Positions 1 to 64,000 are shown, counted from the first letter of the stretch. The stretch is DNA of 64,000 nucleotides from an uncultured delta proteobacterium (GCA_963745035.1 CAVUVW010000024.1:1-64000), one strand, 5' to 3'. Notes: generated from the sequence alone by a model not told the origin. Made by a program: numbers and translations.

Positions 1-491
1 TATCACTGCGCCGCTCCAAAGCCTTGCAGGAAGAAATGAAAAAGCCAGCCAGCGAGCGCCGGGACCGTGACGCAGTGATCAACGAAGTGATGGACGATTG
101 GCTCTTTCAGACGCCGCTGCTGGAACGCTCAGAACTCGCAAAGCAGCGCCGGCCTGAAGCGGAAGCCCACGGCGGAACCCAACTTGATCACAGCAATCTG
201 CTCAAAGTGTTCAACCGGTTATTGGCAGACGCCAAGCTCCGGAGAGTCCGCTTCCATGATCTGCGACACACCTTTGCGTCTCTGCTGCTCCAACAAGGCG
301 AATCGCTGGCCTACGTGAAAGAGCAGATGGGGCATAGCTCAATTAACGTGACGGTGGACATCTACGGGCATCTAGTTCCAGGTGGAAACCGGCAGGCGGT
401 AGACAAGCTGGATGCTGTCGTAGCTGAAGCCGAATCGCAGAACCGCCGGAAAACGCGAAGTGGAAACAAAAGTGGTAACAATTGGAAATAG
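1..491 (+). CDS. Tyrosine recombinase/phage integrase, C-terminal part (starts before the window)
   Basis: Motifs RFHDLRHTFAS and MGHSSINVTVDIYGH (HxxR, H, catalytic Y); stop lies 35 bp from the tRNA-Arg CCA end. Confidence 0.9.
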   Translation, partial: SLRRSKALQEEMKKPASERRDRDAVINEVMDDWLFQTPLLERSELAKQRRPEAEAHGGTQLDHSNLLKVFNRLLADAKLRRVRFHDLRHTFASLLLQQGESLAYVKEQMGHSSINVTVDIYGHLVPGGNRQAVDKLDAVVAEAESQNRRKTRSGNKSGNNWK

Positions 492-526
492 GACCAGATT
501 TGGCGGGCGTAAGTGCTTGAAATTAC

Positions 527-603
527 TGGCGCGCCCGGAGGGATTCGAACCCCCAACCCCCAGATCCGTAGTCTGGTGCTCTGTCCAATTGAGCTACGGG
601 CGC
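527..603 (-). tRNA. tRNA-Arg(ACG)
   Basis: Reverse complement GCGCCCGTAGCTCAATTGGACAGAGCACCAGACT-ACG-GATCTGG...GTTCGAATCC...GGGCGCGCCA; 77 nt, encoded CCA. Confidence 0.97.
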
Positions 604-663
604 AAATTGCGGATCACAAATTTTCAGCCGATCTGAGATATGAGACTTGTGATCTGCCATGAA

Positions 664-754
664 TGGCGGAGAGAGAGGGATTTGAACCCTCGGTACCCTT
701 TTGGGGTACACACGCTTAGCAGGCGTGCGCCTTAGACCACTCGGCCATCTCTCC
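664..754 (-). tRNA. tRNA-Ser(GCT)
   Basis: Reverse complement GGAGAGATGGCCGAGTGG...CACGCCT-GCT-AAGCGTG, long variable arm, GTTCAAATCC, CCA. Confidence 0.97.
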
Positions 755-918
755 GTGCCGGTCCGATTCTTCGCATCCGGCTTATGAGCCGGTTAAGCTG
801 TGTAGCGCTGTAAAAGTTAAGTGTTCCTAAGGTTCGCTAAAATTACCACAGGAAAATACGCTTTTCTACAATCGGCATTGTATTCATGCCGTTCATTTAG
901 ACTCGACGAGCCCCAAAG

Positions 919-954
919 AAAAAGGAGCAGGCGCGCCGCGCTCTGCCCCTTTTT
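919..954. terminator. Probable intrinsic terminator of the ABC operon
   Basis: Imperfect GC hairpin flanked by A5 and T5 just after the stop at 977. Confidence 0.6.
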
Positions 955-976
955 CAATCGAGAAAGTTAGTTTTCG

Positions 977-2134
977 TTAGCCTTCCCAGATCGGCTTCAC
1001 AAACGTATCGAGCCATTTCTTTGGATCTTCGAGGAACAGCTTGTCCGTCACCGGCAGCGTCTTTGCGCCTTTGCCGAACGCCGACTCGATGGACGTCTTC
1101 GATTTGAAATCGTTGCGCGAGGATTCTCGACCGACGGAGTCGATGGTCTTCTGCCCTTCTTCGGAGATCAACCACTCAGCGAAGAGCTTGGCGGCATTGG
1201 GATTAGGCGCCTTGGCGTAGATGCCGGCTTGGCGCGGGAACAACACCGGCGGGTTGGTTTTGACGTAGTTCACCGGCGTGCCCTTGTGCATTTCTTCCAT
1301 GACATCGTGCAACAAAGCCGGCATGGCGATGTTATATTCGCCGGAAATCATCAAGCGAAACATCGCGCTCGTACTTTTGTGCACCGGCACGTTCAGGGCT
1401 TTGAGGTCTTTCAAGAATTTGTTGAAGCGCGCGTCGTCGTTCCATTGCGTCTTCAATGCCGCAAGCATCGAGCTCAGCGGCCCCGCGCGCATTGGATCGT
1501 CCAGCGCGATCATGCCCTTGTACTTCGGATTGGCCACTTCCTCCCAGCTCTTGGGCGCTTCGGCCGGCTTCATTTTTCTGCTGTTGAACGCGAGCGCCTG
1601 GATTTGCAGGCTCACCGTCGGCAAAGTCGGATCGTGCAGTAACAAGACATCTTTCTGAACCGTCTCGTAGCTCATGATGCCGCCCGCAGCGCGGATGACC
1701 GGCGGCGCGTTGTCGGAGAGCACGACATCGAAGCTCGACTGACCGCCCTGGAACTCGGTCAAAACCCGCGTGATGATCTCCGGATTGCGGCCCTGCCAGT
1801 AGGTCGCTTTGATGCCCGGATACCGTTTCATGAACGCGTCGGTGATGACGCGCAGATGCTCCACGTCCCAGACCGAATAGACGACCAGATTGCCTTCCTG
1901 CTTGGCCTTGGGGTAGAGTTCCTGACTGGCCTTATCAAATGCCTTCTTCGCCGCGGCGGTCGCGTTGGCGCTTCCCGCTTCCTTTCTAACCTGCTGCGGA
2001 ATCGCTTTTTGGGCCGCGGCCTTGGGATCCGCCTCCTTGGCCGACTCTTTCACGCCGCTCTTCTCGGCAGCCAGCGCTACCGAACCGGCTAAAAAGCCGG
2101 CGGCGAGCGCGGCGGCCAGCGTTGATTTTTTCAT
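977..2134 (-). CDS. ABC transporter extracellular solute-binding protein (Fe3+/thiamine-like class)
   Basis: Signal peptide; AKQEGNLVVYS and APNPNAAKLFAEWLISEEGQ motifs. Confidence 0.88.
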   Translation of the reverse strand: MKKSTLAAALAAGFLAGSVALAAEKSGVKESAKEADPKAAAQKAIPQQVRKEAGSANATAAAKKAFDKASQELYPKAKQEGNLVVYSVWDVEHLRVITDAFMKRYPGIKATYWQGRNPEIITRVLTEFQGGQSSFDVVLSDNAPPVIRAAGGIMSYETVQKDVLLLHDPTLPTVSLQIQALAFNSRKMKPAEAPKSWEEVANPKYKGMIALDDPMRAGPLSSMLAALKTQWNDDARFNKFLKDLKALNVPVHKSTSAMFRLMISGEYNIAMPALLHDVMEEMHKGTPVNYVKTNPPVLFPRQAGIYAKAPNPNAAKLFAEWLISEEGQKTIDSVGRESSRNDFKSKTSIESAFGKGAKTLPVTDKLFLEDPKKWLDTFVKPIWEG

Positions 2135-2175
2135 GCTCGCCTCCCCCTTTTTTCCTGCGTAGATTGGACGCTCGA

Positions 2176-3882
2176 TTACAAGCTGAACTTCATTTTGAAC
2201 GCGAATTTAGCGAGAGACACGGCAACAATCAAGATAATTAAATAGATCACTCCGCCCGCCGCCGCCTCCGCCCACTGCCCCACCCGAAAGTACTCGAACA
2301 ACGTCACCGGACCATATTCCTTGCCGGGGGCGGTCAACAACACCGCCACGTCGACGTTGCGAATCGCCTCGATGAAAATATAAAAGAGCGCCCCGCCCAC
2401 CGACGGCTTGAGGATTGGCAAGGTGATCTTGAAAAAGACGTGGCGCCAGCGCGCGCCGTGCACCCAGGCGGCCTCGTCCAGCTCCTTGTGGATGTTCACG
2501 ATCGAGCCCGAGGCGTTGCGAAAGGCGTACGGAAAGTAGGCGACGAACAGCCCGATGCCCAGGGCCCACAGGCTGTTGTAGAGCGGCGTGCCGATAAAAA
2601 TGATCACCAGCCCGACGGAGAGCACCAGCGGCGGGAACGCCAGCGGCAAGGTGCCGATGAACTCAAAGAGCTTGGTTCCCCAGGCGCGTGTGCGATAGAT
2701 CGTAAACGCCATCGTGATACCCGCCAGCACGGTGATTCCCGCGATCGAAATCGACAGCACCAGCGAGTTATAAAGCCCTGTGACGAAGCTCGGATGTCTC
2801 AAGACCGTGAAGTAATTGTTTAATACTGCGTTGGTCGGAAATTTCATAAACGTGTCGTAATCGTAGTAGGGGATCATCGACACCACGATCAGCACAATGA
2901 AGGGGATCAGGATGCCGGCGAGAAAATAGAGGAACACGGCGAGGAACGTCAGGTACTTCCACGGGCCGATATCGATCACTCGGACCCGATACCCCTTGCC
3001 GGTGATGGTCGCGTAGCGCTCGGAAAAACGCGTCGCGCGCACGTAGAAATAAAGCGTGATCACCGAGAGCACGACCAGGATGACGCTGTAGGAAGTCGCC
3101 AGGCCGGTGTTGAACTCGAGCGCCATGGAGTCGTAGACCCGGCTGACGAAAACTTTGATGTTGCCCGGCGTGCCCTGCAGCACCGGCGTCTCGAAGGAGC
3201 GCAGCCCGCGCAAGAAGTTGAGCACTAACGCGGAGAGGAAAGCCGGCACGGCGAGCGGAAAGGTAATTTTGAGCATCGTGTGCATCGGCCTGCTGCCGGC
3301 GATGTACGCGCTCTCCTCGAGGGACGGGTCGAAGGATAAGAACACCGGCAGCAAAAATAGATAGCCGAGCGGCACACAGGCAAGCCCGAACACCCAGATC
3401 ATGCCCGCCATGCTGAAGGCGTTGAACACCGGCGTGGAGATCCCGAAGAACTGGTCCAGCATGCCATTCAAGATGCCGGACTTGGGCGCCAAAAGTAGGA
3501 TCCAAGCGATGTTCTTCATGATCGTCGGCATCAGGATCGGATAGAGCGGCATCAACTCCACCAAAGCCTTACCCGGAGTATTGGTGCGCGCCACGATCCA
3601 CGCCAACAACGCGCCCACCCCAGTGCCGAGCAACGCCGAGCCGGCGGCATAAGTCACCGAGTTGCCGAGCATCGGCATGATGTCCTTGTCGGCGAACACG
3701 CGCGCGTAGTTGTCGATGTTGAGGCCGACGTCGAAGCCCAGCCGCCCGCTCGTAAAGCTGCGCCAAAATACCACCAGGATCGGCGTGATAATCGCCGCGC
3801 CGGCGATGGTGCTCGCCAGCAGCGGCACGAGGGTTCCCTGACGGAAGGCGATTTTAAAGGAGTTTGCGATCGCCGTGGCCAT
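2176..3882 (-). CDS. ABC transporter permease, FbpB-like double domain
   Basis: Two EAA loops (LEESAYIAGS, LDEAAWVHGA); many transmembrane segments. Confidence 0.9.
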   Translation of the reverse strand: MATAIANSFKIAFRQGTLVPLLASTIAGAAIITPILVVFWRSFTSGRLGFDVGLNIDNYARVFADKDIMPMLGNSVTYAAGSALLGTGVGALLAWIVARTNTPGKALVELMPLYPILMPTIMKNIAWILLLAPKSGILNGMLDQFFGISTPVFNAFSMAGMIWVFGLACVPLGYLFLLPVFLSFDPSLEESAYIAGSRPMHTMLKITFPLAVPAFLSALVLNFLRGLRSFETPVLQGTPGNIKVFVSRVYDSMALEFNTGLATSYSVILVVLSVITLYFYVRATRFSERYATITGKGYRVRVIDIGPWKYLTFLAVFLYFLAGILIPFIVLIVVSMIPYYDYDTFMKFPTNAVLNNYFTVLRHPSFVTGLYNSLVLSISIAGITVLAGITMAFTIYRTRAWGTKLFEFIGTLPLAFPPLVLSVGLVIIFIGTPLYNSLWALGIGLFVAYFPYAFRNASGSIVNIHKELDEAAWVHGARWRHVFFKITLPILKPSVGGALFYIFIEAIRNVDVAVLLTAPGKEYGPVTLFEYFRVGQWAEAAAGGVIYLIILIVAVSLAKFAFKMKFSL

Positions 3883-3971
3883 TATTTCTCTCGCTTCATC
3901 AAATTACCGTAAGCTCGCGCGTCGTCGCGCGATCCATACACAAGCGCCCAAGAATGCGTCGCGTGCGGCGC

Positions 3972-5075
3972 TCAGTGAACAACGATGACGCTGATGGCGG
4001 AACGGTCGATGGAGACAAACGTCTTGCCGCCGTCGCCGTTGATGTGAATCATCGGGCAGAGCTTGTGGGACGTAACGACCATTTCCTTGGAGCCGATCTG
4101 CACGCGATGATCGGTCAAGCCGCCGCGGTATTCGCGGCCGATCATGACGCCTTCGATCACGTTGTCGGCGTTGTCGGGGAATTTTTCGTTGCTGAGCTTG
4201 ACCTCGGTTGTGCGGATCACCACTTTGCAGGCGTCGCCCGCGCACAATCCCTGCGCCGCCGGCGAGCGTAGATTCGCGCCGTTGAACTCCGGCACGTGGA
4301 TCACGCACTCGGCGCCGTCGATCTTGACCACCTTGCCGTCGACCAGGGTCGAGTGGCCGACGAACGAAGCGACGAACGGATGCGCCGGCCGGTTGTAAAT
4401 CTCATCGGGCGCGCCGTATTGGAGAATCTTGCCGGCGTCCATCACCACCACCGCGTCGGAAATCGTAAACGCTTCCTCCTGATCGTGGGTGACGTAAAGC
4501 GCGCTGATGCCGACCTTCTTGATCAAACGCTTGAGCTCGACGCGCATCTCTTCGCGCAGCTTCGCGTCGAGATTGCTGAGCGGCTCGTCGAGAAGAATCA
4601 GCTGCGGCTCCAGGGCCAGGCTGCGCGCCAGCGCGACACGCTGCTGCTGGCCGCCGCTCAATTGCGACGGGTAGCGCTGCTCGCGCCCCTTCAAACCGAC
4701 GAGCTCGAGCGTCCCCATGACTTTGCGCTCGATCTCGGTGTCGGGCTTCCTGCGCAGCTTAAGACCGAAGGCGACGTTCTTGAAGACCGTCATGTGCGGC
4801 CAGAGCGCGTAGTTTTGAAACACGAAACCGATTTCGCGCGCGTACGGCGGCACGAGGATGCCCCGCTCGATGGACGTCTGGACCTTGTCGGCGATCGCGA
4901 TCGATCCCGTGTCCGGCACTTCGAGCCCCGCGATCGAGCGCAGCAACGTCGTCTTGCCACAGCCGGAAGGACCCAGGAAAGAGAGGATCCCGTTTTCGAA
5001 CTCGAAGCTCACGCCGTCGAGCGCCTTCACGTCTTTGTAAAGCTTGGTGACGCCTTCAACTTTCAAAATAGGCAT
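3972..5075 (-). CDS. ABC transporter ATP-binding protein (FbpC/PotA-like)
   Basis: GPSGCGKT, LSGGQQQR, LLDEP, VTHDQEEA. Confidence 0.95.
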   Translation of the reverse strand: MPILKVEGVTKLYKDVKALDGVSFEFENGILSFLGPSGCGKTTLLRSIAGLEVPDTGSIAIADKVQTSIERGILVPPYAREIGFVFQNYALWPHMTVFKNVAFGLKLRRKPDTEIERKVMGTLELVGLKGREQRYPSQLSGGQQQRVALARSLALEPQLILLDEPLSNLDAKLREEMRVELKRLIKKVGISALYVTHDQEEAFTISDAVVVMDAGKILQYGAPDEIYNRPAHPFVASFVGHSTLVDGKVVKIDGAECVIHVPEFNGANLRSPAAQGLCAGDACKVVIRTTEVKLSNEKFPDNADNVIEGVMIGREYRGGLTDHRVQIGSKEMVVTSHKLCPMIHINGDGGKTFVSIDRSAISVIVVH

Positions 5076-5345
5076 TGTTCATCCACCCTCGCCGTGCGGC
5101 GCAAGAAGCAGGCCAGCCGGTGATGGCTTTGTACGGTTATTATCCCAATCCCCGGAAAAATGGAAACATACCGATTTCTGTGAAATCCTCAACAGCCCGT
5201 GTGCCGACGCATCGCTGCGGCTGAGGCTAAGCACGCGGGCCGCAACTATCCAATTGTTGAGCAAGTGCTGCCGGGAAATTGAGCTTGCGCTTGATGGTGC
5301 TGCGGCCGCGGGCCCATCTACGAGCAGTCGCGCAACCCAGGTTCG

Positions 5346-5380
5346 CCTGGATTCCCGCTACACGCATGCGGGAATGACGG
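5346..5380. repeat. REP-like palindrome, family A (second copy at 24564-24598)
   Basis: CCTGGATTCCCGC-N5-GCATGCGGGAATGACGG, near-identical at both sites. Confidence 0.8.
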
Positions 5381-5429
5381 ATTAGGAACTACTCGCGAGC
5401 ACGCTGCGGGCGGAATTCACCCGCAGAGA

Positions 5430-7880
<2,451 letters not shown>

Positions 7881-7907
7881 CGAATTCTCGAAGCTTGAGA
7901 AAACACC

Positions 7908-9311
7908 TCAAGTCAGCGGGACAACCTGTTGATGCTTGGCGATCTCCACTTTCCACTTGAGCCGGTCGCGAATCGCGTCGGCGAGCGCGGCGGCCGCCGG
8001 CGGCTCGCCGTGGACGATGTACGTCGTGCGCGGCGGCTTCGTGAACGTCCCGAGCCAGCGCAGGATCTCCCCCTGATCGGCATGCGCGGAAAAACCGTCG
8101 AGAACGTGAACCCGCGCGCGCACCGCCACGACCTCGCCGAGCAGCTTGATCTCCGTGGCGCCGTCCTGCAGCGATCGCCCGCGCGTGCCGGCGGCCTGGT
8201 AGCCGGCGAACAGCACGGTCGTATCGGGATGGGGCAGCCGTTGCTTGAGATGATGCAAGACCCGTCCGCCGGTCGCCATGCCGCTCGCCGAGATGATCAC
8301 CATCGGACCCTTGGCCTGGTTGATCGACTTCGACTGCTCCGGCGTCCTGTGCACGACCATGTTGCGCGAGCTGATCGGGCAATGCTCCCGGCTCTGCAGT
8401 TGCTGCATCTCCAAATCGTGCTCGTCGGTGTGCCGGCAGTAAATCTCCGTCGCTTCCAATCCCATCGGACTGTCCACGTGAACCGGGAGCACGGGGATCT
8501 CGCCGTCGTCCTCCATTTTGCGAATGATGTAAATCAATTCCTGGGTTCGGCCGACGGCGAAAGCTGGAATGATCAGGCAGCCGCGCCGCTCGACCGTCGC
8601 CTTGATCAGCTCGCGCAGCTCGCTTTCGGAATCCTTGGCGTGGCTTCGGTTGCCGTAGGTCGACTCGATAAGCAGCCAGTCGGCGCCGCCCGCGGGCTCA
8701 GGATCTTTGAGGATCGGCCGGTCGTAGCGCCCAAGGTCGCCCGAGTCGACGAGCGTTCTCACATGCCCGTTTGACTTGAAAGATAGTCGCGCCGAACCGG
8801 CGCCGAGAATATGGCCGACCCGGCTGAATTCGAGGAACACGCCTTCGGCGACCTCGACGGACTCGCCGATGCGCGTCGAGCGCAGCAGGGTCAAAGACAG
8901 CTCGGCGTCCTCGACGCGATAGAGCGGCAGTGCCGGCGTGTGGCGCGAATAGCCTTTGCGGTTCGCGTAGCGCGCCTCTTCTTCCTGTAAGTGCGCCGCG
9001 TCCGGGAGCATCACGCCCAAAAGATCGCAGGTGGCGGGCGTCGCGAACACCGGTCCTTTATAGCCTTTGGAAACCAATCGCGGGAGGTAACCCGAATGAT
9101 CGATGTGTGCGTGGGTGAGAATCACCGCGCGCAAGCGCTCCAGATCGATCGGCACCGGCGCCCAGTTGCGCTGGCGCAGTTCCTTCAGCCCCTGAAACAA
9201 GCCGCAGTCGATCAAGACCTGATCGTCGCCGCACGAAAATAAATATTTCGATCCAGTGACCCCGCCCGCCGCGCCCAAAAACTGCAACGAAGCCGCCGCG
9301 CCATTCGACAT
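7908..9311 (-). CDS. MBL-fold metallo-hydrolase, beta-CASP RNA-processing family
   Basis: THAHIDH, GHILG, ESTYG, PAFAVGR, FSAHAD, VHGE. Confidence 0.92.
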   Translation of the reverse strand: MSNGAAASLQFLGAAGGVTGSKYLFSCGDDQVLIDCGLFQGLKELRQRNWAPVPIDLERLRAVILTHAHIDHSGYLPRLVSKGYKGPVFATPATCDLLGVMLPDAAHLQEEEARYANRKGYSRHTPALPLYRVEDAELSLTLLRSTRIGESVEVAEGVFLEFSRVGHILGAGSARLSFKSNGHVRTLVDSGDLGRYDRPILKDPEPAGGADWLLIESTYGNRSHAKDSESELRELIKATVERRGCLIIPAFAVGRTQELIYIIRKMEDDGEIPVLPVHVDSPMGLEATEIYCRHTDEHDLEMQQLQSREHCPISSRNMVVHRTPEQSKSINQAKGPMVIISASGMATGGRVLHHLKQRLPHPDTTVLFAGYQAAGTRGRSLQDGATEIKLLGEVVAVRARVHVLDGFSAHADQGEILRWLGTFTKPPRTTYIVHGEPPAAAALADAIRDRLKWKVEIAKHQQVVPLT

Positions 9312-9453
9312 GCACCACCATCCTCAAACGGTTGTCTCGCACCGATTAAGTAAACAGAGCAACGCAACTTGCGCAAGCGCGTGGCGCAATTCCCATCACT
9401 CCATGACTCCAACCTCCAAAGCATGCGGAACATTGCGACGAAGACTAGCTTGA

Positions 9454-9542
9454 TGGCGGAGGGGGCGGGATTCGAACCCGCGGCCCACGGTGTGGGCGCC
9501 GGTTTTCAAGACCGGTGGTTTCAACCGCTCACCCACCCCTCC
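9454..9542 (-). tRNA. tRNA-Ser(TGA)
   Basis: Reverse complement GGAGGGGTGGGTGAGCGG...CCGGTCT-TGA-AAACCGG, long variable arm, GTTCGAATCC, CCA. Confidence 0.95.
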
Positions 9543-9557
9543 GAGAATGATGTTCAA

Positions 9558-10757
9558 CTACTTACGCGGTCTACGTGCGCTCGGCGGGAAAATCCTTGGT
9601 AACAGCATGTGGAACAAATTCCGAATCCTTTTGCAACGTCGCCGCGGTTTTAAATTCACATAGCGCTTGATGCATCTGCAACGCTGTTGTGTCCGGCCGC
9701 TTTCATCGCGATATCGACGTGAACACCGCGGCGCGACCATTCCGTCTTGGCGCTGTGTCGGTAATCGTGAAAGCGAAAATTTTCGATCTTCGCGCGCTTG
9801 CGAGCAACTCTCACGGCCTGTGTGATCATGTCCTTCGTGATCGGCCGCCCGTCATCCCGCGTAAATACCAGGCCGTTGACATTGGCGACGATGGCGCCGC
9901 TGCGTTTCTCCTGCTCGATCTCTTCCAGGATCTCCAAGACGCGATCGGTAAGCGGCGCTCGCTGCTCAACGCCTGTCTTGACTCTGCCGCCCGTGGGAAC
10001 GATCTCCCGCTGTACGCGATCGATCATGCCTTTTGTCAGTCGAACGATGTCGCCTTGTGATAAACACGTCTCGCGCGCAACCATGGCGACGCGCTGAAGC
10101 CATGCCGGATAGGCTTCTAAGATTGCCCTTTCTTCTTTGTCATTCAGAATCCGATCACGGTGCGATCGCTGTATCAAACCCGCGAAGGAAGGTGTAGCGG
10201 CTTCGTGCTCGTTCTCCCTGGCCTTATTAAGCATGTGGCGAAGACAGGAGAGTTCGTTTGCCACAGTCCCCGGTGAAACTGTCTTGGCGGCCTGCTTCCC
10301 GGCGCGGATGATATGCTCCCGAAGGCGTTGCGTCCGGTACTTGAACAAATGCTCCCGCTGAATCCCTGTAATCAGTACCGAGCCCAACAGCCGCTTGATG
10401 GCCGCCACGAGATCGCGCTCGCGATTGAACGATCGCTTTGTCTTTATTTCCTCGAGATCCAAATAGCAATCCGCCCAGCTCGCAACGGTCATTCCTTCAG
10501 CGGCCTTTATCTTGTCGCCGTCAAAGTCCTCTCTCTTCACGTTCCGGCCCTGATAGAGCGCGAGAGCTTCTTTGGCCGCTCCCAGCTGAGAGCCAAGCGG
10601 GAACTTCCGCCGCTTGCCCTTCCAGTCGGTGAAAAATTGCGTAATAGATCGTCCGCCAGTCGGCGCCGGCGGTCTGGTACTGCCGCCGGTACAGATGCTT
10701 GACCGGCACTTCGACCTTGCCGCGGCGCTCGGTTACTCGTTCGAACGTTTCTTTCAT
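9558..10757 (-). CDS. Tyrosine integrase (frameshifts near 10625 and 9680)
   Basis: Pieces MKETFERV... / VANELSCLRHML...FRFHDYRH...AAGH / RYVNL together give a full integrase. Confidence 0.85.
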
Positions 10758-10802
10758 AAAATTCCTTTCTGCCGTTCCCTAGCTCTGTTATGGTAAGCAG
10801 CA

Positions 10803-11066
10803 ATGTATCCACAAGACCGTGAAATGTGGGTTGCCGTCCTCGCGCTTGCATTCGCAGACTTGGAAAACGACGCTACCCGCCTAGACGCATTCAACTGGAT
10901 CACCTCCACTAACCGCGATGTCGGCAGCTTCAATTGGATTTGTCATCACGTTGGCGTTGAGCCGGCTTATCTGCGCCGCGGGTTGCAACACAATCTGACG
11001 CAACAACACATACCGCCGGTGCTCCGCGCAGTCGGAGAATCCGAGAGTCGGTCCAACACGAGTTAA
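10803..11066 (+). CDS. Hypothetical phage-type protein
   Basis: 87-aa ATG ORF inside the island; W-x-A-V-L...SF-x-WIC pattern recalled from phage hypotheticals. Confidence 0.5.
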   Translation: MYPQDREMWVAVLALAFADLENDATRLDAFNWITSTNRDVGSFNWICHHVGVEPAYLRRGLQHNLTQQHIPPVLRAVGESESRSNTS

Positions 11067-11069
11067 ACA

Positions 11070-11345
11070 TCACCTCCTTTTCAGAAGCTCAATCATTTCT
11101 TCTACCGTCTCGATCTCATCCTTCTTTCTGTAGTAGCAAAGTTCGACCAGTTGCCTCATCTTATTGACAATAATTCGGGCTTCCATCTTACTGAGAGACT
11201 TCTCTTGGTCTTCTGTCGCTTTATTTTCCTCTCTTCTCAGGCGCTCGACTTCCTCAAGCCACGCTTGTAGCATTTCTTTGCTCACCGTGTACTCGTCGGC
11301 GTCTGGTTCGAGGATTTCCCTCATTTGATCAATTGTCTGATGCAC
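11070..11345 (-). CDS. Hypothetical coiled-coil protein
   Basis: 91 aa, E/K-rich, AGGAGAGGG ribosome-binding site upstream. Confidence 0.55.
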   Translation of the reverse strand: MHQTIDQMREILEPDADEYTVSKEMLQAWLEEVERLRREENKATEDQEKSLSKMEARIIVNKMRQLVELCYYRKKDEIETVEEMIELLKRR

Positions 11346-11380
11346 GTCGTCCCTCTCCTTTCATTTGGCTGCTCCTCATG

Positions 11381-11614
11381 TCAGGAAGATGATACTCCAG
11401 TCTCTTGAATTTCCCGAGCCGGACCTTTTGAGCCCGGCCCCACGTTGATATGGGTTTTGATTTCGGCCGGCGATCGCACCGCCCGCCGGCCCGGTTTGCG
11501 TGACCGGTAAGTTTCCCCGCGCGCGAGTACGAGTTCGCCTTTTACCTTGCGCGCCTGTTTTGGAACGCTACCAACTGCCATGATTGAAACGTCTCCCTGA
11601 CGATATGCTTTCAT
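11381..11614 (-). pseudogene. Fragment of a phage protein with a YRQGDV...GE.TGH motif
   Basis: MKAYRQGDV start with GGAGGG RBS; frame breaks at GE(T)GHA. Confidence 0.45.
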
Positions 11615-11754
11615 TTTTTTGCCCTCCGGGTTTAGGGTCGATTTTCAAACCTTAAAGCCAATCAGGGCGCAACGGTGGGGCACGTGGAAAGCAACATTGC
11701 CCCAGGTTACTAAAACCTAGTCCGCGTTAGTCAACCAGTTATTTAGCTTTCTTT

Positions 11755-11943
11755 TTAGGCCGACCGCCGAGTGACTTCGTGTTTTTGTATTTGGTCAAAT
11801 CCGGGCGCTGGATAAGGAAGACGCCACCCACGTCGATATATGGCAATCGACCGCGGTTGATGGATTTTGTGGATCGCCGCCCGCGTCACTTTCAACAGCT
11901 TGGCAGCTTGCGGGACCGTGACAAGTTTCTCGGTGTCAACCAT
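11755..11943 (-). CDS. Excisionase-like HTH DNA-binding protein (probably frameshifted)
   Basis: LVTVPQAAKLLKVTRAAIH helix-turn-helix. Confidence 0.6.
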   Translation of the reverse strand: MVDTEKLVTVPQAAKLLKVTRAAIHKIHQPRSIAIYRRGWRLPYPAPGFDQIQKHEVTRRSA

Positions 11944-12042
11944 GGGAGTCATTATTCAGTTACCCTAACTGTGTCGATCCGCTTCTTTATCTCTCTCCTA
12001 AGAGGTTGTTTAAATTTCCTCTCCATTATAGGAACCGAGAAC

Positions 12043-12813
12043 GTGAAGGAAATTATACAAATATCGTCGGTCATGCTCTGCCACAATCGTCTTGTGCTTT
12101 CAAAAAGATGTCTAGAGTCTTACCTGAATACCATATCGGTTCCTTATGAATTACTTATCGTCAACAACGCATCGACGGATGCCACTAGCGAATGGCTTGA
12201 GGAAATAAGAAAAGATACGCGAATAAGGAATATTATCCATCGGGAGCAAAATGATCCAGCTGCGGCTTTAAATACAGCCCTGGCCATGTGTACGGGCAGA
12301 TACCTCCACATTATGGAAAATGATTATATCTATCATGATGGATGGGATACCTACGTGCTTGACTGTTTTGATCGGATCCCTAACCTCGGCCAGTTATGTA
12401 TTTGCTCGGGAGCCCCAAGATTGATCGGCTCGCATCATAGAGAATTGGTATACCTGTCGACGGATAATGTTGTCAGTAGTTCGGTATTTCCAAGAGCGCT
12501 TTTTTTTGATCAAAAAATTAGATGGCAGAATGATTACAAGGGCTTTATGCCGGGTGACAAGACGTTTTCTGATACAGTGAAAAGAGCTGGATTTCTAGTT
12601 GCCTGGCCTGACAGACACATTGCAGAAGCCGTCGGGTTTTCCAGGAAGGAATACGCAAGAGATCCCGATTACTATATAAAAAACTATAAACGGAAACTTC
12701 CACCCGTCCGGTTATTCTTGAAAAACATGCTTCGCACCAGACGCGATTGGCGAACAATAAAAAGACTAATCATGTTTTACTGGCTCAAAGTGAAGACTTA
12801 TTTCACCTCATAG
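12043..12813 (+). CDS. Glycosyltransferase family 2 (island cargo)
   Basis: YELLIVNNASTDAT, ALNTAL, MENDY; visibly AT-rich; GTG start inferred. Confidence 0.8.
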   Translation: MKEIIQISSVMLCHNRLVLSKRCLESYLNTISVPYELLIVNNASTDATSEWLEEIRKDTRIRNIIHREQNDPAAALNTALAMCTGRYLHIMENDYIYHDGWDTYVLDCFDRIPNLGQLCICSGAPRLIGSHHRELVYLSTDNVVSSSVFPRALFFDQKIRWQNDYKGFMPGDKTFSDTVKRAGFLVAWPDRHIAEAVGFSRKEYARDPDYYIKNYKRKLPPVRLFLKNMLRTRRDWRTIKRLIMFYWLKVKTYFTS

Positions 12814-13424
12814 ATCCGCTACCGTCGAGCACTAAAGGATGATACTCACGGCGCCGTGCTGATGGATCTTCAGCTCTCCGTCTACCGGTTTCAGTCTGTG
12901 CTCGTCGTACCACCCGATATAGTAGCCCTTGTAAGTCCATGTGTGGACATGCGGAGCCTCTTTCTGGCGCTCACTGTTGCTATCATCCTTCTCGGCTGAG
13001 CTTCAACAGAATTTCCCACCCGCGGCCCTGTTCCAATGGCGCCAAAAGCTTCGCCGCGCGTTTAGGTAACCAGTGAGTCCAGCGGCATTCCGGCGAGCAA
13101 AACCTCCGGACACTGCCGCGCCGCGATTGGCGGTCAGCCATGGGAGCCTCACACAGCAGGTTTGAACATCGCTCAGACAGGCCTAATCCAAAGCGTTAAT
13201 GCTTTCCTGGCACACTTTCCCGCCCCGGTTAGGGGTTTGCTACCCTCGCGCAAATTCGTGGTTTTGACCTTCGCGAACGGAAAACCGAAGCCGAGTAGCC
13301 AGAGCGCAGCGACATTTATTCCGTGACGCAGCGCACCGCCGATCAGCCGATGAAGACAATGAAATAGCCCGAAATAGGATTCATTCAGTCTCTTTACCAC
13401 AAGCCGCTGAGGTCGGACGCTTCT

Positions 13425-14271
13425 CTATTTGGTTCCAGCTGCGATGAGAAGCTCGCTCGGAAACTCAACGCCATTCGGACCTTGGAACCTGCTAAACTCT
13501 TGCTCAATTTCCACCCAAGCCTTTTCTCTCTCAGTGTCACTGAGTTTCGCGGTGAGCTGCTGCAAAATGGGGGTTTGCATGGCCTTAACAGCGTCAGCGG
13601 CCGAGGCGAATCGCCTTTGTACGAGGAACTGCTTTGATGAGAACTTCGAGGAAGCCGGCTGTCCTAAAGAGAGCTTCGAGAATCGAGGGTTCCCCTAAAG
13701 TGAACATCCCGGGCACGTCCGGGCCCGGGGACGGGATGTTTCCAATACGCCGAGCAATCGCGAGCGGAAGCCAATGGAATGGATTTTTCTCCGCGCTTGA
13801 CCACACAAGGGCAACCACCCTCGATCCGGGCTTCACCACACGTCGCATCCCGAAAAGAGCTTTACCGCGCTCGGGAAACAACATGAGACCCTGCCGGCAG
13901 ATAACGGCATCGAACGAGTCGGCTTCAAGGTCGATGTTCGCCGCATCCATCACCCGCGTCTCGACGTTGTTAAGTCCTGCATCCCGAATCGCTTCGGCAG
14001 CCAAATTCAACATGCTGGCAGAAACGTCTGTGGCTAACACGTACCCGCTCGGACCGACGCGTTGAGCTGCCCGGATGGTCTGCTCGCCCGTACCGGCGGC
14101 GACATCCAGAACTCTGGAACCGGCGCGGAGATTGGCGAGGTCGAGCATCATCTCGTCTGCGATGGCGTTGACCTTAGCCCGCTGCGCTTTTCTGCGCTGC
14201 CATTCTTCGGCGACGTCGGCGGCGCCGAAAACTGCTCCCTCTTCACTTGTACTCGGCAATTTTGTGATCAT
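13425..14271 (-). CDS. Class I SAM-dependent methyltransferase, UbiE-like (frameshift near 13615)
   Basis: VLDVAAGTG, SFDAVIC, VKPGSR; C-terminus continues in another frame to TAG at 13425. Confidence 0.8.
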
Positions 14272-14384
14272 CGCATTCTCCCTCTTTCCCGGTAACACCA
14301 TGGGAACAATTTTCATGGGAAACGTGGTCAATCTGGACAATGCGAATCAATTAGCACAATCGGAGAAAAGTTTGAAAGACAAAT

Positions 14385-14414
14385 AAAAACGGCGACCTAT
14401 CGCTAAGTCGCCGT
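14385..14414 (-). terminator. Intrinsic terminator downstream of the displaced half-tRNA
   Basis: ACGGCGAC-N10-GTCGCCGT stem followed by a T run on the minus strand. Confidence 0.6.
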
Positions 14415-14448
14415 CTCTTATCAACACTCGCGTTTTGGGCTGTTCAGT

Positions 14449-14488
14449 TTTTCAAGACCGGTGGTTTCAACCGCTCACCCACCCCTCC
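14449..14488 (-). repeat. att repeat: 5' half of tRNA-Ser(TGA)
   Basis: 40/40 identity to 9503-9542; identity ends at the anticodon loop. Confidence 0.93.
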
Positions 14489-14499
14489 AAGAATGCTGT

Positions 14500-14891
14500 T
14501 AGATACTTACGAGGCTACGTGCTCGGCGGGAGAATCCGTGTTGCAACTATGTTGCAAAATTCCGAATCCCTTTGCAACGTCCCGCGGCTTCAAATTCACG
14601 TACCGCTGATACACTGCAACGCTCTTGTGCCCTGCCGCTTTCATCGCAACGTCGACGCGAACGCCCGACCTGACATTCGGTTTTTGCGCTGTGTCGACAA
14701 TCGTGAAACCGGAAATTGTTCACCTTTCGCGCGCCTACGCGCAACTCTCAGGGCCTGGGTGATCGTTCTTGTGGATTGCCCGGCCGTCATCCCGGGTGAA
14801 GATCAGCCCTCTCATGTTGGTTAGAACCCGGCCCGCCTTCCGCACCTCTACTCCGCCTCGGGCTCAATTACTCGTTCGAAGGTTCCTGCAT
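14500..14891 (-). pseudogene. Internally deleted paralog of the 9558-10757 integrase
   Basis: NFRFHDCRHSAKTE at the C-terminus; N-terminal TTCGAACGAGTAA (FERV) matches 10734-10746; middle missing. Confidence 0.8.
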
Positions 14892-15607
14892 GCCTTTTCC
14901 TTTCTTTACTTGGCTTCTTTTGGGAAGTGCAGGTTCTGTCGTACGCAGATTATAGGCGGGCATCCCGTTATCGCGGTAATGACCATCAGTATCGATGCTG
15001 TAATCGTCTTGCAGCTTCAACGTTAAACGCCAAGCGTTAGCATCACACCGGGTTTGGCGGGAAATTTTTCAACTGCCTGATAGTTGCTGTGGGTACTCTT
15101 CCAACCTTACGTCGGCAAGAGATCCTCGCCTGAATTTTCTGTGCCTGTTACCACGCCGGGCGTAAATGCCGCGACTCCGGCGAATACTCAGTTTCCATAT
15201 ATTCTCGTAGTGTCTCTAAAACGCCCCGGCATAATCCGTGCTGTACAGTGCGTCTGGCTGGAGCTCGGGCACTGACATCTCGTTGTCAACATCTTTGATG
15301 GTCCTTGCTCCAGCCGCCATTCCTTTTTGTGTTGAGGGATCATCCATCGGCAAGCGCTTTTGAGCTGGCGATAAATGCCTATCATTCGCGGGATCAAGGT
15401 TTTGGTTTATGGCTTGGTTTGGTTGCTGGCAGCAGGGGTAATCGGTTGGGCCCTCGATCTGAATGCCGACGCGATGATCTTCGTGCTCATAGCAGTGGCG
15501 CTTGTCGCCGTTGTGACAGGTATTTGGCTATTCGAGGAACTGGATGGCTGAAATAGGCAAAATGGCAAGTAAACACCTCCGACTCCCGTTCCAGCTCCAT
15601 TACACGC

Positions 15608-15865
15608 GTGGGAAAGGTGCCTCCAGTGTCTTTGAAGATTCGTTTCGACGACAACAGTTTTCATGCCCTAAAGAGATCCGTCCCGCCGCAGTCGCAGTCA
15701 CGAACTGTCCTCGAATCCGCAGTACACGTCACGTTCTTCGAGGTCGTTATAAACTGCACGGAGGCGGAAGCACGAACTTTTCTGCTTTATGCTGATCACT
15801 GCCCCGCAGTCGTCGCGTCGATCGAGCAGGCGCTGCGCGAAGCAGCGAGGTCGCGGACAGGTTGA
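15608..15865 (+). CDS. Hypothetical protein
   Basis: 85-aa ORF with plausible composition only. Confidence 0.4.
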   Translation: MGKVPPVSLKIRFDDNSFHALKRSVPPQSQSRTVLESAVHVTFFEVVINCTEAEARTFLLYADHCPAVVASIEQALREAARSRTG

Positions 15866-16219
15866 CCACCGCAAATGGCGATACTGACCTGCATTCTCGG
15901 GCTCGTCCTTGCGGTTGTAATCGTCGTTTACTTGCTTTTCGAAGAATGATTTTTCCGTGGCGTCCGCTGCGTGTTCTACCCTTTAGCCCTCCGACTCTCT
16001 CCGACGCCTCACGATTTCGAGTATTATGGCGATGTTTTGGTCTAAAGAGCTGATGTGCTGCAGATTATCCGTCAGCCGGAGGCAAGTCATGCAATCCTGA
16101 ATGCAGCAACTGACTGCCAATGCCCTCATGCGATTTGCGTTCTGATGCATTGCGTTCCGCCTAATAGTGAAATAATAAGATTGAAATTCTGTGTGCTGAA
16201 TTGTTCGGGGACCACAAGA

Positions 16220-17227
16220 ATGCACCTTTGGCTACGCATGTTTTTTTCAGTCCTGCTCATCTTCGCCATCGGCTTCTTCGGTGTGATTACGTCGGCCGGC
16301 GCACAGACGAAAATGGAGAAGCTTCACGTCGGCTACAGCGCTCAAGCCGGTTCCCTAGCGCCGATATGGGTCACCAAGGAAGCCGGATTTTTTAAAAAGC
16401 ACGGCCTCGACGTTGAGCTGCTCTTCATTCCGGGAGGGCCGACGGCCGCGGCCGCGCTGTTGTCCGGCGAGGTGCCGATCACCGTGATCGGCGGGCCGGC
16501 GGTGGTGAGCAGCAATCTCGCCGGCTCGGATCTCGTCATGATCGCCGGTATCGTCAATACATTCGCTTTTCAGATCGTCACGGTTAAAGGCATTACTTCT
16601 TACCAGCAACTCAAAGGTAAACGCCTCGGCGTGAACCGCTTCGGCGCCTCGCCCGACGTGGCCGCACGATTTGCGTTGAAGCATATGGGCATCGATCCCA
16701 AGGAGCTGACAATCCTGCAGCTAGGCGAGCAGTCGACCCGGTTGCAGGCCATGATGGCGGGACAACTCGAGGCTGCAGTCTTTTTGCCGCCGATCACCAC
16801 GATCGCGCAGAAACAAGGCATGAACGTGCTTCTGGATCTCGCCGAATTGGGCGCGGAGTTTCAGATTACCGGACTTGGGAGCAGCCAGAAGTTTCTCAGC
16901 CAACACCGCCCGACGGCGATCAAGTTTATGCAGGCGTTCGTAGAAGGCATTCACTATTACAAGACACACAAGCCGGAGAGCATGAAAACCATCGCGAAGT
17001 ACATGAAGATCAGCGACATGGAGTCCGTCGGCGCGACCTATGACTACTTCGCGCCTAAAGTCGTGCCGCGGAAGCCCTACCCTTCCCTCAAAGGCATCAA
17101 AGCATTGATCGATTTGGCAGCGCTTGAAAAGCCTGAGGGAAAAAGCCCTTCGCCCGAGCGATTTGTGAACACAACGATCCTGAAGGAAGTTGATGACAGC
17201 GGATTCATCGATCGTTTGTATCGCTGA
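16220..17227 (+). CDS. ABC substrate-binding protein, SsuA/NMT1 class
   Basis: Signal peptide; GFFKKHGLDVEL, LKGKRLGV. Confidence 0.88.
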   Translation: MHLWLRMFFSVLLIFAIGFFGVITSAGAQTKMEKLHVGYSAQAGSLAPIWVTKEAGFFKKHGLDVELLFIPGGPTAAAALLSGEVPITVIGGPAVVSSNLAGSDLVMIAGIVNTFAFQIVTVKGITSYQQLKGKRLGVNRFGASPDVAARFALKHMGIDPKELTILQLGEQSTRLQAMMAGQLEAAVFLPPITTIAQKQGMNVLLDLAELGAEFQITGLGSSQKFLSQHRPTAIKFMQAFVEGIHYYKTHKPESMKTIAKYMKISDMESVGATYDYFAPKVVPRKPYPSLKGIKALIDLAALEKPEGKSPSPERFVNTTILKEVDDSGFIDRLYR

Positions 17228-17289
17228 CCGAGAACGCCGGTCGCGCTAACGTCGCCACCCAAACACTAAACCGATTTTTTGGAGGAGAG

Positions 17290-18399
17290 ATGCTGGACTT
17301 TATCAATCCGTCGCACCCGTCTGAATTTGCCGTTTTGCGGCTCGTCGCCGAGGCACAAGAGGGCGGCGGCGACGTTTTCGACATCGGCCGTTTGTGCAAG
17401 ACGCTTCAGCCCGGCGATTTGGAAGGTTGGGAAAAAGGCTGGCTGGCACTCGCGGAGTCCATCGAGGCAAAAGCCAAACGCGAGCTGGCGCTGGGCCACA
17501 AGCGCACCGCGATGCAGTTCTTTTTTCATGCCAATCAATACTACCGCATGTCCGACGTGTTCCTCGCCGGCGATGAGCTGGAGCGCAGAAAGGCGCGCTT
17601 TCTCAAATGCCAGGAGAATTTTCACGCGGCCGCAAAGCTGCACACGCCGCCCATCGAGATCGTCAAGATCCGTTGCGGGGCGGAAGAATATGAAGGGTAC
17701 TTCTGTCATCCCCTAAATCCCGCACCCGGCAAGTGGCCCGTCGTCTTTCTGATCGGCGGCGCCGACGCCTTCTCGGAGGAGCTTTACTTCGACGGCAGGC
17801 CCGCCACGGAGCGCGGTTGGGCGCTTCTCCTCGTCGACACTCCCGGGCGAGGCTCGTCGATCTATGTGAAGGGCATTGTCTCGCGGCCGGACTATGAAGT
17901 TCCCGTCAAAGCCTGCTTCGATTATTTGGAATCGCGGCCCGAAGTGGACGCGAAGCGCCTAGCCGTCATCGGCATCAGCATGGCCGGCTACTACGCGCCG
18001 CGCGCGGTAGCCTTCGAACCCCGCGCGAAAGCGTACATCGGTTGGTCAGGCTGCTACAGCGTGTTGGACGATCTCTACGAGTTCTGCCCGAATTTGCGAG
18101 CGACCGTGCGACGCTTGCTCGGCGGTTTGACCGACGAACAGGCGCGCGAGCGGCTCAAAGCCTTCACCATGGAAGGGATCGCGCAGAATATAAAATGCCC
18201 GACTTTGATCACTCACGGCGGTCACGATATCCGCATGAGTGTCGAGGGAGCCAAGCGGCTGTTTAACGAGATCGGCGCCAAGGACAAGACGTTGATGATC
18301 TACGACGATCCAAAAGCCGGCGGCACGATTCATTGCAGCCATGACTATTGGGCGCACAATGTGCCGTTCATGCTCGACTGGCTCGAAGAACGGCTGTAA
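17290..18399 (+). CDS. Alpha/beta hydrolase (FrsA / dihydroxypseudooxynicotine hydrolase-like)
   Basis: GGADAF, DTPGRG, nucleophile elbow GISMAG, C-terminal HC. Confidence 0.8.
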   Translation: MLDFINPSHPSEFAVLRLVAEAQEGGGDVFDIGRLCKTLQPGDLEGWEKGWLALAESIEAKAKRELALGHKRTAMQFFFHANQYYRMSDVFLAGDELERRKARFLKCQENFHAAAKLHTPPIEIVKIRCGAEEYEGYFCHPLNPAPGKWPVVFLIGGADAFSEELYFDGRPATERGWALLLVDTPGRGSSIYVKGIVSRPDYEVPVKACFDYLESRPEVDAKRLAVIGISMAGYYAPRAVAFEPRAKAYIGWSGCYSVLDDLYEFCPNLRATVRRLLGGLTDEQARERLKAFTMEGIAQNIKCPTLITHGGHDIRMSVEGAKRLFNEIGAKDKTLMIYDDPKAGGTIHCSHDYWAHNVPFMLDWLEERL

Positions 18400-18538
18400 C
18401 GGTCAGCGCGACAAAGTTCTCCGCCAAATTGCACTGCACCGCAAATGATTTCGGAGTTTCGCCGGCAGCCACATTCACGGCGCAATGAATTTTTCGCCGC
18501 GGAGCCGGGCGGCGTTTTTTGGTGGTCGCGCTCACAGC

Positions 18539-19584
18539 TCAGCGCCGCACCAAATCCCGCAGCAGCTTTTTCCAGTGCTCCTCCGATTTTTCGTATTGCT
18601 CCAATGTCATGCCTTTCTCCGGATACCAGCGTTTGAAGCCGTAGTTCTTCGTGGATGTCGCGAAGCGGAATTTTTCCTCGAAGATTTTTTGCCCTTCCGG
18701 ACTGAGCAGAAAATCGATAAACAACAGAGCCGCGTGTGGATTGTTTGAGCTCGCCGGCAGCGCCACGCCGCCGGCATTCGTCGGGTTGAGATCCATGGGG
18801 ACCCATTCCGTCGGCGCGCCTTTCGGTTTTCCGGAAAGCACGTGATTGCGAAAGATCGAGATCGACATCGGCATTTCGCCCGCGGCCATGAGCTCGTGCA
18901 TGGCTCCGCCCGAGATCATGTGCATCTTGATATCGAGCGCGCGGAGCTGCTTGACGAACTCCTCGCCCTTGGCCTTGATCATCGCGCCGATAAAGCGCAC
19001 GCCGGTCACGTCGCCGCTGACCGCGATCTTGCTCTTGTGCTCCGCCTTCGCAAGCTCTGTAAAATTCTTCGGCACATCGGCAGCTCGAATGAGATTGCGA
19101 TTGTAACCCAACCCGACGATCGACTCGCGGTCCGTCGTCCATAGCACCCGTCCCTTGTCCGCTTCCTCCTTGGCGTCGTCGGGAAAATGCCCCAGATGAG
19201 GCGAAAAATACGGCATGAGCAGTTTGCTCTCTCGCATCATCATGAGCGTCGCAGGCGTCGTTTCAAGTAAATCCGCCAGGCCGCGTTTGCTTTGCGCTTC
19301 GGTCATCAGCCTGCGGGTCAAATCACTGGATCCGGCGCGATAGGTTTCAATCTTGATGCCGGGATACTTGGCTTCGAAGACGTTCGCGATGTCGCGATGA
19401 GCGGTGAGGCTCGTGTACCACACCATCTTGCCTTCTTTTTTGGCACCGGCTTTGAGCATCTCCTCCCGGTCCGCTCCGCGATAGCTGGCGAGATCGGCGA
19501 GGGACTTGGTCTGGGCGGAGGCACCGAGTTTAGCGCAACCAGCAGTAAGAAGCTCCAGAGCACCGCTAAGTAAACTGCTCGCAT
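18539..19584 (-). CDS. ABC extracellular solute-binding protein (N-terminal frameshift)
   Basis: GAKKEGKMVWYTS, PHAALLFIDFLLSPEGQ; signal peptide MRAVYLAVLW in the adjacent frame. Confidence 0.85.
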
Positions 19585-19768
19585 GTTCAAATCTCACAGT
19601 TACAAATCTATGATCGGTGCACACTGGAAAAAGCAGATCCTTCACTTTCGTTCAGGATGACAGCTCCTCTATCAACTCCGAGCACGATGCGATCCCCGAG
19701 CCTTTCGCCATCCGAGAGCTGAGATTCACCATCACTCCACCACTCCATACTCCAGCCCTCCAGATCAG

Positions 19769-22172
19769 CTATTCCAACACACCGTCTTTTTTGTGTGCCG
19801 CGATCGTTTCTTCGCTGTAACCGACGACATCGCGCAGCACCGCTTCGGTATCTTTGCCGAGGACCGGGAACTCCCAGCGCCGGGTCAGCTTGGAGTTGGC
19901 GAACTGCAGCGGAAAATTCGGCAGCACGACTCGTCCTAATCGTGGGTTATCGACCTCGACGATAAACCCGCGTGCTTTGAGCTGCGGATCATTGGTCAGG
20001 TCTTCTCCCGTTTGCACGACGCCGGCCGGCACCCCGGCTTGCTGCAGACGATTCATGACATCGAACGCGTCCTGCCCTTGGGTCCAACGCGAAATAACCG
20101 CATTCAGTTCGTCGCGGCGCGCGAGCCTATCTTTCAAGGTTTTAAAGCCCGCATCTTGCGCCAACTCCATGCCGACGACTTTCGCCAGCGCCGCCCATTG
20201 TGTTTCGTCTTCGGCCGCGATAGCGCACCAGCGATCTTCGCCTTTGCAGGGATAGCAATCATGCGGCGCTGCGGCCGGCGACGCATTGCCGATCGGCTGG
20301 GGATCCTTGCCGCTTGCCGCGGCCTCCATCAGGCTCGGACCGATCATGAACGCGGTCGCTTCCGATTGCGCCAAGTCGATGAACGCGCCCTTCTTCTGCC
20401 GATCGCGATACAGCACACCGGAGATGATGATGATCGCGCACAGCACGCCGGAAACGTAGTCGGGAAAAACCGTTTGCGAGCCGATCGGCGGGTTCGTGAC
20501 GCCGGGATGATTCCACAGATAAGTAAGGCCGGTGAACGCGGTGATGTTCACCCCGACGGTAGAAAAATGGCGCTTCGGGCCCGTAGTGCCCAGACCTGGC
20601 ATGCGCAGGTTGACGATGTCCGGTTTGACCTTGCAGAGCTGATCGTACGCCAAGCCGATACGACCGACTACGTCCACGCTGTAGTTGTCGAGCACGGCGT
20701 CGGCGTGCGCGATCAAATCGTGCAGCACCGGCTGGCCCTGGGGATGTTTCAGATTGACGGTGAAAGACCGCTTGTTGCGGTTGAACTCCAGAAACCGCGG
20801 CGAAACGTTAGGGTCTTCGCCCGTGCCAAAAAAGCGGAACGGGTCCATACCGCCTTTGCTCGATTCGACCTTGATCACGTCCGCGCCCAACTCGGCCAAA
20901 ATGGTCGTCCCGTACGGCCCCGCCAGCACGTGATCGAAGCTCACGATGCGCATGCCGTCCAGCGGACCATTGCCGCTATTCAGTGCGGAACTTGACCGCC
21001 TAACAGCTCCCTCTCTTTTCGCCCCCGCCGCGGAGGAGATGGAAGAGGGAGATATGCCAACTATCCAACACCGGCACGCTGCCCACGGGAATGCGCTCAC
21101 CGTCGATGACAAACGGCATCGCCGGCTGCTTGGTCTTGCCGAAGCCCGCGTGCTCGACCGGGGCCATAAAGCCGCGCTCCTGCACATGCTCATCCTTGGC
21201 AAAGCCCATGGGAGTATTCACCGGCACGCAAGGAATGCCTTTTTCCTGCAACAACTCGGTAATCTCAGCCATGGTATGCCGACCGACAAAAGCCTCCACT
21301 GCCGGATTGAGCTCATCAGCGTGAGCGCGGCGGTACAGATTGTTGAGCCAGTCCGGTGCGTCAAACTTCGCATCATGATCTTTCCAGATGCTAAGAAACA
21401 GTTTCCAATGCTGCCTCGTCACGTAGAGGTAAACGAAGCCGTCGCGGCAAGGAAATATCTTCGCCGGCGCAACGGAGCCATGCTGACTGCCGGCGCGTTT
21501 GGAAATCTGCTTCTCATTGGCCCACAAGCGAATGATGTGCTCCTGGGTGGCCAAGGTTTCCTGCATCGAGGCATCGACGTGATCACCTTGACCGGTGCGC
21601 TCGCGCCGGTAGAGTGCCGCGAGCACGCCGGCGGCAGCAAAAACACTCGCGAAGTAATAGGCCTGTGTCTCGGGGGGCCGCACCGGCGCCATCGAAGGAT
21701 CGCCGGCGATATACAGAAATCCGCTCTGCGCCAAAGCAACGAGATCGTTGTACGCGAAATTCTTCTTTGGTCCCGTCTGTCCGAAAGCCGTGATCGACGC
21801 CATCACGATGCCCGGATTGATGGCCGAGAGATCCTTGTAGCCAAGCTTCTTCGAATCCAGCTCACCGGGCTGAAAACTTTCCAGCACTACATCCGCCGTT
21901 TTCACCAGTTCGCGAAACGTCGCGCGATCGGAGTCTTTGTCCAAGTCGAGTACCTTGCTCGCCTTGCCGGCGTTCAGGTGGGCGAACGTCGTGCTCAGCC
22001 GTTTGCCATCCGCGGATTGGACGAACGGTGGAAGATTGCGCACAGGATCGCCGCCCGGCGGCTCGATCTTGATCACTTCCATGCCCAAATCGCCGAGCAT
22101 ACGGCCGCAGAGTTGGCCGCTGAGACCGGTCAAATCCAATGCTCTGAATCCTTTGAGAAATGCTGCGCTCAT
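19769..22172 (-). CDS. Two-domain CaiB/BaiF family III CoA-transferase (frameshift near 21050)
   Basis: LGMEVIKIEPPGGD...NAGKAS and LGADVIKVES...NRNKRS...FPDY; overlapping ORFs join. Confidence 0.85.
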
Positions 22173-22211
22173 AGTCTTACTTTCCAACCATCGAGAGGTG
22201 GCGGGTCTAGC

Positions 22212-22280
22212 AAGGTCTCTCACTTCGTTCGAGATGACAATCGCTTACTCACTTGTCATTTCGAGCGACGCGAGAAGTCT
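22212..22280. repeat. REP-like family B inverted pair (others at 19636-19661, 23546-23574, 25130-25209)
   Basis: TCTCACTTCGTTCGA(G/A)ATGACA and inverted TGTCAT(T/C)TCGAGC...GCGAGA copies. Confidence 0.75.
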
Positions 22281-22347
22281 TTCCCGGATTCACCGATTTT
22301 TGTATTCTAGAAGTTGGCTACCTTCGTTAGTATCTGATTTCTGATTC

Positions 22348-23474
22348 TCACGCGCCCACATACTGGCTGCGCATGGTGTTCAGGATCTCGCCGCCTCCTG
22401 TACCATTCTTTCGACGATCTCCTTTGCCGGCCGAGCGCTCTTTTCCTCGCTCAACATTCCGGCGACTTGGCCACCCGGCACTTGCAACACATCGACTCGA
22501 TCGGCGGCTTCCGCGGCCCGGCGGATTTCATCCATGGCATTACCTTGATACGGCGTCGGCATGGCTTCCAATCCCGATTCCATCCACGCTTTGATCACCG
22601 GGCTGCGATAATGGCGCGCGTAGTGCCCGCTCGTGTACGCCGTGCGCACGAAATCCTCCGAGCTGCCGGTTAAAATTTGCTTCTTGTAGACCGGATTGAT
22701 GCCGCATTCCTTACTGACGAGAAACGTGGTCCCGCACCACACGCCGACCGCCCCGAGCGCGAGAGCAGCCGCGACGCCGCGGCCGTCGCTGATGCCACCC
22801 GCGGCGACTACCGGTTTCGGCTTCACCGCGTCGACGATCTGTGGAATCAAGGGAAAGTTCCCGATCGTTCCCGTGTGCCCGCCGGCTTCGTACCCCTGCG
22901 CGATGATCACGTCGGCGCCTTTGCGCGCATGGCTCAGCGCATGCTTCACGGCGCCGGCCAGCGCCATCACTTTCGTGCCGATTTCATGCGCAAGCGGCAC
23001 GACCTCCGCGGTGTCACCGAGACCGATGATCAAGATCGGCACTTTCTCTTCGAGAATGACTTTCAATTGCTCGCGCGTCGCCTTGGGAGTTTTCACCCAG
23101 CTTTTTCGATCGGGCGGCTGCGGTTTAAGTCCGAGCTTGGGAATGAGCTCATCGGTAAATTTCGCGTGACTCGGATACTTCTCTTCGATCTCGCGGTGCA
23201 CTTCGTCCGGGTCGGGAATCTTCACGTCTTCCATTTTCGGCAAGGTGATATCGACACCGAACGGTTTGTCGGTGAGCTTGCGCACCGCGCGAATCCGCTC
23301 GCGGATAACTTCCGGGCGAATCGAGCTGCCGCCGATGCAGCCGAGCCCGCCCGCGTTCGATACGGCCGCGACCATTTCAGGCGGAGTCGTCATGCCTTCT
23401 TTATCCCAACCCATGCCCGCTTGGATGATAGGAAATCGAATCCCGAGCAGATCACATAATGGTGTGTGCAGCAT
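22348..23474 (-). CDS. Nitronate monooxygenase/FabK-like flavoprotein
   Basis: PIIQAGM, AVSNAGGLG, QGYEAGGH, AAGGISDGRG. Confidence 0.88.
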
Positions 23475-23584
23475 AGTTATCCTTCTCCTCGCCGTTGGTG
23501 CGAACGAAACCACATTGTTTCGTCTAAAACGAAGCCAAATGGTTTTGTCATTTCGACTGAAGGGAGAAATCCTTCCTAGATCAC

Positions 23585-24403
23585 CTATTTTTTCCGATCC
23601 TCCGGCTTCACATAACCGGTCGTCCCGCCGCCCTTCTGCGAATGCAGATAACCTTCCACATCGCTCAGCGGATTGGTGTAGTAGCGCATGCGATGCGAAA
23701 CCAGATCGTCCGTCCTCAGCGCGGTCAGGAAATCCATGTCCTTCTGCATGTACGCCGCGATCTTGGCGCTTTCCAACGTGACCGCATTGCGGCTGCCCAA
23801 TTCCTTCGCGAGCTGCTCCACATTCGTTGTCAGCTGATCATCGGGCACAACCTCGGAAACCAGACCCACCCTCTCCGCCTCGGCCGCAGTCAAATTTCTT
23901 CCCGTAAGTTGGATATAGAAAGCCTTCTTGAACGGAATGCCGCTGTGAAACAGGGTCGATGTCGCCACAGCACCGTAGCTGCCGCGGATTACTTCCGGCA
24001 TGCCGAACTTCGCCGACTCTCCGGCGATGCAGAGATCGTGGGCGTTGATGACTGCGAGGCCGCCACCGAGACACCAGCCGCGCACGGCGGCAACCGTGAT
24101 CTGCGGCATCGCGCGCAAGATGCGCACGATCTCATAAGTCGTCCCGGCATGGTCCCAAGCCCGCTTGCGCTTCCACGACTCGCGTAAGTCATAGAGATCC
24201 AGACCCGAGGAATACGAATCGCCCGAGCCCGTCGTGACAATGCATTTGATCTTGTCGTTCTCCGCCAGCGCCTTCAACGCCTCGATCAGCTCCGCCATGA
24301 ACTTGTGGCTCATGGCATTTTTCTTTTCCGGTCGGTTGAACGTCAGCCACGCGACGCCGCTTGCTTCGTCAATTTTTTGCAGAACGGTCGTAAAGTCCGC
24401 CAT
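23585..24403 (-). CDS. Enoyl-CoA hydratase/lyase (hydroxycinnamoyl-CoA hydratase-lyase-like)
   Basis: NRPEKKNAM, SGLDL, GWCLGGG, FGMPE. Confidence 0.85.
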   Translation of the reverse strand: MADFTTVLQKIDEASGVAWLTFNRPEKKNAMSHKFMAELIEALKALAENDKIKCIVTTGSGDSYSSGLDLYDLRESWKRKRAWDHAGTTYEIVRILRAMPQITVAAVRGWCLGGGLAVINAHDLCIAGESAKFGMPEVIRGSYGAVATSTLFHSGIPFKKAFYIQLTGRNLTAAEAERVGLVSEVVPDDQLTTNVEQLAKELGSRNAVTLESAKIAAYMQKDMDFLTALRTDDLVSHRMRYYTNPLSDVEGYLHSQKGGGTTGYVKPEDRKK

Positions 24404-24646
24404 CGGTTCCTCCAAAGAAACATTTGCGACAATGACATCTTCTCATAACATAAATTGGAAACGAGAGGCGAGAGCGAGAAAAAGAGATCGAAATACTTCC
24501 GGGAGCGTGGAAGTAATCGACCGTAACGCCCAAATCCTTTTAGTGGAGTCCGGTCCCAATTAACCTGGATTCCCGCTTAAAGCATGCGGGAATGACGGAG
24601 AGGCTAGCTGCATTGGAAGGATTACCACCTGACCATTCTTGCTCAA

Positions 24647-25099
24647 CTACCGTTTCTCGACCTGCGCGATGTCAATCATATCCCGCTGGCCGCTGTTGCG
24701 ATAAAGCCGCTTGCCTTTGCGCGGATAGTCGACAACATCCTGGGCAAGACGTTGTCCAATCACGAGGCAGACCAGCGGCTCCGTTCCGTCGTTCACCGTC
24801 TCATGCGCCGCGCCGCCGGCTGGAAAGCCGATGAAGTCCCCGGGACCGATCTTCTGTTTGACCTCACCCATCACCTCTGTCCCAGAACCCGACAACACGT
24901 AAATCGCTTCGTCCTCGTACTTGTGGGTATGGAATTCCGTCGACTTGTCTCCCGGCGCGATCGTGATCAGGTGAATGCCAATGTTCTTGAGCCCGGCCTC
25001 GTCACCGATGGATTTGTCCAGACGGATCGCAGCAGGATTCAACTGGTGAACACGACGTACACCTTCCATCTTCGCGATTGCTTCAGCGGATAAGTACAT
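24647..25099 (-). CDS. Cupin domain protein
   Basis: HTHKYEDEAIYVLSG...GDFIGFPAGGAAH. Confidence 0.88.
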   Translation of the reverse strand: MYLSAEAIAKMEGVRRVHQLNPAAIRLDKSIGDEAGLKNIGIHLITIAPGDKSTEFHTHKYEDEAIYVLSGSGTEVMGEVKQKIGPGDFIGFPAGGAAHETVNDGTEPLVCLVIGQRLAQDVVDYPRKGKRLYRNSGQRDMIDIAQVEKR

Positions 25100-25280
25100 G
25101 CCACACCTCCGGGGACTAAAAGTCGTAGTTGTCATCTCGAGCCTAGCGAGAGATCCTTCCGAATCTCTGCAACTTGACGAAAGATTTCTCACTTCGTTCG
25201 AAATGACACATCGCCTGGAATAAAGCCGCTACGTATCGGCTCGCGCCTGATCGTTCGAACGACTGGAACATCTGGAACGA

Positions 25281-26151
25281 TTATTTCCCATTCATGAGAA
25301 AAGGCACGACGATCTCCGCCAGTTCCTCCGGTTTCTCGTGCGGAATATGGTGACCTGCGCCTTGGACCGGGACAATCTGCGCGTTCGGAAAAAGCTGGGC
25401 GCGATGGCCGCGCACGGATTTCATGAAATCGCTCTCGGTGCCGTAGACGAAAAGGATCGGACACTTAAGCCGCCGGATGAAGGCTTCGATCTGGCCCTCC
25501 GACATCGCCGTAGTCGTGCGGTAGCGGAGGATCGGATCGTGTTTCCAGCGATAGCGATCGCCCTTGAAGTGCGTTCCGTGGCGCGCCATATGCAGCGCCG
25601 CTTTGTCCGGAATCAGCGGAAAGGTTTTTTGCAGCGACTTGGCAGCGGACTCCAATGTTTCGTGCGGAAAAGGAATCTCGACGTAGTCCCGGCCTTTCAA
25701 GCGCTCCGCGACGATGTCGGGAACTTCGTCGTCCGACGCGCGCGAAAGGGCCGAGTGATTCGAAGAGCACCAATCGTTTCACTTTTTCGGGAAACGCGCC
25801 GGCGTAGAGCAGGCACATGCTGCCGCCGAGGGAGTGGCCGATGATGGTCAACGGCTCCTTGTCCAAATGTTTGAGCAAGCCGGCGAGATCAGTCAGAAAA
25901 TCCTCGTGCTGGTAGCCGCGGCTCGACGAAGGCCACTCGCTGTCGCCATGCCCGCGCAGGTCGAGAGCCACGGCATGCTTGATCGGCACGCTCCGCTTGA
26001 TCAGCGCTTCGAGAAAATAATCCCAGCTCCTTCCTTGATCGCGCACGCCGTGAACGAAAACGAAGGTTTCTTCCGCCGGATCGCCCCATTCCCAATAGTG
26101 TAGTTTCAAGCCATCGTGAACAAAGTAACGTTGCCTGGGTTGTAAATTCAT
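25281..26151 (-). CDS. Alpha/beta hydrolase (frameshifted)
   Basis: FVHG, DLRGHGDS, GHSLGG, AGHHIPHEKP. Confidence 0.85.
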
Positions 26152-26227
26152 GACTCCGTGGTGACTTCCCCTCTCTTGCTCTTCGCGCTTTCTAATGCAA
26201 AATCCGAAATCGAAGATCCAAAATGAT

Positions 26228-27310
26228 TTACTTTCGCGCCTGTTCGATAAACTGCTGGACGAACTTGACGATCTCATCGGACGCCGTCAGTACTTTATCA
26301 CGGAGTTTCTCGCCGTCCTCGCCGATGTCGAAACGCGGTTGAAAGCGCATGGCCTTCTTGGCCTCGGCGATAAACTCCTCGTCCTTGGAGAGGTTCGCGA
26401 ACGCGTTTCGCATGGCCACAACCGCTTCCTTCGGTGCATTCGGCGGCAACAATGCCACGCGGCTGAGATTCTGGCTCGCCATGTTCGCCGCTTTGAGCGT
26501 TTCATATTTGATGCCCGTCGGCGCTTTGTTGAAAATTTGCGTATAAACCTCGGTGAACGAATTCAGCTCGGGATAATCCGGGCTTTTCCTCATATTGCCG
26601 TCGGGGCTGATCAGATCGTGATAGTAGAGCGGCGTGACCATCCCGGTCTTCACCAACTGCGGTTCGACAACGCCCCGGTACCCCGGAATGTTTTCGTCAT
26701 GATACTGAATCTCGTTGCGCTGCACGGCGAGGCGCGCGTCGTTGCTGCTGTTGTAGCCCGTGACGTAATCGTATTTGAGCCCCAGAATATCGAACGCCAG
26801 CCGGAAGCGCAGATCTTTATTGCTGTCGAAAGAGAGCCCACCGGCTTTGAAACGCTCTGCCTTGACGATGTCGGTGGGCTTCTTGATTCCCGGCGCAACA
26901 TCGGAACGGATGTAGCAGACGGTGACGCTGCCCACCGAAGCGATGAAAGGTAGTTTCATCAGATCGGTCCTGAGGGTCGAGCTTCTCATCATGTGATGAT
27001 TGTAGGGTCCGGTAAAATAGCCGAGGGTCAAAGCGTCTTTCTTGGCCGCTTCGCCGAGAAAATTGATTCCCGTGACGCCGCCGGCGCCTGCCATGTTCTG
27101 GACGATGACCACAGGGTTTCCCGGTATATGCTTGGCCAGATGCCGAGCGACGATCCGTCCTTCGATATCGGTGGGACCGCCGGCGGCGAAGTTGATCAGG
27201 AAGGTAATGTTCTTTCCTTGATAAAAAGGCGCCTGTGCGGCGAATCCAGGATTGATCGACAGAACCGCTCCGAAGAGAAAAACCAAAGAAATTCGGCCGT
27301 GGAACTTCAT
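26228..27310 (-). CDS. tctC: Tripartite tricarboxylate transporter substrate-binding protein
   Basis: AAGGAG RBS, signal peptide, FYQGK...AAGGPTD...HIPGNP...QNMAGAGG. Confidence 0.85.
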   Translation of the reverse strand: MKFHGRISLVFLFGAVLSINPGFAAQAPFYQGKNITFLINFAAGGPTDIEGRIVARHLAKHIPGNPVVIVQNMAGAGGVTGINFLGEAAKKDALTLGYFTGPYNHHMMRSSTLRTDLMKLPFIASVGSVTVCYIRSDVAPGIKKPTDIVKAERFKAGGLSFDSNKDLRFRLAFDILGLKYDYVTGYNSSNDARLAVQRNEIQYHDENIPGYRGVVEPQLVKTGMVTPLYYHDLISPDGNMRKSPDYPELNSFTEVYTQIFNKAPTGIKYETLKAANMASQNLSRVALLPPNAPKEAVVAMRNAFANLSKDEEFIAEAKKAMRFQPRFDIGEDGEKLRDKVLTASDEIVKFVQQFIEQARK

Positions 27311-28877
27311 GATCAATTCTCCTTTCATTTGCGGAGTTCGTTGGCGATTGGGCTCTGTTTGCGCGACGATCATTTCTCTCAATACGACTTTGTTGACCTT
27401 GCCGACTTCGGTGTGCGGCAGCGAGGAGCGAAACTCCACCGACTTGGGTACTTTATATGCCGACAGCCGCTCCTTACAGAAGCCGAGCAAGTCCTCAGCT
27501 CTCAGATCGCTGCCCGGCTTGGTTACGATCACCGCCTTGACAGCCTCGCCCCACTGCGGGTCCGGCACGCCGATGACGGCGGCTTCCAGAACGGCCGGAT
27601 GGCTGTAGATGACGCTCTCGATTTCCAACGGATAGATGCTGATGCCGCCGCTCTTCACCATGTCTTTCTTGCGGCCTGCGACAAAAAGGAAGCCTTCCTC
27701 GTCGAAATAGCCAAGATCGCCGGTGTAAAACCAGCCGTCGCGGAACGAGGCATTCGTCGCTTCGGGGTTTTTGTAGTAGCCGTGGCTCGCGAGCGGGCTT
27801 TGGCAAATGATTTCGCCCAGGTCGCCGACTTTCACGGATTTATTGCGTTCGTCGACGATACGCAGATCGACGCACCAGACCGGTCGCCCCGCCGCATTCG
27901 GCTTGGCATCCATGTCCGCCGGCTTGGAGATCGCCATCTGCCCCGAATCCGTGGAAGCGTAGGTGCGATATATATTCGGCGTCAGGTTTTTTTTCAGCGC
28001 TTCGAGCACAGCCGGATGCACCTTGCCGCCGGTAATCGCCAGGCAGCGCAAGGTGCGCGTATCGTATTTGGTCGATTCCAGCACGTGCAGCATGCGCTCG
28101 CACATGGTGGGTACGGCGCCGACGTAGGTGACTTTCTCCCGCTCGATGGTCTTCAGCACTTCTTCGGCGTCGAAGCGCTCGTGCAGGATCATCGTCCCGC
28201 CGAAATAGATGATGCCCAGGGTGAATGATCGCCCGGCATTGAAATAGATTGGCGATGACAAGATCGCGATATCATGAGCGCCCAGGCCCTTTTCGATCGC
28301 ATTGTTGATGCAATGAAACACAAACGTCCGTTGAGTGGTCAGGCATCCCTTGGGAAACCCCGTCGTTCCCGACGTGAGCAGAACCGCGAACGGATCGTTC
28401 TCATCGACGTCCACCGTGGGCTCCTCGATCACTTTGCCCGTCGAGCAAGCCGCCGTAACTTAGATCCGCGGAGAGCGAGAATGATCTTGAGCAGTTCAGC
28501 TTCTTGAGCGTCTTCGCTTTCTCGAATTCCGCGACGCAGTCTTCCTGAAGGATGATGAAACTCGGCTCGAGCGCCGCGAGCACCGAAGCAAATTCCAGCG
28601 CCTTCCACTTTACGTCCAGAGGAATCGCCAGCGCGCCGATCTTGGCCGTGGCAAACAGGATCTCCAGATGCTCGATCCGATTGCCGACGGACAGAGCCAC
28701 CGCGTCCCCGCGGCGCACCCCGGCCGACAGCAACCCATTCGCAAGTTGGTTGACCCTGCGATTGAGCTCGCCGTAGGTGGTCTGGCGAAACTTGTCCTTG
28801 GCGGCAATCTTGAGCGGAAACTTATGCGCGTTCCGCCGCAGACCATCATGCATTAATAAAGGAATACTTGTGCCCAT
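27311..28877 (-). CDS. Acyl-CoA synthetase/AMP-binding enzyme (frameshift near 28430; no stop before tctC)
   Basis: TSGTTGFPKG, YASTD, TGDLG, GRKKD, VGKV. Confidence 0.85.
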
Positions 28878-28883
28878 GAGTCG

Positions 28884-29003
28884 AATTTTGGATTTTAGAT
28901 TTTAGATTTTCGATTAGCCGGACAGATAAAGCCGGCACCAACGTGGATTCTGGATATTGCTCGGCACTCCGACAATCCAAAATCCAAAATCGGCAATCTA
29001 AAA
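28884..29003. repeat. Inverted heptamer-repeat element (ATTTTRG)n...(AATCYAA)n
   Basis: aattttggattttagattttagattttcgatt ... aatccaaaatccaaaatcggcaatctaaaat; related arms at 26198-26225 and 31251-31389. Confidence 0.85.
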
Positions 29004-29005
29004 TG

Positions 29006-29826
29006 GTCATCTTGCCTTTCCAATTCGGCGGTCGCTTCTCGACGAACGCCCGGGGTCCTTCTTTCGCGTCTTCGGTTTGCATGACCATGCTCTGCAGGTC
29101 CGATTCGTAGCGCAGCCCCTGCTCCAGGGTCATCTCACTCCCCTTGTAGACCGCTTCCTTGATATAGCGCAAAGCGAGCGGCGCGCCCTTCAAGAACGAC
29201 TGAGCCATTTTCTCGCCGGTCGGAATGAGTTGATCGTAAGGCACCAACTGATTGACCAAGCCGATGCGGTGACACTCAGCGGCGTCGTACAGCTCTCCAG
29301 ATAGGCAGAGTTCCAGCGCCTTCGGAATCCCGATCAGCCGCGGCAGCCGCTGCGTGCCGCCCGACCCCGCCATCATTCCGAGCCGCACCTCGCTCACGCC
29401 GAGCCGCGCCCCTTCCGCAGCAATGCGAATGTCGCAGGCCAAGGCCATCAGCAATCCCGTGCCTACTGTGTAGCCGTGCAGCAGCGCGATCGTGATCTTA
29501 TTTATCGCCGCGATCGCCGGCGCCGGAGTGCCGGGAATAGCGTTGTGCTTCGCTTGACGCTGGACCAACGCCGATTCCGTCGGTTCAGCCGCCGCTGCGG
29601 CATTGTTGCGAGCACGATCCTTGATATCGCCGCCCACCGAAAACGCCCGCTCGCCGTTGGCCTTAAAAATAACAACCTGAACGTCTCGATCCTCTTCCGC
29701 CCGGCGGCAATATTCCACAATGGCCTTCACCATGTCGCGATTGACCGCATTCAACGACTCCGGCCGATTCAACGTGATCCAGGCAATCTTGTCTTTGACT
29801 TCGTAAAGAACTTTTTCTTCCGCCAT
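29006..29826 (-). CDS. Enoyl-CoA hydratase/isomerase
   Basis: LNRPESLNA, ACDIRIA, GGTQRLPRL, AFVEKRPPNWKG; ORF extension into the repeat is probably an indel. Confidence 0.88.
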
Positions 29827-29856
29827 TCACTTCCCCCTGCGTCACTTTTGATTTCT

Positions 29857-30101
29857 TTACCCTGCCTTTCTCACCTTCGCAGCTTTGATCATTCCATCAA
29901 TAGAAAGATCTTCATCTAACTCCGGCCAGTGAATTCCGTATCCTGACGGGGACAGCTCGAAATTTGCCTTCGTGCGCTGGTCTGCTGCCGCGAGTTTTTG
30001 GAATGTTGCCTTAGATCAATCCGGTAATCCCGGCCATCAACCGTTAGCAGAAGGTACTGATTCTCAAACCGCAAATTTTTTACACGATGATGCTTTTTCA
30101 T
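29857..30101 (-). CDS. DUF2442-family protein (frameshift in a homopolymer run)
   Basis: Joined frames give ...FELSPSGYGIHWPELDEDLSIDGM. Confidence 0.75.
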
Positions 30102-30248
30102 CGTTTCTTCTCCGCAAAATTGTCCCACTCCCTTTCGATATATTCAAAATACTCGAAGATTATCCTTTTGACATCTCTCTTGTCTTTCCGTCTCGTTAGC
30201 ATAGAAGAAAAAGCGCCAGCCACGAATCGACAGGAGAATTGTCGGCAA
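30098..30248 (-). pseudogene. DUF4160-family remnant
   Basis: PTILL.IRGWRFFFYANE N-terminus directly upstream of DUF2442; central part deleted. Confidence 0.6.
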
Positions 30249-30268
30249 AGAATGTGCCCACCTTGATG

Positions 30269-31327
30269 CTACTTTATCACCCTGTCCGCCCGCGCCAGCA
30301 CTTTCTGCGGAATCGTCAGGCCGATCTGCTTCGCGGTCTTTAGATTGATCTCGAACTCGAACTTCGTCGGCTGCTCCACCGGCAGATCGGCAGGCTTGGC
30401 TCCCTTCAGGATTCTGTCCACGTAATATGCGACGCGCCGGTCGCTGTCCGCGAAGTCCGCTCCATAATACATGAGCCCACCAGCATCTACAGATTCTCTC
30501 CTGCCGAACACCGACGGTAACCGGCTCTTTAACGCAAAGTCCGCGATCCGTTTTTGGTTAGTATTTATTAGCGGGCCCCCTACGGGCACGTAGAGTCCAT
30601 CCGGGCGCTGCTTGTTTAGTGCAGCGAATACCTTCTCAAAATCGTCCGCAGCTCGCACCTCCCAAGGCTGAAGAGTCAACCCCAGCGCACGCGCCGCCAC
30701 CGGGAGAACCTCTTTCACCTCGAGTACACTGGACCGATTGGCCGGATCGTAGAGAACCGCGACACGGGCAACTTTGGGAACGGCTTCTTTGAGCAACTCT
30801 AACCGCTTCCCGCCTAGTTCTCTGGAAAGAAGAGTAAGGCCGGTGACGTTGCCACCGGGACGGGCAAGACTTTGAACCAGGCCTTCCTCGACAGGATCGG
30901 ACCCTTGGCCCACCATAACGATGGGAATCGTCTTGGTCGCATTCTTGGCCGCCCGGGCCGTCGCGATCCCTCCTGCCACCACGATGATATCAACCTTGAG
31001 ACGCACCAGTTCGGCCGCAAGCTCAGGGTAGCGATCGCGCTTCCCTTCCGCATATCGGTACTCGATGGTGATGTTTTGTCCTTCTATGTAGCCAAGCTCG
31101 CGCAGAGCCAGCCGAATTGCCTCGGCACGGGTAGACTCACCAACTGGGTCTTGCGACGATAGATACCCTATCAGCGGGACCTTCTTCGGCTGCTGCGCCT
31201 CGACCACCGCCCCACACATCGCGAATGTTATGATGAGAGCAATCCCCACCAATTTTCGATTTTGGATTTTCGATTTTAGATTGTCGGAGTAAGAATTCAA
31301 AAATCGTTTCAGCAATGTGTTTTGCAT
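30269..31327 (-). CDS. ABC substrate-binding protein (ABC_sub_bind type)
   Basis: LRELGYIEGQN, SLARPGGNVTG, GAKPADLPVEQPTKF. Confidence 0.92.
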   Translation of the reverse strand: MQNTLLKRFLNSYSDNLKSKIQNRKLVGIALIITFAMCGAVVEAQQPKKVPLIGYLSSQDPVGESTRAEAIRLALRELGYIEGQNITIEYRYAEGKRDRYPELAAELVRLKVDIIVVAGGIATARAAKNATKTIPIVMVGQGSDPVEEGLVQSLARPGGNVTGLTLLSRELGGKRLELLKEAVPKVARVAVLYDPANRSSVLEVKEVLPVAARALGLTLQPWEVRAADDFEKVFAALNKQRPDGLYVPVGGPLINTNQKRIADFALKSRLPSVFGRRESVDAGGLMYYGADFADSDRRVAYYVDRILKGAKPADLPVEQPTKFEFEINLKTAKQIGLTIPQKVLARADRVIK

Positions 31328-31399
31328 CAGATGTTTGCCCCGAATCGAAAACCTGTCCTAGGCAAAGTCAAACGATCGACAATCCAAAACATGTTTTGC

Positions 31400-32194
31400 C
31401 TACTTTCCCTTCCACACCGGCGCGCGCTTTTCGGCGAACGCGCGGGGGCCTTCCTTCGCATCTTCCGTGCTGCCGATCAATGACGAGAGGTCGGCTTCCA
31501 GCCGCAGTCCTTCTTCGAGCGGCAGTTCCACGCCTTTTTTTATCGCTTCCTTGATAAACATCACCGACGTCGGCGCGCCTTTGAGTATGCGGTTGGCTAG
31601 ATCCTCGGCGGCTTTGATCACATCCGCTGACGGCACCGCATTGTTCACCAGACCCAGCGACTTTGCTTCGAGGCCGCTCACCGTGTCGCCGGTAAGGCAC
31701 ATTTCCATCGCCTTGGTGACGCCGACGGCGCGCGTCAAACGCTGCGTGCCGCCCGCGCCCGGGATGATCCCGCGCCGGACTTCCGTCAGTCCGAGTTTAG
31801 CATCTTCCGCCGCGACGCGAAGATCGCAGGCGAGGGCGAATTCTAATCCGCCGCCTACGCAATAGCCGCGGATCGCGGCGATGGTCGGTTTGGTGATCGC
31901 CGCCACCGCACGCGCCTGGGTGTAAATTTTGTTCGTCAGTTTCTGCTGGCGCCGTTCGATGGGCGAAAAAACGGTCTCAGCGCGCTCTTTTAAATCCATG
32001 CCTGCGGAAAATGCTTTTTCCCCCGCGCCGGTAAAGATCGCGATCCGCACATCACCGTCCTCTTCGATCTGTCCGCAGGCTTCGATGAGCTCTCGCGTCA
32101 TCTGGCGGTTCATCGCGTTCATCGCCTCCGGCCGGTTGAAGGTGACATGTGCGATTCGGTCGCGTACATCGAACAGAATTGTCTGGTAATCCAT
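31400..32194 (-). CDS. Enoyl-CoA hydratase/isomerase
   Basis: AFSAGMDL, GGGLEFALACD, LTEVRRGIIPGAGGTQRL. Confidence 0.93.
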   Translation of the reverse strand: MDYQTILFDVRDRIAHVTFNRPEAMNAMNRQMTRELIEACGQIEEDGDVRIAIFTGAGEKAFSAGMDLKERAETVFSPIERRQQKLTNKIYTQARAVAAITKPTIAAIRGYCVGGGLEFALACDLRVAAEDAKLGLTEVRRGIIPGAGGTQRLTRAVGVTKAMEMCLTGDTVSGLEAKSLGLVNNAVPSADVIKAAEDLANRILKGAPTSVMFIKEAIKKGVELPLEEGLRLEADLSSLIGSTEDAKEGPRAFAEKRAPVWKGK

Positions 32195-32221
32195 TGCTCC
32201 TACCTTTCTTGGTCACGTAAA

Positions 32222-32373
32222 GTTCCAAACGTTCAAGACGTTCAACCGCTGCGCTCAGTTCAACCCTCTCCTTGATCCTCCCCCGCGTGCGCGGGGAAGA
32301 AAACTCTACTCTGGGCCGGCTGACGCTGGGGCTAAACGATTTGAACGGCTTGAACGTTTTGAACAACTTTAAC
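32222..32373. repeat. Intergenic inverted GTTCAA/TTGAAC element with a nested GC palindrome
   Basis: gttccaaac gttcaagac gttcaa ... ttgaacggc ttgaacgtt ttgaac; CCCCGCGTGCGCGGGG inside. Confidence 0.8.
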
Positions 32374-32383
32374 GAGTTAACTA

Positions 32384-33373
32384 TTATCGTCCTTTCGTCT
32401 TCCTTTCCTGCGCCAACTGATCGAGAAAGGACAAATCCAACAACTCATTCACGTTGAGCTTCATGCCAGCCAGGTTCTTGTCGTTCGCGATCACGTTTTC
32501 CATCGCTTTCGCCGTGACGATGGGCAGGCCCGGCGTCACCTGACTATAGACTCTGCGGGTTTCTTCCAATTCCTCGGTGTTGTTCGAGCGGTAGTATTCA
32601 CCGAGATACTTGATGACCCGGTCCTTGTTTTTCTCGTCGCGATAAAAATCCATGCCGTCGGCTAACCCGCGCATGAAGTTCATGACTGTCTCGCGGTCCG
32701 TGCGAATGAAGGATCGAAGCGTTACGGGCCCGGCAACCGTGTACTCGAAATCCTCCTTGGAAAAATCAAAGAACGTTGGATATCCGGCTTTGCGCGCCTT
32801 CAGCGTGAACGGCGATTGGAACACCGACGCCTGAATTTGTCCCGCGGTGAGCGCTGTCCATCGATCTCCCTGGCCACCTGTGCCAACGATCTGCACGTCC
32901 TTCTCGGGATTCAGCCCGATCCGTCGCACGGCTACCCGCGCAATGAAGTCCGTGCTCGACCCCAGTTGGCTCACGCCGATTCTTTTTCCCTTGAGGTCTT
33001 CGGGTCGTTTGATCGATGGATGCGCCGCCAGCACATAATCCAATCGATTCCCGACTGCGCCGATAAACTGGAATTCCTTCGCCCCCTGCGCCCACGCAGC
33101 TACGACGGTGGACGCGCCTTGCAGTTGTAGCATCAGCTCACCGGAGAGCGCCGCCTGGATGCCCATCAACCCGCCCCTGATGTAGATCGGCTCCAGCTTT
33201 AATCCATGCTTTTCGAAGGAGCCCGAGCGGTATGCAACCCAGAAATAACTCGACGAACCACCCAACGGATAACCAACTTTGATTTCGCGAAGTGGTTTGG
33301 TTTGGGCAAACGCATTTGAGAAAACGAGAAATAAGGCAGTGACGATGCAAAAGCGTGCGGTTTGAAGCTTCAT
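32384..33373 (-). CDS. ABC substrate-binding protein, SsuA/NMT1 class
   Basis: Signal peptide; FEKHGL, DLKGKRIGVS. Confidence 0.88.
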   Translation of the reverse strand: MKLQTARFCIVTALFLVFSNAFAQTKPLREIKVGYPLGGSSSYFWVAYRSGSFEKHGLKLEPIYIRGGLMGIQAALSGELMLQLQGASTVVAAWAQGAKEFQFIGAVGNRLDYVLAAHPSIKRPEDLKGKRIGVSQLGSSTDFIARVAVRRIGLNPEKDVQIVGTGGQGDRWTALTAGQIQASVFQSPFTLKARKAGYPTFFDFSKEDFEYTVAGPVTLRSFIRTDRETVMNFMRGLADGMDFYRDEKNKDRVIKYLGEYYRSNNTEELEETRRVYSQVTPGLPIVTAKAMENVIANDKNLAGMKLNVNELLDLSFLDQLAQERKTKGR

Positions 33374-33452
33374 CAACGCACCTCCCGGCGCTGTCAGTAG
33401 CCGCGTGCCAACTCGAAGGTGAAATTTTGACATTCCTATTCAGCTGATCTAT

Positions 33453-33755
33453 TTATTTATCCGCTCGTCCTGAGCTTGTCGAAGGACGCGCAAGCCGGGA
33501 TACCTCTTCCCAATCACCCCTCATTAGAGCTTCCTTCTTCTTCCGGCTCCAACCTTTGAGCTGTCGTTCGCGCACGAATGCGTCAGATCGCGAAACAAAT
33601 TCTTCCATAAATACCAACTCAATGGGTAGCCTTGTCCGCGTATATCCGCCAAACTCCCCAGCTCGGTGCTTCGCCAGTCTCAGCTCGATGTCATCGGTCT
33701 GCCCAACGTAATAAGATTGATCTGAGCAACGGAGAATGTAGACCCAAAACGCCAT
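33453..33755 (-). CDS. GIY-YIG nuclease family protein (UPF0213-like)
   Basis: WVYILRCSDQSYYVGQT...RL..H...RERQLKGWSRKKKEAL. Confidence 0.9.
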   Translation of the reverse strand: MAFWVYILRCSDQSYYVGQTDDIELRLAKHRAGEFGGYTRTRLPIELVFMEEFVSRSDAFVRERQLKGWSRKKKEALMRGDWEEVSRLARPSTSSGRADK

Positions 33756-33843
33756 TAGCAAGGCTTCAATCGCGACAAACCTAGGCAGCATCCTTCGACA
33801 ACTCAGGATGCGCGGAATATGAAAGTCATCATTGAATTGGGCA

Positions 33844-34264
33844 TCATCCCGCCAGTTCGAAACACGGCAATTTGATCGCCGGATCATGCGTCTGCTCGAA
33901 CACCGCTTTCACCCGGTCGCCGGTCTTCACCTTCTCTTTATTGGCGCCAACCAACTTGCTTTCGACGATCACGCCCTCGTCCAAAATCACGTTGATGTAG
34001 TAGATCGGCGTCTCGTCTTTGAACGCTGGGTTGCGCGGCACGCGCACTAAAGTGAAGGTGTGGATCTTACCCGTACCTTTCGACTCGATCCAATCGAGCT
34101 CGCCGAAACAATCCACGCAGGCGACGCGCGGAAAAAATTGCACCTTGCCGCACTCTTTGCATTTTTGCAGCAAGAATTTGCCGTTGGCCGCGCCCTGCCA
34201 AAACGCTTGATCGACTTTATTGACTTTCGGGAAGACTCTTCTGCGGCATTCTCGCTTCCGCCAT
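33844..34264 (-). CDS. Zn-ribbon/OB-fold (DUF35) protein (N-terminal frameshift)
   Basis: CKEC...FFPR..CVDC, GKIHTFT; start overlaps the thiolase stop (TAATG). Confidence 0.85.
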
Positions 34265-35415
34265 TACTTTCTCCTTTCCATCACCAGCGCCGCGGTGGTG
34301 CCGAGATTGCGGCCATAGTTGAGCCAGCCGATGCCGGTGACCAGCGCCCGCTCCGCTTTCTTGACCTGATGCCCGTCCGCTTCGCCGCGCAGCTGGCGCA
34401 GCGCTTCGACGATGTGAAGATAGCCGCCCGCGAGACCGGCCTGTCCGACGGATAGCTCCCCGCCGCCGGTGTTGACCGGGAAATCGCCTGCGTAAGTCAG
34501 ATCGTGCGCATCGACGAACTTGCCGCCTTCGCCCTTTTTGCAGAATCCCAAGTCTTCGATCTGAATCATGACCGCGATTGGATAGTCGTCGTAGATTTCC
34601 ACGAAGTCGATGTCTTCGTGCTTCAGCTCCTTGAAGATGCGCTCGCCGACCACTTTCTGCCCGAACGTGGTTTTGTCCGGCAGCATGTTGGCGACCTGGT
34701 AGTGCGAAATCTCGGCGTCCGTCACCAGGTAAACGAGCTTATCGGTAATCTGTTTCGCCCTCTCTTCCGAAGCCAGGATGATGCACTCCGCGCCGGAGCA
34801 GGGCATGACGCAATCGAACAGGCGAATCGGATCGGAAATCATCCGCGAATTGAGATAGTCTTGCATGCTCATCGGCGCGCGAAACAATGCCTGCGGATTA
34901 TTGAGCGCATTCTGGCGCTGCGCGACGGCGATCTTGCCGATCTGCTCCAGGGTGGTGCCGTATTGCTCCATGTGCAGGCGTTGAATCAGTGCCATCAGCG
35001 AATTCGGCCCGCCGTAGCCGAACACATCCACGAAGTTGCCGCGCTGGTATTCCAATATTCGTTGGGTCGGCATGCTCCGATCGAAGGAATTGCCGCCGAC
35101 CAGGAGCGCGACATCGATGTGGCCGCATTCGATGGCGTCCGCGGCTCGCCTCACGCTCATCACGCCGCCGGCGCCGCCGTAATCTCCGTTCAGCACCCAG
35201 TCTACTTCCAAGCCCAACTGCTCGGCGACGTGGGGCGAATAATCCGGGCTCGCCTGGGTTGTAATCGAAAATCCCCGGAGATCTTTTTTCTTGAGACCGG
35301 TTTGTCTCAACGCGTCGCGGATCGCTTCGGCATAGTACCAAAGCACCGATTCTTCCGACTGTCGCGAATATTCCGTCGAGCCGTAACCGACAAAACACAC
35401 CTTCTTTCGTCGCAC
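34264..35415 (-). CDS. Thiolase-like protein (SCP2/Ltp2 type)
   Basis: NALNNPQA, DPIRLFDC, EIYDDY, NTGGGELS. Confidence 0.88.
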   Translation of the reverse strand: MRRKKVCFVGYGSTEYSRQSEESVLWYYAEAIRDALRQTGLKKKDLRGFSITTQASPDYSPHVAEQLGLEVDWVLNGDYGGAGGVMSVRRAADAIECGHIDVALLVGGNSFDRSMPTQRILEYQRGNFVDVFGYGGPNSLMALIQRLHMEQYGTTLEQIGKIAVAQRQNALNNPQALFRAPMSMQDYLNSRMISDPIRLFDCVMPCSGAECIILASEERAKQITDKLVYLVTDAEISHYQVANMLPDKTTFGQKVVGERIFKELKHEDIDFVEIYDDYPIAVMIQIEDLGFCKKGEGGKFVDAHDLTYAGDFPVNTGGGELSVGQAGLAGGYLHIVEALRQLRGEADGHQVKKAERALVTGIGWLNYGRNLGTTAALVMERRK

Positions 35416-35502
35416 AGTTTCTCTCCTTTCACTCGATAGATAGTTTGGTGTTCGGGGTCTCGAGTCCCGCGTCTAGAGCGAACCCAAGAGCAAACCCGAG
35501 CG

Positions 35503-36627
35503 TTATGCGGAGGTGAGGAAGCGCTCTCCCCGCGCCCGATCCAGTTCCTCTTCCCGGCCGAACAACAGACGCAACAGCCGCGTCTCCCGATAGAATGCCT
35601 CGAAGGGCAATTCCTTGGTCACGCCGTAGCCGCCGTGAATTTGGATCGCCGTGTCGGCGGCTTGGAAGGCCGTCTTTGCCGCGCGCTTTTTGGCCAGGCT
35701 CGCTTCCTCGAAATACGGCAAATCCTGGTCGGCGCGCCACGCGGTCTCGAGAACCAACCAGGTCGATGTGCGCAGCCCGATAGACAAGTCGGCGAGCATC
35801 CACTGAATCGCTTGCCTGTCAGCCAGCCGTCTGCCGAACGTCACTCGATTGCGCGCGTGCTCTATAGACGCTGCGAGACAGCGCATGGCGATTCCCAAAC
35901 AGCGCGCCGCGATGTTCAATTGCTCCGAGGCGATGACCGCGCCGGCTTCGTATTCGTATCCGACCAGCTGCTCGTTGGGAATCTTGCAGCCCCGCAAGGT
36001 GAGCCGCGCGACAGTGGCGTCGCTGGTCAAATCGACTTCATCGGCAACCGTTAGTCCCGGCAAGTCGCGCTCGATCGCGAACAAGCCCAAGCGCTGCGTG
36101 CCCTGCTCGCGCGCCGGAAAAAGGAACAGATCGGCCTTGGCATTGGAAACCGAGATCGACGAATCGCGGAGAATGCAGCCGTCAGTCTCCTGGCGGTAGA
36201 GCGTTTGGAGCGCGCTCAACTCGCCGGTCTTGTGCGCTTCATCGAAAGCCAGTGCGAGAGATAGCGTGCCATCCGCAAGGCGCTGCCCGTAGGCGCTTTC
36301 GAACATGAACTCGGGGATGGAAACTGGCTTGAAAGGCAAAACCGACCGGCCGAATTCCCGGTGAATCAGCACGCGCGCCACCGCGCCGAGCGCCGAGCCG
36401 CCCAACTGTTCCGGCAATTCCAAGGTCCATAACCCGACCCGCCGAGCGCGCTCGACCAATTCGTCGCGGACTGCGGGATCGAGATCGCGCCGGGCCGGAT
36501 CTCCCGGCGGAAGAAACGGTTGCGCCTGGCGCAAGTATTCCCCTTCGCGTGCGACCAGCTCGCGATCGACAAACTGCGCCGCGGTGTCTTTGATGAGCCG
36601 CTCCTCTTCGGTGAGTTTTAGATCCAT
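35503..36627 (-). CDS. Acyl-CoA dehydrogenase-like subunit (divergent)
   Basis: RVTFGRRLADRQAIQW, AIQIHGGYG; N-terminal FAD motifs degenerate. Confidence 0.8.
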   Translation of the reverse strand: MDLKLTEEERLIKDTAAQFVDRELVAREGEYLRQAQPFLPPGDPARRDLDPAVRDELVERARRVGLWTLELPEQLGGSALGAVARVLIHREFGRSVLPFKPVSIPEFMFESAYGQRLADGTLSLALAFDEAHKTGELSALQTLYRQETDGCILRDSSISVSNAKADLFLFPAREQGTQRLGLFAIERDLPGLTVADEVDLTSDATVARLTLRGCKIPNEQLVGYEYEAGAVIASEQLNIAARCLGIAMRCLAASIEHARNRVTFGRRLADRQAIQWMLADLSIGLRTSTWLVLETAWRADQDLPYFEEASLAKKRAAKTAFQAADTAIQIHGGYGVTKELPFEAFYRETRLLRLLFGREEELDRARGERFLTSA

Positions 36628-36737
36628 AGCGAGCCAAGCTCGATGCGAGAGGCTTGACCAACACTCCCGAGATTTTTCTTCACGCGAGCCTCATTCCGGA
36701 GATCCTACTCACGCCTCGAGCCTCAAGCCTCACGCCT

Positions 36738-37934
36738 TCACAGGATTTCCAAGGACGCCACGCCTTCGCGAAATAGCGCCCTCTGGATGATATGCCGCTG
36801 GATCTCCGACGGACCCTCGACAATGCGTGTGGCGCGCGCGTGACGGAAAGCCCGCGCGAGCGCGTGATGCTTACGCAGCGCCGACGGGCCGACGACTTCC
36901 AGAGCGAAGTCGATGATCTGATGCAATAGCTCGGTGCCGAGCAACTTGACGTTGGCAGCCTCCGAGCGGACGTCATGCTTCTGATCGGCTTTCCAGGCGC
37001 CCAGATACGTGAGCAACCGGAGCGCCTCAAGCTCGCCCAAGAAATAACCGATGCGGCCGGCAAACTTGTCCGCGTCCTTGGCATCACCGCGCAGCAAATC
37101 GTGCACGACGCGCAGCACGCGTCGCGATTTACCGTGGGCTCGGATGCCGACTTGAAAACGCCGGTTGCCGAGCCAGGATTGATTGAGCGCCCAGCCGTTG
37201 CCGATTTCACCGAGCACCTGCGATTTGTGCACGCGGCAATCTTCAAAAACCAATTCGCAGGGCTCGGTGCCGGCGATCGTCGCGATGCTCCGGACCACCC
37301 GATAGCCCGGCGTTCCGGTATCGACGAGAAAGCAGGTGACACCTTCACGCCCGGTGGTTCCCGGCAGGCGCACAAAAAGCTGGACGAAATCAGCGACGTC
37401 GGCGAAGGTCGGAAACATCTTGGTGCCGTTAATGACGAAGTAGTCGCCGTCGGGCGCGGCGGTGGTTTGCATCATCGACGGATCCGCGCCGGAAGCCGGC
37501 TCGCTCAGGCCGAACGCGGAGGTTTTCTCGCCGCGTATGCACGGCCAGAGATATTTGTCGATCTGTTCGCCTTTACAGTTATAAAGGATATTCGATACGT
37601 GATTGCCGAGCTCGAAGGGGACGGAGCTTTTCTCCAGCTCTTCGGTGAGCGCGATCATGCCGACGTTGCTGATTTCGTTGCCGCCGTACTCTTTGGGCAC
37701 GTCGAGGCGCCATAGTCCCTTGGCCTCGGCCTTCTTTTCCAGCCCGGTCATGAGCGTGAAATAACGCTGGATCTCCGGGTCCGCGCTCGACTTCACCCGG
37801 CTTTTCCAGCGGCTTCCCTCGAAAATGTCCGGCGCGTGGGCGAACTCCGGTTCCAGCGGAACGAGCTCGTCGCGAACGAACTCCTCGACGGTCTTGCGCA
37901 GGCTCTCTTCTTCGGAAGAAAGACGGAACTCCAT
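36738..37934 (-). CDS. Acyl-CoA dehydrogenase
   Basis: FGLSEPASGAD, INGTKMF, RIVEGPSEIQR. Confidence 0.9.
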   Translation of the reverse strand: MEFRLSSEEESLRKTVEEFVRDELVPLEPEFAHAPDIFEGSRWKSRVKSSADPEIQRYFTLMTGLEKKAEAKGLWRLDVPKEYGGNEISNVGMIALTEELEKSSVPFELGNHVSNILYNCKGEQIDKYLWPCIRGEKTSAFGLSEPASGADPSMMQTTAAPDGDYFVINGTKMFPTFADVADFVQLFVRLPGTTGREGVTCFLVDTGTPGYRVVRSIATIAGTEPCELVFEDCRVHKSQVLGEIGNGWALNQSWLGNRRFQVGIRAHGKSRRVLRVVHDLLRGDAKDADKFAGRIGYFLGELEALRLLTYLGAWKADQKHDVRSEAANVKLLGTELLHQIIDFALEVVGPSALRKHHALARAFRHARATRIVEGPSEIQRHIIQRALFREGVASLEIL

Positions 37935-38200
37935 CCCGACCGATTCCCTATCTGTTCATAATCGAGCGTTAAGCAGGCGATTTTCTCTTGCGATACCCTC
38001 CACTTATCACACCTTCCACGACCAGCGAAAGAGTTGAGCCGACATTGACCTGACAATCATGTCTGTGCTAAGCGAATGGCGGACATTCACCGGGCCTTCA
38101 CTCTACGCGCTGCGGCGCTTTGGTTGCGCAAAAGAAATAGACTGGGGTGGAAAACTTTGCTACATTGCGCCGCTCTAAGGAACTGTGAGGACAGCCGGCC

Positions 38201-38719
38201 TTGCCGGTTATTACAAAGGAGCTTTCCTTGAAGATCAGACCCGCGGCTTTATTTAGCTTTTGCGCTCTCGTGTTTTTCTGTGTGTTCGTATATCTGGCGC
38301 AGGAGTGGCGGCTGCAAGCGCGTCTTTATCCGTTTGCGATCGGTATACCGATGCTGATCCTCGCAATCGTCCAAGTCATCTTGGACTTAAAAGGCGTCAC
38401 GGCGAAACAGTCGGCCGACGCCACGCCGATGGATTACCAGTTCACGAAAGACGTCGATCCGGTGACCGCCAGAAAAAGAGCCATCACGATGTTTGCCTGG
38501 CTCGTCGGGTTTTTCGTCGCCATATGGCTGCTAGGCTTTCCAATCGCCATCGGATTGATGATGTTCACCTACCTGAAGTTTCAGGGCGGGGAATCCTGGC
38601 TGTTGTCGGGCACGCTGACAATCATCGCCTGTCTTTTCTTCTACGGCCTGTTCGTCAGGTTGCTCCACCTGCCGTTCCCGGACGGTCTGCTCACGACCTG
38701 GCTGGGGTTGCACGGCTAG
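38201..38719 (+). CDS. tctB: TTT small membrane subunit
   Basis: 172 aa, 4-5 transmembrane segments, YPFAIG, LLGF, LF..LLHLPFPDG. Confidence 0.8.
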   Translation: MPVITKELSLKIRPAALFSFCALVFFCVFVYLAQEWRLQARLYPFAIGIPMLILAIVQVILDLKGVTAKQSADATPMDYQFTKDVDPVTARKRAITMFAWLVGFFVAIWLLGFPIAIGLMMFTYLKFQGGESWLLSGTLTIIACLFFYGLFVRLLHLPFPDGLLTTWLGLHG

Positions 38720-38847
38720 TTCGCTATCTCGAGCGTGCCGAGAGCTTTGGCCGCGGCGCGGCATTCATTTCATGATCCTGCATTGTCAAGCGAGCGGCTA
38801 ACGTTGCGCGGCTATTGCATGGTAGCTCTCGCAAGAAGGAGGAGCCC

Positions 38848-39913
38848 ATGAAAGCGCCAAGCCTGCCTAGACGGATCAGCTATCTCGCGTTTCTCACCCT
38901 ATTCCTCCTGACCCTTGGACCCGATCGCGTCCGCGCATGCGCAAGGCGAGGTATTTTATAACGGCAAGACGGTGCGCATCATCGTCGGCTTCACGCCGGG
39001 CGGCTTTTACGATCGCTGGGCAAGATTGTTGTCGCGCTACATGCCGAAATATATTCCGGGCAATCCCAACTTCCTCGTGCAAAACATGCCCGGCGCCAGC
39101 TCGGTGATCGCGGCGAACTATGTTTACAACCTCGCCAAGAGCGACGGCTTGACGTTGCTCGTGCCGATCAACAGTTTGTACCTCGACCAGGTCGTCGGCC
39201 GCAAAGAAGTGAAGTTCGATGTGCGGAAGTTCGACTTCATCGGCACCCAGGAAAAAGCCCCAACGATGCTTTACTTTCGCGCCGACAGCCCGTTCAAGAC
39301 TCTCGCCGACATCATTCAGGCCAAGGAAGCGCCGAAATGCGGCTCCACGGGAACGGCCAGCACCGGATATCTTGTCGCCCGATTACTCGACGAAGCTTTC
39401 AAAGCAAAACTCAACACCGTGACCGGCTATCAAGGCGGCAGCGAGATTGATGTCGCGGTGGAGCGCGGCGAGATCGTTTGTCGGGGCATGGATATTCCAC
39501 CGCACTTTGGCCGCGAGCCGTTCGATTCTTGGCACAAGCGCGGTTTTGACCGGCACATTCTTCAAGGCGGACCCAAGCGCGATCCGCGCATGCCGGAAAC
39601 CCCGACCCTGTTCGAGTTGATGGATCAATACAACTCACCCGAAGTGATGCGGCGCGTTACCCGCATCGTTCTCGCCAGCGGCGAGTTCGGCCGGCCGATG
39701 GTGGCCGGTCCGGGAACACCGCCGGAGCGGTTGAAACTCTTGCGCGAATCCTACGCGAAGGCGATGCGCGACCCGGGCTTGATCGAGGAAGCCAAAAAGG
39801 GCCAGATGGATATGGAATACACGTCCGGCGAAGATCTCCAATCGATGATGAAAGATCTCATGAACCAGCCCCGCGATGTCATGGATCGGGTGAAAAAAAT
39901 TCTCACTGAGTAG
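38848..39913 (+). CDS. tctC: TctC-family binding protein 1 (frameshift in leader)
   Basis: GFTPGGFYD, IPGNP, QNMPGA, AVERGE. Confidence 0.85.
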
Positions 39914-39970
39914 CGGATCGGTAGAAGGTGAAGACGTTTCACCACGGAGGCGCGAAGGACACGACGATTT

Positions 39971-39992
39971 CGTAGGGTGCGCTACGCGCACC
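39971..39992. repeat. GTAG-type REP palindrome
   Basis: cGTAGGGTGCGctaCGCGCACC. Confidence 0.55.
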
Positions 39993-40072
39993 GAGGAATG
40001 GGAAGCTTGGCGTGGAGCGCGGCACACGTTTTCTGAAGGCTGCTGCCGACACGCACGCGAAAGGAAGCTCAG

Positions 40073-41123
40073 ATGCTACGAGCAAGACACGAAAGTTATT
40101 TTGGTCGCCTGCATTGTCGCCTGGAGTTTGAACGGCGCCGCCAACCTTAGCGCCCAAAGCGAACCGTTTTACAAGGGCAAGACTGTTCGCGTGATCGTTG
40201 GCCTGTCACCGGGTGGCTTCTACGATCGCTGGGCGCGCTTACTCGCGCGCTTCATGCCACTTTACATGCCGGGAAATCCGAACTTCATCGTTCAAAACAT
40301 GGCCGGCGCGGGTTCGATGATCGCGATGAACCATGTTTTCGGCGTCGCCAAACCCGACGGACTCACCGTCGTCATGCCCAACTACGGCGTCTATCTCGAT
40401 CAAATCGCCGGGCGCAAAGAAGTCCGCTTCGATATCACCAAGGGCTACTTCATCGGCTCGCCGGAGAAAAGCGACGTCATTCTCTACGCGCGCGCCGATG
40501 CGCCGTTCAAATCCGTCCAGGACATGAGAAAACTGCCCGAGCCGCCCAAGTGCGGCGCCACCGGCACGGCCGGCGCCGATTACCTGATCGCGCGCGTGCT
40601 CGAGGATACACTCGGCATCAAGATCAACACGGTCCTGGGATACGCCGGCGGCAGTGAAATCGACATCGCCGTGGAAAAGGGCGAAGTTCAGTGCCGCGGC
40701 ATGACCATCGCTCCTCACTTCGGCCGCGAGCCCTTCGATAGCTGGCACAAAAAAGGGTTCGATCAACATATCCTGCAAACCTCCGAGAAGCGCGATGCGC
40801 GCACGGGCGACGTGCCGACCATTTACGAAATCTTCGATAAAGAAAATACCGCCGATGAGAGCCGGCGCGTAGCCGATGTGATTTTGCGCGGCGGCGATTT
40901 CGGCCGACCGATGATCGTCGCGCCGGGCACGCCCATGGACCGGGTGAATATACTTCGCGACGCGTACGTCAAATCTATGAATAATCCCGAGCTTCTGGCC
41001 GAAGCCAAGAAATGCCGCATGGACGTCGAGCCGGTCACCGGCGAGCAACTACAGGCATTGGCCAAGAGAGTCATGAATCAGCCTCCCGCCGTCCTCAAAC
41101 GCGTCAAAAAAATCCTTGAATAA
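40073..41123 (+). CDS. tctC: TctC-family binding protein 2 (frameshift in leader)
   Basis: GLSPGGFYD plus the same family motifs. Confidence 0.85.
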
Positions 41124-41183
41124 AGCTCCGCAATCTTCGGCGCCGTGATCCATACAGCGGCGCGAAATACAAAGGGAGAACAC

Positions 41184-42220
41184 ATGAGAGTTGCGATCTT
41201 AGCGCTAAGTCTAATCTTTGCCTGGGCTTCGCAGCTTCACGCCCAAGCCGCGCCATTTTATCAAGACAAGCAGATCCGCGTAGTCGTCGGCTTTACCACC
41301 GGCGGTTTTTACGATCGCTGGGCGCGCCTGCTGGCGCGCTACATGCCGAAATACATTCCGGGTAATCCCACTTTCATCGTGCAGAATATGCCCGGCGCCG
41401 GCTCGGTGGTCGCGGCCAATTACGTTTATAGCGTCGCCAAGCCGGACGGCTTGACGATCGGGTTTCCCAGCAGCGGACATCTATCTCGATCAGATCGTCG
41501 GCCGTCCGGAAGTAAAATTCGATTTGCGCAAGTTTGCCTGGATCGGCTCGCCGGTGATCCGAGCCGATGCTTTTCTATATGCGCGCCGATGCGCCCTACA
41601 AAAGCATCGCCGATATCAAGAACGCCAAAGAGCCGCCCAAATGCGGTTCCACTGGAACGGTCAGCACCGATTTCATTTTGGCGCGCATGTTGGAAGACAC
41701 CTTGCCGCCGTTGAAGATCAATACTGTTCTCGGCTATCCCGGCGGATCCGAGATCGATATCGCCGTGGAAAAAGGCGAAGTCATGTGCCGCGGCATGACC
41801 GCGTCGCCCTACTTCGGACGCGAGCCGTTCTTGAGTTGGCAAAAGAAGAACTTCGTTCGCGTCCTCCTTTATACCGGCGCGAAACGCGACGAAAGAATTC
41901 CCGACGTTCCGACCATCGCGGAGATCTTCGAGAAGGAAAAAGTCCCGGAGAACAGCCGCCGCGTCGCGCAAGTGATCCTCGCCGCCGAGTCTTTCGGACG
42001 GCCGATCATCGGCACGCCGGGCATTCCGGCGGACCGGGTCGCCATGCTGCGCCAAGCATTCGATCAATCGATGAAAGATCCCGAGCTGCTCGCTGAAACG
42101 AAGAAGCAGCGCATGGACGTCGATCCGACGAGCGGCGCGAGCCTGGAGAAACTCGCTCAGCAGATCTTGCAGCAGCCGCCGGAGGTTCTCGCGCGGGTCA
42201 AGAAAATTCTCAGCAATTAG
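41184..42220 (+). CDS. tctC: TctC-family binding protein 3 (frameshifted)
   Basis: GFTTGGFYD; three overlapping ORFs join. Confidence 0.82.
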
Positions 42221-42286
42221 TTGAAAGTACTCTTTTAAGTGGTAAAGTTCGTGCGAAAAATTCATTTTCAGGAGGTTAGAAACTCA

Positions 42287-43324
42287 ATGCACCGTTTGCT
42301 CGCAGCTTTGTTATTGCTGAGTTTTGATCACGGCGAGTCGGGCGAATGCCCAGACCCCGTTCTATCAGGGAAAGACGATTACGATCATCGTCGGCACCAA
42401 GGCCGGCGACGCCTATGACTTGTATCCGCGCATGCTCGCCGAGTTCATGCCGAAATACATACCCGGAAACCCGAACTTCATCATCCAGAATGTCCCCGGC
42501 GCCGCGTCAATGATCGCGGCCAATCAGGTCTACAATGTCGCCAAACCGGATGGCTTGACCATCGGCGCCATTTACCCGGCGCTTTACTTCGAGCAGCTCA
42601 CGAAAAAGCCCGAGGTGAAATTCGATTGGACCAAAGTTCGGCTGGGTCGGCAATCCGGTCACGTCGAACCATCTTTTGTACATGCGCTCGGATGCTCCTT
42701 ATAAGTCGATGGACGACATCAAGAACGCCTCGGCGGCGCCCAAGTGCGGCTCCAACGGCATTACTTCGACCGGTTACTATCTGCCGAAGCTGATGGAAGA
42801 AACTCTCGGCACGAAGTTCGATATCGTTTTGGGCTATCAATCCGGCCAGGACGTGGATCTCGCCGTGGAGCGCGGCGAGGTGGTATGCCGCGCTTTTACC
42901 ATCACCGCCTATTTTGCGCGCGAGCCGTTTATTTCGTGGCGCAAGCGCGGCTTCGTCAACACGCTGATGCAGAGCGGCGCCAAGCGCGACCCGCGGCTGA
43001 AAGACGCGCCGACGATCTACGAGCTGATGGACCGCTACAAAACCAACGCCGCCGGCAGAAGCCTTGGCGAAAGTGGTTTTGTCCGCCGGCGAATTCGGCC
43101 GTCCTTTGGTCACCCCTCCCGGCGTGCCCGCGGACCGCTTGAAAATTCTGCGCGACGCGTTCGACAAGTCGGTGAGCGATCCGGCGCTGTTGGCGGCTGC
43201 CGAAAAACGCCGCCTGGAAATGGATCCGGCGAGCGGCGCGGAGATTGAAGCATTGGCGAAGGAAGTCATGGCGGCGACCCCGGACGTCGTGCAGCGCATG
43301 GAAAAATTGTTGGGCGGAAAGTAA
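42287..43324 (+). CDS. tctC: TctC-family binding protein 4 (frameshifted)
   Basis: GTKAGDAYD; overlapping ORFs join. Confidence 0.82.
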
Positions 43325-43416
43325 ACAGCTAGCGCCGGCTATCCCTCGAGGTTGTTGCATGACGGCAGCCTTGAGGGATATGCTCCGGTCAAATTTCGGC
43401 GGGAAGGAGAAACTTT

Positions 43417-44443
43417 ATGATTCTGATTCTCGTCCTCGTGCTAACACTCGGGTGGAGCTCGGCTCTACTCGCGCAGACGCCCTTCTATCAGGGCAAGACC
43501 ATCAATATCATCGTCGGCACCAAAGCCGGCGACGTCTACGATCTCTATCCGCGCCTGCTAGCGGAATACATGCCCAAACATATACCGGGCAATCCCAACA
43601 TCATCGTGCAAAACGTCCCCGGCGCCGCTTCATTGATCGCCGCCAATCAAGTCTATAACGTCGCCAAACCGGACGGCTTGACCATCGGAGCCATTTATCC
43701 GGCGCTTTATTTCGATCAGTTGATCAAAAAACCGGAAGCAAAATACGACTGGGGAAAATTTCAGTGGATCGGCAGCCCGGTCAAATCGAATCATCTCCTT
43801 TATATGCGCGCCGACACGCCGTACAAGAGCGTTGACGACATCCGCAAGGCGACTACGGCGCCCAAGTGCGGCGCCACCGGTGTCGCCTCTACCGGATATT
43901 ACATGCCCAAGCTCATGGAGGAAGTGCTCGGCACCAAGTTCGATATCGTGTCCGGTTACGTGTCCGGCCAGGACATCGATCTCGCCGTCGAGCGCGGCGA
44001 GTTGCAGTGCCGGGCCTTCACCATCACCGCGTATCACGCCCGCGAGCCTTTCATTTCCTGGCGCAAGAAGAATTTTGTCAACGTTCTCATCCAAACCGGC
44101 ACCAAACGCGATCCGCGTCTCAAGGAATCTCCGACGATCTACGAGTCGATGGACCGCTACAAAGTCGGCGAAGCCGGACGCAGTCTCGCCAAAGTCATCC
44201 TGGCTTCGGGCGACTTCGGCCGCCCGCTCGTTTTCGCTCCGGGAGTTCCAGCCGACCGCGTGAAGATTTTGCGCGACGCGTTCGACAAGAACGGTTACTG
44301 AGGCAGCCTTCTTGGCGGAGGCGGAAAAGCGCCGGCTCGAGATCGATCCAACCCAGTGGGATGAAATGCAATCGCTCGCGAAAGACGTAATGGCGACCCC
44401 GCCGGACATCGTCGCGCGCATGCGAAAGCTGCTAGGCGAATAA
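43417..44443 (+). CDS. tctC: TctC-family binding protein 5 (frameshift near 44290)
   Basis: GTKAGDVYD. Confidence 0.85.
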
Positions 44444-44533
44444 TTCGCTCTGCGCTTAGCGCAGTCAAAATTTTGAACCCGAGCTTAGAGACAAACGTCG
44501 TCGGCTCGGAAAAGTCGGAAACCATCGCCGTTT

Positions 44534-45562
44534 ATGGCTCAACGCATCTTGGTCTTACTCCTCGCCCTGTTCTGGCCGCTTGACCTTCACGCCCAAGCGC
44601 CGTTTTACCAAGGCAAGACCATCCGGCTGGTCGCCGGGACGCCGGCCGGCAGCGTGTACGATCTCTACGCGCGCATGGTCGCTCAGTTCATGCCTAAACA
44701 TATTCCCGGCGCGCCCAACATCATCGTGCAGAACATGCCGGGCGTGGCCTCGATGGTTGCGGCCAACTACATCTACGAGGTCGCCAAGCCCGACGGGCTG
44801 ACCATCGGCTCGATCCAGCCGGCCCTTTATTTCGATCAGCTGGTCGGCCGCAAGGAAGCCAAGTTCGACTGGCAGAAATTTACCTGGATCGGCAACACGA
44901 CCGTGTCGCACCACCTCCTCTACATGCGCAGCGATACGCCGTACAAGACCATCGAAGACATCCGCAAAGCTTCGGTGCCGCCCAAGTGTGGCGCCGAGGG
45001 AACTGCATCATCTGCATACTATTTGCCGAAGCTGCTGGAAGAAACCATCGGCGCGAAGTTCAACGTCGTCACCGGCTACAACTCCGGCACGGATGTCGAC
45101 CTGGCCGTCGAACGCGGCGAGGTGCAATGCCGTGCGTTTACGATTGCCGCCTTCTTCGCGCGCGAACCGTTTCACACCTGGCGCAAAAAAGGATTCGTTC
45201 ACGTCGTCGTTCAGACCGGCAAAAAGCGCGATGCCAGCCTGCCCGACGTTCCCACCCTTCCCGAGCTCATGGAGAAGCACAAGACTGCCGACTCCGGCAA
45301 GCGCCTGGCGACGGTGGTTCTAGCTGCCAACGAGATTGGACGTCCTATCGTCGCCACGCCGGGAATTCCGGCGGATCGGGTAAAGATTCTTCGCGAGGCG
45401 TTTATGAAGGCGGTAAAGGATCCGGAACTCCTGGATGACGCCAAAAAGAAGAAGCTGGAATTGGATCCGGTGTCCGGCGAAGAGCTCGAAGCGCTGAGCA
45501 AAGAGATCATTGCCCAGCCGCCGGATGTAGTGGAGCGCATGAAAAAACTATTAGGCACATAG
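44534..45562 (+). CDS. tctC: TctC-family binding protein 6 (intact)
   Basis: GTPAGSVYD; 342 aa with signal peptide. Confidence 0.9.
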   Translation: MAQRILVLLLALFWPLDLHAQAPFYQGKTIRLVAGTPAGSVYDLYARMVAQFMPKHIPGAPNIIVQNMPGVASMVAANYIYEVAKPDGLTIGSIQPALYFDQLVGRKEAKFDWQKFTWIGNTTVSHHLLYMRSDTPYKTIEDIRKASVPPKCGAEGTASSAYYLPKLLEETIGAKFNVVTGYNSGTDVDLAVERGEVQCRAFTIAAFFAREPFHTWRKKGFVHVVVQTGKKRDASLPDVPTLPELMEKHKTADSGKRLATVVLAANEIGRPIVATPGIPADRVKILREAFMKAVKDPELLDDAKKKKLELDPVSGEELEALSKEIIAQPPDVVERMKKLLGT

Positions 45563-45595
45563 ACTCGATTCGAACACCATGCAAAGGGAGAACGT

Positions 45596-46634
45596 ATGAA
45601 GCAAAGCGTAATGTGGTTTCTGGTTTTGTTTGCCGGATGGGCTTCGAGCGCGGCGGCGCAGACGCCTTTTTACCAAGGCAAGACAATCACGATCATAGCG
45701 GCGCCAAGCCGGGCGACGTCTACGATCTCTACCCTCGTCTGGTCGCGGAGTTCATGCCGAAGCACATTCCCGGCAATCCAAACATCATCATTCAGAACGT
45801 CGCCGGCGCGGCAGGTTTGATCGGTACCAATCAGCTTTACAATATAGCCAAACCTGACGGGCTAACCTTCGGCGCGATTTACCCGCCGCTCTACTTCGAG
45901 CAGCTCGCCAAACGGCCCGAAGTAAAATTCGACTGGACCAAGTTCATCTGGATCGGTAGCACGGTAAGCTCCAACAGTCACATGTATATGCGCGCCGATA
46001 CGCCGTATAAAACCATCGAAGACGTCCGCAGCGCATCGACTCCGCCGAAATGCGGCGCAACGGGCGTAACATCATCCGCTTATTACATGCCAAAACTCTT
46101 GGAAGAGGCCATCGGCACCAAGTTCGAGGTTGTGCTCAGGTTATGTCGCCGGCTCGGATATCGATCTCGCCGTCGAGCGCGGCGAAGTTCAGTGCCGGGC
46201 GTTTACGATGAATGCATATCTTCGCGCGCGAGCCGTTCATCACTTGGCGCAAGAAAAATTTCGTGCGCGTGCTCTATCAGACCGGAAATAAGCGCGGATC
46301 CGCGCGCTCAAGGACGTGCCGCTGTTCAACGAACTTGATGGACAAGTACAAGACGCCGGAAAACGTCCGTCGATTAACCAAAGTCGTGGTAGCAGCGGAC
46401 GAGTTCGGCCGCCCGCTGGTATTCCCTCCCGGAGCGTCCCCGCCGATCGGGTCAAAATTATCCGTGACGCGTTCAACAAGACGATCAACGATCCCGCTCT
46501 GCTTGGCGGAAGCGGAAAAACGCCGGCTCGATATCGATCCGGCTACGGGCGAGGAACTCGATGCCTTAGCGAAGGAAGTCATGACCGCGCCTCCGGATGT
46601 CGTCGAGCGCGTGAAGAAACTGATCGGCATGTAA
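45596..46634 (+). CDS. tctC: TctC-family binding protein 7 (several frameshifts)
   Basis: GAKPGDVYD. Confidence 0.8.
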
Positions 46635-46645
46635 CGTACTGAGGA

Positions 46646-47731
46646 ATGACGATGGGCGTTCAAAAGTTCAAAGGTTCAAGCGTTCAAGGTTTTCGGACTC
46701 GTCTCCGTTCTGACCTTTGAACTTTTGAACCCCTTGAACCTTGAACGGGCGTCTGCCCAGACGCCCTACTACCAAGGCAAGCAAATCCGCCTCATCATCG
46801 GCTCGACTCCACGGCGGCGGCTACGATCTCTGGCCGCGGGCCGCGGCCCGTTATCTGACGAAGCACATTCCCGGCAATCCCGACATCGTGCGCGCAGAAC
46901 ATGCCCGGGGCCGGCGGCCATCGTCGCGGCGAATTATCTTTACGGTATCGCCAAGCCCGACGGCCTGACCATCGGCGCCTTCAATCCCGCGCTGTACTTC
47001 GACCAGCTCATCAAGCGGCGACGAAGTCAAATTCGACTGGCGCCAAAATCGCCTGGATCGGCTCGCCCGAGCAGAACGAGATCATCCATTTCATCCGCAC
47101 CGACGCCCCGTTCAAAGCATCGACGATCTGCGCAACGCCAAGGAGCCGCCGAAATGCGGCAGCTCGGGGACCGGCACCACCGGGCATTACATGCCGCGCC
47201 TGCTGGAAGAAGTCATCGGCATCAAAACTCACATCGTCAGCGGTTATCAGGGCGGCTCCGAAATCGATCTCGCCATCGAAAGAAACGAGGTCGTCTGCTG
47301 GTCGCCGTTGATCGCCACTTATTTCGGCCGAGAGCCTTACAAGCGGTGGCAGAAACCGGTTTCACCCGGGTGGTGCTGCAAACCGGCAGCAAACGCGACC
47401 CGCGATTGAAAGAGGTGCCCACTCTTCCGGAGTTGATGCAGCAATACAAAACTCCCGACGCGGGTAAACGTCTGGCGACTGGTGATTCTCACCGCCGTGA
47501 CCATGGGCCGCCCCATCGCCGCGCCGCCGGGAACACCACCGGACCGAGCTCAAAATCCTGCGCGAAGCGTATGCCAAGGCGTTGGCCGACCCTGAGTTAC
47601 TCGCCGAAGCCGACAAGCGCAACTGGGACGTCGAGCCCCTGAGCGGCGAAGAGCTCGAATCCCGCGCCAAGGAAGTGATCCACCAACCGGCCGAGGTGAT
47701 CGAGAAAATGAAATGGGTGCTTGGAAAATGA
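46646..47731 (+). CDS. tctC: TctC-family binding protein 8 (many frameshifts; hairpin leader)
   Basis: GGGYDLW, WSPLIATYFGREPY. Confidence 0.75.
46658..46746. repeat. GTTCAA x4 / TTGAAC x3-4 palindromic leader element; copies at 47810-47898, 48912-49000, 49999-50078, 51092-51180, 52201-52289, 53416-53503
   Basis: Read directly from the sequence at the 5' end of tctC 8-14. Confidence 0.92.
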
Positions 47732-47774
47732 CCCTGCCAAGATCTATTTCGTAGAGCAAAGACGGAGGTGCTCC

Positions 47775-48879
47775 GTGAAGCGATGCCCGCGCCGCGCGCT
47801 CCTCTCCCCGTTCAATCGTTCAAAAGTTCAACCGTTCAAAGTTCTCGGACTCTTGATTTTCTCCGTCGTTGAACTGTTGAACCCTTTGAACGTTGAACCT
47901 TCGTTGGCCCAAGCCAATTTCTACCAAGGCAAGACTCTCACCATCATCGTCGGCACCAAGGCGGGCGACGTCTACGATCTCTATCCGCGCCTGCTTGCCG
48001 AGTTCATGCCCAAGTACATTCCCGGAAATCCGAATATCATCATTCAAAACGTGCCCGGCGCGGCGTCGCTGATCGCGGCGAATCAAGTTTACAACGTTGC
48101 GAAACCCGACGGGCTCACCTTGGCCGCGATCTACCCTTCTCTTTATTTCGATCAACTCGTCAAAAAGCCGGAAGCGAAGTTCGATTGGAGCAAATTTGGC
48201 TGGATCGGCAGTCCGGTCGGTTCCAATCACATGATGTACATGCGCACCGACACGCCGTACAAGACCGTCGAGGACGTGCGCGCCGCCGCTCGCCCGCCGA
48301 AATGCGGCACCAGCGGAGTGACATCGACCGGCTATTACATTCCCAAGCTGCTCGAAGAAGCGATCGGCGCCAAATTCGAGATCGTCACCGGCTACCAGGC
48401 GGGTCAGGATGTCGATCTCGCCGTCGAGCGCGGCGAAGTCGTCTGCCGCTCGTTCACGATCACGGCGTTTCATGCTCGCGAACCGTACTTCACCTGGCGC
48501 AAGAACAACTTCGTTCGCGTGCTCTATCAAACCGGCAAGAAGCGCGACTCGCGCCTTAAAGACGTGCCGACCATGCACGAGCTGATGGACAAGTACAAAA
48601 CGCCGGAGAACGTGAAGCAGCTTGCCAAAGTCATTCTCATCGCCAGCGACCTCGGCCGACCGATCGTCGCGCCGCCGTCGGTGCCGGCGGATCGATCTGA
48701 AAATTCTGCGCGACGCCTTCAATAAGACCGTCAGCGATCCGCAATTTTTATCCGAAGCGGAGCGGCGCAGGCTCGAGATCGATCCGTCCACGGCCGAAGA
48801 AATCGACGCCCTGGCGAAAGAAGCGATGGTCACGCCGCCGGAAGTCGTCGAGCGCATGAAGAAAGTTCTCGGCATGTAA
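47775..48879 (+). CDS. tctC: TctC-family binding protein 9 (frameshift near 48695; hairpin leader)
   Basis: GTKAGDVYD; GGAGG RBS before GTG. Confidence 0.85.
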
Positions 48880-48899
48880 CAGCAAGCGAGGGATCGCAA

Positions 48900-49984
48900 A
48901 TGACGAAACTCGTTCAAAAGTTCAAAGGTTCAAGCGTTCAAGGTTCTCGGACTCTTGATTTTCTCTGTCGTTGAACTGTTGAACCCTTTGAACGTTGAAC
49001 AGGCATTCAGCGCAGGCGAACTTCTACCAAGGCAAAACCCTCACGATGGTCGTCGCTTCGACCACCGGCGGCGGCTACGATCTCTGGGCGCGGCTCACGG
49101 CGCGTCATATCGTCAAGTATATCCCGGGAAACCCGTCGATCGTGGTGCAGAACATGCCCGGCGCCGGCAACATCATCGGCGCCAACTACGTGTACGGCGT
49201 CGCCAAACCCGACGGCTTGACCCTCGGCGCCGTCAATCCCGCGCTTTATTTCGACCAGCTCGTGGGCAGATCCGAAGTGAAATTCGACTGGGCGAAATTC
49301 AACTGGATCGGCTCGCCGGAAAAAAACGACGTCGTTTCCTACATGCGCGCCGACCAGCCGCTCAAGACCATCGACGATTGGCGCAACGCAAAGGAGCCGC
49401 CCAAATGCGGCAGCACGGGCACGGGCAGCACCGGCCACTATATTCCGCGCCTTCTGGAAGAAACCCTCGGCGTCAAGACTCAGATCGTGAGCGGCTATCC
49501 AGGCGCCTCGGATATCGAGCTGGCCATCGAGCGCGGCGAGGTCTTTTGCTGGTCGCCGCTACTCGCCACGTACTTTGGCAGGGAGCCTTACCGGCGCTGG
49601 CACAAGTCCGGCTACGTGCGCGTCCTGATGCAAACCGGCGGCAAGCGCGATGGGCGATTGAAGGACACTCCAACACTCAGCGAGCTCATGCAGCAATACA
49701 AAAGTTCCGACGCGGGCCGGCGCCTGGCGAAAGTCATTTTGACTGCAGCGAGCCTTGGCCGGCCCATCGGTACCGCGCCAGCCACACCGCCCGACCGCGT
49801 GAAGATTTTGCGCGAAGCTTATGCCAAGGCCATCGCCGATCCGGAATTACTCGCCGAAGCAGCCAGGCAAGGCTGGGAAGTCGATCCAACCACCGGGGAG
49901 GAACTGCAGGCCTTGTCCAAAGAAGTCATGGCGCAGCCGCGCGAGATCATCGAGCGCATGAAGTGGGTGCTCGGACGGGAATGA
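48900..49984 (+). CDS. tctC: TctC-family binding protein 10 (frameshifts in leader; hairpin leader)
   Basis: ASTTGGGYD, WSPLLATYFGREPY. Confidence 0.85.
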
Positions 49985-49987
49985 CAA

Positions 49988-51058
49988 ATGCGAGGGCCGT
50001 TCAAAAGTTCAACCGTTCAAACGTTCAAGGCTGTCGGAATCGTTTTCATTCTGACCCTTGAACTTTTGAACCTTGAACGGGCATTCGCGCAAGCGAATTT
50101 TTATCAGGGCAAGACCATTTCCATGATCGTCGGCACCAAGGCCGGCGACGCGTATGATCTTTACCCGCGCCTCCTGGCCGAGTTTTTGCCGAAACACATT
50201 CCCGGCAATCCCACCATCATCATTCAGAATGTCCCCGGAGCGGCGTCACTGGTCGCTGCAAATCAGGTCTACAACATTGCCAAGCCGGACGGCTTGACCC
50301 TTGGCGCGATCTACCCTGCGCTTTACTTGGACCAGCTCGTGAAAAGACCGGAGGTCAAATACGACTGGAACAAGTTCGGCTTGATCGGGAGTCCGGTGAG
50401 CTCCAATCACATGATGTACATGCGCGCCGACGCTCCCTACAAAACACTCGATGACGTGCGCTCCGCCGGCCAGCCGCCAAAATGCGGCGCCAGTGGCATC
50501 GCGTCTACAGGATATTACATTCCCAAGCTTCTCGAAGAAGCGATCGGCGCCAAGTTCGACATCGTCGCCGGCTATCAAGGCGGACAGGATATCGAGCTCG
50601 CGGTGGAGCGCGGCGAATTGGTCTGTCGATCGTTCACCATTACCACCTTTCATTCCCGGGAGCCCTTTTTTACCTGGCGCAAGAAAAGCTTCGTGCGCGT
50701 GCTCTACCAAACCGGCAACAAGCGCGATGGGCGCCTCAAAGACGTGCCGACGATCTATGAGATTATGGAGCGCTACAAGACGCCGGAGCCGGTGAAAAAC
50801 CTCGCGAAGGTGGTTCTCATCGCGAGTGACTTGGGACGGCCGATCGTTGCGCCGCCGGGAGTGGCTCCCGAGCGTTTGAAGATATTGCGCGATGCCTTCG
50901 ACAAAACCGTGAGCGACCCGGCTTTCTTGGTCGAGGCCGAGCGGCGCAAGCTCGAGATATCTCCATCGCAATGGGACGAAATACAAACCTTGGTCAAAGA
51001 AGCGCTGGCTACCCCGCCGGAAGTCGTCGAGAGAATGAAAAAGATTTTAGGAATGTAA
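49988..51058 (+). CDS. tctC: TctC-family binding protein 11 (intact; hairpin leader)
   Basis: GTKAGDAYD. Confidence 0.9.
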   Translation: MRGPFKSSTVQTFKAVGIVFILTLELLNLERAFAQANFYQGKTISMIVGTKAGDAYDLYPRLLAEFLPKHIPGNPTIIIQNVPGAASLVAANQVYNIAKPDGLTLGAIYPALYLDQLVKRPEVKYDWNKFGLIGSPVSSNHMMYMRADAPYKTLDDVRSAGQPPKCGASGIASTGYYIPKLLEEAIGAKFDIVAGYQGGQDIELAVERGELVCRSFTITTFHSREPFFTWRKKSFVRVLYQTGNKRDGRLKDVPTIYEIMERYKTPEPVKNLAKVVLIASDLGRPIVAPPGVAPERLKILRDAFDKTVSDPAFLVEAERRKLEISPSQWDEIQTLVKEALATPPEVVERMKKILGM

Positions 51059-51080
51059 ATGGCCGGTGGAGAGGATCAAA

Positions 51081-52163
51081 ATGATGAACTGGTTCAAAAG
51101 TTCAACCGTTCAAACGTTCAACGGATTGAGCGTGCTTCTTTTGTTCGTCGTTGAACTGTTGAACCCTTTGAACGTTGAACGGGCATTCGCGCAAGCGAAC
51201 TTTTATCAAGGCAAGACCGTGCGCATCGTCGTCGGCAACTTGCCCGGCGACACCCACGATCTTTTCGCCCGCGCTTACTCGCGCAGCATGGGCAAGCATA
51301 TTCCCGGCAATCCGGCGATCCTGGTGCAGAACATGCCCGGCGCGGGCGGCATGATCGCCGCCAATCACGTCTACAACGTCGCCAAGCCCGACGGCCTGAC
51401 TTTGGGTTCCCCTTCTCCGGCGCTTTACTATGCGCAGCTCGTCGGCAGCAAGGAAGCCAAATTCGATTGGACCAAGTTCAATTTTATCGGCGCGCCGGAG
51501 CGCAACGGCCATTTGTTGTTCATGCGCTCGGATTCCCCTTACAAGACCCTCGACGACATCCGCAATGCCAAAGAGGCGCCGCGCTGCAGCGCCACCGGCG
51601 TCGGCACCAGCGGCCACGACGTGCCCAAGCTGCTCGAAGAGATGGTCGGTTTGAAGTTCCGCCTGATCACCGGCTACCCCGGCGGCGCCGAGATGGATCT
51701 GGCAATCGAGCGCGGCGAGGCCATATGCCGCGCCATCACCATCGCGGCGTTTTTCGCGCGCGAGCCATTTATCACTTGGCACAAGAACGGCTTCGTCCGC
51801 ATCATGCTGCAAACTTCGCGGCAGAGAAATCCCAGAATTCCGGATGTGCCGACGCTCTTCGAATTAATGGAGCAGTACAAGACACCCGAGATCAAGCGCC
51901 GCCAGATGCTTGTCTATCTGGGTGTCGGCGGCTTCGGTGCCTGGCCGATCCTGGCGACTCCCGGCATCCCCGCGGATCGCGTAAAAATCCTGCGTGAAGC
52001 CTTCGCAAAAACGATGAAGGATCCTGACTTTCTCGGCGAAGCGAAAAAGAGCGGGTGGGAAATCCGACCCACCAGCGGCGAAGACCTCCAGGCCCTTGCT
52101 AAAGAAGTTATCGATCAACCGCCGGAAGTCGTCGAATGGCTAAAAAAATTGTTGGGCAAATAG
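51081..52163 (+). CDS. tctC: TctC-family binding protein 12 (intact; hairpin leader)
   Basis: GNLPGDTHD. Confidence 0.9.
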   Translation: MMNWFKSSTVQTFNGLSVLLLFVVELLNPLNVERAFAQANFYQGKTVRIVVGNLPGDTHDLFARAYSRSMGKHIPGNPAILVQNMPGAGGMIAANHVYNVAKPDGLTLGSPSPALYYAQLVGSKEAKFDWTKFNFIGAPERNGHLLFMRSDSPYKTLDDIRNAKEAPRCSATGVGTSGHDVPKLLEEMVGLKFRLITGYPGGAEMDLAIERGEAICRAITIAAFFAREPFITWHKNGFVRIMLQTSRQRNPRIPDVPTLFELMEQYKTPEIKRRQMLVYLGVGGFGAWPILATPGIPADRVKILREAFAKTMKDPDFLGEAKKSGWEIRPTSGEDLQALAKEVIDQPPEVVEWLKKLLGK

Positions 52164-52183
52164 CTTTGAAGGTGAGGAGGAGC

Positions 52184-53272
52184 ATGATTTCAACGCATTG
52201 GTTCAAACGTTCAACCGTTCAAACGTTCAACGTTCTCGGACTGTTCATTTTCTCCGTCGTTGAACTATTGAACCCTTTGAACCTTGAACAGGCATTCGCG
52301 CAAGCGCCTTTTTACCAAGGCAAGACGATTCGCATCGTCGTCGGCTACCAGCCCGGCGACAGTCACGACTTATGGGCGCGAACCTATATCCGCTTTCTCG
52401 GCAAACATATTCCCGGCAATCCCGATTTCGTCGTGCAAAATATGCCCGGCGCCGGTTCGATGATCGCCGCTAACCACGTGTTCAACTTGACTAAGCCCGA
52501 CGGGCTCACTCTCGGCTCCATCGGTGGAGCGCTCTTCATGGCGCAATTGACGGGGCGCAAGGAAGTTCAATTCGACTGGCCGAAGTATTCCTGGATCATG
52601 ACCCCTGACCGGGGCGGCCATCTTTTGTACATGCGCACGGACGCGCCGTATAAGACTTTCGAAGATCTGCGCCAAACCAACGATCCGCCGAAATGCTCCG
52701 CCACTGGCGTCGGCAGCACCGGCTACGACTTGCCGAAACTGCTCGAGGAGGCGCTCGGCTTCAAGTTTCGCGTCATCAGCGGCTACCCCGGCGGCGCCGA
52801 TCAAGATCTGGCTATGGAACGCGGCGAAGTTCACTGCCGCGCCTTTATCATCGAATCTTTTTTTCAGCGCGAGCCGTTCCCGACCTGGATGAAGAAGAAC
52901 TTTGTGCGCGTCTGGCTCCAGACCGAGCGCAAGCGCCATCCTAAGCTGCCCAACGTGCCGACGATCTTCGAGTTGATGGATCAATACAAAGTCTCCGATT
53001 CGAAGCGGCGCTTGGTTGAAACCTATCTCGGCATCTGGGGATTTGGCTCCCGGCCGATTGTCGCGACGCCCGGCGTGCCGGCAGACCGTCTGCAGATCCT
53101 GCGCGATGCCTTCAACAAAATGTTCAAAGATCCGGAATTTCAAGAAGAGCTGAGAAAACGCAATTGGGAGGTGGAGTTCGTCGCCGGCGAAGAACTTCAA
53201 TCGCTCGCCAAAGATGTCGTCAATCAGCCGCCCGATGTAGCGGCCGGGCTGAAACGCGTTTTGAGCCAGTGA
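52184..53272 (+). CDS. tctC: TctC-family binding protein 13 (intact; hairpin leader)
   Basis: GYQPGDSHD; GAGGAGG RBS. Confidence 0.9.
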   Translation: MISTHWFKRSTVQTFNVLGLFIFSVVELLNPLNLEQAFAQAPFYQGKTIRIVVGYQPGDSHDLWARTYIRFLGKHIPGNPDFVVQNMPGAGSMIAANHVFNLTKPDGLTLGSIGGALFMAQLTGRKEVQFDWPKYSWIMTPDRGGHLLYMRTDAPYKTFEDLRQTNDPPKCSATGVGSTGYDLPKLLEEALGFKFRVISGYPGGADQDLAMERGEVHCRAFIIESFFQREPFPTWMKKNFVRVWLQTERKRHPKLPNVPTIFELMDQYKVSDSKRRLVETYLGIWGFGSRPIVATPGVPADRLQILRDAFNKMFKDPEFQEELRKRNWEVEFVAGEELQSLAKDVVNQPPDVAAGLKRVLSQ

Positions 53273-53379
53273 CTGATTATTGCCTGCGTTCGGGGATTGC
53301 CACGTCTGTGTTGTGAGACACCGCAGCGGCAAGGAAGTCGACAGAGTGTCATGCGAGCGCCGGAAAGCGAGGTCCTTTT

Positions 53380-54486
53380 ATGATGTACCGCTCGGAAATA
53401 CGGCGACTTCTTCTAGTCAAAAGATCCAAGGCTCAAGTGTTCAAGACCCTCTCTTTCGTCGCCCTTCTGACGTTTGAACTATTGAACCCCTTGAATCTTG
53501 AACAGGCGTCTGCACAGACGCCCTTCTATCAAGGCAAAACCATTCGCGTGATCGTCGGCTACCAGCCCGGCGACAACCACGATCAATGGGCGCGCACCTA
53601 CGTGCGCTTCATGGGCAAGTATATTCCCGGCCATCCCGACTTCGTCGTTCAAAACATGCCGGGCGCCGGCTCCATGATCGCGGCCAATCACGTCTACAAC
53701 ATGACCAAGCCGGACGGGCTCACTCTGGGCTCCTTCGGCGGCGCGCTGATCATGGCGCAATTGACCGGGCGCAAAGAAGTGCAATTCGATTGGCCGAAGT
53801 ACTCATGGATCGGCACGCCGTATCGCGCCGGCCATCTGCTGTTCATGCGCAGCGATGCGCCCTACAAATCCATGGACCAACTGCGCCAGGCCAGCGATCC
53901 GCCGCGTTGTTCCGCGACCGGAGTGGGCAGTACCGGCTACGATATCCCGCGTCTCCTCGAAGATGCGTTGGGACTGAAATTCAAAGTGATCAGCGGCTAT
54001 CCCGGCGGCGCCGATCAAGACCTCGCGATGGAACGGGGTGAGGTCCATTGCCGCGCGATTACCATCGACGGATTTTTGGGCCGCGAGCCTTTCATCACCT
54101 GGCTCAAAAAAGGATTCGTGCGCGTCTGGCTGCAAACCGAAAAACAGCGTAATCCAAAGATACCCGAGGTGCCGACGATTTTTGAATTGATGGATCAGTT
54201 CAAGATCCCGGATGCAAAGCGCCGACTGGTGAATACCTATTTGGGTTTGTGGGGCTTTGGCTCGATGCCGATCGTCGCCTCGCCGGGTACGCCGCCCGAT
54301 CGAGTCAAAGTCTTGCGCGAAGCGTATGCGAAGATCTTCACCGATGCCGAGTTCATAGAAGAGACCACCAAAAAAAATTGGGAGCCGAGGCCGGTAAACG
54401 GTGAGGAGTTGGAAGGACTAGCCAAGGAAGTCGTCAACCAGCCGCCCGAAGTCAGCAGCGCACTGAAACGAATTTTGAGTCAGTAG
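53380..54486 (+). CDS. tctC: TctC-family binding protein 14 (intact; degenerate hairpin leader)
   Basis: GYQPGDNHD. Confidence 0.9.
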   Translation: MMYRSEIRRLLLVKRSKAQVFKTLSFVALLTFELLNPLNLEQASAQTPFYQGKTIRVIVGYQPGDNHDQWARTYVRFMGKYIPGHPDFVVQNMPGAGSMIAANHVYNMTKPDGLTLGSFGGALIMAQLTGRKEVQFDWPKYSWIGTPYRAGHLLFMRSDAPYKSMDQLRQASDPPRCSATGVGSTGYDIPRLLEDALGLKFKVISGYPGGADQDLAMERGEVHCRAITIDGFLGREPFITWLKKGFVRVWLQTEKQRNPKIPEVPTIFELMDQFKIPDAKRRLVNTYLGLWGFGSMPIVASPGTPPDRVKVLREAYAKIFTDAEFIEETTKKNWEPRPVNGEELEGLAKEVVNQPPEVSSALKRILSQ

Positions 54487-54658
54487 CCCGCGCGCTGAAA
54501 AAGATTCGGCTGCTCGCCTTGACCATCATAGAGCGCAGGAAGATTCGCGCAAGAAACAAGCCAAAAACTATCACATTTTTCGCAAAAATGAGAGTTGACC
54601 GTCACGCCAATATAAGATATTGAGCATGCTCCGATAATTGTGGGCGTAGGAGATCGTC

Positions 54659-56158
54659 ATGCTTGAGGCATTTATCTCGGGTTTTTGGCAAGTACTGGCA
54701 TGGCCGGCTTTTGGCTACATGCTTCTCGGCATCGCCATTGGTTTTTGGGTTGGTCTTCTGCCCGGCATCGGCGGTTTGGCCACGTTGGCGCTGATGCTGC
54801 CGTTCTCTTACAACATCAAAGACCCGATATCGGCGTTCGCCTTTTTGCTCGGCATGCTTGCCGTAACCAGCACCACCGGCGATTTGAGTTCCATACTCTT
54901 CGGCATCCCCGGCGAGGGGTCCTCAGCCGCATTGATACTTGACGGCTATCCCATGACGAAAAATGGCGAAGCCGGCCGCGCATTGGGCGCCGCGATCACG
55001 GCCTCCGTTGTAGGCGCAATCATCGGCGCTGTATCATTGGCTTTATCGATACCGATTATGCGTCCGCTGGTACTCCTCTTCGGCTCGCCGGAGCTGTTTA
55101 TCATAGCGATCATGGGCATCACGTTTATTGGCACCCTCGCCGGAGCGTCCCTGATCAAGGGTCTTCTGGCAGGCGGCCTCGGCTTGATGTTGGCGGCCAT
55201 CGGCGTCGATCCTCAGACCGGGTCGCTCCGCTATACCTTCGGCTCGCTTTATCTGTGGGACCGTCTGGACCTTATTCCAGTCGTCGTCGGCCTATTCGCC
55301 ATTCCCGAAATCGTTGACTTGTCGGTTCGCGGCACCAGCATCGCGGGCCACAAGCCGGATAAATTAACCGGAGTGATGGAAGGAGTCAAAGACACCTTTC
55401 GCCATTTCTGGCTGGTCGTGCGCTGCAGCTTGATCGGCGTCTACTTCGGCGTGCTTCCGGTGTTGGGCGCCAACGTGGCGCAATGGATCTCCTACGCGCA
55501 CGCGGTGCAAGGCTTGAAAGACAAGTCGCGCGCTGGAAAAGGCGCTATCGAGGGGCTGCTCGGCCCCGGCGCGGCCAACAATTCAACCCGCGGCGGCGAT
55601 TTGATTCCAACCCTCGCCTTCGGTATTCCCGGCAGCGGCGCCATGGCATTGCTGCTCGGCGCGATGTTGATCGTCGGCCTCAACCCCGGACCCGAAATGC
55701 TCAAGTCGCGGCTCGATGTAACGTTTTCCATGGTCTGGGTGTTGATCATCGCCAATCTGATCGTTGCAGCGCTGTGCTTTTTGATTCTGAATCATCTTGC
55801 GGCATTGACGTTTATCCGCGGCACCTTACTGATTCCATTTTTGATGTTTCTGGTCTTCATCGGCTCGTTTACCGCCAACAACGATCTCAACGACATCATC
55901 AGCACGTTGATCTTCGGCTTTATCGGCTTTTGCATGGTCAAGTTCGGTTGGCCGCGCCCGCCCTTGATCCTCGGACTCACCCTCGGCAAGATCGCGGAAA
56001 ATTACCTGTGGATCTCGACCGCCGCCTACGGCGCAAGATGGCTCACGTTTCCTACGGTGGTCGGTCTCATTGCGCTGACCATCTTTACGGTGGCCTACCC
56101 CACGATCAAAGAGCGCATGGGTCGAGCCAAATACGAGCGCCCGGAAGACGCTGTCTAA
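54659..56158 (+). CDS. tctA: TTT large permease subunit
   Basis: GLLPGIG, ILFGIPG, LDGYPM...G.AGRALG, AANN...G..IPTLAFGIPG. Confidence 0.95.
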   Translation: MLEAFISGFWQVLAWPAFGYMLLGIAIGFWVGLLPGIGGLATLALMLPFSYNIKDPISAFAFLLGMLAVTSTTGDLSSILFGIPGEGSSAALILDGYPMTKNGEAGRALGAAITASVVGAIIGAVSLALSIPIMRPLVLLFGSPELFIIAIMGITFIGTLAGASLIKGLLAGGLGLMLAAIGVDPQTGSLRYTFGSLYLWDRLDLIPVVVGLFAIPEIVDLSVRGTSIAGHKPDKLTGVMEGVKDTFRHFWLVVRCSLIGVYFGVLPVLGANVAQWISYAHAVQGLKDKSRAGKGAIEGLLGPGAANNSTRGGDLIPTLAFGIPGSGAMALLLGAMLIVGLNPGPEMLKSRLDVTFSMVWVLIIANLIVAALCFLILNHLAALTFIRGTLLIPFLMFLVFIGSFTANNDLNDIISTLIFGFIGFCMVKFGWPRPPLILGLTLGKIAENYLWISTAAYGARWLTFPTVVGLIALTIFTVAYPTIKERMGRAKYERPEDAV

Positions 56159-56181
56159 CGCGGCGGATGAATCCGCCGCGC

Positions 56182-56310
56182 AGTTTCTGGTTTCTAGTTT
56201 ATCGTTCCTCGTTTTTCGTTTTTTCCGGAGAAGTCTGACGTTTCGGACTGCTCTATCATTTCGACTTCCCATCCCAAAACTCAGATACTAGAAACCCGAA
56301 ACTAGAAACT
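56182..56310. repeat. Inverted heptamer-repeat element (GTTTCTR)n...(YAGAAAC)n
   Basis: agtttctggtttctagtttatcgttcctcgtttttcg ... actagaaacccgaaactagaaact. Confidence 0.75.
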
Positions 56311-56389
56311 ACCCCGCCCCGTTGACAGCCTCACCGTTTCGGTGGGATAAGAATTTAAACTGACGACTCTGAGGAAGGAGATCCGGTTT

Positions 56390-58057
56390 ATGGCTCATGA
56401 TGTAGTGATCAAGAACGGAACGGTGATCGACGGCACGGGCAGCCCGGGATTTCAGGCTGACGTGGCGATCGACGGCGACAAGATTTCAGCGATCGGCAAG
56501 AGCGTGGGTTCGGGCAAAAAAGAAATCGACGCCAAGGGCAACGTCGTCGCGCCCGGTTTCATCGACTCCCATACCCACATGGACGCTTTCGTCGTGCAGT
56601 ACCCCAACGGCAACCCGGTGGTGAACTACGGCGTGACGAGCATCGTCATCGGCGATTGCGGCGCCTCCTGCGCGCCGGTGCCGCCCAAGCCCGAACCGCG
56701 CCAGGTGCTGGTGCAGTATCTGCGCCGCGTCCTCGACAAATACGTCGACGACAAGGACTGGCGCTGGAACACCTTCGGCGAATATTTGAACTACCTCGAA
56801 GGCAAAGTCGCGATCAACGTGCTGCCGCTCATGCCGCACTCCCCCGTGCGCCTGACGGTCATGGGCGAAGCCGCCTACCAGCGCGCCGCCAATCCCGAAG
56901 AGCTGGACACGATGAAAAAAATGGTGCGCGAAGGCATGGAGCTCGGCGCCATCGGTTTTTCCACCAGCCCGCGCGGCGGCCCGGCGATTCACGCCGGCAC
57001 GCCGAGCACGTTCGCCGAGCATGACGAAATCATCGAGCTCGCCAACGTCGCCGCCGAGTACGGCGGCTGTTTTCAGTTCAACGGCTTCCAGATGATTCTT
57101 CAGCCGGAATCCGGCGTCCCGGAGATGCTGACGAAAATCAAGACCTTGCAAATCGGCAACGAGTTTCGCGTGCGCCCCGGCGCGAAAGCGATGGGCATGC
57201 AGTCGATCAAGTACATGGAAGATGCGCAGAAGCGCGGCCAGGATTTGTACGGCGTGGTCATCCCCTACCAGCATATTCGCCGCTTCAACCTGGACGATTG
57301 CTTCCTGTTCAACGGCCTGCCGACTTGGGAAGCGATCAAAAACTCCAGCGACCTCAAGAGCAAGCTCCAGGACAAAGACATTCGCCGAAAGATCGAGCAA
57401 GAGCGCATCGCCTGCGAAGGCAAGCTCGAATTTCCCGAATGGCACGGCTGGGATCGAGTCGTGTTCGAGCACCTGGAAAAACCCGAACTTAAAAAACTCG
57501 AGCTCAAGAACGTCGAAGAGATCTCCCGGCTCACGGAAAAAGCCCCGGTGGATGCCTTCTTCGACACTTGGCTGGAAGACAACCTAAACTCGTCGATCTG
57601 TTATCACGGCCTCGCCAACGCTCATCCCGAGTTGCTCGCCGAAATGATCAAATCCGACACCAGCTTGATCGGCACCGACGTGGGCGCGCACCTCGACCGC
57701 TTCTTCTGGCACGGCGCGCCGACCAGGGTGCTCGGCTACTGGAGACGCGAGAAGAATCTCTTCAGCCTCGAACAGGCGGTGCACAAAATCACCGGCTTCG
57801 CGGCCAAGAGACTGCGACTCAACCGCGGCGTGCTCGGCGAAGGCATGCCGGCCGACGTAACCGTGTTCGACGCCGACAAGATCGACGATCTGGTCAGCAA
57901 GAAGCTTCCCGATATGGTGGATGCCAACGAAGTGCGCCGCCATCCGCCCGGCATGAAAGCCGTGCTCGTGAACGGCGCCGCGGTCGTGGAAGACGGCCAA
58001 TGCAACGATGTCTTCCCCGGCAAAGTCCGCCGCCAGCAGCTCTGCACGCCGCATTAA
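56390..58057 (+). CDS. N-acyl-D-amino-acid deacylase family amidohydrolase
   Basis: VIDGTG, PGFIDSHTHMD, GDCG, DVGAH, ADVTVFD. Confidence 0.88.
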   Translation: MAHDVVIKNGTVIDGTGSPGFQADVAIDGDKISAIGKSVGSGKKEIDAKGNVVAPGFIDSHTHMDAFVVQYPNGNPVVNYGVTSIVIGDCGASCAPVPPKPEPRQVLVQYLRRVLDKYVDDKDWRWNTFGEYLNYLEGKVAINVLPLMPHSPVRLTVMGEAAYQRAANPEELDTMKKMVREGMELGAIGFSTSPRGGPAIHAGTPSTFAEHDEIIELANVAAEYGGCFQFNGFQMILQPESGVPEMLTKIKTLQIGNEFRVRPGAKAMGMQSIKYMEDAQKRGQDLYGVVIPYQHIRRFNLDDCFLFNGLPTWEAIKNSSDLKSKLQDKDIRRKIEQERIACEGKLEFPEWHGWDRVVFEHLEKPELKKLELKNVEEISRLTEKAPVDAFFDTWLEDNLNSSICYHGLANAHPELLAEMIKSDTSLIGTDVGAHLDRFFWHGAPTRVLGYWRREKNLFSLEQAVHKITGFAAKRLRLNRGVLGEGMPADVTVFDADKIDDLVSKKLPDMVDANEVRRHPPGMKAVLVNGAAVVEDGQCNDVFPGKVRRQQLCTPH

Positions 58058-58088
58058 GCTCGTTTCACGTTCTGTCTGTCCTCCTCCA

Positions 58089-58121
58089 CCCTCTCCCTCA
58101 GGGAGAGGGCTGGGGTGAGGG
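58089..58121. repeat. REP-like palindrome CCCTCTCCC-N3-GGGAGAGGG-CTGGGGTGAGGG
   Basis: Perfect 9-bp stem, intergenic. Confidence 0.7.
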
Positions 58122-58153
58122 CAAAAACATTCGCCAAGAAGGATTCCATCGCC

Positions 58154-59152
58154 ATGAAAGTCTGCGCCATCGACGTTCATCATCACTACGTGCCGAATAG
58201 CTTGCTAGAGGAAGCCAAGAAAAACGGGAAACATTTAGGCGTCGAGCTGGTCGAAAAGGACGGCAACAAATCGCTCTCCTTCGCGGGGGGGCCGCCGTTC
58301 GTGCTCCATCCCGAGCTGCCGGCGATCGACGAACGACTCAAGATGATGGCCGACTCCGAGCTCGCCATGGCGGCGCTCGAAGCGCACACGGCAACCTTGG
58401 GCTACCGGCTCACCGGCGAGCAAGGCGAGAACTGGTGCAACGTCTACAACGACGGCATCGCGGACTTGGTCAAACGTTATCCCGACCGCTTCGTCGGCAT
58501 GGCGTCGGTGCCGCTGCAAGACCCCGCGCGCGCGGCGAGGGTGTTGGAGCGCGCCGTGCGTGATTTGAATTTCCGCGGCGGCTATATCGGCACCAATGTG
58601 AACGGCAACTACTACGGCAGCGAAGAATTCGATCCGTTTTGGGCCAAAGCGCAGGAGCTCGACGTCATGGTGGTCATGCATCCCGAAGACGTCGCCGGTG
58701 CCGACAAGATGAATCCGTACGGCTTGAAGCTCATCTGCGGCAATCCCGCAGACAGCGCGCTTTGCTTCGGCTTCATGACCTACAGCGGCGTGTTCGATCG
58801 CTTCCCCAATTTAAAACTCTGCATCCTCCACGGCGGCGGATTTTTTCCCTACCATCTCGGCCGCTTCGATCAGGGATGGGAAGTCCGCGCCGGCGCCCGC
58901 GCGGCCAAGGCGAAAAGCGCGCCCAGCTCGTACTTGAAAAACATCTACTACGACAACATGATCTATCGCCTCGACACCCTCAAATACCTGATCGGTCTCG
59001 GCGGTATCGATCACATCATGGTCGGCACCGACTATCCCTACGATCTGGGCGACTGGGATTCGGCGAAGAAAGTCGACCAGCTCGACATTTCAGACAGTGA
59101 CAAACTGTTGATGCTGGAAGGCAACGCGAAACGTTTACTGCGCATCAAGTAA
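58154..59152 (+). CDS. Amidohydrolase_2 family protein (ACMSD-like decarboxylase/hydratase)
   Basis: IDVHHH, MHP, HGGGFFPY, GTDYPY. Confidence 0.88.
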   Translation: MKVCAIDVHHHYVPNSLLEEAKKNGKHLGVELVEKDGNKSLSFAGGPPFVLHPELPAIDERLKMMADSELAMAALEAHTATLGYRLTGEQGENWCNVYNDGIADLVKRYPDRFVGMASVPLQDPARAARVLERAVRDLNFRGGYIGTNVNGNYYGSEEFDPFWAKAQELDVMVVMHPEDVAGADKMNPYGLKLICGNPADSALCFGFMTYSGVFDRFPNLKLCILHGGGFFPYHLGRFDQGWEVRAGARAAKAKSAPSSYLKNIYYDNMIYRLDTLKYLIGLGGIDHIMVGTDYPYDLGDWDSAKKVDQLDISDSDKLLMLEGNAKRLLRIK

Positions 59153-59197
59153 TTCATCAACCCGAAGCGCACTGAGCGGTCGACCGGCGCTTACCGA

Positions 59198-59298
59198 TCA
59201 TTCCGGCGTAGAGCCTGCCCCGGACTCGATCCGGGGGCAGGAATCCAGATGCTCTTCTTGTGCTTGAACCGTGGATGCCGGCCTCTGCCGGCATGACG
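59198..59298. repeat. REP-like inverted pair with a nested palindrome
   Basis: TCATTCCGGC...CCCCGGACTCGATCCGGGG...GGAATCCA and TGGATGCCGGC...GCCGGCATGAC. Confidence 0.65.
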
Positions 59299-59386
59299 AA
59301 ATGAGCTTTCGTGGCTAGAGTCAAAACCCTTTGCTTGTGGTCGTGGTCTGTTCAGTCGAATGAGCGTGCGCTTTAATCGAAGTCGT

Positions 59387-60214
59387 TCAATTGCGGCTGC
59401 GCGTGGCGCGAAACTTGGTGTCCTTCCCTGAAGTTCGGGCGAATCCGTCGATCGTATTTCCCGCAACTATGCCGGTGAACTGAGTGTCCGCCGAGCTAAA
59501 AATGATCTGATCGCCATGCAATTTGCCCGTTACGGGAGTGGTTCCGGCGGCAGATGCCAAAGTCCCCGAAACCGTTTGATAAACTTGCTCCAAGCGAAGA
59601 TCGCCTTGGGGTAGCTTCCACGTTCCCGCCACCTTCGCCGGCACATACCACAGCCGGGCCGTGCAGAACTGGCCGCAGTCCCCATCTATCATCAAAGTTT
59701 CATCCGCGGTCCAATCGCCGATGGCAAAAGTATTGGCCACGACCCGCGTGCCTGGCCTGAGATCGAGAAGCTTCGGTCTGAGTTTCAGATTCATCTCCGG
59801 CAAAAGAAAAAGGATCACCACTGTAGCGCGGGAAAAGTCGCTCGTGAACAGATCGGCTTTTTCGAAGGTCGCTCGGCTGCCGACTCCTTCTTTGGCCGCG
59901 TGGCGCTTCGACAGCTCGACCAGATCGGGATTGTATTCGATGCCGTGGGCACGGGCGCCCCGCTTGGCCGCCGCAATGACGTTGCGACCATCGCCCGAGC
60001 CGAGATCGATCACGTAATCCTTGGATGTAATCCTCGCCACGTCGAGGAGCTTTTCCACCATCACCGTCGGATTCGGTACCCAAACGACATCTTTTCCCGC
60101 CTGTCCGACCTGCGGCACGTACTCGCCTTCGGCCGCCTGGGCCGATAAGGACGAAAGAAGCAGGAGCCATGACGAAAGCGCAATTAGCAATACTCGACGT
60201 GACAGTCTCCTCAC
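59387..60214 (-). CDS. Class I SAM methyltransferase with signal peptide (paralog 3)
   Basis: DVVWVP, DLGSGDGR, GIEYNP, ATVVILFL. Confidence 0.87.
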   Translation of the reverse strand: MRRLSRRVLLIALSSWLLLLSSLSAQAAEGEYVPQVGQAGKDVVWVPNPTVMVEKLLDVARITSKDYVIDLGSGDGRNVIAAAKRGARAHGIEYNPDLVELSKRHAAKEGVGSRATFEKADLFTSDFSRATVVILFLLPEMNLKLRPKLLDLRPGTRVVANTFAIGDWTADETLMIDGDCGQFCTARLWYVPAKVAGTWKLPQGDLRLEQVYQTVSGTLASAAGTTPVTGKLHGDQIIFSSADTQFTGIVAGNTIDGFARTSGKDTKFRATRSRN

Positions 60215-61056
60215 ACAATTCCTTCCTTGTTATTTGCCGCCGCGCGCGCTTTCCACTCGCCGCCGTTCTTTGAAGTCAAAGAAATTCCATCGCCGCTCGC
60301 GTGGCCGCGGTATTCATCTTCATCGGTCCTGAGATAAATCTCTTCGCCGCGGAGCCGGCCGCTCGTGATCGGCACAGTGCGGTTGCCCGTCCTCAGCGTT
60401 CCGCTAAGTGTTTGAAAGTTTTGCTTCAACACAAGCTCGCCGTCGGCGAGCTTCCAAGCTCCGTCGACCTTGGCGGGCACAATCCAGAGCAGCGCCGTGC
60501 ACCAGCCCGTGCAATCGTCGCTGGTCGATGCGGTCTCGTCCGCCTCCCACTCGCCCATCGTGAAAGAATTCGAAACGATTCGCGTGCCGGGCCTGAGATC
60601 GAGGATCTTGGGCCGCAGCTTCAAATTGATCTGCGGCAAAAGAAACATCGTGATTACGGTCGCTCGTGAAAAGTCGCTTTCGAAGAGATCCGCCTTGGCG
60701 AAGGTAGCCTTATCGCCGACGCCTTCCGCCACCGCGTTGCGCTTCGACAGCTCGACCATGGCGGCATTGTATTCGATGCCGTGGGCGCGAACCCCGCGCT
60801 TGGCGGCGGCGATGACGGTGCGCCCGTCGCCCGAGCCGAGGTCGATCAGGTAGTCCGCGGGCGTGACTTTCGCGAGAGCGAGCATCTTATCGACCAGCGT
60901 GTCGGGCGTCGGCACCCAGACCACATCCTTGCCCGCCTGGCCGACCCGCGGCTCATAAGCCTTCTTCGCCGGCTGCGCGGCCTCTACCCGAGCATCAGAA
61001 CAAATCAGCGTCAGCAGAACAGCGAGGCAGAATTGGGTGACTCTACCGGCAACCAT
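60211..61056 (-). CDS. Class I SAM methyltransferase with signal peptide (paralog 2)
   Basis: DVVWVPTP, DLGSGDGR; 4-bp overlap with the next gene. Confidence 0.88.
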   Translation of the reverse strand: MVAGRVTQFCLAVLLTLICSDARVEAAQPAKKAYEPRVGQAGKDVVWVPTPDTLVDKMLALAKVTPADYLIDLGSGDGRTVIAAAKRGVRAHGIEYNAAMVELSKRNAVAEGVGDKATFAKADLFESDFSRATVITMFLLPQINLKLRPKILDLRPGTRIVSNSFTMGEWEADETASTSDDCTGWCTALLWIVPAKVDGAWKLADGELVLKQNFQTLSGTLRTGNRTVPITSGRLRGEEIYLRTDEDEYRGHASGDGISLTSKNGGEWKARAAANNKEGIV

Positions 61057-61083
61057 AATCGATCCTCGATCCTCGACGATACT

Positions 61084-61911
61084 CTACTTCCCGCTCCGGC
61101 TCGCGCTCCAATTCCCGCCCGAGCTGACCGTCCCTTCCATGGCGCCGCCGCCCACCCGGCCGGTGTAAAGCGAGCCGCCCGCGTTGAACATGATCTGATC
61201 GCCGTTGAGCTTGCCGTTGGCGATCTGCACGGTGTTGCCGCCGCGGCGCAGCGAGCCGGAAATCGTCTGATAGGTTTGCTTGAAGTTCAGCTCGCCGTCA
61301 CCGACCTGCCACGTGCCATCGACTTTCGCCGGCACGATCCATAAATGAGCCGTGCAGTACGACGCACAGCCGTCTTTGACCGAGACGGTGTCGTCCGCCT
61401 TCCAATCGCCCATGGTGAAAGAATTCGAGACGATGCGCGTCCCCGGCTTGAGATTGAGAATCTTCGGCCGCAGTTTGAGATTGATGTCCGGCAACAGGAA
61501 CATCGTGATCACCGTGGCCTCTGAGAGATCGATTTCGAACAGATCGGCCTTGGTAAAACTGGCTCGATCGGTCACCCCCTGTTTGGCGGCGTTGCGCTGC
61601 GACAATTCGACCATGTCGGGGTTGTATTCGATGCCGCGCGCTTTGGCGCCGCGCTTGGCGGCGGTAATGACGGTGCGGCCATCGCCCGACCCGAGGTCGA
61701 TGACGTAATCGTTCGGCGTCACCTTCGCGATATCGAGCATCTTGTCGACCAGCGCCTGGGGCGTCGGCACCCAGATCACGTCCTTGCCTTCCTGTCCGAC
61801 CTGCGGCTGGTAATCGGGTTTGCCGGACTGTGCTTGCGCGCAGCCGGTGACGAAAGCGATCAGCAGGCAAAGGGCAACGCGTGAGCGAGGCGATACGGCG
61901 AGCGCGGTCAT
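61084..61911 (-). CDS. Class I SAM methyltransferase with possible lipoprotein signal (paralog 1)
   Basis: LLIAFVTG-C, DVIWVPTP, DLGSGDGR. Confidence 0.88.
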   Translation of the reverse strand: MTALAVSPRSRVALCLLIAFVTGCAQAQSGKPDYQPQVGQEGKDVIWVPTPQALVDKMLDIAKVTPNDYVIDLGSGDGRTVITAAKRGAKARGIEYNPDMVELSQRNAAKQGVTDRASFTKADLFEIDLSEATVITMFLLPDINLKLRPKILNLKPGTRIVSNSFTMGDWKADDTVSVKDGCASYCTAHLWIVPAKVDGTWQVGDGELNFKQTYQTISGSLRRGGNTVQIANGKLNGDQIMFNAGGSLYTGRVGGGAMEGTVSSGGNWSASRSGK

Positions 61912-62098
61912 GAAAAGTTCTCCGTTCCTTCGAATTTCCTGGGAGGTTCGCACGCGACCCGCAAAATGTCCAGCCCGTCGCGCGGCGCCAAATCCCGGAA
62001 GGAATTGCTTGTCCGACGTTTTCAATGATAGAGAAACCGGGAGCGACGCGACGCGCGGCAGGATTCGCAATCGCTCCAATCTCCGAGGAGGCGCTTTC

Positions 62099-63253
62099 AT
62101 GCGGCAGAGATCCGATTACCCGACATTTTCCGACGGCGAGCTCGAGCGGCGCCATAGAGCAGTTTACGGCTTGATGGAACAGGAAGGCGTCGCCGCCGCA
62201 CTCTTTTATGGCAGCGGACGCTACGCTTCCGACATTTACTGGCTGAGCGACTGGCCGAGCAGCCGGGAAGCTTACCTACTCATGCAGAGCGGCAAAGAGC
62301 CGGTGATTTTGATGCAGCTCTTCAATCATTATCCGATGGCACGCGTCATGTCCGCGATCAAAGACGTGCGCTGGGCCGGCCCGAACACGACCGATAGTCT
62401 GGTCGATCTCATGCGCGAGCGTGGTTTGGAATCGAAGAAGATCGGCTTGATCGGATCAATTTCCTATCAGGTCTACAATAAGCTGCGGGAAAAATATCCG
62501 TCCGCGACATTTGTCGACTTGAGCGGCAAGCTGCGGATGATGCGCACGGTGAGAAGCGCCGAGGAGATCGAGCGCATTCACCTCGCCTCGAAACTTACCG
62601 ATCAATCCATTCAGGCCTTGGCCGAAGGACTTCGACCCGGCATGCGCGAGGACGAAATCCCAGCGATTATCGAGACAGTTTATCTAAAGGCCGGCGGCTA
62701 CGCGGGCATTCACTTCATGAGCAGCATGCCCATGCGCGAGCCGGACTTTCCGGTGCCGTCGCAATTCCACTCCGGCCGCAAGCTGCAAAAAGGCGACGCG
62801 CTGATCACTGAGATCAGCGGCGCCTACTCCGGCTACAGCGGCCAGATTCATCGGACGTTCTCCATCGGCGAAGGCCCGACATCGGAATGGCAGAAAATGC
62901 ACGACGCGGCGATCGAAGGATTCGAGGTCTTGGCGAAAGTGATCAAAGACGGCGCGACGACGACCGAAGCGGAAGAGGCGGCGGAGGTGATTCACCGGCG
63001 CGGCTTCAGCACCTACGACGATGTGGTCCATGGCGTCAATCAGTATCCGCCGATCTTTCAGACCAAGACGCGCAAGCGCCACGAGTCGCGCGAGATGGTC
63101 TTTCGCGAAAACATGGTGATCGTCATTCAGCCCAACCTCATGACCTACGACGAGAAGATGGGCCTGCAATTTGGCGAGACCTTGGTGGTGAAGAAAAACG
63201 GCTGCGAAACGTTCAACGCCTATCCGCGCCAGTGGGTCACGTGCCGAGGATGA
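62099..63253 (+). CDS. M24/creatinase-fold hydrolase
   Basis: GAGGAGG RBS; RSAEEI, GYSGQIHRT, HGV, FGETLVV. Confidence 0.82.
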   Translation: MRQRSDYPTFSDGELERRHRAVYGLMEQEGVAAALFYGSGRYASDIYWLSDWPSSREAYLLMQSGKEPVILMQLFNHYPMARVMSAIKDVRWAGPNTTDSLVDLMRERGLESKKIGLIGSISYQVYNKLREKYPSATFVDLSGKLRMMRTVRSAEEIERIHLASKLTDQSIQALAEGLRPGMREDEIPAIIETVYLKAGGYAGIHFMSSMPMREPDFPVPSQFHSGRKLQKGDALITEISGAYSGYSGQIHRTFSIGEGPTSEWQKMHDAAIEGFEVLAKVIKDGATTTEAEEAAEVIHRRGFSTYDDVVHGVNQYPPIFQTKTRKRHESREMVFRENMVIVIQPNLMTYDEKMGLQFGETLVVKKNGCETFNAYPRQWVTCRG

Positions 63254-63272
63254 CAACCCAAAATTGGCAACC

Positions 63273-64000
63273 TCATCGCACGAGCGAGATCGCGATGGTG
63301 CCGCCGACCACGCAAAGCGCGCCGATGACGGTTGGGAGATTCAGCTTCTCGATGCCTCGGAGAAAGACGCCGGTGCCGACGAGAATCCATAGCGGGCTGG
63401 TGGCGACGATCGGAGAGACGATCACGACCGGGCCGAGGCTCAACGCAATAACAACCAGAAGAATTCCCAGCGTCTCGAAGATGCCGGCCATGAGAAACGG
63501 CGCCAGCGCTTCTTTGCTCCACTTCGGCCGTTCCCGCGCCAGCGGCGTTGACAAATAACCCAGCATCCAAAACAACGAGACCCAGCCCACCATCGCGGCG
63601 TAGAACAGCGGCTCGTTGGCGAGGCCGAGCGCGTAGCGGCGAATCGGATGGCTGATGCCCGCCAACAACGCCGCGCCCAAAGGAAAGCCGATATGCCACC
63701 ACCGGTAAGCGGCCCGCTCGCTCGCCGGCTGCCAGGAGATCAACGCCACGCCGCCGACGATCAGCACCGTACCGGCGAGAATCCAAATGTTGGCGCTTTC
63801 GCCCAGAAATATGATGGCGAGCGACGTGCTGAACAGCGGATGGCAGCCGCGCACCGTCGTGCCGCGCGAAGCGCCCATGTAAAAGATACCCGCATAGGTG
63901 AATACCCGAATGACCGGCTGCAAAGTGCCCGTGATGAAGAACAACAGCAGCACCAGTGGCGGCACATTCGGCACGCCCGTGCTCAACAGCAGCACGGCTC
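63273..64000 (-). CDS. DMT/EamA family transporter (starts beyond the window)
   Basis: Multiple transmembrane segments; IFLGE, GPVVIVSPI. Confidence 0.85.
   Translation of the reverse strand, partial: AVLLLSTGVPNVPPLVLLLFFITGTLQPVIRVFTYAGIFYMGASRGTTVRGCHPLFSTSLAIIFLGESANIWILAGTVLIVGGVALISWQPASERAAYRWWHIGFPLGAALLAGISHPIRRYALGLANEPLFYAAMVGWVSLFWMLGYLSTPLARERPKWSKEALAPFLMAGIFETLGILLVVIALSLGPVVIVSPIVATSPLWILVGTGVFLRGIEKLNLPTVIGALCVVGGTIAISLVR

Follow-up and report, generated by a model that had tools for sequence, protein, structure and literature searches.

A palindromic GTTCAA repeat read in frame as the putative signal peptide of seven consecutive tctC genes in an uncultured delta proteobacterium

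The starts of seven consecutive tctC genes (tctC 8-14) of an uncultured delta proteobacterium carry a palindrome of short repeated units, the tctC element, which is an in-frame palindromic repeat of a previously undescribed form. We consider it probable that it is a domesticated hairpin repeat, of a kind otherwise residing just after stop codons, that is constrained as a peptide and as a nucleic acid at the same time, and that the leaders it forms have been swapped between genes by recombination.

In the window analysed, i.e. the whole stretch of 64,000 nucleotides, the sequence GTTCAANNGTTCAA is matched 26 times with at most one mismatch, against an expectation of 0.29 and a largest count of 3 in 100 shuffles, and the seven genes (46652-54486) have all 26 matches at their 5' ends. 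The plan of the element is (GTTCAA-N2)x4, a loop, and (TTGAAC)x3-4. In six elements the left arm consists of four exact GTTCAA units spaced by 8 bp, and it is followed by a 29-nt loop and a right arm of four TTGAAC units at spacings of 8, 9 and 7, with only three units in the tctC 11 copy; in the seventh, the left arm is degenerate and keeps a single exact unit, and the right arm has three (Table 1). Read in frame, the element encodes FKxSxVQxF(K/N), followed by a hydrophobic loop, by ELLNPLN(L/V)E and finally by AxAQ. The proposal of the first-pass annotation that the palindrome encodes the n-region, the core and the ELLNPLN(L/V)E segment was thus confirmed. Its further statement that the element is always read in the same frame has exceptions: as assembled, a start codon in that frame is present in only five of the seven genes, genes 8 and 10 lacking one. 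For gene 8, one base at 46654 is absent from short-read contigs of two public runs, and its removal would bring the ATG at 46652 in frame. The leader of tctC 14 reads as a signal even with its left arm no longer intact, so the hexamers are not inviolable.

Table 1. Features of the window discussed in the text.
Feature	Position	Strand	Remarks
Free intergenic member of the repeat family	32222..32373	.	9-bp-spaced arms, G+C-rich inner hairpin
tctB	38201..38719	+	Pfam
tctC 1-7	38915..46634	+	Ordinary leaders; several frameshifted in this assembly
tctC 8	46652..47731	+	ATG one base out of leader frame as assembled; more frameshifts in body
Element of tctC 8	46658..46746	+	4 GTTCAA at 8 bp, 29-nt loop, 4 TTGAAC at 8,9,7
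tctC 9	47775..48879	+	GTG start preceded by GGAGG; as assembled, frame changes near 48695
Element of tctC 9	47810..47898	+	
tctC 10	48900..49984	+	ATG 48900, hydrophobic frame and mature frame all differ as assembled (indel error or broken leader)
Element of tctC 10	48912..49000	+	
tctC 11	49988..51058	+	ATG 3 nt 3' of tctC 10 stop
Element of tctC 11	49999..50078	+	3 right-arm units; peptide ELLNLE
tctC 12	51081..52163	+	
Element of tctC 12	51092..51180	+	
tctC 13	52184..53272	+	ATG preceded by GAGGAGGAG
Element of tctC 13	52201..52289	+	
tctC 14	53380..54486	+	
Decayed element of tctC 14	53431..53503	+	1 exact left and 3 exact right units; hydrophobic core and ELLNPLNLE retained
tctA	54659..56158	+	Pfam

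All nine tctC copies scanned match the Pfam family PF03401 (TctC/Bug), scoring 28-70 bits against a cut-off of 27, and the array is flanked by tctB and tctA; rough gene calls place 136 TctC genes in this genome. The leaders of tctC 1-7 contain zero or one hexamer and are ordinary, as had been noted. The related element reported upstream of the array is also real, as a 9-bp-spaced version of the repeat with an inner G+C-rich hairpin, located between two minus-strand genes. The 9-bp unit GTTCAANNC may resemble the tRNA T-loop consensus, a likeness from which no conclusion is drawn.

That the element is translated as a signal peptide in genes of the tctC 8-14 type was upheld by its loops, its frame and its start codons. 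Among 35 paired elements examined, the loops of the 31 in tctC genes measure 29 nt (24), 32 nt (6) or, in one frameshifted case, 30 nt, so that with loops of 29 or 32 nt the reading frame is preserved; those of the four free elements measure 21, 21, 35 and 38 nt and contain stops in that frame. The hydropathy of the tctC loops is +2.04 in the coding frame and +0.05 and -0.55 in the other two (free loops, -0.35), and T occupies the second codon position in 206 of 285 loop codons. The 8,9,7 spacing occurs five times in the genome, always within the window, while free right arms are spaced 8,8,7 or 8,8,8; the extra base in the middle spacer removes the in-frame TGA of TTGAAC arrays. Coding and free forms differ in the fixed loop length of 29 or 32 nt, in the enrichment of T at position 2 of the loop codons, and in the 8,9,7 spacing.

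An in-frame ATG or GTG stands upstream of the element in 28 of 32 leaders, 21 of these 28 having an SD-like motif (gene calls and SD motifs came from a rough custom script), while the other four have no in-frame start as assembled. The net charge of the n-region ranges from 0 to +6, and a rule-based reading finds all the parts of a Sec signal, namely a start, a basic n-region, a hydrophobic h-region of the usual 7-15 residues or so and AxA-Q as a small-x-small cleavage motif. On these sequence features the element is a putative export signal, and we infer actual export and cleavage. The gap from the h-region to AxA is 12-15 residues long and includes two Glu, which is unusual for a Sec signal; the Sec c-region is normally short (3-7 residues).

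The hexamers are constrained as nucleic acid as well. For the codon analysis, leaders were chosen by peptide motif (33 of 57 tctC 5' ends); it should be noted that the loci had initially been found through the left-arm pattern, and only the right-arm result is free of ascertainment bias. In the left-arm hexamer codons, Ser is TCA in 28 of 28 cases (genome usage 5%), Val is GTT in 28 of 28 (13%) and Gln is CAA in 28 of 28 (35%); in the right arm, Leu is TTG in 60 of 62 (20%), Glu is GAA in 62 of 62 and Asn is AAC in 61 of 62. The flanking mature codons are variable (Phe TTC 20/TTT 10, Tyr TAT 13/TAC 20, Lys AAG 17/AAA 16). Because synonymous sites are frozen in the hexamers and vary in the adjoining mature codons, the hexamers are constrained as nucleic acid in addition to protein, and the suspicion that synonymous changes might ignore the pairing was not borne out. 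At least one unit has decayed in 12 of 36 leaders; 258 of 288 units are exact.

The long mRNA hairpin that had been proposed just after the start codon is predicted to be strong, with folding energies of -31 to -38 kcal/mol and z-scores of -3.5 to -6.2, compared with z-scores of -0.2 and -1.6 for ordinary leaders. Since the arms do not vary, no covariation between them can be demonstrated; both the formation of the hairpin in vivo and its function are inferred. A scan of 46000-54000 against Rfam 15 gave no match at gathering score and three sub-threshold chance hits. None of the public sequencing runs contained at least half of the words taken as a sample from 46500-49200. Public-run contigs at 90% likeness or more came mostly from relatives, and those from RNA libraries (metatranscriptomes) covered parts of gene bodies only, with none seen across a leader.

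The repeat is a real family, and a mostly intergenic one: 196 arrays of at least three exact units were found genome-wide, 163 of them between genes according to the rough gene calls. In the GTTCAA orientation, 118 of 184 arrays have a gene stop on their 5' side, at a median distance of 12 nt, and 82 lie within 30 nt of it. Inverted arrays occur as 48 forward-reverse pairs within 200 nt, as in the terminal inverted repeats of MITEs, and 166 of 232 loci have arrays in a single orientation. Orientation relative to transcription is only moderately biased (45 vs 28; 16 vs 6). The hexamers are invariant, and the spacers vary and are not complementary. In-frame arrays are also found inside two unrelated genes, for a molybdopterin dehydrogenase and a VWA protein, so that, as with Rickettsia palindromic elements (RPE), one family occurs between genes and also, in frame, within the translated sequence of conserved genes. 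Of 90 arrays placed directly after stops, 5 follow a TctC gene, TctC genes being 2.1% of all genes; the family is not tctC-specific, and its enrichment after TctC genes is at most weak. The GTTCAA hexamer occurs 0-14 nt 3' of stop codons in unrelated phyla. Other short-unit array families are present in the same genome, with TGGAGT at 8 bp (95 arrays) and, at 7 bp, AGGCAA and CGTGAG.

The four-unit GTTCAA left-arm pattern was found in 19 of 24 genomes of the same genus and in none of 16 from other families of the order, and the coding-type right arm in 15 of 30 genomes of the genus and in none of 400 others in a sample of the phylum. At least 36 element leaders are present in eight genomes, genomes of the same genus carrying the same tctC leaders. 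Protein searches with a leader query found the leader on TctC proteins only; three long repeat proteins that also matched (P0001, P0018 and P0031) are surface-repeat proteins with internal matches, not leaders. The idea of a signal-peptide cassette is thus valid locally, in that leaders pass between tandem neighbours by recombination, but the cassette is confined to TctC proteins.

According to the explanation that we favour, the tctC element belongs to a family of GTTCAA-hexamer arrays, often in inverted pairs, which occupy intergenic DNA a few bases after stops in this genus and, in a similar form, in other phyla. In tightly packed tandem tctC genes, the hairpin downstream of one gene would have been absorbed into the reading frame of the next, whose start codon is situated 3' of the preceding stop and 5' of the left arm. 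The basic n-region would then come from the left arm, the h-region from the loop, and the ELLNPLN(L/V)E preceding the native AxA cleavage region from the right arm. As two constraints act at once and the hexamers are frozen even at synonymous sites, the original role has probably been kept; this may be that of an RNA stem-loop placed at once at the 3' end of one cistron and at the 5' end of the following one, which would affect how stable the mRNA is or how it is processed, or would couple termination to initiation, perhaps through a factor specific for GTTCAA. Leaders would be exchanged between neighbouring paralogues by homologous recombination through the identical arms and conserved flanks, and not by transposition.

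A wider reading is possible but rather doubtful, namely that GTTCAA arrays are an unrecognized sequence-specific cis-element placed after stops in several phyla, which overlaps the code in this genus and is read by a conserved factor or by the ribosome or RNA-decay machinery acting on the segmented stem-loop. If so, a single 90-nt stretch would end the upstream message, gate the next initiation and encode an export signal, and its intolerance of synonymous change would be explained.

Plain tandem duplication of one ancestral element-bearing tctC, with the hexamers kept by peptide selection only, would account for the bearers being all adjacent and of one architecture, and some of them are indeed sisters (13/14, 9/11). 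It is nevertheless very unlikely and already contradicted: the AU test rejects a single clade of bearers (lnL difference 159, p 1e-8), element-free paralogues (C11_189534 and gene 5) nest among them, and the frozen hexamer sites fall on rare codons beside variable neighbours. On the 81-row tree, at least seven changes of leader state are needed, five of them forced by the starred branches (the trees being quick LG+G4 searches). Orthologues differ as well: that of gene 2 in genome G018 shows 90-100% likeness to gene 2 beyond the first 45 nt or so of the mature part, and upstream of this point its likeness is 74-95% to its own neighbour and 34-44% to gene 2, while the loops of genes 12 and 13 are swapped relative to their G018 orthologues. 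Polyphyletic bearers and orthologues differing in leader or loop indicate that leaders spread by recombination between neighbours. These mosaics, together with the free copies, clear the earlier proposal of the objection that it might reflect duplication alone. The same exchanged tracts include flanking gene sequence, which argues against an active MITE with a ready-made signal-peptide frame, inserted independently before each gene. The dispersal of the family, the in-frame arrays in two unrelated genes and the known in-frame insertions of MITEs and RPE speak for such a MITE, yet we regard it as quite improbable, and the mobility originally ascribed to the repeat found no support. Of five Y1_Tnp Pfam matches, four transposase genes were examined and none has an array within 900 bp, and no array pair was seen bracketing an obvious transposase-sized unit, judged by size without a family scan of the bracketed genes. 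At two orthologous intergenic sites a free copy is present in six of nine and eight of eight related species, with only the hexamers conserved and spacers and loops diverged, and the three species lacking it at one site have a different hairpin (GTAG...CTAC) instead of an empty site. Thus, neither filled and empty sites nor an autonomous partner, the marks of a mobile MITE, were found at these two sites and the Y1 loci, nor were those of REP/REPIN elements, with no array-flanked Y1 transposase (four of five) and no GTAG tag in the arms. Moreover, the coding form, with its 8,9,7 spacing and 29- or 32-nt loop, occurs nowhere outside tctC leaders. The free copies at shared sites look like a conserved cis-element, not a recent insertion.

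That the element does not code and is a structure of the 5' UTR or of intergenic DNA, with translation truly starting in or after the right arm, is scarcely credible, even though, as assembled, the longest ORFs of genes 8 and 10 begin at right-arm TTG codons and free elements occupy just such a post-stop position. TctC is a periplasmic binding protein family, and the proteins would be left with no signal peptide; in addition, only one frame of the loops is hydrophobic and their lengths differ by 3 nt, the frame problem of gene 8 disappears in short-read contigs, and the upstream in-frame starts already described tell against downstream initiation, the objection raised beforehand. Finally, the arms might be DNA sites, either tandem operators of a GTTCAA-binding regulator or integron-like recombination sites assembling the tctC array. 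Invariant hexamers with variable, non-complementary spacers, the many unpaired arrays, the modest orientation bias and recombination breakpoints in or near the arms would all suit this reading, which we still think unlikely in view of the strong polarity of arrays beginning about 12 nt after stops in sense orientation. The different hairpin at one orthologous site suggests that it is the stem-loop that matters, and a spacing of 8-9 bp would put successive sites on different faces of B-DNA. Integron attC sites would be expected to carry cassettes of unrelated genes; here all the 'cassettes' belong to one family, which is a poor fit.

The domesticated repeat would provide an unusually clean natural case of one sequence that serves as a nucleic-acid signal and, at the same time, as a functional peptide module, the frozen hexamer sites next to freely varying codons being its internal control. 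It would mean that intergenic repeats can supply whole signal peptides, and that leaders can be shuffled between tandem paralogues where a transporter family has expanded. The invariant hexamer 0-14 nt after stops in unrelated phyla offers a handle for finding the reader of the arrays, and the 5' ends of such genes, as well as ORFs called across arrays, need care in annotation.

Among known systems, REP/BIME elements stand after binding-protein genes (e.g. malE-malF of E. coli) as post-stop stem-loops within operons, where they are thought to protect the upstream mRNA and so to set relative expression. The tctC element shares the position directly after stop codons, but carries neither a GTAG nor a CGTC tag and is not associated with a RAYT, its stem consists of four 6-bp helices split by unpaired spacers, and it is translated by the downstream cistron. 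The STRR sequences of cyanobacteria are intergenic arrays of 7-9-bp units; short-unit intergenic arrays, in several families, are a feature of this genome too, but the GTTCAA arrays have only 6 of 8-9 positions fixed, are frequently paired in inverted orientation, and directly follow stops.

Literature searches found no paper combining RPE with signal peptides, only unrelated papers mentioning GTTCAA and TTGAAC, nothing relevant on Binatia TctC repeats, and one unrelated archaeal paper on MITEs and signal peptides. According to two reviews, RPE and in-frame bacterial MITEs (ERIC, Correia in its 107-bp form) are palindromes found between genes and translated within genes, and their transcripts fold as a long stem-loop (PMC2229807, PMC10969869). 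To this extent the tctC element is alike, being a dispersed palindrome, both intergenic and in frame, with a long stem-loop. It differs in being built of a 6-nt unit at 8-9 bp periodicity with no shared sequence of about 100-150 bp, in forming the whole export signal of one protein family in many paralogues across a genus, in its frozen synonymous sites, and in that no sign of transposition was found. The claim that no such element was known to form export signals was too strong, as one of these reviews describes a partial precedent in Yersinia, where the YPAL/RU-2 repeat partly forms the predicted signal peptide of YPO1552 (Delihas, 2008; PMC2229807; see also Delihas, 2007). There, as here, part of a predicted signal peptide comes from a palindromic repeat read in a hydrophobic frame; the Yersinia example concerns one hypothetical gene, whose signal is described as 'partially formed' by the repeat. 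In contrast, the tctC element provides at least 36 leaders in eight genomes on a known periplasmic binding-protein family, with a dual constraint and exchange between paralogues.

The window lies on contig C24 of a 7.43-Mb genome (58% G+C, 28 contigs), and Pfam places tctB, the tctC copies and tctA in that order. Allowing at most one mismatch, GTTCAANNGTTCAA occurs 26 times in the window, compared with 0.29 expected, and each of the 26 occurrences falls at the 5' end of one of the last seven tctC genes. In six of the elements the left arm comprises four exact GTTCAA units spaced by 8 bp, and the loop is 29 nt long; the TTGAAC units of their right arms are spaced 8, 9 and 7, one copy having three units. 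The leaders of tctC 1-7 are of the ordinary type. The palindrome that the first-pass annotation had described at the starts of tctC 8-14 is thus confirmed by both the motif counts and the anatomy of the elements. Rfam has no family that matches the element region. The same leaders occur in relatives whose record titles include 'Candidatus Binatia bacterium' and 'uncultured delta proteobacterium'.

Features of the tctC array and of repeats and leaders elsewhere in the source genome (G000; C, contig; L, locus handle)
Feature	Position	Description
Free element	window 32222-32373	9-bp-spaced relative of the repeat, G+C-rich inner hairpin
tctB	window 38201	
tctB-(tctC)n-tctA array	window 38201-56158	gene number and order differ between species (G018, L013)
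tctC genes 3, 4, 7, 8, 9, 10	window 38915-47731; 48695	single-base frame breaks
Element copy	window 49999	three right-arm units
Seventh element (tctC 14)	window 53431-53503	one exact left unit and three right units kept
tctA	window 54659	
Site orthologous to L139, L143, L144	G000:C9:36881	
Closest paralogue of gene 12	G000:C11:189470-189540 (L128 470-540)	outside the array, ordinary leader VRSKAIQALALLLLSLAATGPVWGQA
VWA-domain protein	G000:C13:834875-834898 (L127)	9-bp-spaced array in frame as RSNRSKRSSRE
Dense periodic hexamer arrays	G000:C13 1.70-1.80 Mb	
Molybdopterin-binding dehydrogenase	G000:C15:253238-253267 (L126)	in-frame four-unit GTTCAA array (RFKSSKVQQFN)
Periodic hexamer array	G000:C21, directly upstream of 344563	an example of the further hexamer families

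In one frame the element encodes FKxSxVQxF(K/N), a hydrophobic decapeptide and ELLNPLN(L/V)E, with AxAQ next and then the conserved start of the mature protein, (N/P)FYQGKT. That the repeat is read as a signal peptide, as previously proposed, is supported by its loop lengths, by hydropathy in a single frame and by upstream start codons. Among 35 paired elements, the loops of the 31 at tctC genes measure 29 nt (24 cases), 32 nt (6) or 30 nt (1, in a frameshifted copy), and those of the four free elements, i.e. members standing between genes, measure 21, 21, 35 and 38 nt and contain stops in the coding-equivalent frame. In the coding frame the loops have a mean hydropathy of +2.04; the other two frames give +0.05 and -0.55, and the free loops -0.35. 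The second codon position is T in 206 of 285 loop codons. In a sample of 32 leaders from eight loci, chosen by their right-arm peptide, 28 have an in-frame start upstream (27 ATG, 1 GTG), 21 of these with a loosely defined SD-like motif; the net charge of the n-region ranges from 0 to +6. It should be noted that (GTTCAANN)n contains no stop in any sense frame unless a spacer is TA, and that (TTGAACNN)n, if spaced strictly by 8 bp, runs into TGA in all frames. The coding form escapes these stops by one extra base in the middle right-arm spacer, read as a CCN proline codon. The resulting 8,9,7 spacing occurs five times in the genome, each time in the window.

The claim that the element is always read in the same frame holds for five of the seven window genes, which have an in-frame ATG or GTG, but not for genes 8 and 10 as assembled. 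For gene 8, one base at 46654 is absent from contigs of two public short-read runs, and this restores the frame; several further single bases inside the gene are absent from them too. We read these differences as assembly indels or strain difference, and the absence of the single bases from the short-read contigs of other runs suggests that the frame breaks of gene 8 are assembly indels. Single-base breaks affect many tctC copies of the array, and likewise several of G019, a related genome (locus L024).

Constraint on the nucleic acid was examined at 57 tctC 5' ends found by the mature N-terminus motif, 33 of which carry the element-type peptide. In the left arm, Ser is TCA (genome usage 5%), Val GTT (13%) and Gln CAA (35%) in 28/28 cases each, although this arm is biased because it served as the search pattern; Phe in the hexamers is TTC in 56/56. 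The right arm, free of that bias, has Glu GAA in 62/62 (46%), Leu TTG in 60/62 (20%) and Asn AAC in 61/62. While the hexamer codons are nearly invariant, adjoining conserved codons of the mature part vary freely (Phe TTC 20/TTT 10, Tyr TAT 13/TAC 20, Lys AAG 17/AAA 16, and four codons for Thr). Concerted evolution alone cannot account for the frozen hexamers, since the arm spacers vary (consensus frequency about 0.5-0.7 at 6 of 11 positions). The freeze is incomplete: all eight units are exact in 24 of 36 leaders, and 258 of 288 units overall. The long mRNA hairpin earlier proposed after the start codons is indeed predicted, at -31 to -38 kcal/mol (z -3.5 to -6.2), with -23 kcal/mol (z -2.6) for gene 14; two ordinary leaders gave z of -0.2 and -1.6.

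The repeat belongs to a family dispersed through the genome, in which 196 arrays of at least three exact units were found, 131 of them purely 9-bp spaced and 21 spaced 8,8,8. With our rough gene caller 163 are intergenic, and 10 of the 33 that overlap genes are the arms in the window. Oriented as GTTCAA, 118 of the 184 arrays are preceded on their 5' side by the stop codon of a gene (median 12 nt; within 30 nt for 82), and 3'-side distances are long. Arrays following tctC genes number 5 of 90, at most a weak enrichment. The genome has 136 called TctC genes; a search for the element leader peptide matched only the seven window genes. The dehydrogenase array in the Table lies near the junction of two MoCoBD domains and is kept in two species (also G018, L018). 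Periodic arrays of other hexamers are also abundant in the genome: TGGAGT (8 bp, 95 arrays), ATCCTC, AAAATC, AGGCAA and CGTGAG (7 bp) and ACGAAG (9 bp).

The four-unit left-arm pattern was found in 19 of 24 same-genus genomes including the unpublished G005 (18 of 23 without it), many matches being about 1.1 kb apart, and was absent from 16 genomes of other families in the order; the reversed-pattern control gave none anywhere. The coding-type right arm (8,9,7) is present in 15 of 30 further genomes of the genus (63 matches) and absent from the 400 genomes sampled elsewhere in the phylum. The same in-frame leaders stand in the syntenic arrays of the related genomes G018, G019 and G004. The 48-residue leader, run with phmmer against 1.84 billion representatives, produced 34 matches. 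Pfam, run on 19 of these, assigned TctC in five at E up to 0.01 (three above the cut-off) and no family in 11, mostly fragments of 106-180 aa; three are long repeat proteins aligned internally. A TctC-type mature start follows the leader in all five sequences inspected, and the leader is therefore restricted to TctC.

Outside the genus, records that contain the complete pattern have titles such as Tepidisphaeraceae, Phycisphaerales, Fluviicola, Ferruginibacter, Flavisolibacter, Caldilineaceae, Syntrophobacter(aceae) and Vicinamibacterales, and the pattern lies between genes at 26 of 26 of these loci whose flanks were inspected; some tctC-bearing titles (e.g. Verrucomicrobiia, Limnocylindrales) are probably mislabelled relatives. 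Across 41 loci of this kind, an ORF of 80 codons or more ends no further than 60 nt upstream of 27 of the 58 arrays (median 6 nt), compared with 14% for random positions. Inverted (GTTCAA-N2)n arrays of the unrelated phyla Planctomycetota, Bacteroidota, Chloroflexota, Acidobacteriota and Desulfobacterota (L035, L045, L071, L078 and others) usually start 0-14 nt past a stop codon.

The first-pass annotation took the repeat to be mobile, and its dispersal is in keeping with this; against it, no arrays flank Y1 transposase genes at the four loci examined of five matches, no obvious unit of transposase size was seen enclosed by a pair of arrays, and orthologous sites are kept across species. At two orthologous intergenic sites the hairpin directly follows the stop codon in 6 of 9 and 8 of 8 related species (G005 locus left out), with unit numbers, spacers and loops that vary, and the three species without a GTTCAA hairpin have a GTAG...CTAC hairpin in the same place. 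On this evidence the site looks like an old selected stem-loop position rather than a recent insertion. The sites in those three species (L139, L143, L144) combine a GGCAACAGGCA-type array with a G+C-rich, REP-like GTAG...CTAC hairpin.

The trees speak against descent of the element bearers as a single clade. In a tree of 42 paralogues compared over their mature parts (HSPs with a minimum of 250 aa and 44% identity, out of 166; gene 8 and further frameshifted copies did not pass this filter), the bearers occupy three positions, interspersed with non-bearers, and the AU test rejected a single clade (lnL difference 159, p 1e-8). With orthologues added (81 rows, 8 partial rows dropped), leader state changes at least seven times, five changes being forced by strongly supported branches. 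Window gene 2 has an ordinary leader and its G018 orthologue an element leader. Their identity is 90-100% starting about 45 nt inside the mature part; upstream of this point the orthologue shares 74-95% with its own neighbour and only 34-44% with gene 2. The mature parts of genes 12 and 13 each match their respective G018 orthologues at 0.90, and their loops match the other gene's loop at 0.90 and 0.86, versus 0.52 and 0.66 for the orthologue's own. This mosaic and the swapped loops indicate that leaders pass between neighbouring genes by recombination, with breakpoints in or near the arms. The G018 array has one extra element-bearing copy and places gene 9 differently; such species differences are consistent with unequal crossing-over. 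The leader DNA of the C11 paralogue of gene 12, ATTCAAGCGTTAGC, resembles a decayed left arm whose right arm is lost.

The earlier observation is therefore confirmed and its interpretation supported in part. We consider it likely that a hairpin repeat positioned after stop codons was absorbed as the signal peptide of the next gene and is still a working nucleic-acid element; the role of the hairpin, the export of the proteins as such and a possible binding factor are what we infer. In-frame palindromic repeats are already known, among them RPE, ERIC and Correia elements (PMC2229807, PMC10969869), and in Delihas' account a Yersinia YPAL repeat forms part of a predicted signal peptide (PMC2229807). 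Unlike YPAL, the repeat described here supplies the entire signal. Relative to what these sources describe, and bearing in mind that their supplementary files may list further examples, this is new, and so are the systematic, genus-wide occurrence in a known periplasmic protein family, the demonstrable dual constraint on the element sequence, and the shuffling of leaders among paralogues.
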